A DNA stretch of 64,000 nt, taken from the NCBI GenBank assembly GCA_026992635.1, contig JALWYU010000108.1, positions 28,072-92,071 on the forward strand, in the 5' to 3' direction. Below the pieces are notes generated by a model. The model saw only the letters and a list, made by a program, of their open reading frames with translations. It did no database searches and was not told the origin of the DNA. Origin of the DNA: Bacteroidota bacterium (GTDB lineage Bacteria > Bacteroidota > Bacteroidia > JAADEI01). Position numbers and translations under genes: made by a program. Every line of letters begins with the position of its first letter. Positions within the stretch are counted from its first letter, which is position 1. This document shows, one piece after another, positions 1 through 64,000 of this stretch.

Positions 1-2
1 CC

Positions 3-461
3 GGACAACCCGGACAGGTACTCACCAGTCAGGGACCCGGTACACCCCCTCAATGGCAATCAATCAGTACTGGCGGCGGACAGGGTGGTTCCGCATGCAC
101 CTTCAACTGCCCCGACACACTCATTTGCGTGAACGCAAGTGGCACTCCCCTTCCCTGCGGCAGCGCGCCCACAATGACCTGGGGTGCGTGCGCCCGGGCA
201 TGCGCAACAACCACTGCCAGCGGATTCTCCGACTGGCGAATGCCCAGTTTCTTTGAACTGATTGACCTCGCCGCCCACAAAAACATAGGCACATGGAACG
301 TGCACGTCTGGACACGTACACCCATCGGTATGTATGGCGTCTACCCCTCGGGCGTCACCGGCAACGGCGGCAGTTACTACGTGTGGCGCGCCGGTGACGG
401 CCTCTGGGGTTACTCCAACGCCACCTACGCCACCATCGCCCGGTGCGCCTGCGTCCGTTGA
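3..461 (+). CDS. 3' end of a gene that starts upstream of the window; the C-terminal region resembles a DUF1566 / Lcl C-terminal domain (motif ...FSDWRMPSFFELIDL...YYVWR...)
   Basis: Frame 3 is open from the window edge through 461 (the listed 129..461 ORF is its downstream part). DWR(L/M)P...EL..L is characteristic of DUF1566. Identification is by motif only. Confidence 0.4.
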   Translation, partial: GQPGQVLTSQGPGTPPQWQSISTGGGQGGSACTFNCPDTLICVNASGTPLPCGSAPTMTWGACARACATTTASGFSDWRMPSFFELIDLAAHKNIGTWNVHVWTRTPIGMYGVYPSGVTGNGGSYYVWRAGDGLWGYSNATYATIARCACVR

Positions 462-1476
462 GGGATTTGTACAGCCTGAAAGACGGACAGCGCAGCCACA
501 GGCGTGTGCGAACGCCTGTGGCTGCGCTTAGATGCGCACCGGCGAGGACGCGTACCCGCAACACGCCACCGCCGACCCCTCCTCCTCATCTACTACGAAT
601 GGTGCGCACGCTGGGCAGATGTCCGACGCCGAGAACAATAACTGAAAACCAGCGGAGGAAAACGCTACCTGAAAAACCGCGTGCGAACACACCTGGCAGA
701 ACTGGAAGGCAAAGGCAGACAAAAGCCCACACCTTCACCATCACCAGCCCTCCCGAGAAAATCCCTGGAACATGCCACACCGCCAGAACAACAAAAACAG
801 CCTCCACACACCCCGCCAACCTAATAAGCCACCACCCACCCCACTCGCTTCTTTTGCCGGTAACCACAACCAGAGACAGAGAGAGGAACAGGGACAACCT
901 GCCTCCAGCCGATCACGCTAACAATACCCACCCATCATCATAGAACTGATCTCCTTCTTGCTCTGGTGGCTGGGCATCCTTCGCGGGATGCGCACGCCCT
1001 GGCGACAGGTTGCCGGCGAACGTGTCCTGTCCCTCGCCAGTAAAGCCTTAGAACTGGCAGTGGAATCCGCCCTGAGCGAAGACACAATGAAATAAATTCC
1101 AGCGTCCCCTCCACGCACGCAGTAAAATAGAGCTGGCACGCACCTGGCTTTACATACTGCAGCGCCACGCCATCATCAAAGACACCACTTACTTCCAGGG
1201 CGAAAAGAAACTGATGCTCATCAGCGTCCAGCTGACAAAATGGCAGAAATGGGTGGGCAGGCGACGAGTTCCGGGCGCCAACCCTGCCACCACCGCCCCC
1301 ACCACATAGAGAGAGACGAACTGTGAATGCGAACAAGAGAGATGCTGCCAGTGGCTCATTCCTGAGGACCTCCTGATGGGTGCACCGGAAAACTTAGGTT
1401 GAACCATGAATCTTACCCGGGCTCATCCACTCCCAAATGCCAAAGAAAGTGAAAATTGAAGCCACCACATTACGGG

Positions 1477-1896
1477 TCACGCGACCCGCTTCAATATATG
1501 CTTCTTCACACTCCGGGCACTGTACACCTCCTCCTTCTCCATATCCAAAACCAACCGCCAAGCCTGCATCGTCTTCGCTCCTATGATCACATCCTCCGAC
1601 AATTGATCATCCTCCAATACCAGAAACTCATCACTCAACCACTCCCCATCCAGCCGAAACTCCAAAACCACACGATACCGCGCCTCTATAAACCTGCCCG
1701 GCTCCGCCGTCTCAAACCGGTACCCAACTCGCGTCGGCAACACCGTCGCCAACCGCTCAGCAACCCCACGACGTACCAGCGACATCGCCACCCCACTATC
1801 AAACAACACACGATACCGACCCCGCGAGCGATCACCCGCCAACTCCAACTCCTTGTATATCACGCCCATCGCCAAACCCTCTTTCACTTTCCACAC
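1477..1896 (-). CDS. retropepsin-like (clan AA) single-domain aspartic protease, tandem copy 1 of 4
   Basis: Motifs VLFDSGAS (catalytic D-S-G-A) and downstream VIIGAKTMQAW (hydrophobic-hydrophobic-Gly flap/dimer region). About 130 aa, as expected for a homodimeric retropepsin. The start shared by all copies is probably MGVIYKELELAG (about 1869). Confidence 0.6.
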   Translation of the reverse strand: MWKVKEGLAMGVIYKELELAGDRSRGRYRVLFDSGVAMSLVRRGVAERLATVLPTRVGYRFETAEPGRFIEARYRVVLEFRLDGEWLSDEFLVLEDDQLSEDVIIGAKTMQAWRLVLDMEKEEVYSARSVKKHILKRVA

Positions 1897-1955
1897 CTGT
1901 CACCCAACCTCCCAAACAACAACACCCAACCCGCAAGTTCCACCTCACGCACAAC

Positions 1956-2372
1956 TCAACACACCGCCCGCTTCAATATGTGCTTCTTCACACTCCGAAC
2001 ACTGTACACCTCCTCCTTCTCCATATCCAAAACCAACCGCCAAGCCTGCATCGTCTTCGCACCTATGATCACATCCTCCGACAATTGATCATCCTCCAGT
2101 ACCAGAAACTCATCACTCAACCACTCCCCATCCAGCCGAAACTCCAACCGAACCGCATACCGCGCCTCTATAAACCTGCCCGGCTCCGCCGTCTCAAAAC
2201 GATATCCAACTCGCGTCGGCAACACCGTCGCCAACCGCTCAGCAACCCCACGACGTACCAGCGACATTGATGCCCCACTATCAAACAATACACGATACCG
2301 ACCCCGCGAGCGATCACCCGCCAACTCCAGCTCCTTGTAGATCACACCCATCTCCAACCACTTCCCCCACAA
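1956..2372 (-). CDS. retropepsin-like aspartic protease, tandem copy 2
   Basis: Near-identical to copy 1 (LFDSGASMSLV, IIGAKTMQAW). The likely start is the internal MGVIY (about 2351). Confidence 0.6.
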   Translation of the reverse strand: MWGKWLEMGVIYKELELAGDRSRGRYRVLFDSGASMSLVRRGVAERLATVLPTRVGYRFETAEPGRFIEARYAVRLEFRLDGEWLSDEFLVLEDDQLSEDVIIGAKTMQAWRLVLDMEKEEVYSVRSVKKHILKRAVC

Positions 2373-2373
2373 C

Positions 2374-2790
2374 TCAACACAACACTCGCTTCAATATGTG
2401 CTTCTTCACACTCCGGGCACTGTAAACCTCCTCCTTCTCCATGTCCAAAACCAACCGCCACTTCTGAAGTGTAGAAGCACCTATGATCACATCCTCCGAC
2501 AATTGATCATCCTCCAATACCAGAAACTCATCGCTCAACCACTCCCCATCCAGCCGAAACTCCAGCCGAACCGCATACCGCGCCTCTATAAACCTGCCCG
2601 GCTCCGCCGTCTCAAAACGATATCCAACTCGCGTCGGCAACACCGTCGCCAACCGCTCCGCAACCCCACGACGTACCAGCGACATTGATGCCCCACTATC
2701 AAACAATACACGATACCGACCCCGCGAGCGATCACCCGCCAACTCCAGCTCCTTGTAGATCACACCCATCTCCAACAACTTTCCCCACAA
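2374..2790 (-). CDS. retropepsin-like aspartic protease, tandem copy 3
   Basis: Near-identical paralog. Its stop codon is separated from the neighbouring copy's start by 1 nt. Carries the DSGAS motif. Confidence 0.6.
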   Translation of the reverse strand: MWGKLLEMGVIYKELELAGDRSRGRYRVLFDSGASMSLVRRGVAERLATVLPTRVGYRFETAEPGRFIEARYAVRLEFRLDGEWLSDEFLVLEDDQLSEDVIIGASTLQKWRLVLDMEKEEVYSARSVKKHILKRVLC

Positions 2791-2791
2791 C

Positions 2792-3232
2792 TCAACACAA
2801 CACTCGCTTCAATATGTGCTTCTTCACACTCCGCACACTGTACACCTCCTCCTTCTCCATGTCCAAAACCAACCGCCACTTCTGAAGTGTAGAAGCACCT
2901 ATGATCACATCCTCCGACAATTGATCATCCTCCAATACCAGAAACTCATCGCTCAACCACTCCCCATCCAGCCGAAACTCCAAAACCACACGATACCGCG
3001 CCTCTATAAACCTGCCCGGCTCCGCCGTCTCAAACCGGTACCCAACTCGCGTCGGCAACACCGTCGCCAACCGCTCTGCAACCCCACGACGTACCAGCGA
3101 CATCGTCGCTCCACTATCAAACAGCACACGATACCGACCCCGCGAGCGATCACCCGCCAACTCCAGCTCCTTGTATATCACGCCCATCGCCAAGCCAATT
3201 TTCCCACGCTCCGGGCTTCTACCACATTCCAC
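2792..3232 (-). CDS. retropepsin-like aspartic protease, tandem copy 4
   Basis: Near-identical paralog (LFDSGATMSLV, IIGASTLQKW). The likely start is MGVIY (about 3187). Confidence 0.6.
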   Translation of the reverse strand: MECGRSPERGKIGLAMGVIYKELELAGDRSRGRYRVLFDSGATMSLVRRGVAERLATVLPTRVGYRFETAEPGRFIEARYRVVLEFRLDGEWLSDEFLVLEDDQLSEDVIIGASTLQKWRLVLDMEKEEVYSVRSVKKHILKRVLC

Positions 3233-3376
3233 CTATTTCAAACAGCATATCCTGCTTAGAGGTTCCAGCCGGAGATGAACCCCCATCACCTGATCCACTC
3301 AGGCTTCTCCGCCCCCTACCTGATGCCAATTACTGTAGCTCAATTTGCACACGGAATGTGCTGGATACGCTCCAGG

Positions 3377-5056
3377 TTAGCGAGGTGACCCTTCCGAACC
3401 TGATTGATCTACAGGCAAATCCTGCTGTGCGCGCAACTCCCGAGACGCAGCAGATGTAGAAGAAGAAGCCCGATGGTGGACACTGGCTACCGACATAGAC
3501 GCCTGCACAGACGGTAATTCCTCATAAGGAAAGGGTACCGCATATTCATGGACCGGACGCACACGCATCAACGGAAATAAAATCACCTCCTGAATAGCAG
3601 GCTGATCAGTAACCAGCATGGTTAGGCGGTCTATACCGACACCCAGACCCGCCATCGGCGGCATCCCATACTCCATTGCCAGGAGAAAATCCTCGTCAAA
3701 GGGCATGGCTTCTTCGTCACCGCGTTCTCGCTCGCGTTGCTGTTCCAGGAAGCGGGCGCGTTGCTCCCAGGGAATGTTCTGTTCCGTATAGGCATTGGCG
3801 ATCTCCATTCCTCCACAAATCAACTCAAAGCGTTCTGCCAGTGCAGGGTTCTGGCGATGGCGCTTTGCTAACGGAGAAAGCTCCCGCGGGAAATCAAAAA
3901 CCAGAGTAGGATTCCACAGATGTGGCTCTACAAGCGTTCCAAAAAGTTTGTCTATGATCTGGGCGCGTGTGGTGAGCTTTAGCCCCTCAACATCTATCCC
4001 CGCACGGATTGCCAGATCGCGCAATGCAGTATCGGAAAGCGCCTGAATATCCTGTCCTGTAGCCTGACGAAGCCCTTCCAGATAGGTGATCCGCTGCCAT
4101 GGAGGTGTCCAGTCAATGGTTTTTCCACTGTAGGGAAGGAGCAAGGTTCCGGCAACGCGCTGGATCGCTTCGGTCAGCATCTGCTCAGTGAACTGAGCCA
4201 TCCATTGATAGTCCCGGTACGCAATGTAGACTTCCAGCATAGTGAACTCAGGATGGTGTGTCCGGTCAATTCCTTCATTGCGGAAGTCCCGGGAGAACTC
4301 ATATACCCGTTCAAAGCCGCCGATCACCAGCCGCTTCAAATACAGTTCATTCGCAATACGCAGGTATACAGGCATATTGCCCAGGGCATACACCGTAGTC
4401 TGGAAAGGGCGGGCATGGGCACCCCCATACACCGGATGAAGGACCGGTGTTTCCACTTCTAAGCAATTGTGCCGATTTAGAAAACTGCGAATTGCATCAA
4501 TCAATTGTGTACGACGACGAAATACCTCACGCACCCGGGGATGCACCATCAAATCCAGGTAACGCTGACGATGTCGGGTCTCCGGATCTTTGAGTTCGCT
4601 GAAGGCTTTTTCTCCCTTTCGTTTGGCAATTGGTGGAGGACGTAATGCCTTGGCTAAAAGCGTCAAAGACCGAACATCAATGGAGATCTCCCCGGTTCTG
4701 GTTCGGAAGACAGTACCCTCCGCCCGAAGTATATCACCCAGGTCCAGCCACTTACGGACCACATCCCGGTAAAATGTCTTTTCTTCGCCTGGACAAATAT
4801 GATCCCGGTGCACGTACAACTGGATACGCCCCGCCTCATCTTCTATGTCCAGAAACGTTACCGCACCCATAATGCGACGTGCCACCAACCTGCCCGCAAC
4901 CACTGCAACCTTGCCCTGCCACTCGTCAAAAGCCTGATGAATCCGGGAAGTGGGTACCGGCTCAAAACTCACGTAAGGATAGGGATCTATCCCTGCTGTC
5001 TGGAGTTGTGTCAGGCTGCGTATGCGCTCCCGCAACTGGTCCAACACCGCACTCAT
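3377..5056 (-). CDS. lysS: lysine--tRNA ligase (class II LysRS)
   Basis: Full-length match to the LysS architecture (N-terminal anticodon-binding OB fold plus class II core motifs). A ~55-aa Ser/Ala-rich C-terminal tail follows the usual ...ILFPLMR end. Confidence 0.93.
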   Translation of the reverse strand: MSAVLDQLRERIRSLTQLQTAGIDPYPYVSFEPVPTSRIHQAFDEWQGKVAVVAGRLVARRIMGAVTFLDIEDEAGRIQLYVHRDHICPGEEKTFYRDVVRKWLDLGDILRAEGTVFRTRTGEISIDVRSLTLLAKALRPPPIAKRKGEKAFSELKDPETRHRQRYLDLMVHPRVREVFRRRTQLIDAIRSFLNRHNCLEVETPVLHPVYGGAHARPFQTTVYALGNMPVYLRIANELYLKRLVIGGFERVYEFSRDFRNEGIDRTHHPEFTMLEVYIAYRDYQWMAQFTEQMLTEAIQRVAGTLLLPYSGKTIDWTPPWQRITYLEGLRQATGQDIQALSDTALRDLAIRAGIDVEGLKLTTRAQIIDKLFGTLVEPHLWNPTLVFDFPRELSPLAKRHRQNPALAERFELICGGMEIANAYTEQNIPWEQRARFLEQQRERERGDEEAMPFDEDFLLAMEYGMPPMAGLGVGIDRLTMLVTDQPAIQEVILFPLMRVRPVHEYAVPFPYEELPSVQASMSVASVHHRASSSTSAASRELRAQQDLPVDQSGSEGSPR

Positions 5057-5067
5057 CGGTCTGGATT

Positions 5068-6045
5068 TCAGGATTGCTCAGACCGGGACTGTAAACGCAT
5101 ACTGTACAAAAGGATTTGCCAGGCTTTTTCTCGTTCTCCCCAGCGAAGCAAATCCCGGGCATACCGGTGCAACGCGCCCACGGGATCCGGATTCGCAGTC
5201 AATGCTTGGATCTCAGGATAGCGTTCTTCTGCGTTGGGATCAGGGTCAGGTAACCGCGTAACCATGGCTAAGTTACACAGGTCGTCATGAGTCAGGTAAG
5301 GGCTTTGACGGATAGGGGCAGGCAACCGATCAACACCAATACCCAGCTCCGTTTCTTTTGCGGGATAGGACCGATACCCTTCCCTGCCTGTAACCCCGTA
5401 CCACGCCCGATTCAACCGATAGAGAAACCGGATCTTCTGGATATCGGGTATGCCTTCTTCATCCAGGAGATCTTCCCGAACATGGATGCGGACCACCTCG
5501 CCAAAAACCAGATTACCGCCTGCCCGCCCAAACGAAAGCTGAAAGATCCCGCGAGAACGGCATTCCAGATGCACTGGCGACTCAGCAACACGTGGAACCT
5601 GCACGACGTCGGAAGGGATTAAAGTTAGTCCGGCTTTTTCTACTTCGCTGACATCCTGGGGATAGGAAAGACTGGTCAGGGCACATGCCCAGCCCAGCGT
5701 TTCAGGCACTAAGTGCGTAACCCATTCGCCCGTCTCCCGAATATTGCGCAGGGTATCTTTTGTCGTGCCATCCCGTCCCCGGTATGCGGGAGCAATCCCA
5801 ATGATCGGAGGATTGGAAGAAAATGCCATGAAAAAGCTGAAAGGTGCCAGGTTAACAGTCTCACTTTGGGCACCTCGCGTAGTGACCCAGGCAATGGGTC
5901 GGGGCACAACCAGTCCAATCATGATTTGATGCCGGATTCGCAAAGGCAAATCCATGGGGGCAATCGCCCGCATCGCCCGTTGGGAACGCCCACTACCCAT
6001 TCCACCACGATTTTTTGCAAAAACTACAGGGAAAAGACAAACCAA
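5068..6045 (-). CDS. flavin reductase-like (FMN-binding split-barrel) domain protein
   Basis: PRPIAWVTT...NLAPFSFF is typical of the HpaC/flavin reductase family. The start is probably MRAIAPMDL (about 5973). A ~120-aa C-terminal extension is present. Confidence 0.7.
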   Translation of the reverse strand: MVCLFPVVFAKNRGGMGSGRSQRAMRAIAPMDLPLRIRHQIMIGLVVPRPIAWVTTRGAQSETVNLAPFSFFMAFSSNPPIIGIAPAYRGRDGTTKDTLRNIRETGEWVTHLVPETLGWACALTSLSYPQDVSEVEKAGLTLIPSDVVQVPRVAESPVHLECRSRGIFQLSFGRAGGNLVFGEVVRIHVREDLLDEEGIPDIQKIRFLYRLNRAWYGVTGREGYRSYPAKETELGIGVDRLPAPIRQSPYLTHDDLCNLAMVTRLPDPDPNAEERYPEIQALTANPDPVGALHRYARDLLRWGEREKAWQILLYSMRLQSRSEQS

Positions 6046-6127
6046 ATTTTTCCGGACAGCCTTCAGTGAACAGGGAACTTTTCCTCCCCATCCCCATGTT
6101 TTACTGTTCTAAAACAGCAAGCAAACG

Positions 6128-8689
6128 ATGAAGCACCCCCTTTCCATTACATCGGCGTCCATACCCCAGGCACTTCCTTCCATCCCTGGATGCACAACCT
6201 GCCTATCCCTATCCCTTCCAAAACCATACAGGTTGGAACACAGCCACTACGCCCATCAACCCAATGCAACGCTTTCCATCTTGCAAATTCTCTCTGACAG
6301 GCTGTACTGGAAAATCCCCACCACCATGATCGCAAAAGCGATCACCGGACATCCCTCCCTCAGCAGCCTTGTTCTGTTGTTTTTCCTCGCCTGGCACACC
6401 TTGCACGCCCAGACCATTCAGGGAAGAGTCGTAGACGCCCGAACCGGAAAACCTCTACCTTACGCACAGGTCTCCCTACTCACAATGGAAGACAGCCTCC
6501 TCAAAACAACTTTTGCCGACAGCACGGGATACTTCTCGCTCACCGCACCTGCCCCAAGTAAATTCCGGGTTAAAGTGCAGTTTTTTGGGTATACTCCTGC
6601 AACGGTGGAAGTCATCGCCTATCCCCGACGAAATACCACATTGGAAATCCCAATGAAAATCAGTTACAAGCAGTTGCCTGCCGTAACCATCCGGGAGCAC
6701 GACCAGCCCCATCGGAAAGCCGCAACCGACATCAGTCGCATCCGCCTCTACCCCTCACGAACACTCCGTTATGCCGGGACACTGGGCGATGCCATCCGAA
6801 CCGTCCAGACACTACCGTCCGTCTATACCGTTTCGGACATGCGCAACGACCTGGTGATTCGCGGAAACACACCCTGGGGCGTGCTCTATCGCGTAGAAGA
6901 CCTTGACGTGCCAAGCCCACACCACTTCTCCGAAGCAGGCATGAGTGCCGGACCTATCTCCATCCTGAATAACAACACCATTGCACACATGGACTTCTAC
7001 GCAGGCGCTTTCCCTCCGGAACTGGTTGGGGCTTACTCCGGCGCCTTTACCATCCAGCTTGCCCGGGGTAACTACACCCAGCACCAGGGCATCTTCCAGG
7101 TCGGATGGACCGGACTGGAATTCCTCTTAGAAGGACCCCTTCACTGGGCACGCCGTGCTTCCTATCTGGTTTCCTATCGCTATTCCTTCCTGGATTTTTT
7201 AAAATTGCTGGGTGTCCGCTTCGGCACCGCAGCCATTCCCCGATACCAGGACCTCACCTTTACCATTCATCTGCCCGGGAAGTGGGAAACTCGCCTCTGG
7301 GGTATCGGTGGACTCAGCACCATCTCCTTTGAGGAAATCCAGGAGCATGACCAACAGGGACTTACAGTTACAGGTTTAAACCTGGACTTCTCCACGCAGA
7401 CCGGTGCAACTGGCATCCGAACCGTGATCCCCCTGCCTGAGCCCGGGTATGGCACACTCGCAATGGGTGTAACCCATTCGGCGCATACCACTTCGCTGGA
7501 ACGCTGGGATTCCACAACCGGTACACTCCGCCCTCTGTACTACAATACCTATCGTACACAGACTTTCTCTACACACCTGAAAGGCGGCGTAGCACTCAAG
7601 CGTATCCACCTGCGTGGGGGTATCCTCCTGGACTATATACTCAGTCAAAACAACGACACCATTTATCTGGCGAATGGATTTCGTCAGAGCCGGCGATTTA
7701 AGGGGTCAGCCTGGCGTGCCCGTCAGTATCTTCAAGCGGAGTTCGGCTTCACAAGCCGGATGACGGTAACCACCGGATTCGCCACCCGGTATTTTAGTCT
7801 GCCACAGCGCAGTACTGTAGATGCCCATCTTTCTATGGAGGCATCCCTATCCCGAACCACCGAATTTCGTGCTGGATACAGTCTTTTGTCCTTAGAATTT
7901 CCCTTAGTCATTTATCAACTGACCGATCCCACTTTATCGGATTCGGTGGTTTATCCCTTTCGGGCTTTGCCCTTTATGCGCGCCCATCACGTTGTGGGCG
8001 AAATCCATCAGGCAATCGGAAACAACTGGCGTATTGTACTTGCCGCTTATGTTCAGCACCTGTGGAATATTCCCGTAGATGGTGATCGGCGCCTGGGCTG
8101 GTGGGCATTAATCACAGAAGGCCTGGAGTATGGTTTGCGCGTTCCCGTAGTACACCCCGTACCAGAGGGTATCGGCAGAAATACCGGAATTGAACTCACT
8201 GTTCAGCGCCGATTTGTCAAAGGTACCTACGCCCTTTTCACACTCTCCCTCTTTGATTCCAGATACAAAGCCATTGACGGAAACTGGTATCCCACACCTT
8301 ATAACGGCAACTTTGTTACCAACCTGCTGTGGGGCACGGAATTTCCCATTCGGCACTCGGCATGGACCGGCATCATTGACCTGCGCCTCTTCTGGACTGG
8401 AGGACGACGACACCATCCCATTGATACACCGGCAACCCTTCAGGCAAAACAAATTGTGTGGGATTATTCACAGCCGTTTGCCCGACGCGTGCCCAACTAT
8501 TTTCGGCTGGACCTGAAAATCGGGCTACGCCTCTCTAAGAAAGTTTCCCAGGAATGGCTCCTCTATCTGCAAAATGTAACAAACCATAAAAACATCTACT
8601 CGTATGAATTCTCAACAGTCCAGAACAAAATTATTCCTGTCTATCAGATGGGGTTCATCCCGGTGATGCTCTATCGGTTGTTGTGGTAA
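6128..8689 (+). CDS. TonB-dependent receptor-like outer-membrane beta-barrel with an N-terminal carboxypeptidase-regulatory-like domain
   Basis: Signal peptide at an internal Met (MIAKAIT...FLAWHTLHAQT, about 6326). IQGRVVDARTGKPLPYAQVSL matches the CarbopepD_reg fold. A plug-like segment (DLVIRGNTPWGVLYRVEDLDV) is present, and the terminal residue is W. Confidence 0.7.
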   Translation: MKHPLSITSASIPQALPSIPGCTTCLSLSLPKPYRLEHSHYAHQPNATLSILQILSDRLYWKIPTTMIAKAITGHPSLSSLVLLFFLAWHTLHAQTIQGRVVDARTGKPLPYAQVSLLTMEDSLLKTTFADSTGYFSLTAPAPSKFRVKVQFFGYTPATVEVIAYPRRNTTLEIPMKISYKQLPAVTIREHDQPHRKAATDISRIRLYPSRTLRYAGTLGDAIRTVQTLPSVYTVSDMRNDLVIRGNTPWGVLYRVEDLDVPSPHHFSEAGMSAGPISILNNNTIAHMDFYAGAFPPELVGAYSGAFTIQLARGNYTQHQGIFQVGWTGLEFLLEGPLHWARRASYLVSYRYSFLDFLKLLGVRFGTAAIPRYQDLTFTIHLPGKWETRLWGIGGLSTISFEEIQEHDQQGLTVTGLNLDFSTQTGATGIRTVIPLPEPGYGTLAMGVTHSAHTTSLERWDSTTGTLRPLYYNTYRTQTFSTHLKGGVALKRIHLRGGILLDYILSQNNDTIYLANGFRQSRRFKGSAWRARQYLQAEFGFTSRMTVTTGFATRYFSLPQRSTVDAHLSMEASLSRTTEFRAGYSLLSLEFPLVIYQLTDPTLSDSVVYPFRALPFMRAHHVVGEIHQAIGNNWRIVLAAYVQHLWNIPVDGDRRLGWWALITEGLEYGLRVPVVHPVPEGIGRNTGIELTVQRRFVKGTYALFTLSLFDSRYKAIDGNWYPTPYNGNFVTNLLWGTEFPIRHSAWTGIIDLRLFWTGGRRHHPIDTPATLQAKQIVWDYSQPFARRVPNYFRLDLKIGLRLSKKVSQEWLLYLQNVTNHKNIYSYEFSTVQNKIIPVYQMGFIPVMLYRLLW

Positions 8690-9132
8690 ACAACCGATCA
8701 ATGTCTTCATTGTCTCTTCCCGAACTGATAATGATACAGATTCTTGTGGGCAACTGCACAATCCCATGCCCAATACCTGTGAAACACCCTGTGCGTACAC
8801 CTCTCTCCCACTTTCGCAGGCAGTGAATATCCTGTCTTCGGCAACATCCATCATTAGTCAGCACACATCCGTCATCATCGCATTGCGTTCCTGACTGTTG
8901 CAATACCTGCCACGAATTAACCGCCCCCGCCAGCCCTGAAAAGTACTTGGTTGCCCATTCCTATCCTTACCTGATCCTTCTGTGCGCTCAAACCAGCTGG
9001 ACAGACACTTACGAAAACTTGCCCATGGATCAAACCTCCCCAACCCTGCAACAACAAATGTACCTGCCCATGCACGTCCCGCTCCCTACCTGAAACGCTA
9101 ACCTGGATTGCCCCTCCCCTCCAGCACAGTGC

Positions 9133-9462
9133 CTATTCTTCTCCATCGCCATGCACCCGAAAGCGCATCACTACAGTCGTATCAGGCATCGTCAATGTCA
9201 GCGTCGCGCTCACGCCATGCTTATCTGTCCGTTGCCGAATTACATCAACACGAATAAGCGTGTCCAGTCCAGAAAAAAAGACGATTCCCGACCCACCCGC
9301 AATAACAACACTTCCCGAAGGAAATACAACCATCTGCAGAGGTCGCTCTGTCTCCTTCTCCCTACTTTTTTGCGCTGGACTCAATATTCCTATAGCGACC
9401 AGGGCAGCAAGCAATGCACCCATCAGCCCTCCCAATGCTGCTCCCAGGAATGACTCGCTCAT
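9133..9462 (-). CDS. small glycine-zipper membrane protein (hypothetical)
   Basis: N-terminal GAALGGLMGALLAALVAIGIL glycine-zipper TM segment. No further homology could be assessed. Confidence 0.35.
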   Translation of the reverse strand: MSESFLGAALGGLMGALLAALVAIGILSPAQKSREKETERPLQMVVFPSGSVVIAGGSGIVFFSGLDTLIRVDVIRQRTDKHGVSATLTLTMPDTTVVMRFRVHGDGEE

Positions 9463-9559
9463 GGGAAGCCCAATTTTTCTTTTGCCAGAGTGCCTGCAAA
9501 AGTAAACATCTCCTGATTGCCAGGGGTTCCAAAAAAAAAAAATTCCGTCGTAGACCTGT

Positions 9560-10801
9560 ATGAGGGGAGCGCTCCCAGGAGGGAGGAAACCTTCCCTCCC
9601 TCTTCACTTCGGACTTCCACCCCATCTTAATTCTCTCTGGTGTTCTTGCTTAACCTGTACCTTTACTGTGAAGAAAACAAAATTCAGTGAAATCATGCAG
9701 GGGACAACTCTAAAAAGCCGTGTACTGCATATCCAGATGCTGGATACCAGCGAAAACCTCCAGCAATGGAACCTGGAACTCACACAAATTGAAAGCCGCC
9801 TGGGCAGACTGGTAGCAACCGCCGCACACATCCCCATTTACCTGGTCAACCCTCTCACAATGGATTGTATCTGTCCACCACGAGCACATTATTCCTTAGA
9901 GCACCTGGCAAGCCTGCTGAAAAAACTAAAGTATGACAGGGAGGACAATGAGAGGAAAGAGGAGGATGTAGACAGACTATTCGCGTATCTGGAAAAAGCC
10001 CGTGTTTACTGGTGGGTCGCAACAGGCTGCTATGTGAGGGATATTGAAATCTACGTGCAAAAAGCGGGCTTGCCAGAAAAATTGCTCATCCGTGAGACGG
10101 GGCCTGCAATCTTTCTCTGTCCAGAGCGAATTCGCAAAAGTGCAGAAGAGAAAAACCTTCCCCTTGCCAGCTCTTTTGAATTCACTCTATTTCATGAGCT
10201 GGGGCATGCCTATATGGACACACCACCCTTATCTGGTATCCAGCAGTCAGCCAGAGACATATGGGAAGAATCTTTGGCGAACGGTCTTGCCGTAGAAGCC
10301 TATACAGAGAATTTCAGACAAATACCAATAGAAGCAATAGACATCATCCGAACGCAACCCGCTGAGTACCAGGGTATCTTCCCCCTGGTTTCCGACTCAT
10401 TCATCCTCCGGGACGCCGCAGACCTTCTGACACATATCGTCACAGCAGGACTGCTAAAAACCCCCCAAAGCAGCCTGCCAACCTATGAATGGAAGTACAC
10501 CGGTTCCCCAGGAATGCTTATAGACAAAATGATGAAAGTGTTTATTGACCTGCACCTTGAATTGGCTTTTCTGACACGATGGCAACGGCATAACATCATA
10601 GAAAACCTGAGCCAGACACTCACCCCTTACATCCTTGATATCACCGCCAAACATGCACAACCCACCTGGCAACCCTACTTCCTTGTCCTTTTGCAATGGT
10701 GGAAAAACGCAGAACAACTAATCAGACAGCACGCCAGCTGGAGACATTTCTTCAAAGCAATGGCTGAACGGTTGCTCACGTATATTTGTTCGGGTATCTG
10801 A
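9560..10801 (+). CDS. hypothetical protein with an HExxH (FHELGHAY) zincin-like motif, ImmA/IrrE (DUF955)-like
   Basis: An HELGH motif is followed by downstream Glu residues. The start is probably MQGTTLKSRV (about 9695). The local GC content looks lower than in neighbouring genes. Confidence 0.5.
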   Translation: MRGALPGGRKPSLPLHFGLPPHLNSLWCSCLTCTFTVKKTKFSEIMQGTTLKSRVLHIQMLDTSENLQQWNLELTQIESRLGRLVATAAHIPIYLVNPLTMDCICPPRAHYSLEHLASLLKKLKYDREDNERKEEDVDRLFAYLEKARVYWWVATGCYVRDIEIYVQKAGLPEKLLIRETGPAIFLCPERIRKSAEEKNLPLASSFEFTLFHELGHAYMDTPPLSGIQQSARDIWEESLANGLAVEAYTENFRQIPIEAIDIIRTQPAEYQGIFPLVSDSFILRDAADLLTHIVTAGLLKTPQSSLPTYEWKYTGSPGMLIDKMMKVFIDLHLELAFLTRWQRHNIIENLSQTLTPYILDITAKHAQPTWQPYFLVLLQWWKNAEQLIRQHASWRHFFKAMAERLLTYICSGI

Positions 10802-10886
10802 ACCTTCAAATAAGGAACTTTCCTGAGATTCGGCAACGTTCCCCTCAACAAACCACAAACCAGAAAGAAAAGCGCGCGAACATAGC

Positions 10887-11411
10887 ATGCCCCACCCGCC
10901 CCTGACGCAAATCGGTGTCATCGGACCCAACTCCGACCTCTGTCCACCAGACCTCTATGAATTTGGCTTTCAACTGGGAAAAGCCCTCGCACAACCCCAC
11001 CGGATCATTCTCTGTGGCGGGGAAGGCGGCATCATGGAAGCCGTATGCAAAGGTGTTAAAGCCTCGCCACACACCTTCCCCGGACAAACCATAGGTATTC
11101 TCCCGGGGGCAGACCTCAATACCGCCAACCCCTACATAGACATCGTTTTGCCCACAGGCCTGGGTATCGCCCGCAACATACTCATCGTCCGAAGTGCACA
11201 CATCCTGATTGCACTGGGCGGAGGGGCGGGCACCCTCTCTGAACTCGCCTTCGCCTGGCAACTGAGAAAAACCGTCCTGTGCGTAACGACATTTCCCGGA
11301 TGGGCGCAACGCCTCGCAGGACAAAACATAGATAGCCGACACCACAACCTCTTCATTCCTGTCCAGTCCATCCCCGAAATCATCCACTACCTCACAAGTC
11401 ACAACCTGTAA
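10887..11411 (+). CDS. LOG / TIGR00725-family Rossmann-fold nucleotide-binding protein
   Basis: CGGEGGIMEA...ALGGGAGTLSELAFAW are the two Gly-rich LOG/YvdD-family motifs. Confidence 0.75.
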   Translation: MPHPPLTQIGVIGPNSDLCPPDLYEFGFQLGKALAQPHRIILCGGEGGIMEAVCKGVKASPHTFPGQTIGILPGADLNTANPYIDIVLPTGLGIARNILIVRSAHILIALGGGAGTLSELAFAWQLRKTVLCVTTFPGWAQRLAGQNIDSRHHNLFIPVQSIPEIIHYLTSHNL

Positions 11412-11453
11412 AAAATTCGCTGAAACACTTCAACCGCAAAACCCATCCAAACC

Positions 11454-14399
11454 ATGCCAGCTTCCGGGTTCACGGCACGCCACAACCCGAACCACCAGCC
11501 CACATTCCACACAACCTCCCACACATCTGTCTTCCTGACTTTTCTGATTGTGGGCTTTGCTTCGTACCTGATCAATCCCAGCATCACCTGTGCCCAGCAA
11601 ACCAGCCAACCCAACCAATCCGGTCAATCCGACCTGAACACACCCATCCCCCTCCACCACAAAGTGCGCACCGGCAAACTACCCAATGGACTTACATACT
11701 TTATCCTGCCCAACCGGCAACCCCAGGGTTTCGTAGACATTCTCATGGCAGTAGATGTAGGTGCCGTCCTGGAAGAAGACTACGAAGACGGACTCGCACA
11801 CTTCGTAGAACACATGTGCTTTGAAGGGACCCAACACCTGCCCGGCGAATCCGTAGATAGCCTCTTGCGAGAACTGGGCTTGCAACTGGGACCCGACCTC
11901 AACGCCTACACCACCTGGGACGAAACCGTCTATATGCTCCAGGGTGTACCCGACACCGCTGTATCCACTGCCCTATGGGTGCTCTCCGAAATGATCTTCT
12001 ATCCCACATTTGATTCACTGCAAGTTGAAGAAGAACGCAAAGTCATCCACCAGGAATGGCGACTTTCCACCGGCGTCTGGGACCGCGTATGGAAGCAAAT
12101 CCTGAAGCAGCTCCTGCCCGGATCCAAATACGCCCAGCGCGACATCATTGGCAAAGAAAAGGTCATTCTCCACGCCCCACGCGACACCATTTTTGGCTTT
12201 TACCAGAAATGGTACGCGCCCCAGCGAATGGCACTGATCATAGTAGGCGACATCCAGCCCGATTCGGTACAGCGCTGGATCCACCAGTATTTCGGACGCG
12301 TAACACCCGGCTCCCGCGCACGTCCATACCGACCTTACTACCCCATTGAGCCCTACGAAGGATTTCGCGTCATCACCGTTATAGACAGCGAATGGGCATT
12401 CCCCACTTTGTGGATCGGATTTATCCAGCCTGCCGAAACGCTCTACACGCTTGCCGACTGGAAACAACACCTCATGCACCAGCTCGTGGCGTCCATCCTG
12501 CAAGAACGTTACAAAGACCTGGAACGACAGGAAGACCCACCCTTCAGCGACCCCGCTTTTGAAGTCTACACCATCTTTCGTACAGCCCGCTTCGTAGAAT
12601 GGAACGCTTCCATCTCCCTGAAAGAAGTCAAACGTGCACTCACGGCGTTGTGGGGCGAGGCAGTCCGCGCCTACCAGCATGGATTCACCGCCGCCGAACT
12701 GGAACGCGCCAAACGACGTGTACTCCGCAAACTCCGGAAACAATGGAAAGAACAAGAACACATAGAAAACCACCACTGGAGCTTCGCCTTAGTGGATTAT
12801 TTCCTCTATCGCCAGGCAATGCCCGATCCCCACTGGGCATACCACACCAGTAAACAACTCCTTGCAGACATCACCGTCAACGACCTCAACCAGTACTACC
12901 GAGCCTTATGGCAAACCCATAACCGATACATCATTTTGATTGTTAACGAAAAAGAACTGGAATCTGCAAAGCTCCCCACACACCGCCAGCTACTCCGATG
13001 GGTGAAGAAAATAGAGCGCAAACGATGGAAGCCCCCGCAAGAAGATACGCTCATCCAGCAACTCGTCAGCACTCCACCCCAACCTTCACAACCACCACAG
13101 ATCACCCTCATAGACTCCACACTCAATATCTGGCGAGCCACCCTTGCCAACGGCATCCAGGTCTACATGAAACCCACACCCTGGAAAGAAGACGAAATCC
13201 GAATCACCGCCTTTCAACCCGGAGGATACTACGCCTTAGACAGCCATCTGGTCTACGCCGCCTCCATCTTAGAAGACGTCATGTCTGAGGTCGGGGCGGG
13301 ACCCTTCTCCGCTTCCCAGCTGGAAAAAATCCTTGCTGGACGAACTGTCCACTGGTCCTTTTCTATTGAGCCACTCTATGAAGAGATCCGGGGACGAACT
13401 GCACCCGACGACCTGGACGTCGCCCTCCAGGTTCTCTATCTCTATCTGACTGCACCCCGTCCCGATTCCTCCGCATTCCGCTCCTGGAAAAAACGTACGC
13501 TCCTAGAGCTCAGCTTCGCCAAATCTTTCCCTATCTTCTACCTCTATCTGGAAGGGATCAAACAGCTCTACGACGCCAATCCCTGGCTGACCCTCCCCGA
13601 CAAAGACCGACTGAAAGCCACACACTGGTACCAGGTTTACACACTGTTCCAGAGCGAATTCCAGCAAAAAGCCAGCCAGTTCATCTGGATCCTCGTGGGG
13701 AACATAGACCCGGTTCCCACCGCCCAATTGCTCAATCAGTGGTTGGGTACACTTTCACCAGCCCACCCCTTACAAAAAGACCAGTGGATAGACCGGGAAG
13801 TCTACCCCCGACATTGCGACACCACACTGGAATTCCGGCGAGGTGCCGCCAAACGCGCTTTTACCTTCCTGGTAGACTATCTACCGCTGCCTTACCCGTG
13901 GACACCTTCGGAGCCAATCTACTGGCAAGCGCTCGGCGTACTCCTGGATTACCTGGTCGTGGACAGCGTTCGCGAAGGTGAAGGCGAAGTGTACTCCGCC
14001 AGCGTGGAAATAGACGTTACCCGCGACCCCAAACCCACCGTAGAACTCTGGATCATGTATCCATCAGCCCCCCATCGTGCCCATATCGTAGAACAAAAAA
14101 TTCAGGATGTCCTTCACAATCTCGCGCACAAACAACTGCCCGACCAGTACATAGAACAGGTTCGGAAAACCATGCTCACTGACTATCGGGAAAACCTCCA
14201 GCGTAACCCCTGGTGGATACAAACCCTCAGCCACCTACTGAAACACAACATACCCTTCCAGTACGTACACCAGATGGAAACAACTATCCAGCAAATCAAT
14301 ATGGACACACTCAGCCTGCGCGCATCCCTCCTCCTGAACAACGGATGCCACGCCCGACTCACAGTAGAGCCCGCACGCACCAAAACCACAAAAAAATAA
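11454..14399 (+). CDS. M16 (pitrilysin/insulinase) family zinc peptidase, two-module, secreted
   Basis: HFVEHMCFEGT carries the inverted HxxEH zinc motif. The 981-aa length indicates active plus inactive M16 halves. An N-terminal signal peptide is present. Confidence 0.9.
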   Translation: MPASGFTARHNPNHQPTFHTTSHTSVFLTFLIVGFASYLINPSITCAQQTSQPNQSGQSDLNTPIPLHHKVRTGKLPNGLTYFILPNRQPQGFVDILMAVDVGAVLEEDYEDGLAHFVEHMCFEGTQHLPGESVDSLLRELGLQLGPDLNAYTTWDETVYMLQGVPDTAVSTALWVLSEMIFYPTFDSLQVEEERKVIHQEWRLSTGVWDRVWKQILKQLLPGSKYAQRDIIGKEKVILHAPRDTIFGFYQKWYAPQRMALIIVGDIQPDSVQRWIHQYFGRVTPGSRARPYRPYYPIEPYEGFRVITVIDSEWAFPTLWIGFIQPAETLYTLADWKQHLMHQLVASILQERYKDLERQEDPPFSDPAFEVYTIFRTARFVEWNASISLKEVKRALTALWGEAVRAYQHGFTAAELERAKRRVLRKLRKQWKEQEHIENHHWSFALVDYFLYRQAMPDPHWAYHTSKQLLADITVNDLNQYYRALWQTHNRYIILIVNEKELESAKLPTHRQLLRWVKKIERKRWKPPQEDTLIQQLVSTPPQPSQPPQITLIDSTLNIWRATLANGIQVYMKPTPWKEDEIRITAFQPGGYYALDSHLVYAASILEDVMSEVGAGPFSASQLEKILAGRTVHWSFSIEPLYEEIRGRTAPDDLDVALQVLYLYLTAPRPDSSAFRSWKKRTLLELSFAKSFPIFYLYLEGIKQLYDANPWLTLPDKDRLKATHWYQVYTLFQSEFQQKASQFIWILVGNIDPVPTAQLLNQWLGTLSPAHPLQKDQWIDREVYPRHCDTTLEFRRGAAKRAFTFLVDYLPLPYPWTPSEPIYWQALGVLLDYLVVDSVREGEGEVYSASVEIDVTRDPKPTVELWIMYPSAPHRAHIVEQKIQDVLHNLAHKQLPDQYIEQVRKTMLTDYRENLQRNPWWIQTLSHLLKHNIPFQYVHQMETTIQQINMDTLSLRASLLLNNGCHARLTVEPARTKTTKK

Positions 14400-14598
14400 A
14401 GCGCCCACACCCAACAACCGAATCCCGGCACCCGGAAAACCCCAACCTGTACCTGTCCCAATCTTGGGGAACTATTTTGACTCCATGTTGCGTTAATTTA
14501 TATCAGGGGGAGCGATAGGGCTGGTATATCGCCAATTCGCTACACACATAATCAGGCAAACACAGAACAAGGCTTTTTCCTTACGAAAACGAAAACCC

Positions 14599-15390
14599 AT
14601 GCGACCAGTCCGATATTCAACGGGCGCTCCCCTTCTTGCACTTAGCCTGTTCACCCTCACTGCAATATCCCCTGTTTTGCAATTTGCCCAATCCCCCAAC
14701 CCTGAGCAACCACCCCGCGAATTGGGTGCGTGGAACACACTCCAGGGTGCCCAGCTGCCTGCACTCCGCGTCAGCTTAACCTACCTGCCTGTTGGAAAAG
14801 CCGAAATTGAAGTTCTGCCCCTCTACCCTCTGGGTATCACACTCGCCTACTACTCCCCACGCATATTTGGCATTGCCCGCATAGACGCGTATGAACGAAT
14901 CCAGGCAGGCATACGCCTCTATCCCTATTTAGTTTCACGGCGAATTATCCGGTATGCCGGCGACAAAAAGCGCGTCCGCTTCATGACGGGCGCCATCTAT
15001 TTCCAGCTCCTCTACCGAACCGAACGACGAAATTCTTTTCTCACTGAGACAGCGGGGGGATTCCTCATCCGAAAAAATGAATACGTATGGGCGAGCCGCC
15101 AGGGCATCATCATGGGACCAGGATTCTTCGTAGCCTATGGTGGACAGCGCATCGCCCTATCTTTCTCGCTCAATTGCGAAATCGGCTACCTCACAGGAAA
15201 TTTCTATCAGCAACAGTATCAGCAAAGCTACTGGGGTGCACGAGTGCCCCCATCCCACATCATGTATGAAGGGTCATTTGCCTACTTCAACGTGGGCGGG
15301 ATGTACCTGGCACTGTCCTTCTTTCTGGGCAAACGCCATGCTGCGCTGGGAGAAAGCAATGGGGCAACCAGTAAAACACGTCAGCCATGA
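14599..15390 (+). CDS. hypothetical secreted protein (possible OM beta-barrel)
   Basis: Signal peptide PLLALSLFTLTAISPVLQFAQS. Tyr/Gly-rich alternating pattern. Confidence 0.5.
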   Translation: MRPVRYSTGAPLLALSLFTLTAISPVLQFAQSPNPEQPPRELGAWNTLQGAQLPALRVSLTYLPVGKAEIEVLPLYPLGITLAYYSPRIFGIARIDAYERIQAGIRLYPYLVSRRIIRYAGDKKRVRFMTGAIYFQLLYRTERRNSFLTETAGGFLIRKNEYVWASRQGIIMGPGFFVAYGGQRIALSFSLNCEIGYLTGNFYQQQYQQSYWGARVPPSHIMYEGSFAYFNVGGMYLALSFFLGKRHAALGESNGATSKTRQP

Positions 15391-16085
15391 CGCACCTCTC
15401 CAGTCCGCTTATCCCCCATAAGTACACAACAACACATCCTGTCAGGATAAAGCCTGTATTCCTGAGCACACTTCTCGTATTCGCACTCACAATGAGCACG
15501 ACTGGCTGTCTGGACAACTACCGGCAGATACCCGAGGACCGCTTCCCCTGGGAAGTCCGACTCCTGGGCTGGTGGGCACGCACCGATTCCCTCCCCTCTA
15601 TCCCCTGCTACCTGCAATGGCTTTCCGACACACTGATCGCAGATCCCGCACAATTTGCCCAGGCTATGGAGGTACTTATCTTCCAGCCGGACCGAACACA
15701 GCGCCCCGGACGCGCACACCCCCTCCTGATTTACATTCAGTGCCTCAGCATAGATCAGGGCTTACCAGGTAGAGTCCGCATAGATGCCTCCTGGGTATGG
15801 AAAGACAGTCTGAGCGAACAGCCCGAGATCTACATCGTACCTGTCCCGCCTGACCAGTTCTCCGAAGACCTGCTGAAACAAACGTGGATCAACGCATTCA
15901 CCTGGTACCGAACCGGCCTCACTTCCTATTACACCGGTTTTAATACCAATAGATACCTGCCTGTTCTTACTGTACGCATTACGCAGTTCACCCGCGACAT
16001 GGTCAATGACCCTTACCGCGGCACCCTGGTCTTAGCTACACAGAACCAGGAACTCCGTTTTGCTCTTCAGGCATTCACACCGTGA
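15387..16085 (+). CDS. hypothetical lipoprotein
   Basis: Lipobox-like ALTMSTTGC. Start overlaps the upstream stop by 4 nt. Confidence 0.5.
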   Translation: MTHLSSPLIPHKYTTTHPVRIKPVFLSTLLVFALTMSTTGCLDNYRQIPEDRFPWEVRLLGWWARTDSLPSIPCYLQWLSDTLIADPAQFAQAMEVLIFQPDRTQRPGRAHPLLIYIQCLSIDQGLPGRVRIDASWVWKDSLSEQPEIYIVPVPPDQFSEDLLKQTWINAFTWYRTGLTSYYTGFNTNRYLPVLTVRITQFTRDMVNDPYRGTLVLATQNQELRFALQAFTP

Positions 16086-16124
16086 ACATATTCCAAGCCT
16101 GTCTCCTGAAAAACTCAACAAGCC

Positions 16125-16889
16125 ATGATGTTCGCCCGAGTCCTTTTTCTCCCAACCTGGCAACATCGGCAAAAAAACACACTTGCGAGCATTACTTTCC
16201 TGATCATGGCTCTTGCCACCGGTGGTTGCTCAGTGAATTACAGCGTAATTTACCAGACGCCACCCCTCTTGCCCGTCTACGCGCCCGAAGACGAACTCCA
16301 GGTCCAGGCAAGCTGGGGAACTCATATCTCTGTCAATCTTGAGCGAGAACGCTTCCGAAGCTCCGTTGCTACGGCGGGCTACTGGCGCCTGATCCAGGGA
16401 CCCGCCGTCTCTGGCGCACTCGCAATGGACTTCCTCTACCAGAAAGTGGAAATGAGCGGAACACGCGGGCTGTGGAGCCTGACCAACGCTATATACGCCG
16501 ACTTTCAGTTCTGGCTCAACTCACCCAAAATCCCCCGACAGATCTACTGGGGCATGGGTTTGCGCCTGGGCGGATTCACCGAATTCGGAAGCTACATCTC
16601 CGACTACCTGTCCTATCAGCAGGAATTTGAAGGAGTTTCCGCGGGGAGCCTCTGGTCATTTGGGGGAATCGCCGCACTCGGACCAATGCTGATGCTCCAT
16701 CCTGGTGGACAAAAAGAGCATACCTTTCTGATGGGGTGGCTCATCGGATTTGGCGGGGGATTCTCCGCCCAGTACCGCTGGAAGAACCTCACCATCCACT
16801 GGGCAACGCATTTTGTGGGGACGCGCTGGCTCAAGGGCGACGCCACACCGTATCCCGTCATTCGCCTGGGGCTTTCCTACGCTTTGTGA
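16125..16889 (+). CDS. hypothetical lipoprotein / OM protein
   Basis: Signal peptide plus Cys (LIMALATGGCS). Gly/aromatic-rich. Confidence 0.5.
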   Translation: MMFARVLFLPTWQHRQKNTLASITFLIMALATGGCSVNYSVIYQTPPLLPVYAPEDELQVQASWGTHISVNLERERFRSSVATAGYWRLIQGPAVSGALAMDFLYQKVEMSGTRGLWSLTNAIYADFQFWLNSPKIPRQIYWGMGLRLGGFTEFGSYISDYLSYQQEFEGVSAGSLWSFGGIAALGPMLMLHPGGQKEHTFLMGWLIGFGGGFSAQYRWKNLTIHWATHFVGTRWLKGDATPYPVIRLGLSYAL

Positions 16890-17039
16890 TGCCCGTTCAC
16901 CAGCACCTTTGCTTTACTTCGCTTCCGACGGGCAAGGAGATATTTTCTTTCGGGTCTGGCACGATTTTTGTATCGCTTCGCTATCAAAACCCGGCAAGCC
17001 ACCCGCCTGTAGCGTACACACAACAAAATCCGCACAGCC

Positions 17040-18686
17040 ATGGCAACCGTCTGGACAACCTCCTCAGCCTGCTGGAAACAGGTATTTGCCATTGGACGCC
17101 ATCGCCACCACAACCCGCTCTCAGCAGGACTTTACCTGGTGCTCCTCATGCTGAGCGGTTTTCACCTCCTTGCCACCGTTCCAAAATTCGGGCTCAGCCA
17201 GCAAAACGAAACGACACAAACTCCGGGTAGCTTTCCTGCCTTCTGTCCGGGCGACAGCTGTGCCAGTGCCATCCCGCTGAGTGGCTCATCCGGCTCCTAC
17301 ACCTACAGCACAACAAATTGTACACATGACTATTCGGGCAGTTGCGGTGGGACGGGTCCCGATAAGGTCTTTCGCCTGTGGCTGAACGCTGGCGACACAC
17401 TCAGGTACTGGATTTCCAGCAATAACTACGATGTACTCACGTATGTGCGTGTGGGCAGCTGCACGGGCGCCGAAGTGGTTTGCCACGACGACCCGGACAA
17501 CGCCGTCATCACCTGGGTCAACACCACGAACACCAGCCAGTACGTCTACATTTTCGTGGATGGCTTTGCCAACAGTTCGGGTTCGGGCACACTGAACTGG
17601 CAAATCAGTTCGTCCGCTTCGGCATGCCCCGGCGATGTGTGCGCGGATTTCGTCCCGTTAAGTGGGACGTCGGGCACCTACTCCTATTCCACAACCAGCT
17701 GCAACCACGATTATTCGGGAAGTTGCGGTGGGGCGGGTCCCGACCGTGTCTTCCGACTGCTGGTACCCAGCGGCTACACCCTCACCTACTGGGTTACCAA
17801 CGACAACTACGACGTACTCACCTACCTCCGTGTGGGCAACTGCAGTACGGGCACAGAAGTGGCTTGCCACGACGACCCCGACACCGCCACCGTCTCCTGG
17901 ACAAACAACACGGGCTCCGACCAGTACGTCTTCCTGTTCATAGACGGGTTTGGCTCCAGTTCAGGTTCGGGCGTACTGAACTGGCGGATTACACCACCCG
18001 GTGGTAATGCCTGTCCGGGCGATGCCTGCTCCGACTATGTAGATCTGGCTGCCTACTCGTCGGGCTCCTACGACTACACCACCACGTCCTGTACGCACGA
18101 CTACACCGGTGGATGCGGAGGCGTGGGTCCGGACCGCGTCTTCCGACTGTACGTACCCCGGGGCGACACCCTCCGCTACTGGATTACCAACGACGACTAC
18201 GACGTTCTCACCTATGTGCGTGTGGGCAGTTGCACGGGCACCGAAGTGGTCTGCCACGACGATCCGGACAACGCCGTCGTCACCTGGGTCAACACAACCA
18301 ACTTAGACCTGTTCGTCTACCTCATCATAGACGGATACGGAACGACCAATGGGTCCGGGTCAGGCACCCTGAACTGGCGGATCACCTCAGGAGTGTGGAC
18401 CAGTACGCCATCCCTCGCACAGCCCAGCTCTTCCCAGCCTATCTATATCTGGCAACACAACAACCAGCTGTACGTCAAGGCAGACGCTGCACAAACACAA
18501 ACGCGCTACTACACCCTCCAGATGTACACGCTGGCGGGTGTGCGCGTCCACCAGTGGCAACTCACACTGCGCCCCGGCGAAATCACCATCCTGAACCTGA
18601 AAGGACTGAGTGCAGGCGCATACATTGCACGAGTCCACACCGAAGAGGGTGAACAGGTTCTGGCGGAACCCATCATAATTGAGTAA
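17040..18686 (+). CDS. T9SS-secreted protein with three tandem ~125-aa Cys-rich beta-sandwich (PPC-like) repeats and a type A C-terminal sorting domain
   Basis: CPGD(S/V/A)C...YSTT(N/S)C(T/N)HDY(S/T)G(S/G)CGG.GPD(K/R)VFRL...YDVLTY(V/L)RVG.C...CHDDPD... occurs three times. The C-terminus YYTLQMYTLAGVRV...GAYIARVHTEEGEQVLAEPIIIE matches the Por/T9SS CTD pattern. Confidence 0.7.
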   Translation: MATVWTTSSACWKQVFAIGRHRHHNPLSAGLYLVLLMLSGFHLLATVPKFGLSQQNETTQTPGSFPAFCPGDSCASAIPLSGSSGSYTYSTTNCTHDYSGSCGGTGPDKVFRLWLNAGDTLRYWISSNNYDVLTYVRVGSCTGAEVVCHDDPDNAVITWVNTTNTSQYVYIFVDGFANSSGSGTLNWQISSSASACPGDVCADFVPLSGTSGTYSYSTTSCNHDYSGSCGGAGPDRVFRLLVPSGYTLTYWVTNDNYDVLTYLRVGNCSTGTEVACHDDPDTATVSWTNNTGSDQYVFLFIDGFGSSSGSGVLNWRITPPGGNACPGDACSDYVDLAAYSSGSYDYTTTSCTHDYTGGCGGVGPDRVFRLYVPRGDTLRYWITNDDYDVLTYVRVGSCTGTEVVCHDDPDNAVVTWVNTTNLDLFVYLIIDGYGTTNGSGSGTLNWRITSGVWTSTPSLAQPSSSQPIYIWQHNNQLYVKADAAQTQTRYYTLQMYTLAGVRVHQWQLTLRPGEITILNLKGLSAGAYIARVHTEEGEQVLAEPIIIE

Positions 18687-18717
18687 GGATTGAGAGTTTG
18701 AGTTTTTTTCTTTTTTT

Positions 18718-18796
18718 CTCGGGCGCCTGGGGTGGCGGGGGGCATTCCCGGGCTGGTTCAGCCCGGGAATGCCCCCCGCCACCCCAGGCGCCCGAG
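18718..18796. repeat. perfect 38-bp-stem GC-rich palindrome with a T-run 5' and an A-run 3' (possible terminator/REP-like element)
   Basis: CTCGGGCGCCTGGGGTGGCGGGGGGCATTCCCGGGCTG (loop gttca) CAGCCCGGGAATGCCCCCCGCCACCCCAGGCGCCCGAG. The 5' flank is tttttttctttttttc and the 3' flank is aaatcttttcc. Confidence 0.7.
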
Positions 18797-18848
18797 AAAT
18801 CTTTTCCCCCTCATATTTTACCTTATTTCCAAAAAAACCCACCTCTGC

Positions 18849-19169
18849 ATGTCCTTTCCAGCCTCAGGGATGCCGCCAGTTTTCCACCGAAGCCTATTTC
18901 TGACACTGGTTGTTATGCATTTGGGCTGGACATGCCGTACTGCCCGGCAAACCCACAGTTCCGCAACACAACCTTCAGCCTCCACTGTAGATACTACCTG
19001 TCGGACGCACCCACAACCTGATTGCGCGTGCATTCAGGTGTATGAGCCCGTCTGTGGTTGCGATGGAAGAACTTATGGGAATGCCTGTCTCGCAAGGTGC
19101 GCGGGCATTCGCCAGTGGACACCCGGCGAATGCCCAAATCCAAACACGGACAAACCCCAACCTGAATGA
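18849..19169 (+). CDS. small secreted Kazal-type protease-inhibitor domain protein
   Basis: The C-terminal CACIQVYEPVCGCDGRTYGNACLARCAGIRQWTPGEC matches the Kazal Cys spacing (C..Y.PVCG.DG.TY.N.C...CAG). A signal-peptide-like N-terminus starts at the internal Met MSFPASGMPP; the annotated ORF 18732..19169 is longer. Confidence 0.55.
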   Translation: MSFPASGMPPVFHRSLFLTLVVMHLGWTCRTARQTHSSATQPSASTVDTTCRTHPQPDCACIQVYEPVCGCDGRTYGNACLARCAGIRQWTPGECPNPNTDKPQPE

Positions 19170-20281
19170 CAGCACCCACCACAGCCAGTATGTCGTCGCA
19201 TCCCTGGGTGATCGTAACCGGGGGTGCCGGCTACATTGGCGCACACACGTGTCTGGTATTGCTCACTGCCGGCTATGACGTTGCCGTTCTGGATAACTTT
19301 TCTCGTGCACGACCCTACCTCTTAGACCGACTGGCTCAGGCTTTCCCTAAACGACTGTGGTGGCAAGCCACCGACCTGCGTAACCCCTTCACCCTGCATC
19401 ATACCATCCACCAGTGGATAACCCAAAGGGCAAATCCACCGGTTGCACTCCTCCACTTCGCCGCCCTGAAATCAGTGGGGGAATCCACCCGGAAACCCCT
19501 CCTGTACCACGAGAACAACATCCAGGGTACGCTTACACTGCTTCAGGTGCTGGATGTCCTCCACATCCGAACCTTTGTTTTCTCCTCTACATGCGCTGTG
19601 TATGGACGTGTGGAAACCATGCCGGTACGTGAAGACACACCCTGGACGCTTCCCGAATCCCCCTATGCCACTTCCAAGCAGGCATGTGAATTAATGCTCA
19701 GGGACCTGGCGCTTCACCAGGGATGGCGTGTCGTCTCACTGCGCTATTTTAATCCGGCTGGGGCGGACCCCGCTTGCCGAATTGGCGAACCTCTGTGGCA
19801 TGTCCCCGAAAACCTGTTTCCACGGCTGTGGCTGACTGCCCGTGGTTACCTGCGCCGGTTCACCGTGTATGGCAACCAGTACCCCACACGCGACGGAACG
19901 CCTGTGCGCGACTACATCCACATCATAGACCTGGCAGAAGCGCATGTGGCTGCCCTTCAGTGGATTTGCAGCCAGCCCGAGGGAACCTGGCTCCCCTTAA
20001 ACTTAGGTAGCGGAACCGGATTCACCGTACTGGAAGTCCTGCAAGCCGTAGAACGCGTGACAGGCAAAACCATCCCCTATGAAATCGGAGCGCCGCGTCC
20101 GGGCGACCTCCCCGCAATCTACGCCGACTACCAGCGCGCCGCCCAGACCTTAGGGTGGAAACCCCGCCGATCCCTAGACGACATGATCCGCGATGCCTTC
20201 GCCTGGTTTGACACCATGACGCGCGACCCCGTCTGGCAACCCCTGATCCAGCAAATCATTCAGGAGATCCAGCACCAATGA
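19166..20281 (+). CDS. galE: UDP-glucose 4-epimerase
   Basis: WVIVTGGAGYIGAH Rossmann motif and YxxxK. Full-length similarity to GalE. Confidence 0.9.
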   Translation: MTAPTTASMSSHPWVIVTGGAGYIGAHTCLVLLTAGYDVAVLDNFSRARPYLLDRLAQAFPKRLWWQATDLRNPFTLHHTIHQWITQRANPPVALLHFAALKSVGESTRKPLLYHENNIQGTLTLLQVLDVLHIRTFVFSSTCAVYGRVETMPVREDTPWTLPESPYATSKQACELMLRDLALHQGWRVVSLRYFNPAGADPACRIGEPLWHVPENLFPRLWLTARGYLRRFTVYGNQYPTRDGTPVRDYIHIIDLAEAHVAALQWICSQPEGTWLPLNLGSGTGFTVLEVLQAVERVTGKTIPYEIGAPRPGDLPAIYADYQRAAQTLGWKPRRSLDDMIRDAFAWFDTMTRDPVWQPLIQQIIQEIQHQ

Positions 20282-20986
20282 GACGCTTCCCCCCTTCCAA
20301 ACGCCATACAGTGCGCATCATTACCAGTGAGGACCCCCCTCTGGGACTGTGCCACCCCACCGGGGCGATCGTCTTGGTGGACAAACCACCGGGATATACT
20401 TCCCGCCAGATCGCCAACATCATCCAGCAACTGTGCCATCAGAAAACCGGGCATGGCGGCACCCTGGACCCGTTCGCCTCAGGATTGCTCATCCTCGCTA
20501 CCGGTAAGCACACACGTTACCTGTCCGAATTCCAGCAAGCACCCAAAACCTACTCGGGTAAAGGTGTGCTGGGTATTCAGACCACGACGGGCGATCCCGA
20601 AGGCGAAATCCTTCAAATTGCCCCCCGCCTATTCTGCCATTAAGGTTGGGGGTAGGCGCGCGTATGAGCTGGCACGACAACGCCAGCCCGTTTCATTACC
20701 CCCGAGAAGGGTCACCATTTATCAGCTGGAGCTCCGTGATTTTACACCGTGGACACCTCCTCAGTCCTTAGAATCGTCGGGTCCCTTCTGGCAGTTTTCT
20801 TTTTATGTGCATTGTAGCAAGGGGACGTACATTCGCAGTCTCATTGAAGAGATTGGCAGGCGCCTGCACTCCTGTGCTTTTACGCTTCAGTTGCGGCGAC
20901 TTGCCATTGGTGAATGGCATGTTTGCCAGGCGTGGTCGTTTCCTCGGCTGGTCGCCGCATTGAAAACGCAGACGGATGCCCGTTAA
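20278..20986 (+). pseudogene. truB: tRNA pseudouridine(55) synthase TruB, interrupted by a single-nucleotide frameshift at about 20617-20626 (C6 run)
   Basis: Frame 1 (20278..20643) encodes the N-terminal catalytic part (VDKPPGYTS...GTLDPFASGLL...) and ends GEILQIAPRLFCH*. Frame 2 continues with the conserved LPPAYSAIKVGGRRAYE. The two frames join at attgCCCCCCgcc. Confidence 0.6.
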
Positions 20987-22166
20987 GGTTGCCTGTCTTT
21001 ATGTGGAGGAGGTTTCGTCAGGAGAGGATGTCCGACCTCGCATCCATTTGTATTCGGGCTTTGCCCATTCGCAATCGCTATTTCCAGAGCGGGAAACACA
21101 CCCTTTCCCGCAGGGGTCTGTACTGGTTTTGGGCGTAATGGATGGCGTTCACCGTGGACATCAGCACCTCATACAGGCAGGCAGAGAGGTGGCGCGAAGG
21201 GAGGGGCGCCCCCTTGTCGTCAGTACCTTTGTCCCGCATCCGGGCACACTCCTCCAGAAGCGACGCCATTTCCTGTTGACACTTCCTGAGGAACGCTTCC
21301 TTCTTTTTGAAGCGCTGGGCATCCAGTATGTCCTCCTGTTTGTATTTACTGAGGCGCTTGCACGATTGACGCCTCATCAGTTCGTTGACGAGGTCCTGGG
21401 CAAAACCCTTGCCCCCGCCCATATCGTTACCGGTGAGAATTTCCGATTTGGCTATCGGGCACAGGGCACTGCCTCCCACCTGAAAGCCTTAACCCGCCAG
21501 ATAGGCATTCAAACGCATGTGTTTCCGCTGGTCCACCAGGCTGACCACCCCATCAGTTCTTCACGTGTCCGACACCTGATTCAGGCTGGCGCCATTCAGT
21601 CGGCAAACGCTCTGCTGGGTTACCCCTGGTTTCTGACTGGCAAAGTGGTTCAGGGCGATCAGATAGGACGACGATACCTCGTGCCCACTGCCAATCTCCA
21701 TCTTCCCGAGGGGAAGCTCCACCTTGCTCCGGGTATTTATGGCGGGTGGGTGCAGTGTCAGTCGGATGGCTCCCCACAGCCCGCCGCCATCTACGTCGGA
21801 CAACGCCCAACCCTGAGGCAACACACAGATGGACAACGCCCAGTCCCGCCTTCAACGGACAGTATCCCACGCGTTGAAGTTCACCTGCTGGACGCCGCCA
21901 GTGAGCCCAACCTCTATGAGCAATGGCTCCGCGTGTTCATCCAATTTCGCGTGCGTTCCGATGAACGTTTCCCAACACTCACGCACCTGGCACGCCAGAT
22001 CCAGGAGGATCTCCATGTCATTCGCCAGCAACTCAGTACACCCGAGGCGGCACTCTCCCGGCAAATTGCCCCTTCACTGCAAGCGCTCATTGATTTACCA
22101 GTTCGTCCTGTTCGGTCGGAACCCGACATCGTCAACCTGTGCTTTAACTCGCCAGCCCCCACCTGA
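20976..22166 (+). CDS. ribF: bifunctional riboflavin kinase / FMN adenylyltransferase
   Basis: LVLGVMDGVHRGHQHL (FAD synthetase HxGH-type motif) and a C-terminal riboflavin kinase domain (PTANLHLPEGKLHLAPGIYGGWV). The true start is likely downstream of 20976, and there is a C-terminal extension. Confidence 0.85.
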   Translation: MPVKVACLYVEEVSSGEDVRPRIHLYSGFAHSQSLFPERETHPFPQGSVLVLGVMDGVHRGHQHLIQAGREVARREGRPLVVSTFVPHPGTLLQKRRHFLLTLPEERFLLFEALGIQYVLLFVFTEALARLTPHQFVDEVLGKTLAPAHIVTGENFRFGYRAQGTASHLKALTRQIGIQTHVFPLVHQADHPISSSRVRHLIQAGAIQSANALLGYPWFLTGKVVQGDQIGRRYLVPTANLHLPEGKLHLAPGIYGGWVQCQSDGSPQPAAIYVGQRPTLRQHTDGQRPVPPSTDSIPRVEVHLLDAASEPNLYEQWLRVFIQFRVRSDERFPTLTHLARQIQEDLHVIRQQLSTPEAALSRQIAPSLQALIDLPVRPVRSEPDIVNLCFNSPAPT

Positions 22167-22189
22167 CCTGCCATCAGACGAGCAAGGAA

Positions 22190-23194
22190 TTGGGAACTTT
22201 CCTGTTCAACCTTCTTTTTCTTCCAAAAAACTCCTGGTTGCGAAAAGGCGGGCACCCAGCCAAACACGCACTGACCATGGATAACGACCCATTCGCCCTG
22301 GCAGACGTCCGGTGGGCGACCACCCTCTACCAGCTCATCCGAACCGTAGACCTGGAAGCCCTCCTCTTCATAGACATAGAAACCGTGCCCGAGTACAACA
22401 GCTACGACGAACTGAAAAAACACAATCCACGAAAAGCCCAGCTCTGGGAAGAGAAGTTTAACCATTCTACTCGCCTCCAGCAAAAATACCAGTCTGCCGA
22501 AGAAGCTTACATTCACGAAGCCGGCATCTTCCCCGAATTTGGCAAGGTCATTGTCATTGGCATAGGCGCTTACGCACGCAACACCGAGAACAACAAAAGC
22601 AGTGATTATCAGCTCCGTGTTCGGGTTGCGGGCTCCTCCGACGAACACAAACTCCTGAACGACTTTACCAGTCTCCTCAAGCAAGGAGGACGCTTCCCAC
22701 GGCGCACCCAGGTCTGGCAAAACCAGAATGCAGCCCGACCTGCCCGCTTCCCCACCAACGCTCTTTACTTAGTTGGGCACAACATTCGCGAGTTTGACGT
22801 GCCTTTCTTAGCGCGTCGCCTCCTCATTGCCAATCAGGAGCTCCCTCCCCTCCTCCAGATTGCCGGAATGCGCCCCTGGCAAATCCTCCACCTCATTGAC
22901 ACAATGGAACTCTGGCAGTTTGGCGACCAGCGCGGATACATCTCCTTAGACCTGCTCACCTGCACCTTAGACATCCCTTCGCCCAAACAGCATATGCGCG
23001 GCAAAGACGTATTCACCTATTATCTGCAGGGCAAGTGGGAGGACCTTCTCAACTATTGCGCACAAGACGTCATTGCCCTGGCTCAGATCGTACGCCGCTT
23101 CCAGGGCATGCAACTTCTGGATATCAACAAGGACATTGATATCCAGCGAGTCAACCTGGACGAATCGGACAAGAACGACGAGGAGAACAAATAA
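22190..23194 (+). CDS. predicted 3'-5' exonuclease related to the PolB exonuclease domain (DEDD-type)
   Basis: FIDIETVP (Exo I), LVGHNIREFDVPFL (Exo II) and YCAQDVIALAQI (Exo III, YxxxD). The probable start is MDNDPF at about 22277. Confidence 0.7.
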   Translation: MGTFLFNLLFLPKNSWLRKGGHPAKHALTMDNDPFALADVRWATTLYQLIRTVDLEALLFIDIETVPEYNSYDELKKHNPRKAQLWEEKFNHSTRLQQKYQSAEEAYIHEAGIFPEFGKVIVIGIGAYARNTENNKSSDYQLRVRVAGSSDEHKLLNDFTSLLKQGGRFPRRTQVWQNQNAARPARFPTNALYLVGHNIREFDVPFLARRLLIANQELPPLLQIAGMRPWQILHLIDTMELWQFGDQRGYISLDLLTCTLDIPSPKQHMRGKDVFTYYLQGKWEDLLNYCAQDVIALAQIVRRFQGMQLLDINKDIDIQRVNLDESDKNDEENK

Positions 23195-23197
23195 CCT

Positions 23198-24268
23198 TCA
23201 CCGGGCAGACCGAACCCGCGCATGCACAATTTGCAGGCGTAACTCTGGCGTGTGCATCAATTCACGGGTTAGCCACCGGGCAAACTCCTCATAAGGCATA
23301 CCTGGCGGCACATACCGGTAAAGGGGGACTTTCAAGCGGGGGAGGGCAAAGGGCTTGGTGCTGAACACTAAGAACAGTGTGAGGATGCCATGGGCATCCC
23401 GCGAATAATACCAGGAGCCTTCCTCTGGCTCGTCAAATAAAACATGCTCGCCCGAAGATAATTGTGCAGGGGCAGTCAGGTCGCCGCCCAGCGGATAAAT
23501 CAAATACACCGAATCACTGGCGTAACTCCCTATGAACACCGCCAGATAACCCGATTCCAAAAGCCGAAAACGCAAATACAGAGGATCGCCCTCAAGAAAC
23601 GTTTCCCGCGCAACAAAATCTTCATACTGGCAGGGGGCACGCGGACACGCTACCAGTGCCAGCTCCCGTGCCGGTAAGTGCGTCCGCTCACGCGGCAACT
23701 CACAGAACTCCGCACGAATCCGACAAGTGAACTGCGGAACGTCCCCTGTGCACGTCATCACTATGCGGTCCTCCAGCAACCGGCGTAGCAAAAAGTACGA
23801 AGAAACCTGCAGATGTTCCACGGCAACCTGCTCGTCCCGCTGGCCACTCCTTAAATACGTCATGCTCCCAAACAGAAATTGAACCTCCGAAGGCGCATAC
23901 ACCAAGGCATTTTTTATCGCTTCCGAACGACACACACTCTTTGCCTGACGTAGCGTCTGGTCTTCTTCCATTGTGGTTTGCGCCTCACCCTGATACACCT
24001 CACAGCGCATCTTACGGGAAGACGAAGACGTACTGCCCGACCCAACCCCTCCACCACTCTGTGCACCTGAAGAGTACGAGGCAGTAGCAGAGGGCGACGA
24101 CGAACCCATCTCACCCCCCGAGCCCGCACCAGAAGAAGACGACGATGAGACAGAACTCAGCATCCAGCAACCCACCAAAAACGCCAAACCCGAAACCACC
24201 AGCTTCTGAAGCATCCACAGAAATTTTTTATGGCTGAAGAAACGCCAGGACAGGTTGTGCCTCCTCAC
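23198..24268 (-). CDS. hypothetical secreted/membrane protein with a Ser/Gly-rich linker; C-terminal region possibly DUF4384-like
   Basis: N-terminal TM/signal segment (LVVSGLAFLVGCWMLSS), a ~60-aa S/G-rich low-complexity stretch, and a C-terminal beta-rich region (GYLAVFIGSYASDSVYLIYP). It is the last gene of the caspase operon and overlaps the upstream gene by 41 nt. Confidence 0.5.
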   Translation of the reverse strand: MRRHNLSWRFFSHKKFLWMLQKLVVSGLAFLVGCWMLSSVSSSSSSGAGSGGEMGSSSPSATASYSSGAQSGGGVGSGSTSSSSRKMRCEVYQGEAQTTMEEDQTLRQAKSVCRSEAIKNALVYAPSEVQFLFGSMTYLRSGQRDEQVAVEHLQVSSYFLLRRLLEDRIVMTCTGDVPQFTCRIRAEFCELPRERTHLPARELALVACPRAPCQYEDFVARETFLEGDPLYLRFRLLESGYLAVFIGSYASDSVYLIYPLGGDLTAPAQLSSGEHVLFDEPEEGSWYYSRDAHGILTLFLVFSTKPFALPRLKVPLYRYVPPGMPYEEFARWLTRELMHTPELRLQIVHARVRSAR

Positions 24269-24989
24269 CCCAGCGCTCCGTCAGCCGCCTGCCAAACTGC
24301 GTGAGCAATGCCTGGCGCTCTACAGCCAGCGTAATCATGCTTTCACACTGGTTTTTCCGACAGCGCGTCAGATACACTACCCCTTCAAAAGGAACATACA
24401 CCACGAGCCGATACCGTTCATCCTCATCCCATAACGTATTGACCATCTGGTAAAAAAGCTCACGGGGCGGAGGCGAATTGCTCTCCACAAACAGGCGCAT
24501 TAACTCCCCATAAAACCGCGAAAGCAACATATTCACTGCGTCGGTGGTCGCCATCTTTACGGCTTCCTGAACCGAAGCACCCTGCCCCACACCCTCACCC
24601 AATAGATACACAGGACGATTCGCACTATCGCGCGCCAGCCGATATTCCGTGGCTGTACAAATCTGGACGCGCAAAGGTGGCATGCCCGTAACAGATGCCC
24701 AGCCCGCCTGCTTCAACAGGGACGCCTCCCGACGACAAACCGCCTGCTCAACCGACGCCCGACCCGGCGCATACACCTTGATACCCCCCACCTGAAACAG
24801 CAATTTTCTTGCTGACGTGGACGTGTCCCCACCCACCTCAAACAACTCCTTTTCCTGTGAAGCCAGATCCGGCATATTTCCTGCGTCCGGCGTACGAAAA
24901 CCCGGCAAAAACCCAACTATACCCATACCCACCACAAAAAGAAGAGCCCACCGGACACCAACCCGACCGACTGACCAACCACCACCCAT
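24228..24989 (-). CDS. hypothetical secreted protein, LPP20-like (tentative)
   Basis: Signal/TM N-terminus. Contains a ...LLGEGVGQGASVQEAVKMATTDAVNML... pattern reminiscent of LPP20-family lipoproteins. This identification is from memory of the family and is unverified. Confidence 0.45.
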   Translation of the reverse strand: MGGGWSVGRVGVRWALLFVVGMGIVGFLPGFRTPDAGNMPDLASQEKELFEVGGDTSTSARKLLFQVGGIKVYAPGRASVEQAVCRREASLLKQAGWASVTGMPPLRVQICTATEYRLARDSANRPVYLLGEGVGQGASVQEAVKMATTDAVNMLLSRFYGELMRLFVESNSPPPRELFYQMVNTLWDEDERYRLVVYVPFEGVVYLTRCRKNQCESMITLAVERQALLTQFGRRLTERWGEEAQPVLAFLQP

Positions 24990-24997
24990 CTCCCCTT

Positions 24998-25654
24998 CTA
25001 TTCTTCGTCGGGAAACGCTTCCTGCTCCAGCCTGTCCAGTTCCTCCTCAAGAGAACGGGCACGCATACGCAAAAACATATACAGGGTTTGCCGGGCAATC
25101 TCTTCTAAGGTTTGCGAAGGAAAGGCGTAGACGAGCCAGACATCCACCTGGGCAGGGTTCCTGGCAAGGTCCCGTTCACGAACCGCCGCCACCACCGGTT
25201 CACTGGCCGCCATTCGTTGCGCCAGAATCTGACGTGCTTGCTCCTCTAAAAGAAGTTTCTGTTCGTCAGGACGTAAATTGCCCCGGGTAGATTCCAGAAT
25301 GTGCGCGAGAAATGTCTGGTATGCTTGCTGGCGTGCCGTCCGAAACGCCTCGGAAAACGTACCGGAGGCACGTCCCTCACCAAACACATATCCCCCCCGC
25401 TTTTGCATTCGGTAGTAGCGACAGACCTCCTGCTGAAGCGAACCCCACAGACCATGCCAGCCTTCCTGGTAAAGACTTCTTGCCTGGTGCACACAGGATT
25501 TTTTCGCTGCAGGTGGTGCCCAGCCAGCCAGCCCCACCAGAAGCCCACCCATCACCCAGGCAACCAGAACAATCCAGCGCATGACCAGAACCCTTTTAAG
25601 AACTTTCACGTCCGCTGTACCCCTACTCTTTTCGTTTTCTACCGGGCGACGCAC
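24998..25654 (-). CDS. hypothetical secreted protein, LPP20-like (tentative), paralogous in pattern to 24228..24989
   Basis: TM/signal (MRWIVLVAWVMGGLLVGLAGWA), then ...VFGEGRASGTFSEAFRTARQQAYQTF... The C-terminal half is a charged coiled-coil-like region. It overlaps the caspase gene's end by 32 nt. Confidence 0.45.
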   Translation of the reverse strand: MRRPVENEKSRGTADVKVLKRVLVMRWIVLVAWVMGGLLVGLAGWAPPAAKKSCVHQARSLYQEGWHGLWGSLQQEVCRYYRMQKRGGYVFGEGRASGTFSEAFRTARQQAYQTFLAHILESTRGNLRPDEQKLLLEEQARQILAQRMAASEPVVAAVRERDLARNPAQVDVWLVYAFPSQTLEEIARQTLYMFLRMRARSLEEELDRLEQEAFPDEE

Positions 25655-28600
25655 CCGGGATCAGCGGAAACGCCCGCCACACCGGATCCGAATAATGCGT
25701 CACCACGGTTGGCGTCTGCTCTTGACCACGTAACAGCACTTTCCCGAGGGTTTCCATCGTCTGATAGAGCGAATCATACATTGTGCCTAAGGTGAGCGCT
25801 TCAATTTGCCGGCTTTGCTCATGGAGCGTGGCAAGCCATGCATAGGTGAACAATCCGTGCCCTAAGGCATCCGGCGCATACGCACGCTGGTCCCGCGTCA
25901 CCGCACTGAACAGAATGGCGTTCTTCTTGGGAAGTATAGCGGTTTGCCCCTGCTGAATCGGCGGACCTGCCCAGGAAACCGCTTTCTCCTGTGGCGTCTC
26001 CGCACCCGTATAACAGGCATCCACAAAAAGAAGGATCCGTTCGGCTTTGGCTTTACTGAGCCGATCTACAATCTCGGCAATAGAAATCAACCCCATAGAA
26101 GGTTCAATAGGTGACAGATCCACCGGGACAAACGAGGGTTGTTTCGTGCCGGGATGCGGTAACCCATGCCCCCGATAGTAGAAAAAGATGTAGGAAGCAT
26201 TTTGCGCACGCTGGGCAAACTCCTGAAGCGCTTTCCGAAATTGCATTGCCGTCAGGTTCTTGTACAGGAATACGTAATTGGGCGGAATACCCAATACCGC
26301 CTGGAAGTATTTGGCGACGAGCTCGCCATCGCGCTCGGCAAACTTCAGGTCGTACCCTCCCATGTAATCCTGATTGACAATGACCAGGGCATAGCAATTG
26401 GGGCAGGTGGCTTGCGTCGCCGGCACCTGCGCCAGATTGATCGGCTGGAAAGGTAACGCCTCCCGCAAATTAATTCGCAGATGCATGGGCTTGCCACTCA
26501 CATCCGTCACCTTGAGGAGGAGCGCCTCGTCCAGTCCCGGCTTCAAGCGCATACCAAAGGAGATCTGTACCGAGCTGGCTGGTCCCAGCAGATCTATTTC
26601 TTTTGGCTGGGGTGCCGACAGGTAAAGCTGATTCCGATAGGCGGGGGGCACCACCAGCGCTAAGCGCAATCCGCGGGCAACCACACTCCCTTCATTCACC
26701 AGGTTCAAATACACACGGACGTACTCATTGGGCTCGGCAATCTGGTTCTGGTTGCCGCTGACTTCCTGAATGTGCGAGACCACCACTTTCAGGTCAGGTT
26801 GCCGATACGGACGAACGCGCAAGGTCAGACGATTCGCATGATCTTCACTGAACTGCTTGGCGCGCAATCCAATAGACAGACGCGTTTCACATTCCTGACC
26901 GTGCAGGCTTTGGGGCTTGAGGGCAATTTTAAACGTGTGCGTTGCACCCGGTGCCAAATACGCCAGACGCAACGTCTCCGCACGAATGCACAGGGGTTCT
27001 GGCGAAAGAATCACGCGCACATTCCGTGCGGCGCCCTGCCCCGTATTCTGCACCCGAACATGCAGAAGTACTTTCTCGTATTCGTCTATGATGTCATCTG
27101 ACCACGTTTCCTCCACAAAAACCGTATCCAGATGAAGGTAAGGTGGATAGCGTGAAGCCCAGAACTGCATGGTTTTGAGCTTATTCTCCAGGACTTCACC
27201 CGAAGCCATACAGGGATGATTCCGCATATGGGGTACAGTTGGCGCGAGAAACCAGCGAGCACTGTCTTCTATTCGGAAAGCGTATCCAATGGGTATGGTG
27301 TCCCCCTCCCAGTTGAGCCCCCAAACGGCGTAAGCCTGCGTCTCATGCCAGCGCGCCTTAAACTGGCGGGCTTCCTCTAAGGGAATATACAGGCGAAGCA
27401 ATTGTCCGTCAATCTGCGCAGGAAAGAACTGTTCATCAGGATTGTAACGCTCCACCTGCTGGATCGTCGCAGGCTCCAGCATACAGTAGTGGACCAGGCG
27501 TTTCTGTGCCAGCTCATACGCATTCTCTAGGAATGACCGCCACGTAGAACAGGCAAGCTGGCGCGCACGACGCCGACGTGCTTCATATTCCTGGCGGGGC
27601 TCAAACTCGCCACGGGGCGCAAACAACTGGGCGTGCGCACGCCACACCGCCTGCAAACTGTCCTGGAGGAACGTCGCCAGAATATGCATCCGCATGTGTT
27701 TGTCGTGCAGTTGTTCACGTATACAGGCTTCTGGCGAAGGACTGACTCCCCTGACAACCTGAACACAACACTTGTGAATCAACGCGTCGGAAACCGACAA
27801 CCACTCCGTAAGCAAATCCGAACAATAAGTTTGCAAAATCGTATCGGACATGTGCATAAAGATGGTGGGTGTCATCCGGTGAAGGGGATACAGGAAGACG
27901 CGTGCCTGATCGCCCGCCACCGCCAGCCATAAACCCTGTGGAGCAAATGCTAAGGTATGCACAGTGGTCAGAGGCGTCTTGAGCGTTTCTACCGTAAGCG
28001 ACATGGGCTGGACTTTCCATCGGGGACGACGACGCCTGCCCCGACGGGAAACTTCCTGATATTGAGCCCGTTGCTTCTGACGCTGAAGATCCCGTTCAAA
28101 ATTCCATAAAAAGACCATGTGGCTTTCGCCACCCACCGCTAAGATCCTGCCCGTCGGATCTAAAGCCAAGGCACGAACACGTGCCGGACTGAACTCCGAA
28201 AAAGAAAAGGTCAGGAGCTCCCGGGCTTGCACTTGGGTACCCACGCGATCCGCAAGCACACGCCACAAATAGACGTCCCCATCACTGCCCCCCGAAAAAA
28301 GCATTGCCCCATCGGAAGTCCACACTAATGCATGCACCCAGCCCAAATGCGCGGAGATCTTTCCCAGATAAAGGATGCTGTCCAGGTGTTCCGTGTCCAG
28401 ATAAAGAATATGAATGTTGCCGGTGTGGGCGCCTACCGCCAGAAGCTTCCGCTGAGAGGTATAGCTCATTGCCGTGAGCCAGAGCCAATCCCCCAGACCA
28501 ATGGTTTTAATCAGCTGGCGCGTCCGCGCATCGCGCACCTCCAGCACGCCATCCTCCCTGCCCAAAAGGAAAATCCGATTCAGCGCAAGAACCGCCGTGT

Positions 28601-29087
28601 ACTGCAGTTGCGTTTTCAGGTCAGGAATAAAAAATGTGCCACTGCCCTGTTTCCAGTAGCGGACCTGCCCATTCGTAAGCAAAACAAGGAAATAATCCCC
28701 TCGCGGAGAGGGACTGACCTTCCGAATGGACTGGGCAAACGCCCGATGGACAAACGGATGGAGGTTGGGCACTTTCCCTTTCCAGACGTTGATGCCTCCG
28801 GGACGCGTCACCGCCACAAACCAGTCTTTGCACGGCAGGAAAAACACGGATTGGACGGGCGCACCCTCTGTGCCACGGACCGCGCGCGTCGTGAGCGTAA
28901 CGGCTTCTTCCATAGACCGGGCGTCCGAAGCAGACGCCACAGCCCGATACCCCACCAGAGAGACATACATCCAGAAAGCCACACCAAACATCAGCAATCG
29001 CACCAGAAATCCCCTGCTGCAGGAACTGGGTGACCAGCCCAATTGCGTGCCCCTGAGTTTTCCTGGCTTTTCTTCTCTGGGTGGCAT
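25623..29087 (-). CDS. large membrane-anchored WD40-repeat protein with a C-terminal caspase-like (peptidase C14) domain
   Basis: N-terminal TM segment (FLVRLLMFGVAFWMYVSLVG) and WD40-like repeats (GHTGNIHILYLD..., SGGSDGDVYLWRV, ...LWNF). C-terminal caspase hallmarks: YALVIVNQDY, FFYYRGHG (catalytic His-Gly) and ILLFVDACYTG (catalytic Cys). Confidence 0.8.
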   Translation of the reverse strand: MPPREEKPGKLRGTQLGWSPSSCSRGFLVRLLMFGVAFWMYVSLVGYRAVASASDARSMEEAVTLTTRAVRGTEGAPVQSVFFLPCKDWFVAVTRPGGINVWKGKVPNLHPFVHRAFAQSIRKVSPSPRGDYFLVLLTNGQVRYWKQGSGTFFIPDLKTQLQYTAVLALNRIFLLGREDGVLEVRDARTRQLIKTIGLGDWLWLTAMSYTSQRKLLAVGAHTGNIHILYLDTEHLDSILYLGKISAHLGWVHALVWTSDGAMLFSGGSDGDVYLWRVLADRVGTQVQARELLTFSFSEFSPARVRALALDPTGRILAVGGESHMVFLWNFERDLQRQKQRAQYQEVSRRGRRRRPRWKVQPMSLTVETLKTPLTTVHTLAFAPQGLWLAVAGDQARVFLYPLHRMTPTIFMHMSDTILQTYCSDLLTEWLSVSDALIHKCCVQVVRGVSPSPEACIREQLHDKHMRMHILATFLQDSLQAVWRAHAQLFAPRGEFEPRQEYEARRRRARQLACSTWRSFLENAYELAQKRLVHYCMLEPATIQQVERYNPDEQFFPAQIDGQLLRLYIPLEEARQFKARWHETQAYAVWGLNWEGDTIPIGYAFRIEDSARWFLAPTVPHMRNHPCMASGEVLENKLKTMQFWASRYPPYLHLDTVFVEETWSDDIIDEYEKVLLHVRVQNTGQGAARNVRVILSPEPLCIRAETLRLAYLAPGATHTFKIALKPQSLHGQECETRLSIGLRAKQFSEDHANRLTLRVRPYRQPDLKVVVSHIQEVSGNQNQIAEPNEYVRVYLNLVNEGSVVARGLRLALVVPPAYRNQLYLSAPQPKEIDLLGPASSVQISFGMRLKPGLDEALLLKVTDVSGKPMHLRINLREALPFQPINLAQVPATQATCPNCYALVIVNQDYMGGYDLKFAERDGELVAKYFQAVLGIPPNYVFLYKNLTAMQFRKALQEFAQRAQNASYIFFYYRGHGLPHPGTKQPSFVPVDLSPIEPSMGLISIAEIVDRLSKAKAERILLFVDACYTGAETPQEKAVSWAGPPIQQGQTAILPKKNAILFSAVTRDQRAYAPDALGHGLFTYAWLATLHEQSRQIEALTLGTMYDSLYQTMETLGKVLLRGQEQTPTVVTHYSDPVWRAFPLIPGASPGRKRKE

Positions 29088-29174
29088 CGGTCGGAACTGT
29101 TTCAGGCAGACTACCTATTGCAGAGGACTATGCAAAAACCGTGCCAGAAACCCTTCAAAAATTCGCACCTTTGC

Positions 29175-30128
29175 TCATTCACGGATGACACGAATTTCCA
29201 CGCGCCGGTTCCGGGCGCGCCCCTCGGGCGTGCCATTATCGGCAATGGGCTGATACTCGCCATAACCTCGCGCAATCAGTCGTTCAGGGTCAATTCCCTT
29301 CTGGATGAAGTAGTTGCGCACAGCCTCGGCACGCCGCCGCGAAAGATACAAGTTGTATTGCTCGGAGCCCACACTATCCGTATGCCCCGCAATTTCCACA
29401 ACCATCGTGGGGTGCTCCTTCAAATACTGGACCCATCTGTCCAAGATGGGATAGGATTCGGGCAAAATCCGTGCCTCATTAAAAGCGAACTTCACGCCTT
29501 CCAGAGGAATGGTTCGCTTGTAAATCGTGTCTACAAAAAGCTGAATGGTGAATTCAATGGTTACGGGTCCGTTCCACCGGTCAATCTGGAGGGGCTTATT
29601 GGTTTCCAGCCACTGGTTTAACGCAAAGACTTTCACGGTGTAGGTTTTTCCCTGGGGAACAACTAAAGTAAAGCGCCCTGCCGTGTCCGTCCGCGCTGTA
29701 TACCTTCGGGTGGGTTGGGCGCCTCCCTGCCCGCTCGTCTGGGGAATCAACCGGATGCGTGCACCTGGAAGGGGTACGCCATGCTCGTCAATGAGCAAGC
29801 CCTGAATCGTCGCACTCTGTGCATAAAGTGGAACAGAAAACATTGTGAATACAAGCAAGCCCGCTGCCAAACCCAGTACGTTGCGCCACCAGCAGGTACG
29901 TAAACCCACGAAAAACAACATAGGGACGATTGCTGAGTAAAAACGCATGGTTTTTGCCTGATTTGTTTCGTGGGGATGGTCTACTTTGAGGGTAAACAGG
30001 GAAAAAATCGGAAGGGTTCCATGGCGGAGTACGACGTGATTATCGTGGGTGCAGGTCCTGGCGGATATGTGGCTGGTATCCGCGCGGCCCAGCTGGGGTT
30101 GAAGACGCTCGTAGTAGAAAAAGCCCAT
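29175..30128 (-). CDS. OmpA-family outer-membrane protein with a carboxypeptidase-regulatory-like N-domain
   Basis: C-terminal OmpA_C signature (VVEIAGHTDSVGSEQYNLYLSRRRAEAV...RNRRVEI). CarbopepD_reg-like TIQGLLIDEHGVPLPGARIRL. The probable start is MRFYSAIVPM (about 29945). Confidence 0.8.
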   Translation of the reverse strand: MGFFYYERLQPQLGRADTSHISARTCTHDNHVVLRHGTLPIFSLFTLKVDHPHETNQAKTMRFYSAIVPMLFFVGLRTCWWRNVLGLAAGLLVFTMFSVPLYAQSATIQGLLIDEHGVPLPGARIRLIPQTSGQGGAQPTRRYTARTDTAGRFTLVVPQGKTYTVKVFALNQWLETNKPLQIDRWNGPVTIEFTIQLFVDTIYKRTIPLEGVKFAFNEARILPESYPILDRWVQYLKEHPTMVVEIAGHTDSVGSEQYNLYLSRRRAEAVRNYFIQKGIDPERLIARGYGEYQPIADNGTPEGRARNRRVEIRVIRE

Positions 30129-31412
30129 TTAGGAGGAATTTGCCTGAACTGGGGGTGTATCCCCACGAAAGCCCTGCTGAAGAGTGCATCGCTCCTTGAG
30201 GAGATGCGCCAGGCAGAAAGCTATGGAATTCAGGTGGAGGGGGTTCGTCCCGATTTACCGGCGATGATCCGGCGCTCCCGAGAAGTTGCCCAGCATATGA
30301 ACCGGGGTATTGCCTATCTTTTCAAGAAGAACAAAGTGGAATGGGTAGAGGGTGAAGGGTATTTGTTACCGGGTCGGCGTGTCCGAATCCAGATGAAGGA
30401 TGGACAGGAAGAAATCGCGGCAAAACACATTATCATTGCGACGGGTGCGCGTCCCCGACACCTGCCCATTTTCCCAAAAGAACATGAACGGGTTCTCACC
30501 TACAAAGAGGCACTGGTTCTTGACCAGCTGCCCCAGAGTATTGCCATTATTGGTGCGGGTGCCATTGGCGTGGAGTTCGCTTACTTTTACCGGGCGTTGG
30601 GCAGTGAAGTGACGCTGATTGAAGCGATGCCGCGCATTGTGCCCTTAGAGGATGAAGAGGTGAGTAAGGAGCTGGAGCGGGCATTTCGCCGCTCGGGCAT
30701 ACGCGTTCTCGCAGATGCGCGAGTAGAGGAGGCGCAAGTGGGCAATTCAGGCATAGCACTGAAAGTCCACACAAAAGGCAAAGAAGAAAAGATAGAAGCG
30801 GAATATGTTCTGGTTGCGGTGGGTGTCCAGCCCAATACAGAGAACCTTGGCTTGGAAGCAATTGGCATTCAGCGGTCAGAACGCGGGCACATCCAGGTTA
30901 ATGAATGGTATCAGACGAATGTGGAAGGGTATTATGCCATTGGGGATGTTCTGGCGACGCCTGCCTTAGCGCATGTTGCCAGCCACGAAGGCATTATCTG
31001 CGTGGAAAAGATTGCGGGTGAGGAAGTACGTCCTATGGACTACCGGCGTGTGCCTGCATGCACCTATTGTCAGCCTGAGATTGCTTCCGTGGGGCTTACA
31101 GAAGCGGCCGCGCGTCAGCAGGGCTATGACGTGCGCGTGGGGAAATTTCCATTTACTGCCAGCGGCAAAGCAAGGGCGGAGGGGCATCCCCAGGGATTTG
31201 TCAAGCTGGTCTTTGACAAGAAGTATGGTGAATTACTGGGCGTGCACATGATTGGTCCGCACGTGACCGAAATGGTGGCAGAGCTGGTTGTGGCGATGAA
31301 CCTGGAGACCACCGAAGCCGAAATCTTCCAGTCGGTACATCCGCACCCCACATTGAGTGAAGCCATTATGGAGGCGGCAGGCAGTGCCTTAGGGCATCCG
31401 ATTCATATTTAG
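29970..31412 (+). CDS. lpdA: dihydrolipoyl dehydrogenase (E3 component)
   Basis: MAEYDVIIVGAGPGGYVAGIRAAQLG FAD motif and the redox-active disulfide GGICLNWGCIPTK. The likely start is MAEYDV at about 30021. Confidence 0.92.
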   Translation: MGMVYFEGKQGKNRKGSMAEYDVIIVGAGPGGYVAGIRAAQLGLKTLVVEKAHLGGICLNWGCIPTKALLKSASLLEEMRQAESYGIQVEGVRPDLPAMIRRSREVAQHMNRGIAYLFKKNKVEWVEGEGYLLPGRRVRIQMKDGQEEIAAKHIIIATGARPRHLPIFPKEHERVLTYKEALVLDQLPQSIAIIGAGAIGVEFAYFYRALGSEVTLIEAMPRIVPLEDEEVSKELERAFRRSGIRVLADARVEEAQVGNSGIALKVHTKGKEEKIEAEYVLVAVGVQPNTENLGLEAIGIQRSERGHIQVNEWYQTNVEGYYAIGDVLATPALAHVASHEGIICVEKIAGEEVRPMDYRRVPACTYCQPEIASVGLTEAAARQQGYDVRVGKFPFTASGKARAEGHPQGFVKLVFDKKYGELLGVHMIGPHVTEMVAELVVAMNLETTEAEIFQSVHPHPTLSEAIMEAAGSALGHPIHI

Positions 31413-31515
31413 GCAGGGCACTCCCCGAACTGTACAGACTTTCAACGGGTTTAAACCAATCAGTGTGTATCAATAAAAGTGAGGGGATACACTGATAGCC
31501 TGGTGGATATGGGGT

Positions 31516-32415
31516 GTGAGCACAGCGCTGTTTAAAGCCCTGGAAGATCTCCTTGTCCGTCATGCGTTGCGTGGGAGTTCGCTGACGGTGTTTCATGCGG
31601 CGTGGGTGCTTCGTCTCAGTTCCCTGCCCATTGTACTGGCGGTCTTGCTGCTGGTTGAAGGAGGGTTTACGGTTCGGGAACCCCAGTCGTTCTGGCGCGC
31701 CCTAACGATTAGCGGCACACTCAATGTCGTGGCAACATTTCTGTACGTGGTGGCGTTGAAGTGGGCACCAGTTGCGTACGTCGTTCCGCTTACAGCGTTG
31801 AATCCTCTGTTGCTGACGGTTTCTTCGTGGCTGGTCTTAGGTGAGCATCCCACGTTCCCGGGCTTTGTGGGAATCCTCTTTGTTGTAGGTGGGTTAATGC
31901 TGGTGTACCGGGGTGGACGTCCAACCCGCCATTCCTCCACACAGAAAGGCAGGATTGGCTGGGGCGTTGCTGCAATGGTTTTGGTTGTGCTCTGCTGGAC
32001 GGTTACAGCCCCTACGGACAAGGTGGGCATTCAGGCATCCACACCCCTCACATGGGCCGCCGCGGCCCACTTGTGGGTCGTAGTGGGTACACTGGTGATA
32101 TCCGGGGTAGTACTGATGCGAAAAGGCGCTGGATGGACAAGCCAACCTGTTCAGCAGGAATGGCATAGTAGACACTGGCGCCAGAGGTTGCTCTACTTAG
32201 TGGGTGCTGGAGTGTGCTCAGCAGGTATGCTGGTTACGCACATGCTGGGACTTGCCGGAACACTGGTTCCCTATCTGATCAGTTTGAAACGGCTGAGTAT
32301 TGTTCTGGCGGTTTTGGGCTCATGGCGGTTGCTGGGCGAAAGCGTTCAACGGAGACAGGTGGTCGGTGCAATACTGTGTGCGTGTGGTGCGGTGGTGCTG
32401 GTGTTGTGGGGTTGA
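31516..32415 (+). CDS. EamA/DMT-family transporter
   Basis: About 10 TM helices and a duplicated EamA-like pattern (ALKWAPVAYVVPLTALNPLL...). Confidence 0.7.
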   Translation: MSTALFKALEDLLVRHALRGSSLTVFHAAWVLRLSSLPIVLAVLLLVEGGFTVREPQSFWRALTISGTLNVVATFLYVVALKWAPVAYVVPLTALNPLLLTVSSWLVLGEHPTFPGFVGILFVVGGLMLVYRGGRPTRHSSTQKGRIGWGVAAMVLVVLCWTVTAPTDKVGIQASTPLTWAAAAHLWVVVGTLVISGVVLMRKGAGWTSQPVQQEWHSRHWRQRLLYLVGAGVCSAGMLVTHMLGLAGTLVPYLISLKRLSIVLAVLGSWRLLGESVQRRQVVGAILCACGAVVLVLWG

Positions 32416-32427
32416 GATTTTTTTTTG

Positions 32428-32491
32428 GCTGGGGCGCGGGGGTACGGGGGCGCTGGCACGCCAGCGCCCCCGTACCCCCGCGCCCCAGCCA
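32428..32491. repeat. perfect 31-bp-stem GC-rich palindrome with a T10 run 5' and an A8 run 3'
   Basis: GGCTGGGGCGCGGGGGTACGGGGGCGCTGGC (loop acgc) GCCAGCGCCCCCGTACCCCCGCGCCCCAGCC. Flanks are gattttttttttg and aaacgaaatcaaaaaaaacc. Confidence 0.7.
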
Positions 32492-32605
32492 AACGAAATC
32501 AAAAAAAACCACTTCTCAATTCCAAATCTGTCCCCTACCTTATATTAAGAGAGAAGGAAGATACGCAGCCACCATCAAGAGATCTCCTGCCAAATCCATG
32601 AATCC

Positions 32606-34933
32606 ATGGTCATAGGGAGGATCCTCTTGACAGGCATCCCCTTAACCACCCTCCTGCTCTCCACACTCACCACACACGCCAACAACTGTTCCTCACCCAT
32701 TTCCATCAACTCCTTCCCCTACACGTACAGTGGCACGCTCTGTGGTGCCGGCGACAACTTTCCCGCTCCCCTTTGCGGACAGACTGGGTGGGGTGCTTCT
32801 GAAGACATGGTCTTCGTTGCCAACCTCCAGGCAGGCGCCACCTACGAAATCACTGTAACTGTGGGCAGCGGCAATGCCGGTGCCTTCCTCTTCCAGACGT
32901 GCGACCCTAACGCCTGCATCATCTCATTGACATCCAACGCCAGCTCTGCTACGTGGTGCGTCACCATTCCCAGCTCCGGCACCTGGTATATTGTGGTGGA
33001 TCGCGACGCCGCCGGGTGCTCCACCTTCTCCCTGAATATCGTTGAAGACGTCGCACCACCCACAGGCTGGTCTATGTTCAACGGAACCATTAATACCTGC
33101 TCTGGCACCCTTTATGACCCCGGTGGCCCCAATTGCAACTACGGTGATAACCAGTATGCCCAAACCGTCATCTGTCCCACTACACCAGGGCAATGCATTC
33201 AGCTGGACTTCACTTCCTTTGACCTGGAAAACACCTTTGATTACCTGGATGTCTATGATGGCGATGAATGCGCCAATACACCCATCGCCAGCTACACCGG
33301 AAACACCAGCCCAGGCACTGTAACCGCAACCGGACTTTATGGAAATGGCTGCCTTACACTGGTGTTCTCTTCCGACGGCTCCGTCAATTATACCGGTTTT
33401 TCCGCCAACATTTCCTGTGTACCCTGCAGTGCCTCACCCATCAGTGGTTCCACCGTCAATATGCAATCCGGCATCTGGTACACGTGCGGAGGCACTTTCT
33501 ATGATTCTGGTGGACCCCTCAACGACTACAGCAACAACGAAGACTACACCCTCGTGATCTGCCCCTCTACACCAGGACAATACATCACAGTCAATTTCAC
33601 CTCCTTCAACATAGAAAACAATTTTGACTACCTTTACATCTACGACGGCATTGGAAGTTGCGGTACTTGTCTGGGAGAATTCACCGGCACCACCTCGCCC
33701 GGTACCATCACCGCCTCTTCATCCAATGGATGCCTCACATTCCAGTTTCAGAGCGACGGAAGTATTACATATCCCGGATGGCAGGCAACCATCTCGTGTT
33801 CTTCCACGCCAGGCGCCAATACATCCACTGGATCTTCCTGTCTGACACCGCTCTGTCTGCTCAACACCAACTCAGGCACTTACACCCCATTCAACACACT
33901 TTGTGGTGACTCCTGGAACTTCCCAGCCTGTGGGGGCTGCCCCTCCTTCAATAACGTGGACTATCCCTACTTCTTCACATTCACGATTGCTTCCGGCGGC
34001 ACCCTCCTCTTCACCATCACACCCTCTGGAACCCACGACTTAGACTGGGCACTGTGGCAAATCCCCGATCCCTACGACTGCTCATCGCTGGGTCCACCCA
34101 TTCGTGCCTCCTGGGATGCACCCCCACCCTACTCTACAGGGCTTGCTGTAGGCGAAACCGATGTGTGCGAATGCGCCAGTGGCAGTGGATACGTAGCACC
34201 GCTCACTGTCAATGCCGGCGAGTCCTATCTGCTGGTCATAAACGATTGGTCCGCACCCCCACCTGAGGATTTCACCCTGGACTTCACCGGAACCACTGCC
34301 ACCTTCTCCAATAACACAGACGACTGCCCATCTAATGTACTTCCCCTGGCATTCATCAAGATGGAAGCCCATCCTCAAAAAGAGGGAATTGAACTCACCT
34401 GGTACGGCATCGCCCCCGAAGGCATAGACGGCAGAATCCAGATCTGGAAAGAATCGCCCGACAACCCCAAAGCCAGACAAAAAATCCATGAACGCCTCGC
34501 CAACCCCGGACCCTTCCAGGGCTCATTCATAGACTACACCCCGGAGACACCAACCCCAACAAGCCCTGCCATGCATGTTTACCGGATCGTCCTCTATGAC
34601 GTGGCACGCCATGCGACCATCGCCGAAGACCGAATCGTCGTCACCCAAAACGCAACCACTCCAGGCTCCATCTCCTACACACTGGGCACCGGATACATCC
34701 AGCTCCTGATCTCCGGAACAGGTGAACAACCCCCAACATACCTCAGACTCTATAGCCTGGATGGCAAAACCCTCTGGCAATGGAATACTCAGCGCTGCGG
34801 TATCAAAACCCGAAACCCCAACACCTACACATTCCGAATCCCCACACACAACCTCCAGCAGGGAATCTACCTCCTGGAAGTGGAATGGCTCTCAGGACAA
34901 CGATCCCACGAACGCATCATACTCACACCTTAA
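32606..34933 (+). CDS. T9SS-secreted protein with an N-terminal Cys-rich PPC-like domain, two CUB domains and a type A C-terminal sorting domain
   Basis: CUB-like segments: CSGTLYDPGGP.C.YGDNQYAQTVICPTTPGQCIQLDFTSFDLENTFDYLDVYDGDEC...GFSANISC and CGGTFYDSGGP...FDYLYIYDG...GWQATISC. Signal peptide present. The C-terminus GIYLLEVEWLSGQRSHERIILTP resembles the Por CTD. Confidence 0.7.
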   Translation: MVIGRILLTGIPLTTLLLSTLTTHANNCSSPISINSFPYTYSGTLCGAGDNFPAPLCGQTGWGASEDMVFVANLQAGATYEITVTVGSGNAGAFLFQTCDPNACIISLTSNASSATWCVTIPSSGTWYIVVDRDAAGCSTFSLNIVEDVAPPTGWSMFNGTINTCSGTLYDPGGPNCNYGDNQYAQTVICPTTPGQCIQLDFTSFDLENTFDYLDVYDGDECANTPIASYTGNTSPGTVTATGLYGNGCLTLVFSSDGSVNYTGFSANISCVPCSASPISGSTVNMQSGIWYTCGGTFYDSGGPLNDYSNNEDYTLVICPSTPGQYITVNFTSFNIENNFDYLYIYDGIGSCGTCLGEFTGTTSPGTITASSSNGCLTFQFQSDGSITYPGWQATISCSSTPGANTSTGSSCLTPLCLLNTNSGTYTPFNTLCGDSWNFPACGGCPSFNNVDYPYFFTFTIASGGTLLFTITPSGTHDLDWALWQIPDPYDCSSLGPPIRASWDAPPPYSTGLAVGETDVCECASGSGYVAPLTVNAGESYLLVINDWSAPPPEDFTLDFTGTTATFSNNTDDCPSNVLPLAFIKMEAHPQKEGIELTWYGIAPEGIDGRIQIWKESPDNPKARQKIHERLANPGPFQGSFIDYTPETPTPTSPAMHVYRIVLYDVARHATIAEDRIVVTQNATTPGSISYTLGTGYIQLLISGTGEQPPTYLRLYSLDGKTLWQWNTQRCGIKTRNPNTYTFRIPTHNLQQGIYLLEVEWLSGQRSHERIILTP

Positions 34934-35107
34934 AAACCACACCAACAGAATAACCTGCGACACTGCACACCACACGCCACCAGCAAACACCACTCCTCCC
35001 CTACCCCAAACTGCGATCATAGAACTCTGCTACACTTCTTATATCAGTTGACGGGGAACAACCACCAGCCTCCCACTGTTTATCCCTGAGAAAAACGTTC
35101 AGTACGT

Positions 35108-38100
35108 ATGGACAGGTCCCAAATCCAACATCTGCCCTGTCCCTTTTACCTGGTGTACCTTTTCTTTGGTCTTATCACCGTCCCCACTATTTACACCCAG
35201 GATGCCAAACCTCAGTACTTTCGCGTCCCTGCCCCTTATCTCCCACCCAATGGACTCCACAACTGGACAACCCAAGCCTATGCCCTCCAGGGCGCAACCC
35301 TCATCCGTAAAGCGGGCGACACCATCCACAACAGCTTGCTGCTTATCAAAGACGGACGGATCATTTATGCCGGACCCAACAACCGGCAAATCCCACCTGA
35401 ATACATCGTGATTTCTGTGCAGGGCAAATGGATTTATCCAGCATTCATAGACCTGTTCTCCGAGTGCGGACTTCGTCCACCCCCACCACCCAAACAAAAG
35501 AAATCCGGACCACAATTGTACAGTCGCTTCCAAACACCACTTGCCGCCAACGAAGCCATCCATGCTTACCGACACGCCACCGAGTACTTTCAGCCCACAT
35601 CCCAATGCTTCACTTCCTACCTGAACGGTGGCTTCGCCCTGATCCTTTCCCACGTACGGGATGGTATCCTTCGCGGCACCGGCGTGCTTTTCTTCCCCAT
35701 AGCAGGCAAACATGCCGGTGAACTCATCTGGTCCGAAACCCCTGCCCAATTCGCTTCCTTCAGGAAAGGACGTTCCCGCCAGGATTACCCCACTTCCCTG
35801 ATGGGCGCCATCGCTTTGCTCCGCCAAACCCTGTATGACGCACAATGGTACCACCAGACCCGGAAACATTTCCCGGATCAGATCCCTTATGATGCCTCCC
35901 TGGAAGCACTCAGCTACTACTGGCTGGAACAACACCTGCCCTGGTTCATTGAAATCACTTCGCCCGAAGACCTGTGGCCCATCTCGCGATTAGCCCGGGA
36001 ATTTCAAATTCCCTGGATTGTCCTGGCAACTGGTGGCGAGTATCAGGTCCTGCCCTTTCTACGCAGGCATCCTATCCGTCTCGTCATTCCCCTGAACTTT
36101 CCAGAGCCTTTGCGCGAAGCCGCCGACCCTTACTTTGCCCAGCTGATTCCCTGGCGCGTGCTCAAGCACTGGGAAATGGCACCTGCCCAACCCGCACTCC
36201 TCGCCCAAACCGATGAGCTTTCCGACCAGTTCGCACTCACCATGTGGAAACTCACCCCTAAAAAGTGGTGGCAAAACCTGCGGAAAGCCATCCGATATGG
36301 ATTACCCGCTGAACACGCCCTGAGCGCATTGACTGAAATCCCCGCGCAATGGCTGGGCATTTTCCAGTGGATCGGCACCTTAGAACCCGGAAAAATCGCT
36401 TCATTTTTTGTGGCATCTTCGGACATTTTCCAGGACAAAAACGCCTGTATCCTCCAGATGTGGGTACGGGGCGAGCTGGTTCTGGGTCCTCTCCACCCCA
36501 TTGAGCTCCGCGGGAAGTATCAACTTGTCATACAGCAAGATACTGCCACCCTGGAAGTAATCGGCACCTGCCAGAAACCCATCTTCAAAATCTACTGGCG
36601 TGATGGAACCTCCTGGTCCGTACGCGCATACCGCGAAAACCAGTACATCCGCCTGAACTTCACCATCTACGAAGACACCGACAGCGCACAAACCTACACC
36701 CTCACAGGCTGGATCCAGAACGACTCACTTTGGCAGGGCACCAGCTGGTACGCTACACGAATTGAACCCTACCGCCCATCACCCGATACGACGCCCGTCC
36801 CGCACTTTACGCCTGCCGATATCCCCCGACCATTCAGTCCCTGGGGATGGAAACCCAACCAGATACCTAAACCCAAAACCTATCTGCTCAAAGACGCAAC
36901 AATCTGGACACTGGACTCTTCACGTCCTATCCTTCCGGAAGGTGACATCCTTATCACCAATGGAAAAATCCAGGCAGTGGCAAAAGAGATTACCCCGCCG
37001 TCAGACGCCATCGTCCTCAACCTCAAAGGAATGCACATCACACCAGGCATCGTGGACGAACACTCCCACATCGCCATTCGGGGTGGCGTCAACGAAGCAG
37101 GGTGGGCAATCACCGCCGAAGTCCGTATTGCCGACGTGCTCCGCGCCCACGACGTAAACCTCTACAGGCAACTGGCGGGAGGCGTCACCACCATCCACCT
37201 CCTGCATGGCTCCGCCAACCCCATTGGCGGACAAACTATTGTGATCAAAAACCGATGGGGTGCTTTTTACGACTCGCTGATTGAATGGCGCGCCCCACCC
37301 TTCATCAAGTTTGCCCTCGGCGAAAACGTCAAACAATCCAACTGGGGAGACCGATACCGAATCCGATTTCCCCAAACCCGCGTGGGCGTAGAACAAATCA
37401 TAGAAGACGCCTTTCGCCAGGCAAAAACCTACCACACCATCTGGCAACAATACCAGGCACTGCCCAAAAGAGAAAAACGGAAGATTCCGCCACCACGTCG
37501 TTTCCTCCGATGGGACGCCCTTGCCGAAATCCTGGAAGGCAAACGATTCATCACCTGTCACTCGTATGTCCAGTCCGAAATTGCCATGCTCGTCCATTTA
37601 GCACGGCGCCTCCACTTCCGTGTCAACACCTTCACGCACGGACTGGAAGCCTACAAAGTGGCGGATCTCCTCCACCAGGAAGGCACCGCCGTCTCTACAT
37701 TCTCCGACTGGTGGGCATACAAATACGAAGTCATAGAAGCCATCCCCCACAACGCCGCACTCTGTACGAAAGCCGGCGTCCTGACCGGAATCAACTCGGA
37801 CGACGCCGAAATGGCACGACGCCTCAACCAGGAAGCCAGCAAAACCATCCTGTACGGAGAACTGGACTCTATCTCAGCACTCCGTCTCATCACCCTCAAC
37901 CCCGCTAAGATGCTCCACTTAGACCAGTGGGTCGGAACGATCACACCCGGGAAAGACGCCGACCTCGTCGTATGGACACATTCCCCACTGAGCGTAACCG
38001 CGCGCGTCCAGTATACCTTCGTAGAAGGACGTCTACTCTACAGCTATGACGCCATGCAACAACGCGCACGCCAACTCCAGAAAGAACGCACACGACTCAT

Positions 38101-38209
38101 CAAAGCCATGCAAGAACGCATCAAAGCCGGGGAAGCCACCTCCTCCCTCAAAGAAACACCTCAATGGCTGCAAGATGCGTGGGAAACCACTTATCGGTGC
38201 GACCCTTAG
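35108..38209 (+). CDS. secreted tandem-domain amidohydrolase-family protein
   Basis: Two amidohydrolase-like modules (ATLIRKAGDTIHNSLLLIKDGRIIYAG... and DILITNGKIQAV...MHITPGIVDEHSHIAIRGG with an HxH metal-binding motif). Signal peptide present. Confidence 0.8.
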   Translation: MDRSQIQHLPCPFYLVYLFFGLITVPTIYTQDAKPQYFRVPAPYLPPNGLHNWTTQAYALQGATLIRKAGDTIHNSLLLIKDGRIIYAGPNNRQIPPEYIVISVQGKWIYPAFIDLFSECGLRPPPPPKQKKSGPQLYSRFQTPLAANEAIHAYRHATEYFQPTSQCFTSYLNGGFALILSHVRDGILRGTGVLFFPIAGKHAGELIWSETPAQFASFRKGRSRQDYPTSLMGAIALLRQTLYDAQWYHQTRKHFPDQIPYDASLEALSYYWLEQHLPWFIEITSPEDLWPISRLAREFQIPWIVLATGGEYQVLPFLRRHPIRLVIPLNFPEPLREAADPYFAQLIPWRVLKHWEMAPAQPALLAQTDELSDQFALTMWKLTPKKWWQNLRKAIRYGLPAEHALSALTEIPAQWLGIFQWIGTLEPGKIASFFVASSDIFQDKNACILQMWVRGELVLGPLHPIELRGKYQLVIQQDTATLEVIGTCQKPIFKIYWRDGTSWSVRAYRENQYIRLNFTIYEDTDSAQTYTLTGWIQNDSLWQGTSWYATRIEPYRPSPDTTPVPHFTPADIPRPFSPWGWKPNQIPKPKTYLLKDATIWTLDSSRPILPEGDILITNGKIQAVAKEITPPSDAIVLNLKGMHITPGIVDEHSHIAIRGGVNEAGWAITAEVRIADVLRAHDVNLYRQLAGGVTTIHLLHGSANPIGGQTIVIKNRWGAFYDSLIEWRAPPFIKFALGENVKQSNWGDRYRIRFPQTRVGVEQIIEDAFRQAKTYHTIWQQYQALPKREKRKIPPPRRFLRWDALAEILEGKRFITCHSYVQSEIAMLVHLARRLHFRVNTFTHGLEAYKVADLLHQEGTAVSTFSDWWAYKYEVIEAIPHNAALCTKAGVLTGINSDDAEMARRLNQEASKTILYGELDSISALRLITLNPAKMLHLDQWVGTITPGKDADLVVWTHSPLSVTARVQYTFVEGRLLYSYDAMQQRARQLQKERTRLIKAMQERIKAGEATSSLKETPQWLQDAWETTYRCDP

Positions 38210-39575
38210 AAAATACCTTGCCTTCGTCCTGGTTATGACAATGGGCGTCTATTTCGTTTACGGCTGGCGTCCTACACCTGCCCCACCCCAGGATACGCCT
38301 ATTGTCCTGATCCACGGGACCATCCACACGGGAACTGGAACAGTTTTAGAAGATGGTTCCCTTGCTTTTCGTAAGGGACGAATCCTCTTTGTCAAGCCCA
38401 CCAGCCAGATCACCCCTGCCGACACAGCAGGCTTTCGCGTCATTGACCTCCAGGGAATGCACGTCTATCCCGGACTCATCGCCCTGAACACCGAAGTGGG
38501 CTTACGCGAAATTGACTTGGTGCGCGCCACCCACGACTACCAGGATGTGGGCGTCAACCAGCCAGCACTCCGTGCCTGGATCGCCTTTAACACCGACTCG
38601 CGAATCATTCCCACACTCCGCCTGAATGGAATCCTCTTAGTGGAGACCCGTGTCCGTGGCAGAGGATTTGCCGGGCAATCGGGCGTCCTCCACTTAGACG
38701 GATGGAACTGGCAGGACGCCTTGGTGCGCGGACCGGCGGGCGTCCATCTCTATTTCCCCACACGTTATCGGGCACGGGGCTGGTGGGGTGCACCTCGTCC
38801 ACCCGCAGAGGACACTGCCTACCTGCGCCAGATCCGGGAACTCCGCCAGTTCCTCCAGAACGCCTATCAGTACCTGTATGGCAAACCTTCTTCTCAGGCA
38901 GTAACCACAACACCTTTTCCCAATCTCCGGTACGAAGCAATGCGCCCGGTCTTTGAAGGAAAGATCACGGTGTTTGTCCACGCCTTCTATCCCCGAGAAA
39001 TTCTGGAAGCGTTGCGTATCCTGGTTGATGAATGGCGGTTACCCCGAGTCGCACTGGTCACAGGACCCTACGTATGGTTTGTGGCTGAAGAAGTGCGCCG
39101 CCGAAATGTTTCCGTTGTGTACGTCCGTCCGCATCGGCTGCCCCCTCGCGACGACCTCCCCCTGGACTTCCCATTCCGGATCCCTGCCCTGCTGGATTCT
39201 ATGGGAATTCGCGTAGCGTTGGCTGTGCCCGGCTCATGGGAAGTGCGCAACTTAGCGTTTCAGGCAGGCACATGCATTGGTTATGGACTGAACCCAGAAA
39301 CCGCCCTCCAGATGATCACACGGATTCCGGCTGAGCTCCTGGGCATTGACTCCCTGTACGGCACCTTAGAACCCGGCAAAAGCGCAACACTTATCGTTGC
39401 GCACGGGCATATCTGGAACCCACCCGAAGCACACCTTGCCTACGCCTTCATTGATGGCAGGCAAATCGCCCTGACCAGCCACCAGGTTGAACTCTACCGC
39501 CGATACCTGAACCGCTACCAGCAACTGGGACTCATCCCCGTCCACCCGAAAGACAGCACAGATACCCATCAATAA
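38175..39575 (+). CDS. amidohydrolase-family protein, paralog of the upstream gene
   Basis: PIVLIHGTIHTGTG...FRKGRILFV...LQGMHVYPGLIALNTEVGL. Signal peptide at MRGKPLIGATLRKYLAFVLVM (the track ORF starts at 38046). The gene overlaps the upstream gene's end. Confidence 0.7.
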   Translation: MRGKPLIGATLRKYLAFVLVMTMGVYFVYGWRPTPAPPQDTPIVLIHGTIHTGTGTVLEDGSLAFRKGRILFVKPTSQITPADTAGFRVIDLQGMHVYPGLIALNTEVGLREIDLVRATHDYQDVGVNQPALRAWIAFNTDSRIIPTLRLNGILLVETRVRGRGFAGQSGVLHLDGWNWQDALVRGPAGVHLYFPTRYRARGWWGAPRPPAEDTAYLRQIRELRQFLQNAYQYLYGKPSSQAVTTTPFPNLRYEAMRPVFEGKITVFVHAFYPREILEALRILVDEWRLPRVALVTGPYVWFVAEEVRRRNVSVVYVRPHRLPPRDDLPLDFPFRIPALLDSMGIRVALAVPGSWEVRNLAFQAGTCIGYGLNPETALQMITRIPAELLGIDSLYGTLEPGKSATLIVAHGHIWNPPEAHLAYAFIDGRQIALTSHQVELYRRYLNRYQQLGLIPVHPKDSTDTHQ

Positions 39576-39628
39576 CCGGCAACCAGCGGATACGTCCTCC
39601 CACCAGCCACAAACGAACGACCTTACCC

Positions 39629-42301
39629 TTACCCCAGATCCTGACGAACCACCTCCTCAACAAGCGCAGAAACCCACTGCACAACCTCTGAGCCCGACAC
39701 CGAATCCAGCAAATTGTACGTAGCAAACGTAGGGGAGCCCCCCCCTTTCCCCCGAACACGACGGCGCAACCCTTCTACGAGAGCAACCGCCGAATACGGA
39801 CGACGCGCATGAATCACCACCTGACCCGTAAAGCCCTTTTCACGCGCTTCCGAAACCAGTACAATCAACGGAAACTCCTTCTCTTTACGCAAACGAAACA
39901 CCAGCTGACGTAGCCCCTCATAAGGCAGTGCACCACAGGAGAAAATCAATGGATCGTCGGGGCTGAGCCCCTTTGCCAGGCGCTCCCGCTCAATCGCCTC
40001 ATACACCCACTGAACCAGCAAATGAAGCAAATGACTTTTCTCCTTCTCCAGTTCTTTGTTCCTGGTGAGGAGTCGGTCAATCCCCGCAAGGATATCGGGC
40101 GTCTTCAACTGTTCTTTTGCCCTGGATAAAATGTCAATCTGCTGGTGCACCCACTGGTAGGCGGACAGTCCAGCTCGGGCTTCAATTCGGCGCACGCCCG
40201 CCGCCACACCACTCTCCCGAACAATCTTGAAGAGCCCAATCATCCCCGTCGCTGGAACATGCGTACCACCACACAACTCCATAGAAAACGACGGGTCAAA
40301 GGCGACGACCCGCACCCGATCTCCATACTTCTCGCCAAAAAACGCTAAGGCACCACGACGTAACGCCTCCTCCAGTGGAACGTCCCGCTCCTCCTGTAGA
40401 GGTATGTTTTCCTGGATTTTCTGGTTGACCAGCTCTTCTATGCGTGCGATTTCCTCGGGCGTTAGCGCTCGCGGATGCGTGAAATCAAAACGCAAATACG
40501 TTTCATTCAAGAACGAACCACTTTGCCGAACATGCTTACCCAGGATTGTACGCAAGCTGGCATGCAACAGATGGGTTGCCGAGTGATGCTTCATAATTTC
40601 CTGTCTGCGAGGAATATCTACACGAGCGATCACCTCCGAAGAAGAGGGAACCGTCTCCGTCCGAACCAGAATCAAATCGTGATACCGATAGGTGGTCACC
40701 ACACGGTGCGTCGTCTGTGTAGCGGGCTCAATCAACAAGCCGGAGTCCCCCACCTGCCCTCCTCCCTCCGGATAAAACGGGCAGTATTCCAGCGCAATTT
40801 CATAGTAGGTTTTGCCCGAAGCGGTCCGACACTGGCGCCAGCGCAAAACACGCGTAACCACCTCCAGCGTGTCATACCCCACGAAAATCGTCTTCCCATC
40901 ATGCATGATTTGCCAGTCCGTACACGCGCGCTGTTGCGCCTGACGAGCACGTTCCCGCTGCTGCTTCATTCGCTGTTGAAATCCAGCCTCATCAATCGTA
41001 AACCCCTCTTCCCGCGCGAGCAGTGCGGTCAGGTCCGCCGGAAATCCATACGTATCGTACAGCGTGAACACAATGTCTCCGGGAATGACACGCGATACCC
41101 CACTTTCACTCCCCGATTCCTGCTGCGTCCGACGTAAGTAATCCAGATACGTGTAGAAGCGTGCGAGTCCCCGGGCAATCACCCGCAAAAAGTTCCGCTC
41201 CTCTTCGCGAACCACCGACACAACCGTGGACAAATTACGCAAAACCTCCGGAAAAACTTCCCCATAAATCTCAGGCAAAACCGTAACCAGCCGACTGACC
41301 AGCGGATCCTTGTAGCCCAAATACTGATACGCATACCGAACCGCACGACGCAACAACCGACGAATCACATACCCGCGACCCGTATTGGATGGCAACACAC
41401 CATCAGCAATTGCAAAACCAATTGCACGCGTATGGTCTGCCAGCACACGCAACGCCACACGAATTTTTTCCTCCGGATCATCCCAGGAAGTACCCGTAAT
41501 CTCCTCTGCCCGATGAATTATTGGCAGGAGCAAATCCGTTTCATAGGTTTCCCGTTTGCGTTGCATGACCATGGTGAGGCGCTCCAAACCCATGCCCGTA
41601 TCCACAAAATGCTGACTGAGGCGCTCCAGCTTTCCATCAGCACGACGCGTGTACTCAATGAACACAATGTTCCACAGTTCAATGACCTGGGGATGGTTCT
41701 GGTTGATGAGCTGGCGGGCATCCACACGGCTGCGTTCCGCCTCCGTACGCAGGTCAATGTGAATCTCAGTACAGGGTCCACAGGGTCCTTCTTCGCCCAT
41801 CTCCCAGAAGTTATCCTGGGGTGTACCCCATAGAAGATGTCCCTCAGGAACGATTTCCTGCCAGATTCGCCAGCTCTCTTCATCACGCGGTACATCCTTT
41901 GTGCCGGGAAAAACCGTAGCGTACAGCCGATCGGCAGGCAAGCCATACACCTCGGTCAGGAGACGCCACGCCCATTCTATCGCTTCCCGCTTGAAATAAT
42001 CACCAAAGGACCAGTTCCCCAGCATTTCAAAAAAGGTGTGATGGTAGCCATCATGCCCAACCTGCTCCAGATCGTTGTGCTTCCCCGAAACCCGCAAACA
42101 TTTTTGTGTGTTGGCAATTCGGGGATACTCCGCCTCCTTCTGCCCCAGAAAAATTTCCTTAAAGGGATTCATGCCCGCATTCACAAACAGCAACGTGGGA
42201 TCATTGTGCGGAACTAAGGGAGCAGAGGGGATAATCCGATGGTCCCGTTCCCGAAAAAAATCCAGGAATGCCTGACGAATTGCCTGAGCTGTCCATTCCA
42301 T
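39629..42301 (-). CDS. alaS: alanine--tRNA ligase
   Basis: Full-length AlaRS (N-terminal FLDFF...HNDPTLLFVNAGM, editing domain HSATHLL...CGGTH, C-terminal DHHA1-like region). Confidence 0.95.
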   Translation of the reverse strand: MEWTAQAIRQAFLDFFRERDHRIIPSAPLVPHNDPTLLFVNAGMNPFKEIFLGQKEAEYPRIANTQKCLRVSGKHNDLEQVGHDGYHHTFFEMLGNWSFGDYFKREAIEWAWRLLTEVYGLPADRLYATVFPGTKDVPRDEESWRIWQEIVPEGHLLWGTPQDNFWEMGEEGPCGPCTEIHIDLRTEAERSRVDARQLINQNHPQVIELWNIVFIEYTRRADGKLERLSQHFVDTGMGLERLTMVMQRKRETYETDLLLPIIHRAEEITGTSWDDPEEKIRVALRVLADHTRAIGFAIADGVLPSNTGRGYVIRRLLRRAVRYAYQYLGYKDPLVSRLVTVLPEIYGEVFPEVLRNLSTVVSVVREEERNFLRVIARGLARFYTYLDYLRRTQQESGSESGVSRVIPGDIVFTLYDTYGFPADLTALLAREEGFTIDEAGFQQRMKQQRERARQAQQRACTDWQIMHDGKTIFVGYDTLEVVTRVLRWRQCRTASGKTYYEIALEYCPFYPEGGGQVGDSGLLIEPATQTTHRVVTTYRYHDLILVRTETVPSSSEVIARVDIPRRQEIMKHHSATHLLHASLRTILGKHVRQSGSFLNETYLRFDFTHPRALTPEEIARIEELVNQKIQENIPLQEERDVPLEEALRRGALAFFGEKYGDRVRVVAFDPSFSMELCGGTHVPATGMIGLFKIVRESGVAAGVRRIEARAGLSAYQWVHQQIDILSRAKEQLKTPDILAGIDRLLTRNKELEKEKSHLLHLLVQWVYEAIERERLAKGLSPDDPLIFSCGALPYEGLRQLVFRLRKEKEFPLIVLVSEAREKGFTGQVVIHARRPYSAVALVEGLRRRVRGKGGGSPTFATYNLLDSVSGSEVVQWVSALVEEVVRQDLG

Positions 42302-42340
42302 GACTCCCCGTCAATTTACCGCTGGCTTTCGTCCATCCAA

Positions 42341-43108
42341 TTAAAACGGTTTTTGCGTGTGCAGCTGTCCATCATAAAGGTAAAACCACCGATCCGCAAT
42401 GCTCCGAAAAATGGGATTGTGCGTAACGATGACGAACGTAATACGATACCGCGTCTTCAACGTGTGGAAAAGGTCGCGAATCTGTTCACCCTGGTGCAAA
42501 TCCAGATTCCCCGTAGGCTCATCGGCAAACACAATTTCGGGCTGGTTGATCAATGCCCGGGCAATAGCAACACGCTGTTGCTCACCCCCTGATAACTGAC
42601 CCGGGTAATGACGGGCACGCTGAACAATGCCCAGCTCTTCCAGCAATGTATACGCCTTCTGGAAGCATGTCCGCCAACTTTCACCTTTTAACAAACATGC
42701 CAGCATCACATTTTCTATCGCCGTCAACTCCGGCAAAAGAAAGTGAAACTGAAACACAAACCCCATATGCTGATTGCGGAACCGGGCTAAACGCTTTTCC
42801 GGTAAGCGATGCAGGTTCTGGTCGCGCCACCAGACTGTCCCCCGTGAAGGCTTATCCAGACCCGCCAGAATATTCAGCAGTGTGCTTTTCCCCACACCCG
42901 ATGGCCCCTCTATCACCACAATCTCATTGGCATACAACGTGAGGGAAACTTCTCGCAATACGGTATGCGTTCCAAAGACACGCCAGACGCCCTCCGCCCG
43001 TAACAGCACTTCTTCGCCCATGAACAACCCGTATCCGTACTTCCTTTGAAAATGGCAAACTGGAAACCCTGAGGGGAAGTTCCCCCGTCCCCCATATCCG
43101 CCAGACAC
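42341..43108 (-). CDS. ABC transporter ATP-binding protein (LolD/FtsE-like)
   Basis: Walker A GPSGVGKST, signature LSGGEQQRVAIARAL and Walker B IVFADEPTGNLD. The likely start is MGEEVLLRAEG (about 43045). Confidence 0.85.
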   Translation of the reverse strand: MSGGYGGRGNFPSGFPVCHFQRKYGYGLFMGEEVLLRAEGVWRVFGTHTVLREVSLTLYANEIVVIEGPSGVGKSTLLNILAGLDKPSRGTVWWRDQNLHRLPEKRLARFRNQHMGFVFQFHFLLPELTAIENVMLACLLKGESWRTCFQKAYTLLEELGIVQRARHYPGQLSGGEQQRVAIARALINQPEIVFADEPTGNLDLHQGEQIRDLFHTLKTRYRITFVIVTHNPIFRSIADRWFYLYDGQLHTQKPF

Positions 43109-43139
43109 ATTACCTTACTTTCAGGAAACCATTCACGCC

Positions 43140-43712
43140 ATGATTCTTTCCGACAAGGAAATCCTGAAGGAAATTACCCGGGGAACTATCGTCATTCGTC
43201 CATTTCGCAAAGAATGCCTGGGTTCCAATTCCTACGATGTTCATCTGGGGCGGACACTCTTAGTTTATCGGACGCGCGTCTTAGACGCACGCTATCCCAA
43301 TCCCGTGGAAACCATTACGATTCCCGACGAGGGATACGTCCTTCAACCAGGCAAGCTCTACCTGGGCGTAACCGAAGAATACACCGAAACGCACAAACAC
43401 GTCCCCTTCTTGGAAGGGAAATCCAGCATTGGCAGGCTGGGGATTTTCATCCACGCCACGGCAGGGAAAGGCGACGTCGGATTCTGCAACCACTGGACAC
43501 TGGAAATCTTTTGCGTTCAGCCCGTACGCATCTATGCAGGCATGCCCATTGGGCAATTGATTTTCTTTGAGGTGAAGGGGGAAGTGCAGACGCCTTATAC
43601 GCAAAAGCCCTCTGCCAAGTACACAGACGTCTCTCCGCTGCCCCAACCTTCCCGCCTATGGAAATGGTTTCAATCCAGTGCGTGGAGCACGTGCCCGGAC
43701 GATGGACGCTAA
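43140..43712 (+). CDS. dcd: dCTP deaminase
   Basis: MILSDKEILKEI...SNSYDVHLG...EGKSSIGRLG are typical of Dcd and the dUTPase superfamily. Confidence 0.85.
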   Translation: MILSDKEILKEITRGTIVIRPFRKECLGSNSYDVHLGRTLLVYRTRVLDARYPNPVETITIPDEGYVLQPGKLYLGVTEEYTETHKHVPFLEGKSSIGRLGIFIHATAGKGDVGFCNHWTLEIFCVQPVRIYAGMPIGQLIFFEVKGEVQTPYTQKPSAKYTDVSPLPQPSRLWKWFQSSAWSTCPDDGR

Positions 43713-44320
43713 GAGGCAATAGCTGGCAGGCACTCATCGCCTATTTGCCCCGACAAACAGGAGCATCAGCCTGTCAGCACCTCGCTGAGCAGCTCACCGG
43801 CATCACACCCACAACGAAATGGGCGGGACGTCCCTGGCGTCCAGGCAGTCCCTGGCTGTTTTCCTGGAGCCATGCCCCTCCCTGGTATGGCGTACTGGTC
43901 AGTCCAGTGCCTGCAGGCATTGATTTGCAACCCAACACACCGCGCCTGCAAACGGTTGCACCACGAATTGCCCATCCTGGCGATGACCTCTCACAACTGC
44001 CTGCCTCGGTTCGTCCCCTGTGCCTCTGGGTGGCAAAAGAAGCGGTTTATAAGGCGGGAGGGGGCGCCGGCTATGGCTTGTGGAGTGGTCAGCGTATTCT
44101 GATTCGTATTGTGCGTCGTACGGTGTGGCAGCAGGTAGAATTCTGGTGGTTTGTCTGGTGGATGCCCTTAGGCGTACAGGGTCAGGGCGTGTGCTGGTGG
44201 TGGCATCACCCTGGCAATTCGTCAGATCATCAGGAAGAGAGTCAGTTCTCTTCCGGTATGAATCTGATGGCAGGTAGCCTCGCCTGGCTGGGAACTCTTT
44301 CCCCAGAATATCTGTTATAG
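43658..44320 (+). CDS. 4'-phosphopantetheinyl transferase (Sfp/EntD-type) family protein
   Basis: FSWSHAPPWYGVLVSPVPAGIDLQ (PPTase motif fS.SH...GiDiE-like) and LWVAKEAVYKAGG (W..KEA..K motif). The ORF overlaps the dcd 3' end. Confidence 0.55.
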   Translation: MEMVSIQCVEHVPGRWTLRGNSWQALIAYLPRQTGASACQHLAEQLTGITPTTKWAGRPWRPGSPWLFSWSHAPPWYGVLVSPVPAGIDLQPNTPRLQTVAPRIAHPGDDLSQLPASVRPLCLWVAKEAVYKAGGGAGYGLWSGQRILIRIVRRTVWQQVEFWWFVWWMPLGVQGQGVCWWWHHPGNSSDHQEESQFSSGMNLMAGSLAWLGTLSPEYLL

Positions 44321-44331
44321 TAGTTGGGGGC

Positions 44332-44415
44332 GCCCGGGTGGCGGAACTGGTAGACGCGGCGTCTTGAGGGGGCGCTGCCCGTCAGGGCGTGCGGGTTCGA
44401 CTCCCGCCCCGGGCA
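44332..44415 (+). tRNA. tRNA-Leu (anticodon GAG), class II with long variable arm
   Basis: Manual fold: acceptor GCCCGGG/CCCGGGC, anticodon stem GCGTC/GGCGC with loop TTGAGGG, 15-nt variable arm, T-arm GCGGG-TTCGACT-CCCGC. Confidence 0.8.
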
Positions 44416-44447
44416 CACCCACCTTATTCACCGCGACATCAATCAGT

Positions 44448-44521
44448 GGGGCCGTAGCTCAGCTGGCTAGAGCGTCGGCTTTGCAAGCCGGAGGTCACGG
44501 GTTCGAATCCCGTCGGCTCCA
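44448..44521 (+). tRNA. tRNA-Ala (anticodon TGC) with the G3:U70 identity pair
   Basis: Manual fold: acceptor GGGGCCG/CGGCTCC (G3-U70), anticodon loop TTTGCAA, T-arm ACGGG-TTCGAAT-CCCGT, discriminator A. Confidence 0.85.
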
Positions 44522-44830
44522 CATCATGCCTCTTGCACAGGATGCCAGAACTATAGCTACTCGCAATTGCGTCAGTTTAGCGCCAGCCCTCCTCAACCAC
44601 CCACCCACTCAAACAATCAGACGAAATCAGAAGACATAACGATAGGCTGGCGTCCGTCAGCGTATAGGAGTCAGTTAAAGCGGTGCCTGAAAGAAAAGGA
44701 GAGGCGCACGAAAAAAACGAAACGCTCAAACAGGAGAAAGCCCCCCCTGAAGAGAAAACGGAAAGCCTGGAGAAACTTTTACGGGAGAAATAGGGTAGAT
44801 TAAGAAATAGAAGTAGAAAATCCGGGTCAA
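44522..44830 (+). repeat. leader repeat R1 (~290 bp, purine-rich noncoding), ~88% identical to R2
   Basis: Direct alignment with 45951..46245. Key strings such as ttgcacaggatgcc, gaactatagctac, caattgcgtcagtttag, aacaatcagacgaaat and cttttacgggagaaatagggtagatta are shared. Confidence 0.75.
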
Positions 44831-45469
44831 ATGATAGGAATCAATCCCGTCATGTCAAGCATCATTGTAATTGCCCCTGCCGTGAAGCGTCTTCCGGAAA
44901 AGGGACCCATATCCACTCCTTTGCCTGAGTTAATCAGCTACCTGCTAAAAGAATATCGGCAGTTGTCCTCTTTTGAAGAAAAGAAAAAGTTCATTGAGAG
45001 GCAAACAGCCCAATTCACCATGGCGCTATTTGATTACTTCATGGAAGAGTTGAAGAAAATCGATCCCGGCAAGTTCAAAGCAGATCTGCAAAAGGCACTT
45101 CCTGCCATTGAACGGATTCTGCAAAGTGAGATCCCTGACGTTGAGCTCGTTCAGGAAATCGTTGAATTCCTGGATATCTTACTGAGCATCCGGGAGGAGA
45201 TGGCAAGACAGGCTGAACAATATCCGGAACTCGCGGAAGAGTTTTTTGAGCATTACATGCGTTTTGTCCTTGCCCTGATCCTATCGGTTGAGTCATATAG
45301 GATGGACAAAAATCCAGAAGACCTGCAGGTCCTTGAATATTTCTATGACGATTCCGATGTTGCCCTGGACAGGTTTATGTTGAAGGAATATCTGGATGCA
45401 GTTGGAGAGCTGGTTAAGACGCTCTCAAAGTATGAAAGAAAAGACGATGAACGGATCCAACCCCTGTGA
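44831..45469 (+). CDS. cassette protein A1: ~212-aa all-helical hypothetical protein (antitoxin position)
   Basis: Homologous to A2 over ~170 aa (…K.KFI…F…F.F……………LK..LP…..LQSEIP.PELV…Y.LL.FIL…EIMERAEQYPE.AE.F…YI.F.L…T.Y……P..LQVLE.F…D.ALD..MLKEY.DAV…). No recognisable catalytic motif. Confidence 0.6.
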   Translation: MIGINPVMSSIIVIAPAVKRLPEKGPISTPLPELISYLLKEYRQLSSFEEKKKFIERQTAQFTMALFDYFMEELKKIDPGKFKADLQKALPAIERILQSEIPDVELVQEIVEFLDILLSIREEMARQAEQYPELAEEFFEHYMRFVLALILSVESYRMDKNPEDLQVLEYFYDDSDVALDRFMLKEYLDAVGELVKTLSKYERKDDERIQPL

Positions 45470-45803
45470 GGAGGTTAAGATTTGTGTGGTTGATAAGAAC
45501 AACTGGGAAGCATATAAGAAGCATGCTTCTGAGGTTGAACAAGCTCTGGACAGGTTTCGGAAAGATGTGCAAACAGGAATAGTCTGGAATAAACTTGTCA
45601 AGTTAAAAGGCATCAGTGAAGCCGGACCATTATACCGATACCGCCACGGCAGAATTCGGCTGATTATAGCCATTATTGTGCAGAAGCAACTCATTTATAT
45701 CGTTGAAGCACTGTATAGGCGAGAAGGCATTTACAGGCGGAGAATGCTGGATCAGATAATCAAGAAAGTCAAAGCCTTAACTGCTACTTTTAGGGAAGAA
45801 TAA
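45396..45803 (+). CDS. cassette protein B1: RelE/ParE-superfamily-like small protein (toxin position)
   Basis: KLKGISEAGPLYRYRHGRIRLIIAIIVQKQLIYIVEALYRREGIY fits the RelE/ParE core pattern (L.G...lyElR.g.yRiiY.i......i.il.i.HR...Y). The ORF overlaps the A1 stop, indicating translational coupling. The real start is probably MKEKTMNG or MNGSNP (about 45432-45447). Confidence 0.55.
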   Translation: MQLESWLRRSQSMKEKTMNGSNPCEEVKICVVDKNNWEAYKKHASEVEQALDRFRKDVQTGIVWNKLVKLKGISEAGPLYRYRHGRIRLIIAIIVQKQLIYIVEALYRREGIYRRRMLDQIIKKVKALTATFREE

Positions 45804-45950
45804 TCAACGCATAAACACAAACAGGCAGACAGATTTGTGTAAAGATGTTAGATTCATAATAATATCCCCTGTTTACCCCGAAGTGGACATGCCCGGGAAA
45901 AGTAGGACAGAAGCCGTTTTTAGAGGGGGGCGAATCCCGTCGGCTCCACA

Positions 45951-46245
45951 TCGTGCCTCCTTGCACAGGATGCCTGAACTATAGCTACCCCCAATTGCGT
46001 CAGTTTAGAGCCAGCCTCCTCAACCACCCACCCAAACAATCAGACGAAATTCAGAGGACATAGCGATCGGTTGGCGTCCGTCAGCGTATAGGGATCAGCT
46101 AAAACGGTGCCTGGAAGAAAAAGAGAGGCGCACGAAAGAAAACGAAAGCCTCAGACAAGAAAAAGCTCCCTTGAAGAGAAAACGGAAGTCCTGAAGAAAC
46201 TTTTACGGGAGAAATAGGGTAGATTAAAGTAGAAACGCTGGAGCA
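45951..46245 (+). repeat. leader repeat R2 (copy of R1)
   Basis: See R1. The few indels relative to R1 are not codon-preserving, so the region is noncoding. Confidence 0.75.
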
Positions 46246-46920
46246 ATGCTCATAGACGGTCAACTCACGCACACATTCCTGGTGCTTGCATCCAATTTCA
46301 CCTCAAAATCCGTGAGGAAGTTTCCGGCAATTTCCAGATTTATTCGTGTTGAAGATGAAATCACAGAAGAAGAGTTCATAGATGTGCTCAGGGAGCTGCT
46401 CGACAAGTATCGTCAATGCCCTAACCTGGAGGCAAAACAGAAGTTTATTAAGGATAATGCCGGAAAGTTTGCGCTCTTTCTGTTCAGGTTCTTTAAAAGG
46501 AAACTGGAAAGGGTGGACCTGGATCAGTTTGCTGATAAATTAAAGCAGGTGTTACCAGTTTTAAAACAGCTTATGCAAAGTGAAATCCCTGAGCCCGAAC
46601 TTGTTGAAGATATTTATGATCTTCTCGGCTTTATTCTGAAAAATCGTAAAGAAATAATGGAACGTGCAGAGCAGTATCCGGAAAGAGCAGAATTTTTCGT
46701 TAACAGTTATATAGAGTTCCTCCTGTCAATGGCTTTGACCACTGAAGCTTACTCTATCACACGCAATCCCGACGAATTGCAGGTTCTTGAATCGTTCCTG
46801 AACATGGCTGACTACGCGCTTGATGAACTTATGCTGAAGGAATATATGGATGCAGTTGTTCAGCTGGCTGAGGAGGTTGTAAAAAAAGAAGATGATAGCA
46901 AGAATGGTTCGCAGGTATGA
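46246..46920 (+). CDS. cassette protein A2: ~224-aa all-helical hypothetical protein, paralog of A1
   Basis: Alignable with A1 (about 35-40% identity by eye). AT-rich codon usage. Confidence 0.6.
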   Translation: MLIDGQLTHTFLVLASNFTSKSVRKFPAISRFIRVEDEITEEEFIDVLRELLDKYRQCPNLEAKQKFIKDNAGKFALFLFRFFKRKLERVDLDQFADKLKQVLPVLKQLMQSEIPEPELVEDIYDLLGFILKNRKEIMERAEQYPERAEFFVNSYIEFLLSMALTTEAYSITRNPDELQVLESFLNMADYALDELMLKEYMDAVVQLAEEVVKKEDDSKNGSQV

Positions 46921-47182
46921 AATAAAGTGCTACAGGCGCGAGATATGGAGTGCCTCCAAGAAGCATGGAAAAGAGGTTGATAAAGCGATTCAGAAGCTTA
47001 AAGCGGAATTAGACACGATTGGAGTGGCTGGGCTGATCAAAACGAACAAATTATTTCTGGTCATAAAATCAGATTTCAGCGAGTTTTACATTATTGATGC
47101 CGAACTCAGACAGGATGATACTTATGAACGTATTCGGGAGCGCTTGCTGAGAAGGATAAAATCACTGCTTCGCAGCTTATAA
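46892..47182 (+). CDS. cassette protein B2: small protein, diverged paralog of B1 (RelE/ParE-like)
   Basis: YEIKCYRREIWSASKKHGKEVDKAIQKLKAELDTIG aligns with B1 VKICVVDKNNWEAYKKHASEVEQALDRFRKDVQTG. The ORF overlaps the A2 stop by 29 nt. Confidence 0.5.
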   Translation: MIARMVRRYEIKCYRREIWSASKKHGKEVDKAIQKLKAELDTIGVAGLIKTNKLFLVIKSDFSEFYIIDAELRQDDTYERIRERLLRRIKSLLRSL

Positions 47183-47564
47183 AGGCAAGGGCCGCTTTGA
47201 GCGGTGTGCAATCGTTATTGTGTGGCATAAAGTCAGTACCTAAAGGATAAAGCACTCTGAGTTGTGCTTAGTTTACCCCGAGATGGACACGCCCGGAGAA
47301 GTAGAGCATAAGCCGTTTCCAGGAGCGGGTTCGCTCTCCCCCAAAACCGGAGCTTTCTCTTTTTGCGCATAATAGAGAAGCACGCGATACACTGGAAGTG
47401 GGACTCAACAGGGTCTTGGACACTCTTTGGCACCTACGTCTGCCTAATGGAGCACACCCTATGGCTTCGCAACCGCTGGCTATCCATTGACTTGTGTACC
47501 GCCCGTGGACTTTCGGAACCAAAATCCTCAGCCATCACACAACACGCCAAATGCCAGGCGCCAA

Positions 47565-49994
47565 TCACCGCGTCTCCAACCGCCGAAGCTCTATGTTCTC
47601 CTGCAGTTTGGGTTTGCGCACATAACCCCTGCTCAGCGCAATTTGCACCCAGCAGATCACGAGCGGCGCACTCCATGCACGCGCAAACACCGGTGAAACA
47701 TCCAGATAAGAGGACGAGTACCACCCCTCACCCCAGTATACATTCGCCAGATTTAAATTCAGGATCTGCGCCATCGCAGGAATCGCATAAAACAACCGGA
47801 AATGCACACGGCGCTTCGCTAAAGCCTGCCCCCAACCCACAAACAACACACCATCAATCTCACGACGATAACCCTGCGGATGCACATACACTGAAGGACG
47901 ACGCTCACCATGAAGGATTAGCCTTGCCTTCATCCGCGGAAAGTGCAGCATCACAGTAGTATTCAACACCCAGCGCCTGACCACCGACTCAGCATCCTGC
48001 CACCGCGCCCGCGCTACATACCCCCCTGCTGTGAATTGAATGAAAATCCGTTTATGAACGGGTAAGAGTCCTGACAGCTGTCCTCCCACCTTTAGATAAG
48101 CGCTATGCTGAGGGACAGCCAGCAGTACCGAATCCCATAACTGATAGACCGTGTAAATCTTGCCCGGCGCATACGTCAAATAAGGCTTCAGGTAAACCCT
48201 GCCCTTCCAGAAGCGCAACTCGGCATATGCCGTGTGTTCATAGTAGGGTGTCAGGTTGGGATTGCCAGTTTGAAAAACCGCCACGCTCGTGAAGGTAGGC
48301 AAAGGTGCTTGTTGACGGGCAGTAGGAACAATCCGCTCCACCTGATAATGAACACGAAGGGCAACACCATTCTTCCACTGGCGAAAAAGACTGAGCATGG
48401 GAAAGAACTCCCAGTTCCACTCTGTGTGGAGCTGGTACAGCGACACGCCCGCCTGAAAATGAAAACGCCAGTTCTGGAGCAACGAACCTGCCAGACCTGC
48501 AAAGAGCCGGTGAGCCACAAACCGGTAACGATACAGCAGTACGTGCGAGTCGGGCTCGCTCACAACAGGCTGTGCAGTGATCTGCCGGAGGTCTGCCGCA
48601 CTCCATTTCCCCTCTAAGATGTAACCGCCCGTCCATTCATAACTCGCGCGAGGATAGCGCACGGTAAAGAATGAGTAGGTTTCCCAGCCTCGCTCATCCC
48701 GAAGTGAGTACATCTGGAGCTGTCCAGGAATGATGAGCTGGTGCTGACTGAAGGTGTGGACAGGCGTCCACTCACTCTGAATTTCAATAGCAACACCCGA
48801 AGCGAGTTTCTTCTGGTAGAAACCCGTAATATGCCAGTAACTTCTGGAAACCCGCTGGGTAATGGTCATAGAGAAGGTGTCGGGCTGAGCGCCAGCACCC
48901 GCATCCTCCCACCAGAAAAGCTGTGCCCTTCGCTGGAGATTGACCTGATCACTCTGGTGGCGCACCTTAACGCCTGTATGTTGCCCAGCACCCAGTGCAT
49001 AACTCAACACACCTTCACCGTAATTCCACCGGGTACGCATAAAGCTGTTGATTGGCAGGTTCAGTTCGGGAAGGGCTTCCCACTGCCAGCGAGAAGTTCC
49101 CACTGTCCCCTGGTAAATTGCCGGGAAGTTCTCCCCGTGATGAACACCTTCTGCCGACAATGTCCACCGGTTGAGGGTTACAGTACCTGTAAAGGACCCA
49201 TCCGTTTGCGTGTATCCCTCAGGAAGAGGAATGAAGTTGGTGCCGCCACCCGGCGAAAGCGTAACATCGTATCCGGTATAACGCCGACGTGTGATGATTT
49301 GTATGATGGCGTCATACCCCTCAAAGGTAAACCTGCCCGTAGGGACACGAATCACCTCTACGCGCTGAATCCGTTTCGGATCCATGTTCAGGACATACTG
49401 TGGTGAGCGCTCCACACCATCTACAAGATAAAGAACGTTAGATGAGCCCGCCACTTTGAGAGCGTTGGTCAGAGGATCGTAAGTGATTGTGGGCAGCTGC
49501 TGGAGGATTTCCCGCGCATGTGTATGCACACGACGCATGGAATCCGTGAGAATGTACACGTCCTTATCCAGACGCGTAACCTGAGCAGATGCCCGGATGT
49601 CCACAGCGCGCAACCGTTGCGTATCTCGCCTGAGAAGGAGAAGACCCAGATCCGTATCTTCGTTCAGGGATAAGTGATTGAGTGTATCGGACTTGTAGCC
49701 CATCGCTGAGATGACAATCCGGTAGATACCCGGGGGCAACATCAAAGTAAATTTCCCGTCAATTTGCGTAAACGTGAACCAGCGTTGTGTATCTGCAGAA
49801 AGTGCTTGCTGAGCAGTGATGGTGGCAAGGATAGGCAAACCCGTCTCCGCATCGCGTACCTGCCCTTCCACCAGCACCTGACTGTGCAGGCCGATGGGAC
49901 TGAACGTGCTTGCAAACAGCAGGATTAAAGTGCAAAGTCGCTTCCACCCATCAACAAAGCCTACACCCCTACCCCGAATTGCGATTCCCCCCAT
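47565..49994 (-). CDS. TonB-dependent receptor with an N-terminal carboxypeptidase-regulatory-like domain
   Basis: Signal peptide. CarbopepD_reg-like LVEGQVRDAETGLPILATIT...PPGIYRIVISAMGY. Plug motif VLYLVDGVERSPQYVLNMDPKRIQRVEVIRVPTGRFTFEGYDAIIQIITRR. Long beta-barrel region. Confidence 0.7.
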   Translation of the reverse strand: MGGIAIRGRGVGFVDGWKRLCTLILLFASTFSPIGLHSQVLVEGQVRDAETGLPILATITAQQALSADTQRWFTFTQIDGKFTLMLPPGIYRIVISAMGYKSDTLNHLSLNEDTDLGLLLLRRDTQRLRAVDIRASAQVTRLDKDVYILTDSMRRVHTHAREILQQLPTITYDPLTNALKVAGSSNVLYLVDGVERSPQYVLNMDPKRIQRVEVIRVPTGRFTFEGYDAIIQIITRRRYTGYDVTLSPGGGTNFIPLPEGYTQTDGSFTGTVTLNRWTLSAEGVHHGENFPAIYQGTVGTSRWQWEALPELNLPINSFMRTRWNYGEGVLSYALGAGQHTGVKVRHQSDQVNLQRRAQLFWWEDAGAGAQPDTFSMTITQRVSRSYWHITGFYQKKLASGVAIEIQSEWTPVHTFSQHQLIIPGQLQMYSLRDERGWETYSFFTVRYPRASYEWTGGYILEGKWSAADLRQITAQPVVSEPDSHVLLYRYRFVAHRLFAGLAGSLLQNWRFHFQAGVSLYQLHTEWNWEFFPMLSLFRQWKNGVALRVHYQVERIVPTARQQAPLPTFTSVAVFQTGNPNLTPYYEHTAYAELRFWKGRVYLKPYLTYAPGKIYTVYQLWDSVLLAVPQHSAYLKVGGQLSGLLPVHKRIFIQFTAGGYVARARWQDAESVVRRWVLNTTVMLHFPRMKARLILHGERRPSVYVHPQGYRREIDGVLFVGWGQALAKRRVHFRLFYAIPAMAQILNLNLANVYWGEGWYSSSYLDVSPVFARAWSAPLVICWVQIALSRGYVRKPKLQENIELRRLETR

Positions 49995-50094
49995 CCAGAT
50001 TCTTTCATTTCACTTCGGTTGCCTGAGGGTTGTCCGAGCCATTTACGTTATTGAGTAGAACGTGAAACTCTTCCTTTGAAAGAAGGTACAAAAA

Positions 50095-51018
50095 ATGGAT
50101 GAGCCGTTCTTCGTGCGACGAATCACCTTAGCACTCCTGACACACAACCGGGCAGAGGCACTGACCCGACTACTGCGCTCACTGATTGAAAATCGCGTGC
50201 TGGTTTCCAGTCCCGTTCCCATAGAAGTATTACTCCTGGACAATGGGTCAACCGTTTCACTGGACGGAGTATGCCGGGCATTTCGCGAGTGTGCCATTCG
50301 GTTTGGCTTTACTTTTCGGTATTTGCGTTCGGAAAAGAATCTGGGTTGTGCTCAGGGACGGAACATTCTGATGCGGGAAGCTACAGGCGATTGCATCGTC
50401 TTCATAGACGACGACACCGAAATTCACGACCCCCATTTCTTCGCTGCGTTTGTGGATGCCTTCCACCGAATTGAACGACTGGGTATCTACGCCTTCCCGG
50501 TCTATGAGCCAGGTTCAGCAACTGTCTTCGTGCCCCACAAGCGGAAAGCCTGGCGCCGACAACCCGCTTTCTTCACCTACATCATGTGGGGGAGTGCCCA
50601 TGCGATTCGCCGGGACCTCGCCCAGCACATCGGAGGCTACTCGCCAGTGATTGGCGACCGCGGAGAAGAATACGACCTGGCATTCAAGGTTTTGCAAGCA
50701 GGCTACCGGATCTGGTACGAGACACGAACTTTCGTCCTGCACTTTCCAGAGCGCTACCAACGGGCACCCGCCCGAAAACGCTATATAGACCAGGCAGTGC
50801 ATCGCATACTGATTGCCTGGCGCTTCTTACCCTGGCGCTTTGTACTGACCCATGCAATCCTGTGGAGTATTTTTGCGCTGGTGCGGACGCGCTCGCTCAC
50901 CGCACTGGCTCAGGTCTGGCGACTGGTTCTACAGAAAAAACGGAATTATCCCCGAACACCCTTGACCGGATGGGCTCGCCGCTACCTGAAAGAAGTACAC
51001 GCACGACTGGTGTATTAA
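50095..51018 (+). CDS. family 2 glycosyltransferase
   Basis: ITLALLTHNRAEAL...LLLDNGS...CAQGRNILMREATGDCIVFIDDDTE (DxD) is the GT-A fold GT2 pattern. Confidence 0.8.
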   Translation: MDEPFFVRRITLALLTHNRAEALTRLLRSLIENRVLVSSPVPIEVLLLDNGSTVSLDGVCRAFRECAIRFGFTFRYLRSEKNLGCAQGRNILMREATGDCIVFIDDDTEIHDPHFFAAFVDAFHRIERLGIYAFPVYEPGSATVFVPHKRKAWRRQPAFFTYIMWGSAHAIRRDLAQHIGGYSPVIGDRGEEYDLAFKVLQAGYRIWYETRTFVLHFPERYQRAPARKRYIDQAVHRILIAWRFLPWRFVLTHAILWSIFALVRTRSLTALAQVWRLVLQKKRNYPRTPLTGWARRYLKEVHARLVY

Positions 51019-51032
51019 CCTGAACAGTGAGA

Positions 51033-53876
51033 CTATCGGAATAGCGTGACATCGCCCTTATAAAAGTAGGTCCTTCGTCCACAACGGACTTGCAGATAGT
51101 ACACATACACATCGGAACGTAAAGGCTGACCCTTTACCGTGCCATCCCAACCCACTGCCGAACGAAATATTCCCTCGGCAGGCACAAACGATACATCTTC
51201 CATCGCAAAAACTTCTTCACCCCATCGTGTGTAAATCCGTAGCTCTTCAACGACTGCCGGTACAGCCCCATAGACATAGAGCACGTCATTTTTTCCATCC
51301 TGGTTGGGTGTAAACGCATTGGGTACCCAGAAACTTTGCTCTGCACACTGGGGAATCGTACTGCGAATGTAAGCATCACTATAGAGCCAGCACCCTTCAC
51401 GCGTCAACCCCTGCACTTCTATATGATACTCACCAGGTTGATGCGGTACAAAGGTCAACGTGGGGAAGCAACCCTGCGGTGCACCATCTATTGTCCAGCA
51501 GTACATGGATAAATCGTCAGGCACGGTCAGTAAAGTTACCGGTTGATCTACCAGAACCACTGTATCGCCAGGGAGAACAATTAATTCAGGAAGTGCCGCC
51601 GGCATGAATAACGCCGTATCTGTCCACATGCAGGAAGGCGAATTCACCCAGATCGTCAAGGTCAAAGCCACTGGCGTATCGGACAGGACGAGCCCCACAG
51701 AAGCACAGGTATCGCAAAGGAGCGTCCCTGCCCCCGAGGAAGAAGACCACTGGTAATGCGTAGCGGGAATTGGCGCCGAAATCCAAGCCGTATCGCCCGG
51801 ACAAACCGTATCCGAAGCAAGGGAAAAAACAGGAAACCAGCGGTTCACGCATACCGTATCTTTGGCAGGACAATTTTGATACACCGCCGTTATCGTCAAA
51901 CAGCCAATGGAATCACCCTGACCAGACGGAAAGAAAAAGCCTGTGGAAACACACGTGTCACAGGTTAGTGCGCCCTGTGCCGTGATGAGCGACCACCAAA
52001 AAGTATCTGGCGAACCCAAAAGAAAATTCGGCGTGATCCACAGGGTATCCTGCCCACAAACCTGTGTATCCTGAGGTAAATCCACAGCGTTGGTTATCAC
52101 CTGAACCCACCACGAAAAGGTATCCGTCGTCAAGCCACACTGAACCACAACATCTAAGGTATGCATCCCCGGAGGTAAAACGGCTTGAAGGGTGTCGTGA
52201 AGCACCAGTGAATCGTTCAAAAAAATCTTGTAGCAGGCACTTTGCGCGTTCTGGACAAATGCCCTGAGCGTATCGCCTGCACACAAAACTGCTCCAGGCT
52301 GCAAAACCAGCTGAGGCGTATCAATCGTACAGGCAATGCACACGAAAGAATCCTGGACAAATGGAGAGGGCATCTGAAAGTTGATTGTAGACCAAGCTGC
52401 CTGATTGGTAATGTCCTGCACATTGGGTAAGGTGGTATCCACATGGATAATGCTGGTGACATCCCGGACCTGCCACTGAGGTGTATCCACAGCACAGGTT
52501 GCAATATTGCCTGCGGTATCCGCCCGAACAATGAACGCGTCAATATAGTAGCTGGACGGTCCGCCATAACACGAAATGAGATAGCCCGTAGACAATGCCC
52601 CTACGGCTGTAACGCGCTCACGATTGTTGACATTCGGTGAAAATGCCGAAGCGCTTACTGAAAAGGACCGGACGAACTTCAGGTCACCCTGTGCCGAAAT
52701 GCGAGCAAGGAAACTTTCCCGGGGCAATGCCCGAACATCGTTATATGTCTCCATAGGAGGCATTTGATTGGTGTAGTAGATTGTGCCCACGAGCACGAAG
52801 CCACCACCCGGATGGGGAACCAGCCCTTCTATGTGCTCACGAACTGCGGGACCAGTTCCATAGGTACGTGCCCACAGGAGATTCCCTGCGGTGTCCAGGG
52901 CAATCACCAAAGCATCCCAGGGACCAGTCGTACTGCTATTCCACAGGGTTGCACTTTGCGTATAGGTTCCCAGAACGATGGTGCTCTGGTCCTGCGAAAG
53001 GGCACAATCCGTATCCCAGTAGAACCCTTCATGGTTGGGCCCACCCAGTACACGCGACCAGAGTACATTGCCATTCACATCAGTACGCAAAATCCACACG
53101 TCGTACCCACCGGCACCAACAGATCGTGTTCGCCCGCAGAGGATGTACCCCCGCTGATTCGCCAGGACATGTACAGTGGAAAATCCTTCTGTGGTATCCC
53201 ACCCATAGGTTTTTGCCCACAGGAGATTTCCACTGTAGTCCACGGCGGCTAAGATTCCCTCGTGAAGGGGAGGATTCGTCCCGGCATGGACACGACCCGC
53301 AACCATAATCCTTTGATTGGCAGGATCATCGTCTGCCCAGCTGAACGGACACGCATTGCATGAACTGCCAAAATTCAACTGCCTCGCCCAAAGAAAATTA
53401 CCTGTGTTCAAATCCACAAGAACCACCAAAGGACGTAAATCGCGCAAACCCACAATTGCCAAACGATTACCCGAAACCAACGCAACCTCCTTCCCGCCTT
53501 CACTGAGGCTCGTCCCATACAACCGATACCACAGGACATCGCCACAGGGACTGATCCGCGTGGCAAACACATCGCAGCCCCCTCCTATACTACCCCACCC
53601 CTTATACTGACCCGTCAAGACAAACGAGCCATCCGGAAGAAGCTTGCCACCCAGTCCGCCAATAATGTGATTGGTGCCCATCGTGTAATAATGTTTGACA
53701 AACGTAAAATTAGACTGCGCATGGATGCTGGATATTAGCCCCATCCAGACGACAAGATTCACACTCGCACAGGCTCCAACCAACCTTTGCAACGCCTGGA
53801 AAACGCCCAATCCTGATGAACTTTTCCGTGCTCTCTCGTCCAGATGCCCTCTTAAGCAACTGGGCACTTCCCGCAT
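51033..53876 (-). CDS. large secreted protein with a T9SS type B (gliding-motility-associated) C-terminal domain
   Basis: The C-terminus PNAFTPNQDGKNDVLYVYG...YTRWGEEVF...SDVYVYYLQV matches the CHU_C / T9SS type B CTD pattern (PNaFTPNgDGiND). The N-terminal two-thirds is a repetitive beta-rich region, possibly a propeller. Confidence 0.7.
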   Translation of the reverse strand: MREVPSCLRGHLDERARKSSSGLGVFQALQRLVGACASVNLVVWMGLISSIHAQSNFTFVKHYYTMGTNHIIGGLGGKLLPDGSFVLTGQYKGWGSIGGGCDVFATRISPCGDVLWYRLYGTSLSEGGKEVALVSGNRLAIVGLRDLRPLVVLVDLNTGNFLWARQLNFGSSCNACPFSWADDDPANQRIMVAGRVHAGTNPPLHEGILAAVDYSGNLLWAKTYGWDTTEGFSTVHVLANQRGYILCGRTRSVGAGGYDVWILRTDVNGNVLWSRVLGGPNHEGFYWDTDCALSQDQSTIVLGTYTQSATLWNSSTTGPWDALVIALDTAGNLLWARTYGTGPAVREHIEGLVPHPGGGFVLVGTIYYTNQMPPMETYNDVRALPRESFLARISAQGDLKFVRSFSVSASAFSPNVNNRERVTAVGALSTGYLISCYGGPSSYYIDAFIVRADTAGNIATCAVDTPQWQVRDVTSIIHVDTTLPNVQDITNQAAWSTINFQMPSPFVQDSFVCIACTIDTPQLVLQPGAVLCAGDTLRAFVQNAQSACYKIFLNDSLVLHDTLQAVLPPGMHTLDVVVQCGLTTDTFSWWVQVITNAVDLPQDTQVCGQDTLWITPNFLLGSPDTFWWSLITAQGALTCDTCVSTGFFFPSGQGDSIGCLTITAVYQNCPAKDTVCVNRWFPVFSLASDTVCPGDTAWISAPIPATHYQWSSSSGAGTLLCDTCASVGLVLSDTPVALTLTIWVNSPSCMWTDTALFMPAALPELIVLPGDTVVLVDQPVTLLTVPDDLSMYCWTIDGAPQGCFPTLTFVPHQPGEYHIEVQGLTREGCWLYSDAYIRSTIPQCAEQSFWVPNAFTPNQDGKNDVLYVYGAVPAVVEELRIYTRWGEEVFAMEDVSFVPAEGIFRSAVGWDGTVKGQPLRSDVYVYYLQVRCGRRTYFYKGDVTLFR

Positions 53877-53972
53877 GAGATCAATGAGTTTTGGCGATCC
53901 CTTCTTCGCTTCTAAACGCCTCCTCCTTCAGAAAAAAGTTATGCCAGTGCCAGAAATCCCAATCCCCTTCAC

Positions 53973-55517
53973 TTACCCCTTCACTACAGCCAGCGGACGT
54001 AGCCGTGCCACCTTCTTCGCTATACCTGCCTGATGGACGACGTCCACCACCTGATTCACATCCTTATAGGCAAAAGGCGCTTCCTCAGTTACGCCCCGCT
54101 TAGAATGGGCATAGACCAGAATTCCCTGTCGCCGCAATTGTTCCTTGAGCTGGTCGGCAGTGATGGATTTTCTTGCCTGGCGCCGGGATAACTGCCTGCC
54201 CGCACCATGACAGGTCGTACCAAAGGTCTGCTGGATGCTCCCTTCCGTCCCTGCTAAGACATAGGACCACGTGCCCATACTGCCGGGAATCAAAACGGGC
54301 TGACCTACACCCCGATAAGCCCCGGGAATCTCCGGATGACCAGGGGGAAAAGCCCGCGTCGCCCCCTTCCGATGAACCAGCACACGCAGGCGTTTGCCCC
54401 GAATCGTGTATTCCTCAATCTTGGCGATGTTATGCGCCACATCGTACAGGATACGAAGCCCCCCTCCTTCCTTGCCAAAAATGCGCTTCCACGCTTGCCG
54501 GATTAAATGTGTGATGACCTGGCGATTGGCAAACGCAAAATTGGCTGCCGCCTTCATTGCCGACAGATAACGCTGACCCTCCGGCGATTGAATCGGTGCA
54601 CACGCCAGCTCCCGATCCGGCAGGTCAATGCCCCAGCGCTTCAAATTTTGAAGCATCAGCCGGATATAGTCCGTGGCAACCTGATGACCCAGCCCGCGAG
54701 AACCCGTATGAATCAAAATAACCACCTGTCCATCAAACAAGCCAAACGCTTCCGCCGTCTCCAAATCATAAATTTTATCCACATACTGGATTTCCACAAA
54801 ATGGTTGCCCGAACCCATCGTTCCCAGCTGATCCGAACCTCGCTCCTTGGCATGACGAGAAACTTCCTCAGGCTGCGCCCCTTCAATTTTTCCCGTTGAC
54901 TCCAGATAGGGTAGATCCTCTGGCAAACCCATATCCTGCTCAACCGCCCAATGCGCACCCCGCTCTAAGACGCGATCCAAACTCCGACGGTCTAAGCGAA
55001 CCTGACCGCCACGTCCAACACCCGCCGGAACACGCCGAAAGATCTCCTCCGCCAACTTAGCAATGCGCCCTTCCACTTCTTTGAGGGGCAAAGAAGAAGT
55101 CAACAGCCGCACGCCACAATTGATATCATAGCCGATACCCCCAGGAGAAACTACTCCCTCCTCCCAGGAAACCGCCGCCACACCCCCAATGGGAAACCCA
55201 TACCCCTCATGAATATCGGGCATGGCAATGGCATACTGGAGAATCCCGGGGAGCGTCGCCACATTTACCAGCTGGTGAAGGGCACGGTCCTTGCGAATCT
55301 GGTCAAGCATTTCAGGGGAAGCATAGACACGGGCTGGAACACGCATGTCTTTCCGGTAATCCTGCGGAATCTCCCACAGATAAGGCTGGATAGGCTTTAA
55401 CGGAGGACTATTCCCGCTCATTGACCGCATTTTTTTCAGAAGGCATGGCTTTCTTCCGGGGGACCGGCACAACCCAACTGTTCGGAAACCCAAAGACAAA
55501 AACCATGCCAGAAACAA
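53973..55517 (-). CDS. rtcB: RNA-splicing ligase RtcB
   Basis: RtcB signature regions, including GHQVATDY, HNIAKIEEY, HRKGATRAF and TTCHGAGRQLSR. The likely start is the internal MRSMSGNSPPLKPIQPYLWEI (about 55427); the segment upstream of it in the ORF is a hydrophobic stretch probably not part of RtcB. Confidence 0.88.
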   Translation of the reverse strand: MFLAWFLSLGFRTVGLCRSPGRKPCLLKKMRSMSGNSPPLKPIQPYLWEIPQDYRKDMRVPARVYASPEMLDQIRKDRALHQLVNVATLPGILQYAIAMPDIHEGYGFPIGGVAAVSWEEGVVSPGGIGYDINCGVRLLTSSLPLKEVEGRIAKLAEEIFRRVPAGVGRGGQVRLDRRSLDRVLERGAHWAVEQDMGLPEDLPYLESTGKIEGAQPEEVSRHAKERGSDQLGTMGSGNHFVEIQYVDKIYDLETAEAFGLFDGQVVILIHTGSRGLGHQVATDYIRLMLQNLKRWGIDLPDRELACAPIQSPEGQRYLSAMKAAANFAFANRQVITHLIRQAWKRIFGKEGGGLRILYDVAHNIAKIEEYTIRGKRLRVLVHRKGATRAFPPGHPEIPGAYRGVGQPVLIPGSMGTWSYVLAGTEGSIQQTFGTTCHGAGRQLSRRQARKSITADQLKEQLRRQGILVYAHSKRGVTEEAPFAYKDVNQVVDVVHQAGIAKKVARLRPLAVVKG

Positions 55518-55614
55518 AAACAGGTGTGCGCATTCTACAGTTCCAGCATTGCATGGGATTTTTCTTTTTCATTGCTACCCTACTTTACATGTCAAGAAGC
55601 GAAATTGCAGAGGA

Positions 55615-58600
55615 AGGATGCGGTTACGAGGCGTAGTCTGGACAATCGTCATCCTGCTTTTGCTCGTCAGTATATTCCAGCTGTCGTTCACAGTGGTGGT
55701 ACGACGAGTGGAACGGTGGGCTCAGAAGGAGGCAGAAGCACGTTTCCAGCATTTGCTGGCAGAGGAAGTGCTCCAGCAGTTTCGCGAGCCCGTTGCCCGA
55801 CTCCAATACGTGGATTCTGTCCAGCAATTAATTGCCCAATATCGGCGCCACCTCTTAGACTCACTGCGCCACGAAGTGGTGTACAATTTGGGCATCGTGG
55901 AATACACCTACCTGGAATGCAAAGAGCGAGAAATTAACCTGGGCTTAGACCTGCGCGGCGGCATCAGTGTCTTGCTGCAGGTGGACATCCCGGGATTGGT
56001 CCGCGAGATGGCAGGTGCCCGTGCCGACTCAGTGTTCATGCATACGTGGGAGGTGGTCGCCCACCAGTTTTACGCAGGTGAGATTTCCGACTTTGTCAGT
56101 GCCTTCTGTGAAGCACTGACAGGTGCCAGACCTGACATCCGCCTTGCCCAGTATTTCGCCTCGCCCGAATTGCAGGGCTTGCTTTCATTGTCTGCCACCA
56201 ACGATGAAGTTTGTGAATTTTTACGGCAGGAAACCGACGACGCCCTCCACCGAACTTACAACATTCTGCGTACACGGATAGACCGGTTTGGCGTTGCCCA
56301 ACCCTTTATTACGCTGGATCCCATCAACCAGCGCATCCTGGTAGAGTTGCCCGGAATTGACGATCCTTATCGCGTACGGCGAATCCTGGAAACCACCGCA
56401 CGCCTGGAATTCTGGGAAACTTATCCGGTGGGCGAGTTTCAACCTTACCTGATAGACGCCATTGAAGTAATTGACGAAATCTGGGGACAAAAACAGAAAG
56501 GGACAGCAGACTCCGACACAGCTACTGCAACCCCTTCTCTTTCCTTAGAGGAGTTCTTCCAGGAAGAACCCGAAAACCCACAACAGGAACAACAACAAAT
56601 TCAACAGCCCAAAGAAGCCACTTTGGATAACCTGGATGAACCTGCCAAATCGCCAGATCATCCGCCAGCAGATTCGCCAGGACAATCCCCACAGCCAGCA
56701 ACCACCGACACCGACACCGGTGCCCAAGCCCTCTTACAAGCCCTGCATGCCGCCGCGGGCGCCACAGGCGAGGAAGAACCAGCAAGCCAGGTTACCAGCG
56801 TCCTGCTCCAGTATTTCATTCCGGCACAACCTCAGCAAGCGGATGACCCCACACCCATAATTGGCTATGCGTCCGGCAGGGATACAGCACGTGTCCGCCA
56901 GATGCTCACAGACCCACGCGTCCGCTCCATCTTTCCGGCAACGGCAACTTTTGCCTGGAGTGCCAAACCCGTTGACGAAGAACGCGACCTGTTCGCACTC
57001 TACGCCCTGCGTTCGCGAACCGTTCCACCCGAACCAGCCTTGACCGGGGAAGTCGTCGTTGACGCCCGTGTGGACTTTGACCCGGTGCGCGCAACCCCCT
57101 TAGTTAGCCTCACGATGAACACTGAGGGCGCACGACGCTGGCGTACGCTCACCGCAGAAAACATTGGCCGATGCATTGCGATCGTTCTGGATGGGCGCGT
57201 CTACTCCGCACCCGTTGTCCAGGAAGAGATTCCCGGGGGGCGCTCACAGATCCAGGGCGATTTCACCATTCGCGAAGCCCAGGACCTGGCAATGGTTTTG
57301 GAAACGGGACGGCTCCCCGTTCGCGTACGTGTCCTCCAGGAAGGTATTGTTGGCGCCACCCTTGGAAAGGAAGCCATTCAGCAGAGCCTGCTCGCATTGC
57401 TCCTGGGTGTTGTGCTCGTGGTCATGCTGATCATTGGCTACTATCGCGTGCCCGGCTTGCTCACCGTGGGAATCCTCTTGCTGAACCTATTTCTGATCGT
57501 GGGGATTCTGGCGTCCCTGGGCGCAACGATTACATTGCCAGGGCTGGCAGGGTTGATCCTGACCGTGGGCATGGCAGTAGACGCCAGCATCATTATCTAC
57601 GAACGCATCAAAGAAGAACTGCTCAAAGAAGGGAAAGGCTTTGCGTTAGCAATTCGCGATGGATTTCGCCAATCACGCTTTGCCATTGCCGATGCGAACA
57701 TCACAACACTGGTTGCAGGGCTCATTTTGCTGTGGGTAGGCATTGGTCCAATCCGGGGATTTGCCGTTGTGCTGATCACGGGCATTCTCACCACAATCCT
57801 GACCGCAGTGTTTCTGGCTTACGCGATTTTCACCCGATGGATTGAAAAGAAACGCGAAAAATGGTTGCAATTTGGGTGGGAAGGGCTAACCCGGCGCTTA
57901 GCAACGGCTACGTATCCCTGGATGGGGAAACGCCGCCTTTTCTACTTGATTTCAGGCGGATTGATCGCACTCAGCCTATTGGGCATCATCCTGCAGGGTT
58001 TCCGGATTGGCGTAGAATTCACTGGCGGCTATGATATTGTAGTGCGATTTGAACAGCCTGTCTCGGTAGAGGAAGTCCGACAGGCACTCACCCAGGACTG
58101 GGACGTCTCACTCTTAGTCCGAAGCTTTGGCGCAGCCAACCAGGTGAAAATCACGATGCAAGCGTGGGTTCCCCCCACCCAGGAAGCAGGCACGCCCTCC
58201 GCCGCGTCCGACAGCCTGCTCCTCTATGCCATTTACCAGCGCCTTCAACCTATCCTTGGTGAAGGAATCCCCTTTGAAGCCTTTCGTGAACACTACGTGA
58301 TGAGTTTCCACCATATTGGTCCGGCATTTGCCCGGGACCTGCGCGAAAGTGCAATTTGGGCAAGTATCCTGGGCTTGCTGTTCATGTTCCTGTACATTGC
58401 GATTCGGTTTCGGCGCTGGGAATTTGGCTTGGGTGCCGTCGCCGCACTGATCCACGACGTGTTGCTGGTCCTGGGTGCTTATGCATTGTTGCATCCCCTC
58501 ATGCCATTTGCCTTAGAAGTAAACCAGGTCTTTATCGGTGCACTGCTTACGATCATCGGGTATTCCATCAATGATACAGTCGTGGTCTTTGATCGGATTC

Positions 58601-58881
58601 GCGAAATCTTCCAGTTACGCCTCCCACAAAACTGGAAACACAACATCACATTCCAGCAACTGAACACAGTATTCAATCGGGGCATTACCCTGACGTTAAG
58701 CCGAACGCTGGGCACTTCTATCACCACACTCTTGGTTCTTCTGGCACTTTTGATATTTGGCAGTGAGACGGTTCAGGCATTTGCCTTCGCCCTCTTCTTA
58801 GGCGTCCTCACCGGTACGTACTCCTCCATTTTCGTAGCCGGTGCCATCGCCATGGACACCATGAAACGACTGACACGCTGA
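55615..58881 (+). CDS. secDF: protein translocase subunit SecDF (fused SecD-SecF)
   Basis: SecD N-terminal TM segment plus the periplasmic domain (LGLDLRGGISVLLQVD). Twelve TM segments with both SecD and SecF TM bundles. Contains an unusually long Gln/Glu/Pro-rich insert (EEPENPQQEQQQIQQPKEA...TDTDTGAQ). The track ORF starts at 55549. Confidence 0.9.
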   Translation, partial: RMRLRGVVWTIVILLLLVSIFQLSFTVVVRRVERWAQKEAEARFQHLLAEEVLQQFREPVARLQYVDSVQQLIAQYRRHLLDSLRHEVVYNLGIVEYTYLECKEREINLGLDLRGGISVLLQVDIPGLVREMAGARADSVFMHTWEVVAHQFYAGEISDFVSAFCEALTGARPDIRLAQYFASPELQGLLSLSATNDEVCEFLRQETDDALHRTYNILRTRIDRFGVAQPFITLDPINQRILVELPGIDDPYRVRRILETTARLEFWETYPVGEFQPYLIDAIEVIDEIWGQKQKGTADSDTATATPSLSLEEFFQEEPENPQQEQQQIQQPKEATLDNLDEPAKSPDHPPADSPGQSPQPATTDTDTGAQALLQALHAAAGATGEEEPASQVTSVLLQYFIPAQPQQADDPTPIIGYASGRDTARVRQMLTDPRVRSIFPATATFAWSAKPVDEERDLFALYALRSRTVPPEPALTGEVVVDARVDFDPVRATPLVSLTMNTEGARRWRTLTAENIGRCIAIVLDGRVYSAPVVQEEIPGGRSQIQGDFTIREAQDLAMVLETGRLPVRVRVLQEGIVGATLGKEAIQQSLLALLLGVVLVVMLIIGYYRVPGLLTVGILLLNLFLIVGILASLGATITLPGLAGLILTVGMAVDASIIIYERIKEELLKEGKGFALAIRDGFRQSRFAIADANITTLVAGLILLWVGIGPIRGFAVVLITGILTTILTAVFLAYAIFTRWIEKKREKWLQFGWEGLTRRLATATYPWMGKRRLFYLISGGLIALSLLGIILQGFRIGVEFTGGYDIVVRFEQPVSVEEVRQALTQDWDVSLLVRSFGAANQVKITMQAWVPPTQEAGTPSAASDSLLLYAIYQRLQPILGEGIPFEAFREHYVMSFHHIGPAFARDLRESAIWASILGLLFMFLYIAIRFRRWEFGLGAVAALIHDVLLVLGAYALLHPLMPFALEVNQVFIGALLTIIGYSINDTVVVFDRIREIFQLRLPQNWKHNITFQQLNTVFNRGITLTLSRTLGTSITTLLVLLALLIFGSETVQAFAFALFLGVLTGTYSSIFVAGAIAMDTMKRLTR

Positions 58882-58882
58882 C

Positions 58883-59974
58883 ATGGGCCGTTCTTCGCCT
58901 TCAACCGTGCGCATAGGCATTGTAGGCGTTGGAAAACTGGGCACCTACCATCTTAAAAACCTGCTCACACTCCAGAAAGAAGACCAAAGAGTTCGCCTCC
59001 AGGGATTCTACGACATCAACGAAGACCAGGCACGATCCATTGAAGAACACTTTGGCGTGCGCCGGTACGAATCCTGGGAACGACTCTTTGACGAAGTGGA
59101 CGCCATCGTGATTGCCTCACCCACCACAACCCACGCCTTCTACGCACGCGAAGCCCTCAAACGTGGACTCCACACCTTTGTAGAAAAGCCCCTGTGCACA
59201 GACCTGGAAGAAGCTCGCGAACTGGTGCGCCTGGCACAAAACGCCAAGGTCGTAACCCAGGTAGGCTACGTAGAACGGTTCAATCCTGCGTATCGGACTG
59301 GCTGTCTCTTCCTGAAACGCCAGCGCGCATTGTTCATTCAGGCGGAGCGCTGGGCACCCTATACTGTTCGGGGCGCCGATGTCCCTGTCGTTCTGGATTT
59401 GATGACGCACGACCTGGATTTGCTCTTAGCAACGATTCCCCATTCCTTAGTAGAGGTTGCCGCCCAGGGCGTCCAGGTCTTAGGAGAGGGCATTGACTTA
59501 GTATACGCCACCCTGCACTTTGAACATGGTGTGATGGCATGGCTGTCCGCCAGCCGAATCGCACCTGTCCGACGCCGATACTTTCAGGTGTACACGCCAG
59601 AAGGACTGATTCACATGAACCTGCTCACGGCACGTACACGCCTCCTCCGACTGACCTCCTTAGAGCCCGGATCACTTCCCACCGACGAACACCTCTCTAT
59701 CCTGCAGGTCCGCGAAGAAAAGACTTTGATGCGCCGCTCACCACAACAAGCCATCACGCTCTATCAGTACACCTTCTACCCTGCACGGGGCAACGCCCTC
59801 TACGAAGAGATGAAAGCATTCATAGAGGCGATCCGGACAGGCAAAGAAAGCCCCGTACCCTTCTGGCATAGCTTACGCGTCCTGGAAATCGCAATGCAAA
59901 TCCTGTATGTGGTAGAAATCAACGCAATGAAGCAAGGTGTGCTACAGGGTGTGCATACCTGGAAACATCCATAA
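58883..59974 (+). CDS. Gfo/Idh/MocA-family NAD(P)-dependent oxidoreductase
   Basis: IGIVGVGKLGTYHLKNL Rossmann motif, EKPL motif, and a C-terminal alpha/beta domain. Confidence 0.85.
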   Translation: MGRSSPSTVRIGIVGVGKLGTYHLKNLLTLQKEDQRVRLQGFYDINEDQARSIEEHFGVRRYESWERLFDEVDAIVIASPTTTHAFYAREALKRGLHTFVEKPLCTDLEEARELVRLAQNAKVVTQVGYVERFNPAYRTGCLFLKRQRALFIQAERWAPYTVRGADVPVVLDLMTHDLDLLLATIPHSLVEVAAQGVQVLGEGIDLVYATLHFEHGVMAWLSASRIAPVRRRYFQVYTPEGLIHMNLLTARTRLLRLTSLEPGSLPTDEHLSILQVREEKTLMRRSPQQAITLYQYTFYPARGNALYEEMKAFIEAIRTGKESPVPFWHSLRVLEIAMQILYVVEINAMKQGVLQGVHTWKHP

Positions 59975-59996
59975 CCAGTGGAATACGAAGGGGTTG

Positions 59997-60707
59997 TTAC
60001 AGGTTACCCAGCCGAATACTGAACGTCAACCCATAGGGTTCATAACGGGGTGTGTCCCCTTCAATCTGATGGTTGGGCATTGTCCACGTAGTCCGGTACG
60101 TGGTTGCAAACCCCAGCACAAAGCCTATGACAAAACCCGAACGACTCCGATAAGTAATGAGCAGGCTCCCTTCCAGATATTGATGGGTCAGTGCCAGCAA
60201 ACTGGCATTGGCATGCTGAAGCAAATAGGGGGTAAAGGCAACAGTTTGCGGGAGCGAGTCGGCAGATTGCGAAAGGGCGACGCGCAATTGCCAGAGCTGG
60301 ATACCAAAGGCAATTCCTGGCGAAACCGTCCAGGCACCACGCGTCAGTACAGCATAACGGATGGCGCCTTGCCAGAACCACCCATTGCTTTGAATCCGTG
60401 GTGAGCCCGGCATCGCAAAGGCAAAACCTGTGGTAATGTCCACACTGAGGGCACGCCACCCCACCTGAAGACCCACTTCCCCACCCGGATGCATCGCTGG
60501 AATACCCCGGAATAGACCAATTTGTGTCAGTGCCTGGTTGAGGTCTGTCACACGAAACGCCCTCACTGTAGAGCCCAGATAAAGCCACGCACGAAGCGAA
60601 GTATCCGAAGAGGGGGACGAACCCCGGGTATCCTGTGCCCAAATTGAAATCTCACCACCCCAAAGCACAAGAACAGTGAAAACCAGGCAAAAAAACTGCC
60701 TGAACAT
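59997..60707 (-). CDS. hypothetical outer-membrane beta-barrel-like protein
   Basis: Signal peptide (FFCLVFTVLVLWGGEISIWAQD) and alternating aromatic/Gly beta-strand pattern. Confidence 0.45.
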   Translation of the reverse strand: MFRQFFCLVFTVLVLWGGEISIWAQDTRGSSPSSDTSLRAWLYLGSTVRAFRVTDLNQALTQIGLFRGIPAMHPGGEVGLQVGWRALSVDITTGFAFAMPGSPRIQSNGWFWQGAIRYAVLTRGAWTVSPGIAFGIQLWQLRVALSQSADSLPQTVAFTPYLLQHANASLLALTHQYLEGSLLITYRSRSGFVIGFVLGFATTYRTTWTMPNHQIEGDTPRYEPYGLTFSIRLGNL

Positions 60708-60832
60708 GAGTAAGGCAATTTTCGTTACGAAGTGCCCTCACCCGGAAAAATTCCATGACAAAAACCGAACAGGCATGTGCCCGCGTCAAAGGCGGCGATT
60801 GTGTCTGTTCTGAAAAGTACCCACCCCTATTA

Positions 60833-61399
60833 TTAAGAACGCATTGCCTGACCAAAAAGTTCCCCCAAATTCCACATGAGGAGGTTTTTTCCGCGCTTCG
60901 TTAAGATGCGCACGGGCAACGTCCGGACAACAGGTGGGATACCCGCCTGAGGCACCTGATCAAGCGTACAGGCAAAGCCTGCCAGCACCGACCAGAACCG
61001 ATCCACCAGCCCTACACATGCAGATGGGTGCTTATCCAGCCAGCGCGTAAGCCATACATCCCAGACTGGCGGAAGTAAAACCGGTGCACCCAAAACCAGC
61101 ACAAATGGATGACGAACACTGCGATACATCGCTGAAAGCGCCCGCCAGCAACCCCAGCGCACCTGAAATGGCAAGCGCTTCTCCACAGAATTGCCCACTC
61201 CTGAAAAAGACGTACAGGGCAGATTACAGGGAATCAGCACTTCATGCACACCACACACCGTTGCACTCAACCGGATAAGCCACCGAGAAAGAACGCGCAA
61301 AGAAAAAGGTGGGCTGCCCGCCAGCAAAAGAATGGAAAAAGGTCGCGTTTCCAGAATGCCTGCACGCTCTATGCGCCCGCCATGAAATGCACCACCCAT
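60833..61399 (-). CDS. hypothetical protein
   Basis: 188-aa ORF with no recognisable motif. Codon usage is consistent with neighbouring genes. Confidence 0.3.
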   Translation of the reverse strand: MGGAFHGGRIERAGILETRPFSILLLAGSPPFSLRVLSRWLIRLSATVCGVHEVLIPCNLPCTSFSGVGNSVEKRLPFQVRWGCWRALSAMYRSVRHPFVLVLGAPVLLPPVWDVWLTRWLDKHPSACVGLVDRFWSVLAGFACTLDQVPQAGIPPVVRTLPVRILTKRGKNLLMWNLGELFGQAMRS

Positions 61400-61512
61400 T
61401 TCGCATTTAATTCACTGGAAATCTGAAATTTGCATCTACGTACTGAAATTGCCCCCCGGAGAAATTTGTGTAGGGTTCCTGGCGTAAGTTATTCCCAAAA
61501 AGGAAGAGGGAA

Positions 61513-62379
61513 TTGATGGACAGACCATCCAGCGAACTGCCCACACCCCAAAAGACAACTGCCCAAGAAACCCAGCCAGACAGCATGGATGACAGTTCAC
61601 GGTCCATCCTCTCCGATACGGACTTTGAAGCGATTTTCACGCTGGACCAGGTCTACGCCGGCTACTACACAACGGAAGTCCTCCACAATATCACCATCCG
61701 GATTCCTAAACAGGCAATCACGGCAGTGATCGGACCTTCAGGCTGCGGAAAAAGCACCTTTCTACGCCTCCTTAACCGAATGAACGACCTCATTGACGGA
61801 TTCTGGGTAGATGGCTCCATCCGTTTCCATGATGTGGACATTTACCGGGGTAAAATGCCCGTTGAGGAGCTGCGCCGACGCGTGGGTATGGTGTTTCAGC
61901 GCCCCAATCCATTTCCCTCATCCATCTTTGACAATGTGGCATTTGGCTTGCGCATTCGGGGTATACGGAGCCGGCGTATCCTCCAGGAAAAAGTGGAATG
62001 GGCACTGCGCGCCGCCGCCCTCTGGGACGAAGTCAAAGACAAACTCAATCAGTCGGCATACTACCTTTCAGGCGGACAGCAACAAAGACTATGTATTGCA
62101 CGGGCACTGGTTACAGAACCGGAAGTCCTCCTGATGGACGAACCCACCAGTGCCCTGGATCCGATCGCCACCACCCGAATTGAACAGCTCATTCGCGAGC
62201 TGGGCACACGCCTCACTATCGTCATCGTTACCCATAACATTCACCAGGCAGGACGCATCTCCGACTATTGCGCCTTTTTCTACATGGGTCGGTTAATTGA
62301 GTTTGCCCGGACGAGCCGATTGATGACTTCACCCCGCCATGAACTCACCGAACGATACATCACCGGAAAAATGGGCTAA
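61513..62379 (+). CDS. pstB: phosphate-import-type ABC ATPase (PstB-like)
   Basis: [20 protein letters not shown] (PstB-characteristic Walker A context), [15 protein letters not shown] and [12 protein letters not shown]. It sits alone, without adjacent pstSCA genes, and has a ~40-aa N-terminal extension. Confidence 0.8.
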
Positions 62380-62483
62380 CAGAGCAGGGACTCTAAGCAT
62401 TCCGATTGCGCTTTGGAACCTTTTTTAAGCATAACCCGTTCATCTCAGCAGACCATTCAGTAGATGACTCAAATAACCAGAGA

Positions 62484-63621
62484 ATGAGTACCAGCGAAAA
62501 GACACGGCAAATTCCCACTTCTGCCGAAATAGAGCGAGTATTTCAGCGGTTTGAGGCGCTAAATCAGTTTCTTTAACCCGGAAACCCTCCAGAAGGAAAT
62601 CCAGACGTTAGAAGCCCAGACCGAACGCACCGATTTCTGGGCACAGGATCAGAAAGAAATCCAGAAAATTTTCAGTACACTTCGCCAGAAAAAAGGACTT
62701 TATCAGGAATGGGAACGTGTTCGCGAACGCATAGATGCACTGCAGGTTGCATGGGAACTCCATCAGATGGACGAACTCCCCGATCAGGAACTGATTGAAA
62801 CCTACGACGAAGCACTCACCGCAATTCAGAATCTGGAGGTAAAAGCCACACTTACCGGCGAAGAAGACCCCTTAGGTGCGGTGATGACGATCAAGCCCGG
62901 AGCAGGCGGTACAGAAAGCCAGGACTGGGCAGAGATGCTTATGCGTATGTACATTCGGTGGGGTGAGCGCCACGGCTATCGCGTACGCGTCGCACATCTG
63001 CTACCCGGAGAGGTGGCAGGCATCAAGTCCGTCACCCTGATTTTTGAAGGGGATTATGCGTACGGGTACTTGAAAGCGGAGGTGGGCGTGCACCGTCTGG
63101 TTCGGATCTCGCCATTTGACGCCAATCGGCGGCGCCACACGTCTTTTGCCGGTGTGTTCGTCGTACCCTTAGTGGACGACCGTATTGAGATTGAGATCAA
63201 GCCTTCCGATCTGGAGTGGGAAACCTTTCGTTCCAGTGGACCGGGCGGACAACACGTCAATAAAAACGAAACAGCTGTGCGCGTGCGCCATATTCCCACG
63301 GGTATTGTCGTGGAGTGCCAGCAAGAACGATCACAGCATCGCAATCGGGAGATCGCCCTTCAAATCCTGCGTTCACGACTCTATGAACTGGAGCTCCAGA
63401 AACGCCGGGAAAAACAAAAAGAACTGGAAAAGCAAAAGAAAAAAATTGAATGGGGCAATCAAATCCGGAGTTACGTTCTGTATCCGTATCGGCTGGTAAA
63501 AGACCTGCGCACCGGCTATGAAACAACGAATGTAGAAGCAGTTCTGGACGGGGAAATTGACGACTTCATCCGGGCGTACCTCCTGCACGCGAAAAACAGC
63601 GTGCCCGCTCCAAACGCTTAA
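62484..63621 (+). CDS. prfB: peptide chain release factor 2 with programmed +1 ribosomal frameshift at 62571..62577 (CTT TAA C)
   Basis: Frame 0 encodes MSTSEKTRQIPTSAEIERVFQRFEALNQFL and then stop TAA. The +1 frame continues NPETLQKEIQTLEAQTERTDFWAQDQKEIQ... into the RF2 body (SGPGGQHVNK, GGQ motif). This is the classic prfB autoregulatory architecture. The ORF track lists only the 62767..63621 part. Confidence 0.85.
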
Positions 63622-63624
63622 TTG

Positions 63625-64000
63625 GTGCAGAAGGCAGCAGCCAGTCGCAGTCAACCGGCTGACGATCAGGCACGCGCGCCCCTCCTCGTCCTTTCAGGGC
63701 AGGATGTCTACCGGGAGCGTCGTCTGCTCCGCTGGCTATGTAGTTTTTGGCAGTGGGGGTTTGCACCAGTACTCCTTGCCCCGGGAAAGCCTGCGATCCG
63801 TCCAGCCACCCAATTCTTATCGCCTCTGATTGCCAGGCAAATACCTCTGATCCCCAGCGCATTGCACTGGCTTTTTCTGACACAAGCGCGCACCGCAGGA
63901 GGCGCCATCCAGTTTCTCCAGCAAAATATAGAGGTGGGAATCCGCCTGCTGACTCTGAAAGTATTTCGCAAATGGCGAGTGCCCCTTTTTGTAGCGGATC
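63625..64000 (+). CDS. 5' part of a gene running off the window; possibly DNA polymerase III delta-subunit-like (tentative)
   Basis: The frame is open to the window end. ...APLLVLSGQDVYRERRLL... is reminiscent of the HolA N-terminus. The call is weak. Confidence 0.2.
   Translation, partial: MQKAAASRSQPADDQARAPLLVLSGQDVYRERRLLRWLCSFWQWGFAPVLLAPGKPAIRPATQFLSPLIARQIPLIPSALHWLFLTQARTAGGAIQFLQQNIEVGIRLLTLKVFRKWRVPLFVAD

Follow-up and report, generated by a model that had tools for sequence, protein, structure and literature searches.

What does it mean for an uncultured vent bacterium to carry four nearly identical protease genes in a row behind a lysine--tRNA ligase gene, and by what process did these genes come to differ from one another? 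The locus lies in the window, i.e. the whole 64,000-nucleotide stretch of Bacteroidota bacterium DNA that was analysed (GCA_026992635.1 JALWYU010000108.1:28072-92071), and its parts, read along the minus strand, are the following:

3377..5056, minus strand: lysS, class II lysine--tRNA ligase, 559 aa (NF001756, E 7.6e-178; TIGR00499, E 2.7e-160)
3188..3376, minus strand: spacer of 189 nt between lysS and copy A
2792..3187, minus strand: copy A (copy 4 of the initial annotation), 131 aa (PF13650, E 6.2e-6, 27.3 bits)
2374..2769, minus strand: copy B (its copy 3), 131 aa (PF13650, E 1.1e-5, 26.4 bits)
1956..2351, minus strand: copy C (its copy 2), 131 aa (PF13650, E 2.1e-5, 25.5 bits)
1870..1955, minus strand: spacer of 86 nt between copies C and D
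1477..1869, minus strand: copy D (its copy 1), 130 aa (PF13650, E 3.7e-4, 21.6 bits)

The four ORFs, all of them intact paralogues of a retropepsin-like protease gene, run head to tail within 1477..3232, and lysS is directly upstream on the same strand (NCBIfam models match its residues 6-498, and a C-terminal tail of about 60 aa extends past the family model); in both respects the initial annotation of this DNA was borne out. TRF found a 418-bp period over 1950..3193 (3.0 copies, 94% matches), with the fourth unit, copy D, placed beyond a longer spacer than the other units, and pairwise identity among the four is 90.6-95.1% for nucleotides and 91-93% for proteins. The units had also been described as separated by a stop, one nucleotide and a start, but this spacing relies on an in-frame TTG. 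Since the start conserved in the family is the ATG of MGVI, with which 25 of 25 aligned homologues begin, the spacers are instead 22 nt (A-B), 22 nt (B-C) and 86 nt (C-D); the spacer between the two copies visible in a sister species (assembly L089) resembles the last of these. A frameshift or read-through fusion of neighbouring copies, an idea that arose from the one-nucleotide spacing, was rejected, as the downstream frame is open for just 13 codons before the conserved ATG and has stops farther upstream; no slippery site was seen between adjacent copies. Neither a sigma-70-like promoter nor a terminator was found in the spacer between lysS and copy A, and the matches that these scans gave fell only within the repeated coding sequence, sigma-70 scans being uninformative for a Bacteroidota-like genome such as this one. 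Rfam, searched at a permissive E-value, and a tRNA scan returned nothing in positions 1-6000, and Pfam lent no support to putative transposase remnants located downstream of copy D, be it in the window or in L089.

Are the products proteases of the retropepsin type? The catalytic residues are encoded at:

3110..3118 (copy A), 2692-2700 (copy B), 2274-2282 (copy C) and 1792-1800 (copy D), minus strand: codons for D24-S25-G26

Each copy had been said to contain DSGA and a downstream hydrophobic-hydrophobic-Gly motif. The latter is present, as IIG, in 4/4 copies; DSGA is found in A, B and C but not in D, which reads D-S-G-V-A, a sequence seen in one of 187 family members (residues 27-28, after the catalytic DSG, are AT in A, AS in B, AS in C and VA in D). 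In an alignment of 25 homologues the D and G of the D-[ST]-G motif are invariant, and D, G and the next small residue are invariant or nearly so. Given its DSGV, copy D may perhaps be drifting. The profile searches gave a similarly divided answer, with A, B and C above the gathering threshold of Pfam Asp_protease_2 (PF13650, 24.3 bits) and D, at 21.6 bits, under it; scores for Pfam RVP_2 and gag-asp_proteas were under their thresholds, and a relationship to TIGR02281-type models, which had been envisaged, was not recovered, as no NCBIfam aspartic-protease model matched any copy at E<=1. The fold itself, in contrast, agrees with what had been proposed: an AlphaFold2 model built on copy B (pLDDT 88.5, pTM 0.81) is a retropepsin fold, in which I95-I96-G97 is followed by a helix at 99-104. 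A structure search of this model against the PDB returned 31 matches at E<=1e-3, the best being to Ddi1 RVP domains, EIAV, HIV and XMRV proteases and the bacterial RloA, and the best 50 matches listed (E up to 1.8e-3) consist entirely of Ddi1, retroviral, RloA and plasmepsin chains. Sequence profiles matched ASPRV1 (E 5e-6), Ddi1 (E 3e-4) and the Ty3 protease. According to the structural model, then, the four paralogues are single-domain aspartic proteases of clan AA with the retropepsin fold. Because retroviral proteases of the same fold are obligate dimers, we infer that the array products dimerise, and the active site would need two paired subunits, each contributing one catalytic Asp. Presumably the products are proteolytically active, and together they would form a dimeric cytoplasmic protease with mixed subunits.

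The closest structural relatives are the RVP domain of Ddi1/Ddi2 and ASPRV1 (SASPase), with 3s8i, 5yq8, 4rgh and 7d66 as the best matches (Foldseek E 6e-6 to 1e-4, TM 0.55-0.68). They share with the array proteins a D-S/T-G-A loop, a helix inserted after the active site, an I-I-G followed by a helix and a domain size of about 125 aa, at an identity of only 15-22%. Whereas the eukaryotic domains are parts of larger proteins (with UBL/UBA in Ddi1 and a pro-form in ASPRV1), an array protein is free-standing, with 131 aa, and ends in a conserved basic tail, R-x-V-K-K-H-[IM]-L-K. The MEROPS A2 proteases (HIV-1, EIAV, XMRV, Ty3) resemble it in their single-domain fold, one catalytic Asp per chain, flap hairpin and hydrophobic-hydrophobic-Gly motif, but the array proteins lie outside any Gag-Pol polyprotein, have no element genes nearby and possess the extra helix of the Ddi1 type. 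Three bacterial single-domain aspartic proteases of clan AA may also be compared, as they are described in the available portions of the respective reports: RimB of Pseudomonas, which is cytoplasmic and trims poly-Glu from ribosomal protein S6 (PMC11957791), RloA of Pseudomonas, which is periplasmic (structures 9g58/9g59; PMC12239564), and APRc of Rickettsia, which is membrane-anchored (PMC4140852). Those portions do not mention tandem mosaic arrays. RloA is itself a structural match to the array model (E 2e-4, TM about 0.48), and RimB, as portrayed there, provides a precedent for a cytoplasmic retropepsin that acts on a ribosomal protein, which is relevant because the array's family repeatedly sits in the ribosomal spc operon. 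The array family nevertheless differs from all three in being another subfamily, with no signal peptide, membrane anchor, rimK/rimA neighbours or conserved partner. PF13650 is a broad, functionally uncharacterised family, within which the array subfamily has its own signatures (N-terminal MGVI, FETA, LSDEF, TxQxW and C-terminal KKHMLK) and is found at about 375 loci of GTDB representative genomes, with 266 clusters counted at E<=1e-10. Its nearest named homologue, from Thermosulfurimonas sp. F29, is 65% identical and bears the NCBI name 'retropepsin-like aspartic protease'.

How the four genes came to differ can be read from the 29 sites at which they divide two against two. Fifteen of these group A and D against B and C, 13 group A and B against C and D, and one, at codon 118, groups A and C against B and D. 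The first two partitions are spatially separated: in ORF nt 1-205 all 15 informative sites follow AD|BC, and in nt 237-384, 13 out of 14 follow AB|CD. Along the gene the partition switches only three times, and none of 100,000 permutations of the site order gave so few switches (p<1e-5). The same is seen in pairwise differences, which in the 5' half amount to 6 sites for A-D and 2 for B-C against 18-20 for the cross pairs, and in the 3' half to 3 for A-B and 5 for C-D against 15-17. AD|BC sites end at ORF nt 204/205 and AB|CD sites begin at nt 237, which places the switch in a short interval:

2951-2983 (copy A), 2533..2565 (copy B), 2115-2147 (copy C) and 1633-1665 (copy D), minus strand: recombination switch interval, ORF nt 205-237

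Calling the 5' block type 1 (A, D) or 2 (B, C) and the 3' block alpha (A, B) or beta (C, D), one finds each of the four combinations, in the following order along the array:

Copy A: 1-alpha, with DSGAT, R66-V-V, S99-T-L-Q-K103 and V118
Copy B: 2-alpha, with DSGAS, A66-V-R68, STLQK and A118
Copy C: 2-beta, with DSGAS, AVR, K99-T-M-Q-A103 and V118
Copy D: 1-beta, with DSGVA, RVV, KTMQA and A118

The initial annotation had described a checkerboard of shared substitutions. The sharing that it listed is exact (RVV in its copies 1 and 4, AVR in 2 and 3, KTMQA in 1 and 2, STLQK in 3 and 4), but the fine-grained pattern that the word implies is not there, and one sees instead two blocks, a single switch interval and one extra site at codon 118. 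Its conclusion that units recombined, rather than being produced by simple serial duplication, is strongly supported by the two incompatible and clustered partitions. Third-position sites at ORF nt 6, 12, 63, 147, 150, 153, 237 and 327 obey the partition of their block (pairwise Sd between copies is 10-22), and since these synonymous sites share the partitions of the amino-acid patches, the pattern reflects exchange of diverged DNA and not convergent selection. Judged by its sequence, copy B would be the hybrid expected from one unequal crossover, its 5' half coming from a C-type and its 3' half from an A-type copy, although a single unequal crossover and gene conversion would account for it equally well. 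The AC|BD site at codon 118, together with differences between the window and a second assembly (see below), would fit short conversion tracts or phasing errors. In terms of process the array thus looks like fairly ordinary tandem-gene evolution that has shuffled versions of two older copies.

What distinguishes the block types at the protein level is mainly positions 66/68, 99/103 (with L101M), 27-28 and 118. The first two are exchanges in the place of a basic residue:

2984..2992 (copy A; CGT GTG GTT = RVV), 2566-2574 (copy B; AVR), 2148-2156 (copy C; AVR) and 1666-1674 (copy D; RVV), minus strand: Arg-swap patch, codons 66-68
2879..2893 (copy A; STLQK), 2461-2475 (copy B; STLQK), 2043-2057 (copy C; KTMQA) and 1561-1575 (copy D; KTMQA), minus strand: Lys-swap patch, codons 99-103

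R66 and R68 lie on the same face of one beta-strand, K99 and K103 are one helix turn apart, and by sequence alignment the swap positions correspond to HIV protease residues 59/61 and 88/92. The same alternatives exist throughout the family ([A/V]-V-R or R-V-x; K...A or x...K), where a Lys at 99 and a Lys at 103 are almost mutually exclusive and columns 66-68 and 99-103 rank with the pairs that covary most strongly. In other phyla, too, tandem paralogues diverge at the very columns that differ within the array: across 8 tandem loci the difference falls most often at column 68 (6/8) and 66 (5/8). Summed over the four swap columns, the difference count was reached in 0 of 2000 entropy-weighted simulations, a statistic that is somewhat inflated, as the swap columns are fast-evolving and the 8 loci include a related pair (L016 and L018).

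We consider it fairly probable that the locus consists of tandem, intact genes for retropepsin subunits, recombined from two parents, among which selection keeps distinct subunits side by side. Each gene would encode a cytoplasmic single-domain clan AA subunit of about 131 aa. Two diverged parental copies would have given rise to the array by duplication and unequal crossing-over or gene conversion, which would leave each gene with 5' 205 nt of type 1 or 2 and 3' sequence of about 150 nt of type alpha or beta, so that all four combinations result, and copy B would stem from a single misaligned crossover of a C-type with an A-type copy. That selection retains functionally distinct subunits as neighbours is suggested by the occurrence of the swaps family-wide and by tandem paralogues elsewhere that differ at the same columns. 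Co-expression behind lysS, presumably by co-transcription, would then allow as many as ten homo- and heterodimers, which could cover a broader range of substrates or partners; the mixed dimers may have an altered specificity.

One may also consider a neutral alternative, in which amplification is a by-product of unequal crossing-over, the swaps are near-neutral and the paralogues are redundant homodimers that matter only for dosage. In both swaps the positive charge is retained and stays on one face, as structurally equivalent solutions would have it, there are many synonymous differences between the block types, so that the blocks may simply reflect age, and the atypical DSGV of copy D also points in this direction. 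Yet all four copies are not only intact but under purifying selection, with dN/dS of 0.10-0.22 between copies at dS of 0.13-0.31 (dS to the sister-species copy is 0.47-0.65), and the differences in independent tandem pairs of other phyla fall preferentially in these swap columns, which makes this alternative possible but rather unlikely.

Another concern is that the number, order or phasing of the 418-bp units is wrong, short metagenomic reads having led to a mixture of paralogues or strains. Every other available assembly fails at the array. L091, a second assembly of the same organism, has the same four-unit layout but with a 100-N gap inside copy B, the two edges of which overlap by 48 nt; L093, a Logan contig, breaks off at the array edge, 231 nt past the lysS stop; and of the sister-species contigs, L089 is interrupted by a 100-N gap in its second copy and L090 stops inside its first. 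Moreover, copies B and C share an identical stretch of about 180 nt, which exceeds typical k-mer lengths, and over about 8.5 kb L091 differs from the window at 8 positions, all of them inside the array at paralogue-variable sites and each carrying the state of another copy, which could be ongoing conversion or phasing error. The four-unit layout thus recurs in L091, but the exact copy number of four is not secure, and the array is a caution on trusting repeat copy number in short-read MAGs. A purely artefactual origin is nonetheless unlikely, as the A-B-C-D layout occurs in two assemblies in which A and D are identical base for base, the sister species independently has at least two copies with both the RVV and AVR forms, and tandem pairs are found in about 9 of 79 other loci of the family. 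The four block combinations, in particular, would not be assembly chimeras, because the 5' and 3' type markers are just 32 nt apart, a distance that a single read or k-mer spans, so all four combinations must occur in reads. A JGI metagenome scan with a 20-mer common to all copies and the sister species returned two chance matches without the gene.

A further alternative is that the gene is a selfish or easily transferred hitch-hiker, which would persist by residing in operons that are highly conserved and strongly expressed, their conserved flanks making transfer through homologous recombination easier, with tandem amplification as part of the same life style. Family members are often found within housekeeping operons, repeatedly including the ribosomal spc operon, at positions as varied as the rplE-rpsZ, rplR-rpsE and sufD-sufS junctions, an O-antigen cluster and the site following lysS, and single MAGs may have several copies on different contigs. 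BLAST clustering and Pfam counting over about 78-79 loci found no family-wide partner (98 and 95 different Pfam families occur in the flanks of about 78 loci), and codon usage in the array is atypical, with third-position G at 56% and C at 7.5% compared with 33% and 21% in lysS. We nevertheless regard this as quite improbable: no terminal repeats, target duplications or mobility gene came to light, the gene keeps its position within a lineage (7 loci in Armatimonadota, 4 in Blastocatellia), as fits ordinary vertical inheritance after rare transfer, and purifying selection argues for a function useful to the host.

Least credible is a phage-related role, in which the genes would be host-kept relatives of head-maturation proteases that act against phages, for instance through wrong cleavage of capsid or scaffold proteins or through mixed dimers that poison the phage protease, and that diversify in an arms race. 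Its attraction lies in longer family members that join the retropepsin domain to the scaffold half of gpI, the head-maturation protease-scaffold of phage Mu (gpI/gpZ; PF10123, phrog_328), one of them, whose gene immediately precedes a Mu-like gpT capsid gene, being 31% identical to copy B (E 2e-19), as well as in the patchy distribution over many phyla with variable copy number and the repeated diversification of the same surface positions. The window proteins, however, have neither the scaffold part nor a phage context, the protease half of sequenced Mu-like phages is a different domain (the fusion matches them in its scaffold half alone), a PHROGs search with the stand-alone proteins gave nothing below E 0.19, an IMG/VR scan with the family profile found no relative, the only PADLOC match, a weak full-length similarity to the candidate PDC-M08B (E 0.004-0.03), is at noise level, and the neighbours are housekeeping genes, with no defence genes or defence island nearby; we think such a role very improbable. 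Similarly far-fetched is a combinatorial dimer system in which the swaps at 66/68 and 99/103 set the choice of partner or target, as part of a constitutive, protease-based anti-phage device housed in housekeeping operons. Opposite swap states would then be kept adjacent in several phyla as the target evolves fast, candidate targets being the homologous retropepsin-type protease-scaffold proteins of Mu-like phages, and, if true, it would be a new kind of anti-phage device.

Retropepsin-like proteases of bacteria are few and mostly uncharacterised, the studied cases being RimB, RloA and APRc. The array is of interest as a natural 2 x 2 collection of subunit variants in which to study pairing and diversification in single-domain aspartic proteases, and subunit pairing bears on the origin of two-lobed pepsins from dimers. 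The pattern in the wider family, with its recurrent Arg and Lys swaps, its sites in the spc and suf operons and its kinship to Mu-like protease-scaffold proteins, raises questions that can be tested.

On the minus strand, lysS is followed in the order of transcription by four ORFs, named here A, B, C and D (copies 4, 3, 2 and 1 of the initial annotation, respectively). Since an M-G-V-I start is common to 25 of 25 aligned homologues, the true starts are the four ATGs in the following layout:

3377..5056, minus strand: lysS, the 5'-most gene of the series, ahead of copy A
3187..2792, minus strand: copy A, ATG 3187, 131 aa; spacer after lysS 189 nt
2769..2374, minus strand: copy B, ATG 2769, 131 aa; A-B spacer 22 nt
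2351..1956, minus strand: copy C, ATG 2351, 131 aa; B-C spacer 22 nt
1869..1477, minus strand: copy D, ATG 1869, 130 aa; C-D spacer 86 nt

Four tandem genes directly 3' of lysS on one strand, as initially annotated, are thus found both as ORFs and as a 418-bp period (Tandem Repeats Finder over 1950..3193, 3.0 copies, 94% matches), D falling outside the period because the spacer ahead of it is longer. The proposed "stop, 1 nt, start" spacing had to be discarded, however, as the in-frame TTG on which it depends lacks conservation, ATG-based spacers being 22, 22 and 86 nt.

Several features of the surroundings may be recorded here. At its C-terminus LysRS continues for about 60 Ser/Ala-rich residues past the family model (window 3377-3560; the model covers residues 6-498 of 559), and a sister species (555 aa) shares this extension. 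In the assembly of that species, L089, the spacer leading from lysS to the array (about 6010-6050) holds two tandem occurrences of a 19-nt motif, CACATTTGCTTAGCCTATC, which is absent from the corresponding spacer of the window. The array coding strand (1477-3187) is very G-rich and C-poor (GC skew +0.54, versus +0.07 for lysS; third codon positions 56% G and 7.5% C, versus 33% and 21%), and close homologues elsewhere have skews of 0.3-0.4, raised relative to their flanks. Long stop-free antisense ORFs over the array (e.g. plus-strand 1456..2088, 210 aa, and 2816..3259, 147 aa) were rejected as genes, being a side effect of this skew. Downstream of copy D, synteny with L089 stops at about window 1446; no recognisable gene was found in window 462-1476, where ORFs are of low complexity and without Pfam matches, and the plus-strand ORF 129..461 encodes the C-terminus of a protein with an Lcl_C domain (PF07603, E 6e-6, below cut-off).

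The copies have a predicted retropepsin fold, complete with D-S-G loop and I-I-G motif, in agreement with the initial assignment of this fold and of a hydrophobic-hydrophobic-Gly motif. An alignment of 25 sequences gave an AlphaFold2 model of high confidence (pLDDT 88.5, pTM 0.81); its top PDB matches are Ddi1 RVP domains, then EIAV, HIV and XMRV proteases and bacterial RloA, and among viral proteins it comes nearest to caulimovirus and retrovirus proteases, plus some phage "retropepsin-like" proteins. Sequence-profile matches are ASPRV1, Ddi1 and the Ty3 protease. D-S-G-A had been described in every copy, but this holds only for A (DSGAT), B and C (DSGAS), D reading DSGVA, unique among 187 family members. 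All four copies match Pfam Asp_protease_2 (PF13650), three above the gathering score and D below it (21.6 vs 24.3 bits), and no aspartic-protease model matched in an NCBIfam scan of the copies. From the predicted fold we infer that the array proteins would dimerise, and since direct reading of the sequence reveals no N-terminal hydrophobic segment, they are probably cytoplasmic. The tail R-x-V-K-K-H-[IM]-L-K (residues 119-127 of each copy) is highly conserved in the family alignment, yet the model predicts disorder there (pLDDT <50 for residues 128-132, about 50 for 121-130). The tail may serve as a peptide for binding or self-regulation. Armatimonadota spc-operon copies have a different C-terminal end (...IIIDPSVTRLRF).

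By the features tested, the array proteins belong to the clan-AA retropepsin-like proteases and are predicted to work alike, the Ddi1 and ASPRV1 domains being nearest in structure to the predicted model. They are not members of the characterised bacterial groups RimB (PMC11957791), RloA (PMC12239564) or APRc (PMC4140852).

The four copies differ at 41 of 384 aligned coding nucleotides. Every one of the 15 two-against-two sites in ORF nt 1-205 supports the pairs A-D and B-C. Of the 14 such sites in nt 237-384, 13 support A-B and C-D, the single exception being codon 118 (V/A), where A groups with C. The partition switches three times along the 29 informative sites, and so few switches occurred in none of 100,000 site-order permutations. 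Differences by half are as follows:

5' half (nt 1-220): like pairs A-D 6, B-C 2; cross pairs 18-20
3' half (nt 221-384): like pairs A-B 3, C-D 5; cross pairs 15-17

Thus, naming the 5' part type 1 or 2 and the 3' part type alpha or beta, A is 1-alpha, B 2-alpha, C 2-beta and D 1-beta. The checkerboard of the initial annotation is real in that groupings conflict along the gene, but it takes the form of two blocks with one 32-nt switch interval, not of a fine checkerboard. Since synonymous sites share the same partitions, convergence is ruled out as the source of the mosaic and diverged DNA was exchanged, so that recombination among units, as had been proposed, is upheld. Gene conversion is compatible with the data but not required: a single misaligned crossover that joins a C-type to an A-type unit gives exactly the order 1-alpha, 2-alpha, 2-beta, and it accounts as well for the precise 418-bp period and for the near-identity of the two 22-nt junctions. 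Such reshuffling of tandem paralogues by unequal crossing-over is a textbook phenomenon. All four genes are under purifying selection (dN/dS among copies 0.10-0.22), and with dS of 0.13-0.31 among themselves and 0.47-0.65 against the sister-species copy, they either postdate the species split or have been homogenised more recently.

An assembly error in copy number is a rival explanation of the array. The host is an uncultured, deep-branching, Bacteroidota-like organism from hydrothermal metagenomes (lysS identity about 52% to named Bacteroidota and at most 64% to any sequence from beyond its species group), and four other assemblies cover the locus. That of the same organism, L091 (1 mismatch in the 6.4 kb that match), shows these four units too, with a 100-N gap within copy B whose flanks overlap by 48 nt. 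The Logan contig L093 ends at the repeat edge, 231 nt past the lysS stop; in L089 (about 92% lysS DNA identity), a complete copy is followed, after a similarly long spacer, by another that is broken by 100 Ns; and L090 ends within its first copy. Over about 8.5 kb the window and L091 differ at only 8 positions. Every one of these is a paralogue-variable site of the array (window 2061-2659, L091:9850-10690) and shows another copy's state, which reflects either very recent or ongoing conversion between strains or a phasing error. The four block combinations are safe, since 5' and 3' markers lie only 32 nt apart; the copy number of four and some single-site assignments are provisional.

Judging by the sequences of 173 distinct family members, the residues that distinguish the block types are not peculiar to this array. 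In the strand Y-x-V-x-L-[DE]-F, Arg/Lys is found at position 66 (R-V-x) in 61 and at 68 (x-V-R) in 64, and at both in one only; in the helix after I-I-G-A, Lys/Arg is at 99 in 34 and at 103 in 127, and at both in three only. The column pairs 99-103 and 66-68 are among the family's strongest covarying pairs, and neither swap (i/i+2 in the strand, i/i+4 in the helix) moves the positive charge to another face. By our own sequence alignment, rather than tool output, we take residues 66/68 to correspond to HIV-1 protease 59/61 in the strand after the flap, 99/101/103 to N88/L90/Q92 in the helix adjoining the dimer interface, and 27-28 to A28/D29 in the substrate cleft. In the sister species, L089 has the RVV form and L090 the AVR form. 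Across eight tandem loci (seven independent lineages), the columns differing most between paralogues are 68 (6 of 8) and 66 (5 of 8), followed by flap-region columns and then by 99 and 103 (3 of 8 each), and none of 2000 entropy-weighted simulations reached the total observed over the four swap columns. This suggests that selection keeps unlike subunits together, with neutral amplification as the rival reading; the case for selection falls short of proof, because of the fast evolution of the swap columns and the small sample (8 loci).

A word-indexed search returned only 24 relatives, the nearest named one being from Thermosulfurimonas sp. F29 (65% identity). More sensitive scans gave 375 loci of many phyla in GTDB representative genomes, and also 791 clusters at E<=1e-3, 266 of them at E<=1e-10. 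Most members are free-standing, of about 125 aa, and tandem pairs occur at about 9 of 79 loci, four being the largest copy number seen. There is extreme diversity among neighbours, with 98 Pfam families on the upstream and 95 on the downstream side at about 78 loci; about two thirds of them are co-oriented with the family gene, and half of the co-oriented downstream genes begin within 30 nt. A hitch-hiking gene is another rival to be considered. Housekeeping operons are a recurrent location:

L007:7308-7691: rplE-[gene]-rpsZ (S14)-rpsH
L016:5989-6775 and six further Armatimonadota loci: rplF-rplR (L18)-[two copies]-rpsE (S5)
L047:about 6001-6366, Blastocatellia: sufD-[gene]-...-sufS
O-antigen cluster with degT/glycosyltransferase flanks: one copy in strain F29, two in a metagenome relative
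sppA-priA: adjoining family gene

In the ribosomal and suf operons (L007, L016, L047), which rank among the best conserved in bacteria, the gaps to neighbours are only 5-60 nt. A literature search for the spc operon together with an aspartyl protease found no paper.

Longer relatives (P0138, L094:825-1778; P0092, P0098, P0099, P0109, P0111, P0120, P0156 and P0161) match the family profile at E 1e-17 to 1e-21 and are fusions, in which an N-terminal retropepsin-like domain precedes the scaffold (C-terminal) half of Mu gpI, the head-maturation protease (PF10123, phrog_328); a Mu-like gpT major capsid gene lies just downstream of the P0138 gene. GenBank phages matched the scaffold half only, and a literature search found no paper linking a retropepsin with a head-maturation protease. 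These fusions are candidate aspartic prohead proteases of Mu-like phages. A phage-directed role is a further rival for the array itself.

Our proposal is that the array would encode co-expressed subunits of one dimeric cytoplasmic aspartic protease, whose four subunit types could form up to ten dimers, with the variable positions by the catalytic loop and the two surface swaps possibly widening the range of substrates or partners. The array itself, subject to a real assembly caveat, is a known kind of event; it offers some leads of interest at the level of the family.

Follow-up and report, generated by a model that had tools for sequence, protein, structure and literature searches.

The analyzed window is a stretch of 64,000 nucleotides from a Bacteroidota bacterium (JALWYU010000108.1:28072-92071 of assembly GCA_026992635.1). 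According to the ORF listing, four co-directional minus-strand ORFs fill positions 23198 to 29087, as a preliminary description of this DNA had stated. They encode a large caspase-type protein and three smaller downstream proteins, here named p1, p2, and p3. The features are as follows:

29175-29948, minus strand: gene of an exported CarboxypepD_reg (CRD) and OmpA_C peptidoglycan-binding protein, probable fifth component
25623-29087, minus strand: caspase gene, 1154 aa; the public gene call starts at GTG V29 (29003) and yields 1126 aa
28929-29003, minus strand: putative signal peptide, aa 29-53, (V/M)RLLMFGVAFWMYVSLVGYRAVASA, then SD; the sole hydrophobic 19-mer of the caspase protein
27888-28910, minus strand: WD40 beta-propeller region, aa ~60-400
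27159-27887, minus strand: middle region without a named domain, aa 401-643
26433-27158, minus strand: two CARDB-like Ig-fold domains, aa 644-885
26394-26405, minus strand: CxxC motif CPNC, aa 895-898, read from the sequence, directly N-terminal to the caspase domain's first strand
25698-26393, minus strand: Peptidase_C14 (caspase/orthocaspase) domain, aa 899-1130
26166-26168, minus strand: catalytic His974, within FFYYRGHG
26013-26015, minus strand: catalytic Cys1025, within LLFVDACYTG
24998-25654, minus strand: p1, 218 aa (194 aa from M25 at 25582, the public start); putative exported LPP20-fold protein whose Cys pair is conserved and whose N-terminus carries one signal or anchor segment
24228-24989, minus strand: p2, 253 aa; p1 paralogue that contains four Cys and begins with a signal or anchor segment
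23198-24268, minus strand: p3, putative lipoprotein of 356 aa
24167-24178, minus strand: p3 lipobox LVGC34
24017-24157, minus strand: p3 Ser/Gly tether, aa 38-84, ~47 aa
23654-24016, minus strand: p3 N-domain, aa 85-205
23351-23599, minus strand: p3 putative divergent DUF4384 beta-sandwich, aa 224-306
23201-23350, minus strand: p3 conserved C-terminal F..WL helix and strand

The downstream genes were originally described as three overlapping ones. This is correct for p2 and p3, which share 41 bp, and for the caspase gene and p1 if the latter begins at its GTG (32-bp overlap; the M25 start leaves a 41-bp gap), but p1 and p2 are separated by 8 bp. A protein identical to the caspase protein (P0001) occurs in public assemblies. 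The neighborhood in the window consists of housekeeping genes (ribF, lpdA, alaS, secDF), the GC content of the locus resembles that of its surroundings (0.551 vs 0.539), and the host encodes T9SS cargo signals (CHU_C).

The caspase identity of the large protein is well founded. All motifs quoted in the preliminary description are present, with YALVIVNQDY beginning at aa 899 and upstream of FFYYRGHG and LLFVDACYTG, and Pfam assigns Peptidase_C14 (PF00656) with 72.6 bits (cut-off 21.4, E 5e-20, model positions 3-225 of 233). In an alignment of 8 orthologues, the His974/Cys1025 dyad is invariant, as are Asp920 (ERD) and Asp1023 (D-A-C), whose columns we take, from metacaspase structures, to be those of the acidic specificity pocket. 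Characterized non-metazoan C14 enzymes cleave after Arg/Lys because of such an acidic pocket (PMC5756287, PMC6426788). Dyad and pocket appear intact, and Arg/Lys-specific cleavage is predicted for the caspase protein. The CxxC motif in front of the domain reads CERC at the same site of the orthologue in locus L003, and Bacteroidales orthologues have no CxxC.

The proposed WD40 repeats were likewise recovered (PF00400, 57.8 bits, cut-off 27, within aa ~120-330). Numerous Pfam beta-propeller models cover aa 117-332, and the region also matches WD40 proteins of the PDB and the WD40 modules of other exported caspases. The middle part of about 450 aa, initially termed uncharacterized, deserves this name only in its first half. 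No Pfam match was found for aa 401-643, which also share no similarity with the TPR N-termini of Bacteroidales caspases or with Bacteroidales WD40 proteins, but about 100 aa (485-585) are weakly conserved at the equivalent position of large exported caspases (L060, L079, L081, L085, and others; BLASTP E 4e-8 to 9e-3). The second half is made up of two CARDB-like domains, which reach 28 bits in two stretches (cut-off 22.7) if the scan is confined to aa 640-896 and 22.0 bits if it covers the whole chain; this half aligns with the CARDB region of P0036, L032, L043, L046, and others. A caspase placed after the WD40 repeats had been regarded as a reversal of the usual order. This holds with respect to the widespread caspase-NACHT-WD40 type; judged from domain architectures, however, an entire clade of exported caspases commonly has WD40 before a C-terminal caspase.

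A hydropathy scan shows exactly one hydrophobic segment, at the N-terminus, in each of the four proteins. For p1, p2, and p3 this agrees with the signal or TM segments ascribed to them before. Export was judged by eye together with hydropathy, and the A-x-A-type cleavage site was read directly from the sequence. By this reading, the presumed TM anchor of the caspase protein resembles a cleavable Sec signal peptide instead (MRLLMFGVAFWMYVSLVGYRAVASA, cut before SD, counted from the GTG start). Along this line, orthologous caspases elsewhere all start with signal peptides, and in the Bacteroidales and metagenome versions of the system every component carries one. The window's distant relative retains the Cys pairs found here in p1 and p2. 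Because all products carry export signals, the caspase complex is predicted to reside in the periplasm, tethered to the wall or a membrane.

p1 and p2 were proposed to be LPP20-type lipoproteins on the basis of a shared x-G-E-G-x-x-x-G-x-x-x-x-E-A...A...A pattern. The pattern is genuine in both proteins, and a profile comparison with hhalign (probability 93%, E 3.5e-7) identifies them as paralogues. Neither protein has a Pfam match to LPP20 (PF02169) at E up to 1, nor do 9 relatives (P0040, P0041, three Bacteroidota and four metagenome proteins), so that LPP20 membership is not borne out by HMM. A lipobox cysteine is absent from both in spite of the hydrophobic N-terminus. What stands is a structural resemblance: structural comparison of p1 indicates the LPP20 fold, a three-stranded sheet flanked by helices, and by two methods an LPP20-fold protein is its best match in the whole PDB. 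The likeness of p1 and p2 to LPP20 thus appears to be structural and remote. The family profile of p2 matches 2047 proteins, and for none of the 120 matches listed is a Pfam domain on record.

For p3, a DUF4384-like C-terminal beta region was suspected, and this assignment gained ground. The match of p3 itself to DUF4384 (PF14326) is weak (15.2 bits, E 0.023, cut-off 27) and extends over model positions 2-81 of 81, and scores rise in its relatives: 26.6 bits in the L003 orthologue, 27.3 bits in P0047, and 49.9-56.9 bits in metagenome relatives. Family alignments (A5, A6) were built. The DUF4384 part is modeled as all-beta with pLDDT 76-89; the model of the whole protein is poor (pLDDT 60), and its structure matches are generic beta-sandwiches. 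With its lipobox and these profile matches, p3 is probably a divergent DUF4384 lipoprotein. The Ser/Gly-rich linker is also present, but spans about 47 aa rather than the 60 aa first given. In other proteins, DUF4384 occurs joined to protease domains, caspases among them (bioRxiv 10.1101/2022.08.17.504292; PMC6426788), and some Csx30 proteins, substrates of the caspase-like Csx29, end in DUF4384 (bioRxiv 10.1101/2022.08.17.504292; PMC6426788).

The gene upstream of the caspase gene was overlooked in the preliminary description. It shares the strand of the caspase gene, whose ATG follows 88 bp downstream. The ORF extends to 30128, with a likely start at M61 (29948) that opens a putative signal peptide (MRFYSAIVPML...VPLYAQ, cut before S). 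Pfam places CarboxypepD_reg at aa 107-194 (37 bits) and OmpA (PF00691) at aa 214-308 (95.2 bits, cut-off 27.2). Its CRD matches the CRD of locus L008 (E 4e-4). CRD and OmpA part together match the NCBIfam model T9SS_PorE (NF052230) at E 5e-30, yet with 104 bits against a cut-off of 600 and over positions 416-599 of 648, i.e., not as a full-length PorE. The gene is suggested as a part of the system because a five-gene operon of gut Bacteroidales, composed in this order of WD40, TPR-C14, CRD, DUF4384, and LPP20-like genes, includes a CRD protein. A CRD or OmpA component is absent at the closest WD40-caspase loci (L025, L061), and therefore the gene, though probably a fifth part here, may not belong to the core.

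The preliminary description expected the four genes to be co-conserved in relatives, and the neighborhood comparison shows that their families do recur together. p1, p2, and p3 each have homologues in equivalent genomic company. In L003, from a distant genome, the order is C14 (34% identity, E 4e-50), p1 (33%), p2 (43%), and a convergent p3 (36%, E 3e-26); P0040, which is 43% identical to p2, directly follows the p1 homologue in both L003 and L004. All nine informative loci reached via p3 relatives, i.e., those with enough flanking DNA, contain a C14 gene adjoining the p3-family gene, which associates DUF4384 with the protease. Conversely, among 80 loci retrieved solely through their caspase domain, 30 have a p3-family gene, as do 9 of the 19 with at least 2.5 kb available on both sides. 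In 23 of the 30 it is located on the same strand at -36 to +10 bp from the caspase gene, i.e., with gaps of 4-10 bp or overlap. Abundant Bacteroidales of the gut and mouth (Alloprevotella, Odoribacter, Muribaculaceae, and Prevotellaceae relatives) have versions of the system. Altogether, the caspase and p1-p3 families co-occur across genomes that have diverged widely, with gene order and strand varying from case to case. This caspase clade regularly has a DUF4384 protein at its side and often LPP20-fold proteins as well, and several versions of the system include an anchor protein with a CRD. Lack of a C14 match, of co-conservation, or of the partner domains had been named as grounds for abandoning the original reading; none of the three was encountered.

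The distribution is at the same time patchy and variable. Only 12 proteins among 1.84 billion representatives directly match p1-p3, and the LPP20-like family is also found without any caspase (L012, L013). The protease core is conserved and the N-terminal module varies (WD40, TPR, WG_beta_rep, CARDB only, or thioredoxin-like). Tandem duplicates of the caspase gene exist at several loci, and both this locus and L003 have two copies of the LPP20-fold gene. L008 and L012 carry different upstream cassettes, yet their flanking LPP20-like genes are 86% identical. A tyrosine recombinase adjoins the Odoribacter operon. Module swaps, tandem duplicates, cassette change, and recombinase were counted as hints of conflict. 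The closest WD40-caspase loci are flanked by housekeeping genes, namely nusA and rimP in L025 and carA in L061, a setting as compatible with a resident cellular function as with conflict.

We tentatively read the locus, with slightly less than even confidence, as a caspase-type protease system of several subunits whose site of action is the periplasm and not the cytoplasm, most likely in envelope surveillance or conflict. Its role could be conflict and surveillance or protein processing; the former is the most likely and at the same time the weakest step. The term signalling or conflict system, already used in the preliminary description, denotes a role that we infer. In mechanistic terms, the CRD-OmpA protein and the lipid-anchored, long-tethered p3 would hold the complex between wall and membrane, while p1 and p2 might form an oligomeric scaffold by analogy to the LPP20-fold proteins FlgP and FlgT, which build periplasmic discs (PMC11756786). 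The WD40 propeller would catch a periplasmic ligand or substrate, and p3, be it a regulator, an adaptor, or a substrate, may bind the protease via DUF4384. The engaged caspase would then cleave after basic residues; the RKMR cluster that closes the p3 tether is a candidate target, and a cut there would free p3 from the membrane. Such a response would be directed at a periplasmic invader or damage rather than at routine housekeeping. A toxin-like effector domain is absent from the locus. PADLOC yields weak generic matches for the large protein (caspase model, E 5e-11; HEAT-ARM repeat model, E 2.5e-7), none for p1-p3, and no defined anti-phage system.

A more far-reaching version, which we consider distinctly unlikely, is that the system constitutes a counterpart, the first one recognized in the periplasm, to caspase machinery of the apoptosome or NLR type. 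In this complex, tethered to wall and membrane and found widely across Bacteroidota, gut Bacteroidales included, a repeat-domain receptor would sense an envelope invader or damage and switch on an Arg/Lys caspase, which would cut the DUF4384 tether or other envelope proteins and lead to defence, self-destruction, or a transmembrane signal. No paper describing this gene set was found in a literature search.

Among the alternatives, a housekeeping protease of envelope maturation survives best; it is improbable overall, yet deserves a real share of belief. Exported clan-CD enzymes of Bacteroidota, e.g., gingipains and the T9SS sortase PorU, process secreted or surface proteins, and the caspase could similarly trim or attach such proteins while held by a PorE-like scaffold bound to peptidoglycan; p1-p3 would then serve as assembly factors or clients. 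[quoted passage not shown] However, that match stays far below its cut-off, the domain likeness concerns very common repeat and anchor modules, and no T9SS gene is adjacent to the locus. Moreover, a core maturation enzyme would not usually show module swaps, tandem duplicates, and the replacement of cassettes between close relatives, and the patchy distribution with its 12 direct matches speaks against one as well.

Considerably less probable is an anti-phage or abortive-infection system triggered in the cytoplasm, similar to STAND/NLR-caspase systems or a gasdermin-activating protease, with the WD40 region as sensor of phage proteins. The combination of WD40 or TPR with a caspase is a hallmark of bacterial NLR-like conflict proteins, and metacaspase-NACHT-WD40 is listed as widespread (PMC3501461). 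Besides the PADLOC caspase match, the NCBIfam model for caspases of the EACC1-associated type (NF047832) responds with 56.5 bits, but this is far below its cut-off of 140. Pfam reveals no NTPase domain (NACHT, NB-ARC, STAND), the domain order is opposite to the NLR type, and Pfam, NCBIfam, and PADLOC indicate no gasdermin-like or other effector gene at the locus. Since every component has an export signal, sensor and protease would both be located outside the cytoplasm.

That an exported protease and unrelated small envelope proteins are mere neighbors without functional coupling is hardly credible: caspase-free operons with LPP20-like genes (L012, L013) and the missing CRD or OmpA gene at the closest WD40-caspase loci would fit, but the same families stay together across widely diverged genomes in varied orders and strands, caspase and p3 genes are tightly spaced in 23 loci, and other lineages have DUF4384 and caspase domains joined in one protein (PMC6426788, PMC7475262).

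The envelope system proposed here is of interest for several reasons. Here, a coherent and recurrent gene set is found in which the caspase and all partners are predicted to be exported. To our knowledge, the bacterial caspase relatives that are understood are nearly all cytoplasmic and act in cell-suicide or immune pathways, numerous as these relatives are. Two partner families, DUF4384 and the LPP20-fold family with its 2047 profile matches, have no assigned function; as a working hypothesis, DUF4384 may be a protease-docking or bait module. Cultured relatives of the Bacteroidales carriers are genetically tractable, and thus the function of envelope caspase and DUF4384 is directly testable.

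Prokaryotic orthocaspases and metacaspase-like C14 proteins with WD40, TPR, or FGE-sulfatase accessory domains have been surveyed, including some members with an N-terminal helix, maybe a signal peptide, and DUF4384 as an occasional fused domain (PMC3501461, PMC5756287). They share with our protein the C14 fold, the His-Cys dyad, the acidic pocket, and repeat-type protein-binding modules on one chain. In contrast to the widespread caspase-NACHT-WD40 type, the protease here is C-terminal behind the repeats and an NTPase is absent; furthermore, the whole protein is predicted to be exported, and DUF4384 and LPP20-fold proteins are separate, co-conserved subunits. PorE (PGN_1296), a periplasmic, outer-membrane-associated T9SS lipoprotein, resembles the system in its TPR, WD40 propeller, CRD, and OmpA_C domains, in its periplasmic location, and in being specific to Bacteroidota. 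However, PorE carries its four domains on one chain and contains no protease, whereas here the domains are distributed among two or three proteins and linked to a caspase. Lpp20 (HP1456), FlgP, and FlgT are, like p1 and p2, exported small alpha/beta proteins in which helices pack against a three-stranded sheet, with a G-x-G...A...A...A strand-helix motif in common; p1 and p2 differ from them by the missing Pfam match and lipobox, by additional N- and C-terminal helices, and by the absence of a flagellar context. In Craspase (type III-E CRISPR), the partner Csx30 is cut in its linker and a fragment is released (bioRxiv 10.1101/2022.08.17.504292). Craspase is a cytoplasmic, RNA-guided, CHAT-type protease, while the locus described here has no CRISPR genes and encodes a C14 enzyme of the envelope for which cleavage of p3 is hypothesized. 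What both have in common is a caspase-like protease encoded beside a partner, which in some lineages bears a DUF4384 domain.

The locus belongs to a widespread, uncharacterised system, of which the fused WD40-CARDB-C14 protein and the duplicated LPP20-fold genes represent a local variant. As in the preliminary description, the ORF listing gives four co-directional ORFs, which are preceded by a gene that we consider below as a fifth part. Comparison loci from other genomes and metagenomes are denoted L003, L007, etc., and homologous proteins P0036, P0037, etc.

29175-30128 (likely start 29948), minus strand: CarboxypepD_reg and OmpA_C gene, 88 bp upstream of the caspase gene
25623-29087, minus strand: caspase, 1154 aa
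24998-25654, minus strand: p1, 218 aa
24228-24989, minus strand: p2, 253 aa
23198-24268, minus strand: p3, 356 aa

The three downstream genes had been described as overlapping. This holds for caspase/p1 (32 bp) and p2/p3 (41 bp), whereas p1 and p2 are spaced by 8 bp; if p1 begins at M25, as in public gene calls, a 41-bp gap replaces the overlap with the caspase gene. All motifs quoted in that description are present in the sequence, and the caspase, p1, p2 and p3 each contain one hydrophobic segment, located N-terminally. A promoter and terminator scan was uninformative, as the consensus applied is unsuited to Bacteroidota. Identical proteins are encoded on an unannotated NCBI contig and in two other assemblies.

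The GC content of the locus is similar to that of the window (0.551 versus 0.539). The window carries alaS, secDF, lpdA, ribF and a gene whose product bears a CHU_C signal for type IX secretion, and is therefore chromosomal DNA of Bacteroidota type. The CHU_C signal is C-terminal in a 947-aa protein (51033-53876, minus strand); together with a separate 809-aa protein comprising CarboxypepD_reg and an OMP beta-barrel (47565-49994, minus strand), it indicates a Bacteroidota-type host with a type IX secretion system (T9SS). Further features were observed on the plus strand: a PolB-type 3'-5' exonuclease-like gene (22190-23194; DNA_pol_B_exo2, E 4.8e-9), convergent with the end of p3 and found in the same place in the organism's other assemblies; an exported 548-aa protein (17040-18686) with three Cys-rich internal repeats of ~150 aa (CPGD.C...HDY.G.CGG.GPD..FRL...), which has no match in a Pfam scan at E 1e-5; and a secreted 775-aa protein (32606-34933) in which Pfam recognises two CUB domains (E 1.3e-21), a domain type uncommon in bacteria. 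Over positions 1-64000 the plus strand is C-rich nearly throughout, with negative GC skew in almost all 2-kb bins and a cumulative skew down to -4.1.

The C14 and WD40 assignments of the large protein are borne out by Pfam: Peptidase_C14 matches aa 899-1130 with 72.6 bits (E 5e-20, cut-off 21.4), and WD40 reaches 57.8 bits, with numerous propeller models across aa ~117-332. The middle region had been called uncharacterised, which is not entirely so: a Pfam scan of aa 640-896 alone reveals two CARDB stretches (28 bits, cut-off 22.7). For aa 401-643 the Pfam scan returned no model match; within this part, about 100 residues (485-585) have BLASTP counterparts (E 4e-8 to 9e-3) at the corresponding place of other large exported caspases. 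On comparison, a correspondence of this region to the TPR arm of Bacteroidales caspases was rejected. In word-indexed searches, the full-length query was dominated by WD40 proteins and truly returned only the protein itself, while a query with aa 330-1154 returned one real relative, P0036.

An N-terminal transmembrane anchor had also been proposed. The public gene call begins the caspase at GTG V29, and from there the N-terminus is MRLLMFGVAFWMYVSLVGYRAVASA, followed by a cleavage-like junction |SD; to judge from the sequence, this is a Sec signal peptide and not a lasting anchor. When the protease domains of eight orthologues are aligned, His974, Cys1025, Asp920 and Asp1023 are invariant. Characterised non-metazoan C14 enzymes owe their cleavage after Arg or Lys to an acidic pocket in which two aspartates are conserved (PMC5756287, PMC6426788), and from the invariant aspartates we therefore predict Arg/Lys specificity for the caspase. 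A CxxC motif, CPNC (aa 895-898, window 26394-26405), immediately precedes the strand with which the protease domain opens. Its counterpart is CERC in the distant orthologue of L003; Bacteroidales orthologues have none, and P0036, the sole other full-length relative, has thioredoxin-like domains instead. The motif could hint at redox control.

Neither p1 nor p2 matches any Pfam, NCBIfam or PADLOC model. They are paralogues (profile-profile probability 93%, E 3.5e-7) with the common pattern C...R.L...GW...PPL..Q[VI]C ... Y[VL].GEG.G.G...EA...A...A. When 1.84 billion representatives were searched exhaustively with phmmer, each had one distant homologue, P0041 for p1 (33% identity) and P0040 for p2 (43%), and a scan of genome and metagenome collections with the p2 alignment gave no matches. 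Unannotated small proteins encoded at other caspase loci turned out to be related (E 1e-5 to 5e-24), and a seven-sequence profile of the family retrieved 2047 proteins at E <= 1e-3. These are mostly "hypothetical" proteins of 205-214 aa from Prevotellaceae and Bacteroidaceae; among the 120 matches listed, none has a Pfam domain on record.

Sequence searches of the PDB with p1, p2, p3 and the family profiles yielded no informative match. AlphaFold2, given a 17-sequence alignment, models p1 with confidence (pLDDT 86.2, pTM 0.72), and in a Foldseek search of 350,542 chains the first and second ranks are taken by 5ok8 (E 0.011, probability 0.94), the hit after these having a probability of at most 0.23. 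The LPP20 type previously guessed from a motif is thus supported at the level of the fold, but the likeness is remote (TM 0.45-0.49) and the LPP20 model matches neither p1, p2 nor any of nine relatives scanned. We class p1 and p2 as LPP20-fold proteins and not as members of the LPP20 family. A further family member, P0110, lies in gut Bacteroidaceae (L012, 5913-12968, and L013) in an operon other than the caspase locus and is 86% identical to the family gene of caspase locus L008. It is preceded by a PEGA and FGE-sulfatase protein and by proteins of 406 and 190 aa, and followed by a 591-aa protein with an N-terminal LPP20-like motif (GEGRG..AEADRNALADL) and then by a protein of 475 aa that shows a transglutaminase-like Cys/His motif. 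Comparison with L008 suggests that one cassette was exchanged for another at a common locus.

The third partner, p3, is organised as follows.

LVGC34: lipobox
aa 38-84 (window 24017-24157): Ser/Gly-rich tether, ending in RKMR
aa 85-205: N-domain
aa 224-306: DUF4384 region

The DUF4384-like character proposed for this gene is supported by its relatives. While p3 itself scores 15.2 bits in Pfam with the whole model covered, P0047 reaches 27.3 bits (cut-off 27), the L003 orthologue 26.6 bits, and caspase-adjoining genes of the family in metagenomes 49.9, 51.4 and 56.9 bits; aa 224-306 thus probably represent a DUF4384 domain. A reading of the N-domain, over which the structure model is unreliable, as a second LPP20-like domain was rejected (hhalign probability against the p1/p2 family, 2%). 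Among otherwise near-identical strains the tether varies in length and sequence: p3 has 356 aa in the window and 338 aa in L010 (2776-3792), and P0037 is 95% identical to p3 overall but differs in the linker.

The gene families are co-conserved. In L003 (GCA_027048935.1, 2993 bp) homologues of p1 and p2, in this order, come after the end of a C14 gene that is 34% identical to the caspase (E 4e-50); next, on the opposite strand, lies a DUF4384 gene 36% identical to p3 (E 3e-26). Among loci reached from p3 relatives, a C14 gene adjoins the p3-family gene in all nine with enough DNA: L003, L007/L014 (Saprospiraceae), L008, L009, a JGI contig, L015 (Odoribacter), L016 (Alloprevotella), L018 (Lepagella) and L019 (Muribaculaceae). 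A sample of 80 metagenome loci derived from the protease domain only was scanned with custom HMMs; it contains a p3-family gene in 30 loci and a p1/p2-family gene in nine. In these loci, 23 p3 genes lie on the caspase strand at -36 to +10 bp from the caspase gene, and where at least 2.5 kb is available on each side p3 occurs in 9 of 19.

L008, L015 and L016 encode a five-gene operon, each of whose five products starts with a signal peptide.

Gene 1: WD40 protein, ~700-800 aa
Gene 2: TPR and C14 protein, ~675 aa
Gene 3: CarboxypepD_reg protein with OMP-barrel-like tail, ~240 aa
Gene 4: p3-family protein
Gene 5: p1/p2-family protein

The window carries the same five domain types in a different arrangement, namely the CarboxypepD_reg and OmpA_C gene, the WD40-CARDB-C14 fusion, p1, p2 and p3. 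Since the domain types of the Bacteroidales operon are repeated here, the CarboxypepD_reg and OmpA_C gene is probably the fifth part of the system; it is absent from L025 and L061, the closest WD40-caspase loci. Specific orthology of the window's WD40 region to the separate Bacteroidales WD40 proteins is unsupported, the similarity being generic. In L025 an OmpR-type response regulator gene (6607-7317) lies directly upstream of LPP20-like, DUF4384 and WD40-C14 genes on the same strand, and in both L025 (10822-11301) and L061 (7399-7878) the caspase gene is followed by a 159-aa ORF that matches no Pfam model.

The caspase clade is tightly and repeatedly linked with DUF4384 proteins and frequently with LPP20-fold proteins, the catalytic residues are intact, and all components carry export signals in their sequences. 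The proteins may assemble as one periplasmic complex, in which the OmpA_C protein would provide anchorage to peptidoglycan and the lipoprotein p3 anchorage to a membrane via a flexible tether of roughly 47 residues. In such a complex p1 and p2 would form the scaffold, and the propeller would pick a ligand or substrate. LPP20-fold proteins FlgP and FlgT assemble into periplasmic discs (PMC11756786). The DUF4384 domain would dock p3 on the protease, for which there is some precedent: elsewhere DUF4384 occurs in fusions with domains of caspases and further proteases, and Csx30, which is the substrate of caspase-like Csx29, in some cases has DUF4384 as its C-terminal domain (10.1101/2022.08.17.504292; PMC6426788; PMC7475262). 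Speculatively, an enzyme with Arg/Lys specificity could cut at the basic RKMR cluster with which the tether ends.

Some observations favour a role in conflict or surveillance, and others speak against it. In its favour, a conserved protease core exchanges N-terminal modules (WD40, TPR, WG_beta_rep, CARDB only, thioredoxin-like), and individual loci contain tandem duplicates of exported caspase genes (L007/L014, 1155-5788; L032, L084, L046), the two WG_beta_rep and C14 proteins of the Saprospiraceae MAG L007/L014 being 39% identical to each other. Likewise, both the window and L003 have a duplicated LPP20-fold gene, the upstream cassette is replaced between L008 and L012 beside an 86%-identical LPP20-like gene, a tyrosine recombinase gene (Phage_integrase, Arm and SAM-like domains; 3663-4877) directly precedes the five-gene operon in the Odoribacter MAG L015, and WD40 proteins across Bacteroidales families show an unexpectedly high identity of 59-65%. 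Against it, housekeeping genes flank the locus in the window, L025 and L061, the GC content of the locus is native, no toxin is recognisable at the locus, and the PADLOC comparison matched no known defence system. The leading alternative is that the system serves processing in the envelope on a scaffold resembling PorE, the T9SS lipoprotein that unites TPR, WD40, CarboxypepD_reg and OmpA_C on one chain; however, the match to the PorE model is partial and far under the cut-off. A classic cytoplasmic NLR-caspase is rejected, as the NTPase is absent and export signals are present.

In the literature searched on DUF4384, Lpp20, prokaryotic caspase homologues and PorE, we found neither the gene set nor the LPP20-fold partner family described, nor a function for either. 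Prokaryotic caspase homologues that are exported or membrane-associated have already been noted, as has occasional fusion with DUF4384 (PMC3501461, PMC7475262). Among ten caspases of the metagenome set whose domain order was checked by Pfam, five (L020, L022, L032, L056, L076) read signal peptide, WD40, C14; the other five (L028, L029, L042, L046, L080) have CARDB N-terminal to the caspase domain, which is Peptidase_C14 by Pfam in all except L042, recognised by the custom caspase HMM only. BLAST turned up more WD40-first members. Judged by these sequences, WD40 before caspase is not unusual for the clade. The order had been described as the reverse of known caspase-WD40 proteins, which is correct in comparison with the widespread cytoplasmic type, metacaspase-NACHT-WD40 (PMC3501461), but ordinary within its own clade. 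The reversed order is consistent with a distinct exported lineage without NTPase.

Follow-up and report, generated by a model that had tools for sequence, protein, structure and literature searches.

In Dehalococcoides, the ssrA-GIs are islands of low GC content that are arranged in tandem downstream of a tRNA-like gene (McMurdie et al. 2011; PMC3146451). A 20-bp repeat that starts midway along the T-loop bounds the islands, and directly upstream of each repeat lies a conserved short motif that does not align with the RNA gene (PMC3146451). Fifteen of the ssrA-GIs have no integration module and were interpreted as cis-mobilizable elements (PMC3146451). The array described here, which consists of two units at a tRNA-Ala, shares with the ssrA-GIs the low GC content, the tandem arrangement, the repeat of the RNA gene 3' end, the motif upstream of the repeat and the existence of islands without a module. 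The ssrA-GIs differ in that they are many kb long with rdhA cargo, whereas the units of the array have 1.4 kb. Dozens of their repeats are found across strains, whereas the array has only two units and tRNA-Ala as its target. Their integrase is known because sibling islands carry a serine-recombinase (DsiB) module; none was found for the array.

The CIMEs of the ICESt1/ICESt3 family have no integration or transfer genes and have kept attL and attR (PMC5704250). Successive site-specific integrations place them one behind another at the target gene's 3' end; by definition they arise when an ICE or IME decays, and a functional element next to them mobilises them in cis (PMC5704250). In lacking such genes while keeping both att sites, unit 1 of the array agrees with a CIME: it is flanked by an exact core on each side and has no recombinase. 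The attR of unit 2 is degenerate. Unlike a CIME, the array has no adjacent ICE or IME and contains no decay remnants (integrase, relaxase or T4SS), and both units are of the same minimal design. Since remnants of integration and transfer genes are absent, a decay from a larger element is not indicated.

In the tycheposon islands of Prochlorococcus, serial integrations are targeted to tRNA genes and the newcomers push the older ones outward; these islands also contain dispersed partial tRNAs and degenerate remnants that have no integrase (bioRxiv 10.1101/2020.12.28.424599). Tycheposons measure 10-20 kb, encode a recombinase of the tyrosine or large serine type and usually also have a replication module (bioRxiv 10.1101/2020.12.28.424599). 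The tRNA target is common to the array, but recombinase and replication genes were found in neither unit.

Integron cassettes are tandem units of about 1 kb without an integrase, with conserved recombination ends and variable cargo, and some chromosomal superintegron cassettes have their own promoter and a toxin-antitoxin pair. The array resembles them in its tandem units, the missing integrase and the conserved ends around variable cargo. It differs in that it has no IntI/attI platform and no attC-type imperfect hairpin, abuts a tRNA, uses a fragment of the tRNA 3' end as boundary and comprises two units. The analogy to integron cassettes, which was drawn in the first-pass annotation of this DNA, fails on the features tested (no stable hairpin, no IntI and an own promoter-like block).

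An insertion of foreign composition at the 3' end of tRNA-Ala

The window, i.e. the whole 64-kb stretch of DNA that was analysed, contains tRNA-Leu(GAG) at 44332..44416 and tRNA-Ala(UGC) at 44448..44522, both on the plus strand and both detected with ARAGORN and Rfam. The tRNA-Leu belongs to the host context directly upstream and is conserved in the sister species. The tRNA-Ala is the integration target on the attL side and was left intact at the start of the insertion (72.5 bits). The sister species has 82-86% nucleotide identity and the same synteny. Synteny with the relatives L002 (GCA_027048825.1) and L004 stops exactly at 44522 and resumes at 47565, where a host gene for a CarboxypepD_reg/OMP beta-barrel receptor-like protein is located (47565..49994, minus strand). 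The distance from tRNA-Ala to the receptor gene is 190 nt in L002 and L004 and about 3,040 nt in the window. Since the sister species has only about 190 nt at this place, the array of about 2.8 kb represents inserted DNA, which begins exactly at the 3' end of the tRNA. An empty tRNA-Ala site in a relative, which had been proposed as a check, was found in this syntenic species, the one sister lineage in the comparison set. When dCTP deaminase loci were surveyed for synteny, the tRNA-Leu/tRNA-Ala neighbourhood was found beside the gene in 0 of the 20 loci checked. The nearest GTDB representative of the deaminase is only 78% identical in amino acids, and the adjacent ORF of 220 aa has a counterpart in the sister species only.

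The GC content of the array is 0.448. In 556 other segments of equal size, the mean was 0.543 (sd 0.016) and the minimum 0.491, which places the array about 6 sd under the window mean. The array is compositionally foreign, and the units are AT-richer than the flanking genome, as had been claimed from inspection.

Architecture of the two units

The core copy 1, CGAATCCCGTCGGCTCCACA, comprises the last 20 nt of tRNA-Ala(UGC) (44504..44523, plus strand). As had been noticed before, it recurs exactly as core copy 2 at 45931..45950 (plus strand), which forms the junction between unit 1 and unit 2. These are the only 2 occurrences in the 64-kb window, and 2 core matches were obtained in 0 of 100 shuffles even with 3 mismatches allowed. 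The core of the window differs from the CGAGTCCCGTCGGCTCCACC of the sister species at 2 positions, and core copy 2 is identical to the window tRNA. Both window cores have A/A at the two positions where the sister tRNA has G/C, which fits a tRNA 3' end that was supplied by the element.

Each core is followed by a leader and a two-gene module, in agreement with the first-pass annotation. Leader 1 (44524..44830, plus strand) has 307 nt, is non-coding and purine-rich, and is a candidate for the P'-arm of the attachment site and for the promoter region. Leader 2 (45951..46245, plus strand) has 295 nt and contains a 21-nt tandem repeat at 46115-46165. The two leaders are about 90% identical over the ungapped columns. 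According to blastn and alignment, a promoter-like block (44761..44830, plus strand) is conserved in 3 of the 3 known cassettes, which are unit 1, unit 2 and a third cassette, L001, outside of the window. Within this block, a stretch of 32 nt is repeated exactly (44772-44803 and 46196-46227). The block probably acts as the promoter of the operon.

In unit 1, gene A1 (44831..45469, plus strand) codes for an acidic, all-helical orphan protein of 212 aa (pI 4.7) and overlaps by 23 nt with gene B1 (45447..45803, plus strand), which codes for a basic, weakly RelE-like protein of 118 aa (pI 9.8). In unit 2, gene A2 (46246..46920, plus strand; 224 aa), an ancient paralogue of A1, overlaps by 17 nt with gene B2 (46904..47182, plus strand; 92 aa). 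The coding parts of the two units are only about 52% identical in nucleotides and 38% in amino acids. The minimal architecture is the same in both units, and neither of them shows remains of integration genes.

The end motif GTTTACCCCGARRTGGACAYGCCCGG occurs in the window at 45871 and 47271 only. End motif 1 (49 nt, 45871-45919) together with TTAGAGGGGGG is a candidate P-arm that abuts the core (45871..45930, plus strand), and end motif 2 is found at 47271..47318 (plus strand). The two motifs are identical at 41 of 49 positions (about 84%). A shared motif of 55 nt had been described at the end of each unit; the motif is present in both, but its conserved length is about 49 nt.

The leader and the end motif were considered as structured RNA and rejected as such, with only the two tRNAs above the Rfam threshold and fold z-scores for leaders and ends of +0.1 to +1.1 (+0.8 for leader 1). 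No stable hairpin was found at the unit ends, which folded no better than shuffles on either strand (z +0.1 to +1.1). A basic ORF of 78 aa in the leader (44567-44803) was rejected as coding since its frame is interrupted by 1-nt indels when the two leaders are compared, and it has no equivalent in unit 2. The leader and the end motif are candidate arms of an attachment site.

Distally, unit 1 is bounded by an exact 20-nt repeat of the tRNA 3' end, of which only an 8-nt T-arm remnant is left in unit 2. This remnant (CGGGTTCG..., 47326..47340, plus strand), presumably a decayed attR, confirms the T-arm-like sequence that had been noted at the end of unit 2. The window contains 5 occurrences of the 8-mer CGGGTTCG, where 2.5 are expected, and the tRNAs account for 2 of the 5. 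The remnant is in register with the G-run preceding the junction core, and we estimate the chance of its landing in that slot of about 20 nt at about 4e-4. Past CGGGTTCG the similarity falls off sharply, and the right-hand attR is without the expected intact core, which counts against accretion. The true right boundary presumably lies between 47340 and about 47450; the first 110 nt or so past the remnant gave no significant alignment to the intergenic region of the sister species.

The cargo genes A and B

In a set of about 15 billion proteins, only 3 sequences of the gene A family were found. Outside of the window and L001, no homologues of A or B were found by word-indexed search, exhaustive HMMER, Pfam, NCBIfam, PADLOC and PHROGs, nor in a PDB sequence search, IMG/VR, plasmids and phages. 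A fold search with the model of A (pLDDT 69) and the AF2 model of B (pLDDT 49) gave no match with E <= 0.001. The A/B cargo is a true orphan family. No resemblance to any recombinase was seen in A, which is an acidic helical bundle. A is under purifying selection, with a dN/dS of 0.13 and a dS of 0.73 between A1 and its orthologue in L001. L001 was found in the same metagenome as the relative with the empty site, and its upstream context differs. A resemblance of its upstream region to the window leader was rejected as not significant, and a possible tRNA-Ala core in degenerate form, situated some 275 nt upstream of its gene A, was discarded because 33% of the shuffles reached its score.

In type II operons of the RelBE/ParDE kind the ORFs overlap; the upstream one codes for an acidic protein, the downstream one for a basic protein of about 100 aa. 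The A-B operon is alike in the order of acidic A (pI 4.6-4.8) and basic B (pI 9.8), in the overlap of the ORFs (23 and 17 nt) and in its location in an acquired islet. It is unlike them in A, which has 212-224 aa and no recognisable DNA-binding antitoxin domain, and in the homology of B, which is not significant. The top PHROG of B1 was phrog_1213 ('RelE-like toxin') with a weak E = 0.027; the alignment is nearly full-length, with residues 33-93 of B1 against profile positions 22-85 of 88. B had no match in Pfam, NCBIfam and PADLOC, and hhalign of B against E. coli RelE was not significant. The secondary-structure elements of B1 follow the order beta-alpha-beta-beta-beta-alpha. A central segment of about 21 residues (YRYRHGRIRL...) is present in B1 and in the B protein of L001 and absent from B2, which is without the central strands. 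The organisation of the operon, as read from sequence, suggests a toxin-antitoxin-like function, and A and B could be a new toxin-antitoxin or defence pair.

Two possible origins: tandem accretion or local duplication

With moderate confidence, we explain the array by tandem accretion. Two CIME-like integrative islets of about 1.4 kb, neither of them autonomous, would have been acquired horizontally at the T-loop/3' end of tRNA-Ala(UGC), and together they would make up the insertion of about 2.8 kb. The parts of an islet would be the tRNA 3' core, a non-coding arm of about 300 nt with the operon promoter, the A-B operon and a distal arm of 49 nt. In the operon, the acidic helical A and the overlapping small basic B would be organised like a toxin-antitoxin pair. 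The order tRNA, unit, core, unit and decayed core would be the product of serial integration into one attB, where a newcomer re-supplies the tRNA 3' end and shifts the older element outward. Unit 2 probably arrived first and unit 1 later. The origin of the array was probably recombinase-mediated; since a recombinase is encoded neither in the islets nor in the 64 kb, it would have acted in trans or has since been lost. The present array may be fixed. Serial site-specific integration at the tRNA had already been proposed in the first-pass annotation, and the insertion at the 3' end, the end repeats and the foreign GC content speak for it, whereas a cognate integrase was not found. The different upstream context of L001 also counts in favour of accretion. 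Against it count the lack of a third leader or end motif in the scanned collections, the missing remnants of integration or transfer genes, the comparison with one sister lineage only and the single contig behind the tandem order.

If tandem accretion is true, the locus is a compact and clean case at a tRNA attB in an almost unsampled lineage of the FCB group. The attP-like junction of end motif, core and leader would be intact between the units, and it would be a defined substrate for identifying the tRNA-Ala-specific recombinase of the lineage. Apart from the orphan cargo the finding is ordinary, since integrase-less islets with tRNA-end repeats are well documented. The best reading of the array is an ordinary scar of site-specific integration minus the integrase and not a new element type.

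Alternatively, one ancient integration was followed by unequal crossing-over between the tRNA-derived repeats, which duplicated the unit locally with no second site-specific event and no current mobility. A diverged allele would then have taken the place of one copy's cargo by homologous recombination in the conserved flanks, or the flanks would have been homogenised by gene conversion. We regard this as unlikely, although an unequal crossing-over of attL with attR yields exactly the junction of end motif, core and leader, the two copies are the only ones and lie at one locus, and no integrase was found. Homologous exchange in the cassettes is shown by the fine-scale mosaicism of L001 and unit 1, which are 83% identical in nucleotides over the promoter and most of gene A and only 34% in the amino acids of gene B. 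However, two extra events are needed to obtain flanks of about 90% identity around saturated genes. Also, the sequences left of the two cores differ sharply although they should have been identical at the duplication, while the adjoining end motif has kept about 84% identity.

The synonymous sites of A1 and A2 are saturated at 38% amino acid identity; for host genes, the dS between the window and the sister species is 0.65-0.87. With flanks that are about 90% and 84% identical, the common ancestry of the flanks is much more recent than that of the cargo. This comparison argues against a plain local duplication and excludes that a duplicated unit simply drifted apart. The young flanks and the ancient cargo have separate histories at the kilobase scale.

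Search for a recombinase and for further copies

The ORFs of 180 aa or longer across the 64-kb window contained no Pfam domain of an integrase, a recombinase or a transposase, which bears out the earlier statement that no integrase or transposase lies in or next to the array. In particular, the Phage_integrase domain is absent from the window. Such genes were also not found among the called neighbour genes or the fetched neighbouring contigs, and the cognate tyrosine or serine integrase that had been suggested as a search target came up neither in the window nor in these contigs. Circular or excised forms were likewise not seen. Further copies of the unit or of the end motif, another suggested target, were found in none of the IMG/VR, JGI, GTDB representative, phage and plasmid scans. 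The end motif had 0 matches in IMG/VR viral contigs and JGI metagenome contigs. A leader 20-mer had 0 matches in IMG/VR and 3 chance matches in JGI, none of them extending, and the promoter block had 0 matches in GTDB representative genomes. Comparison of the complete array to phage and plasmid collections gave no further copy of the leader or the end motif.

These searches bear on a more doubtful explanation, a new cassette system with promoter-bearing, integrase-less cassettes that have conserved 5' (core and leader) and 3' (end motif) recombination sites. An unlinked recombinase dedicated to this task, or an activity of A/B, would insert the cassettes one after another at tRNA-Ala, and cargo would be exchanged between ends that stay conserved. 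In function, such a system would be analogous to integrons but anchored at a tRNA, in a Bacteroidota/FCB lineage that has barely been sampled. It is consistent with the same minimal architecture in both units, integration genes having left no trace, with the conserved flanks around variable cargo and with A and B having no detectable homologues or folds. In contrast, only two cassettes have these flanks, with no other found in the scanned collections, the region upstream of the third cassette, L001, is different, the unit ends form no stable hairpin, and A, an acidic helical bundle, is unlike any recombinase. The sampling of the lineage is too poor to reveal an array of more than two units. 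The new kind of cassette considered in the first-pass annotation is not needed, since tandem islands with a 20-bp repeat of the tRNA or tmRNA 3' end, many of them without an integration module, have been described (PMC3146451; PMC5704250; bioRxiv 10.1101/2020.12.28.424599).

Continuity of the tandem

The tandem order is known from one metagenome-assembled contig only. In the independent Logan assembly the contigs break at the repeats: L005 terminates in tRNA-Leu, and L089 begins at 46198, within the exact 32-nt repeat of the leaders. An assembly artefact, in which two strain alleles of a single-cassette locus were joined through the shared core and leader, is nevertheless very improbable: the left side of the junction is unique, as end motif 1 and GAGGGGGG and not the tRNA T-stem are joined to the variants specific for leader 2, the exact stretch in common with the path from the tRNA to leader 1 is only about 23 nt and below the usual final assembly k-mers, and an end motif with a core needs a continuation, which can only be a tandem or an attR.

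Organisation of the array

The array lies behind a tRNA pair called with ARAGORN and Rfam, tRNA-Leu(GAG) at 44332-44416 and tRNA-Ala(UGC) at 44448-44522. Even with three mismatches tolerated, the 20-nt core at the 3' end of tRNA-Ala matched only two places in the window, 44504 and 45931, and two matches were obtained in 0 of 100 shuffled sequences, which confirmed the exact recurrence reported in the first-pass annotation. The alignment of unit 1, next to the tRNA, with the distal unit 2 and a repeat finder defined three zones. Directly after each core follows a non-coding leader of 307 nt or 295 nt; leader identity over ungapped columns is about 90%, and several 1-nt indels separate the two. 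The second zone contains two overlapping ORFs per unit; here the units are about 52% identical at the nucleotide level, and the proteins share 38% (gene A) and about 24% (gene B) of their residues. The third zone is the end motif, identical at 41 of 49 positions and found nowhere else in the window. The leader and two-gene module described earlier behind each repeat were therefore recovered, and so was the shared end motif, at a length of about 49 nt instead of about 55 nt. The candidate arms of the array include GTTTACCCCGARRTGGACAYGCCCGG and GGCGTCCGTCAGCGTATAGG.

As had been noted, the array is richer in AT than its flanks, with a GC content of 0.448 versus 0.543 +/- 0.016 (minimum 0.491) in 556 other windows of equal length. 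The degenerate remnant proposed at the end of unit 2 was verified behind the second end motif as CGGGTTCG, which corresponds to the tRNA-Ala T-arm's 5' half. It is in register with the G-run ahead of the junction core. The T-arm 8-mer occurs five times in the window, twice inside tRNAs.

Structured RNAs were ruled out for the leader and the end motif by fold tests, and coding sequence was ruled out as well. The explanations that remain are binding of proteins to this DNA (as attachment arm, operator or promoter) or just recent shared ancestry. Ahead of the promoter-like block, the leaders carry a purine-rich 21-nt tandem repeat of 2.4 copies at 46115-46165 (leader 2), weaker at 44690-44740 (leader 1), together with recurring AGAAAACG(A/G)AAG and CGTCAG motifs. 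These elements could be operator or arm-type binding sites.

Insertion relative to the sister species

Exact-protein look-ups led to two syntenic contigs of a sister species, L002 (GCA_027048825.1) and L004 (ENA ERZ23495399), which are 82-86% identical to the window in nucleotide sequence. Both have the gene order dCTP deaminase, 220-aa ORF, tRNA-Leu, tRNA-Ala, 190 nt and a CarboxypepD_reg/OMP receptor gene, and so provide the empty tRNA-Ala site that had been sought in a relative. BLAST homology to the window ends at 44522, the final base of tRNA-Ala, and restarts at 47565, the stop codon of the receptor gene. The array is an insertion relative to the sister species. Since the approximately 110 nt directly after the T-arm remnant gave no significant alignment to the sister intergenic region, the right boundary can be placed only between 47340 and about 47450. 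The sister tRNA-Ala ends in CGAGTCCCGTCGGCTCCACC, and both window copies carry an A at the two differing positions. An element that brings its own copy of the tRNA 3' end would be expected to leave this pattern, for which divergence between the species is another possible cause.

The Trp-rich 220-aa ORF (43658-44320, plus strand) shares 55 nt with the 3' end of the dCTP deaminase gene and stops 12 nt before tRNA-Leu. It matched no Pfam family, and its sole homologue among 5.8 billion clusters is that of the sister species (83% identity).

Recombinase and further copies

All ORFs of at least 180 aa in the window, which covers 64 kb of a 95.5-kb contig, were scanned against Pfam, and those without a match were rescanned at E <= 0.05. 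No integrase, resolvase, transposase or excisionase domain was detected, only housekeeping and surface proteins, in agreement with the first reading of the array and its surroundings. The genes called on neighbouring contigs likewise contained no recombinase domain.

The further copies that had been sought did not appear in the collections scanned. Pattern scans gave no match to the promoter-like block (44761-44830) in GTDB representative genomes and none to the end motif in IMG/VR or JGI metagenome contigs; a leader 20-mer had no match in IMG/VR and three chance matches in JGI, none of which extended. The whole array had no match in plasmid and phage collections. The tRNA-Leu/tRNA-Ala pair was beside dCTP deaminase in 0 of 20 loci checked, and the dCTP deaminase of the nearest GTDB representative is just 78% identical. 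Because the lineage is almost unsampled, failing to find further copies carries little weight.

The window species, recognised by 100% identical DNA or proteins, is also present in Logan SRR14510437 and ENA ERZ23491050 (JOHN19-1, SAMN10217877), on contigs L005, L089/L092 and L090/L091. Logan records the proteins of unit 2, not A1 and B1.

Cargo genes A and B

Gene A encodes 212 aa in unit 1 and 224 aa in unit 2, and gene B 118 aa and 92 aa; the two genes overlap by 23 nt and 17 nt, respectively. Neither belongs to a family in Pfam, NCBIfam or PADLOC. When representatives of about 15 billion proteins were searched exhaustively with HMMER profiles, the A family was limited to three members, the two window copies and P0002, encoded on the 1,423-nt ENA contig L001; the B family is confined to the same three loci. 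The two-gene operon is a true orphan.

The A protein is acidic (pI 4.6-4.8) and predicted to be all-helical (mean pLDDT 69), and its model matched no PDB fold at E <= 0.001. Since dN/dS between A1 and the L001 protein is 0.13, A is clearly functional. The B protein is basic (pI 9.8), and in a model of low confidence (pLDDT 49) its secondary-structure elements run beta-alpha-beta-beta-beta-alpha. Its best PHROG match, nearly full-length, was 'RelE-like toxin' (E = 0.027); hhalign against E. coli RelE, a PDB sequence search and a fold search gave nothing significant. B2 is missing about 21 central residues that B1 and the B protein of L001 both have. A and B may reasonably be read as a toxin-antitoxin-like pair, although this is unproven.

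Discordant ages of cargo and flanks

Between A1 and the A protein of L001, dS is 0.73, which matches the host genes of the two species (0.65 for dCTP deaminase, 0.87 for the receptor), while synonymous sites between A1 and A2 are saturated (pS 0.82). The split of A1 and A2 is therefore older than the species split. The leaders, cores and end motifs, however, are 84-100% identical between the units, and ordinary intergenic DNA is no longer alignable between the window species and its sister.

L001 (ENA ERZ23495399 scaffold_80906, 1-1423), which shares its source metagenome with the empty-site contig L004, carries the only other known cassette and is a mosaic relative to unit 1 (window 44761-45803). 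Nucleotide identity is 83% (81% at the amino acid level) across the promoter-like block and the greater part of A, whereas gene B and the C-terminus of A have diverged (B, 34% of residues), and the upstream 300 nt showed no similarity to the window leader. These comparisons indicate that the cassettes are mosaics in which the flanks trace back to a far more recent common ancestor than the cargo does.

Origin of the array

Young flanks around ancient cargo exclude a simple tandem duplication followed by drift. This leaves two integrations of related elements with common attachment arms, or a duplication after which either the cargo was replaced or the flanks were homogenised. We favour, with modest confidence, the serial site-specific integration of two islets at tRNA-Ala. 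An attP-bearing element (end motif, core, leader) would recombine with a tRNA attB already occupied by an earlier element. The expected product would be tRNA, core, unit 1, core, unit 2 and decayed core, the order observed, and the junction at 45871-46245 would be a preserved attP-like site. Unit 1, with an exact core on both sides, would in principle still be excisable; unit 2 would not. The serial footprint claimed at first is partly supported: the insertion at the tRNA-Ala 3' end holds, and no recombinase accompanies it. Local duplication plus exchange, which would also give young flanks around old cargo, is a rather unlikely origin.

In Dehalococcoides, 20-bp repeats from the 3' end of ssrA bound tandem low-GC islands, with a conserved motif directly upstream of each repeat; 15 of these islands, which have no integration module, were interpreted as cis-mobilizable elements (PMC3146451). 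Their identity block begins in the T-loop, as in the array. Like the CIMEs, reviewed with tandem accretion in PMC5704250, the array has att sites without an integrase, but its descent from a decayed ICE or IME cannot be demonstrated. Serial integration is also described for tycheposon islands, which hold partial tRNAs and remnants without an integrase (bioRxiv 10.1101/2020.12.28.424599); membership fails because the array has no recombinase, and the integron cassette analogy fails for want of a hairpin and a platform. The array is an unusually small, tidy example of an already known kind of element. Nothing tested supported the new kind of element first suggested, and a genuinely new cassette system is improbable.

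An assembly artefact is very improbable. The tandem order is known from one metagenome contig, and the Logan contigs stop at the repeats; L089 begins at window position 46198, within a 32-nt exact leader repeat. This break shows that SRR14510437 contains the two leader variants side by side.

Other genes in the window

A 1,154-aa protein with WD40 repeats and a C-terminal caspase (Peptidase_C14) domain is encoded at 25623-29087 (minus strand). Three same-strand ORFs downstream of it (23198-25654) have no significant Pfam family, their weak best matches (E ~0.02-0.04) including DUF4384. Downstream of a class II (D/K/N-type) aminoacyl-tRNA synthetase gene lie three ORFs of about 130 aa (window ~1329-3187, minus strand; L090 11870-13728), two with weak or faint retropepsin-like (Asp_protease_2) matches, and among them a fourth ORF of 89 aa. 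CUB domains are mostly known from animals; the 775-aa bacterial protein encoded at 32606-34933 (plus strand) has two confident ones (E = 1e-21).
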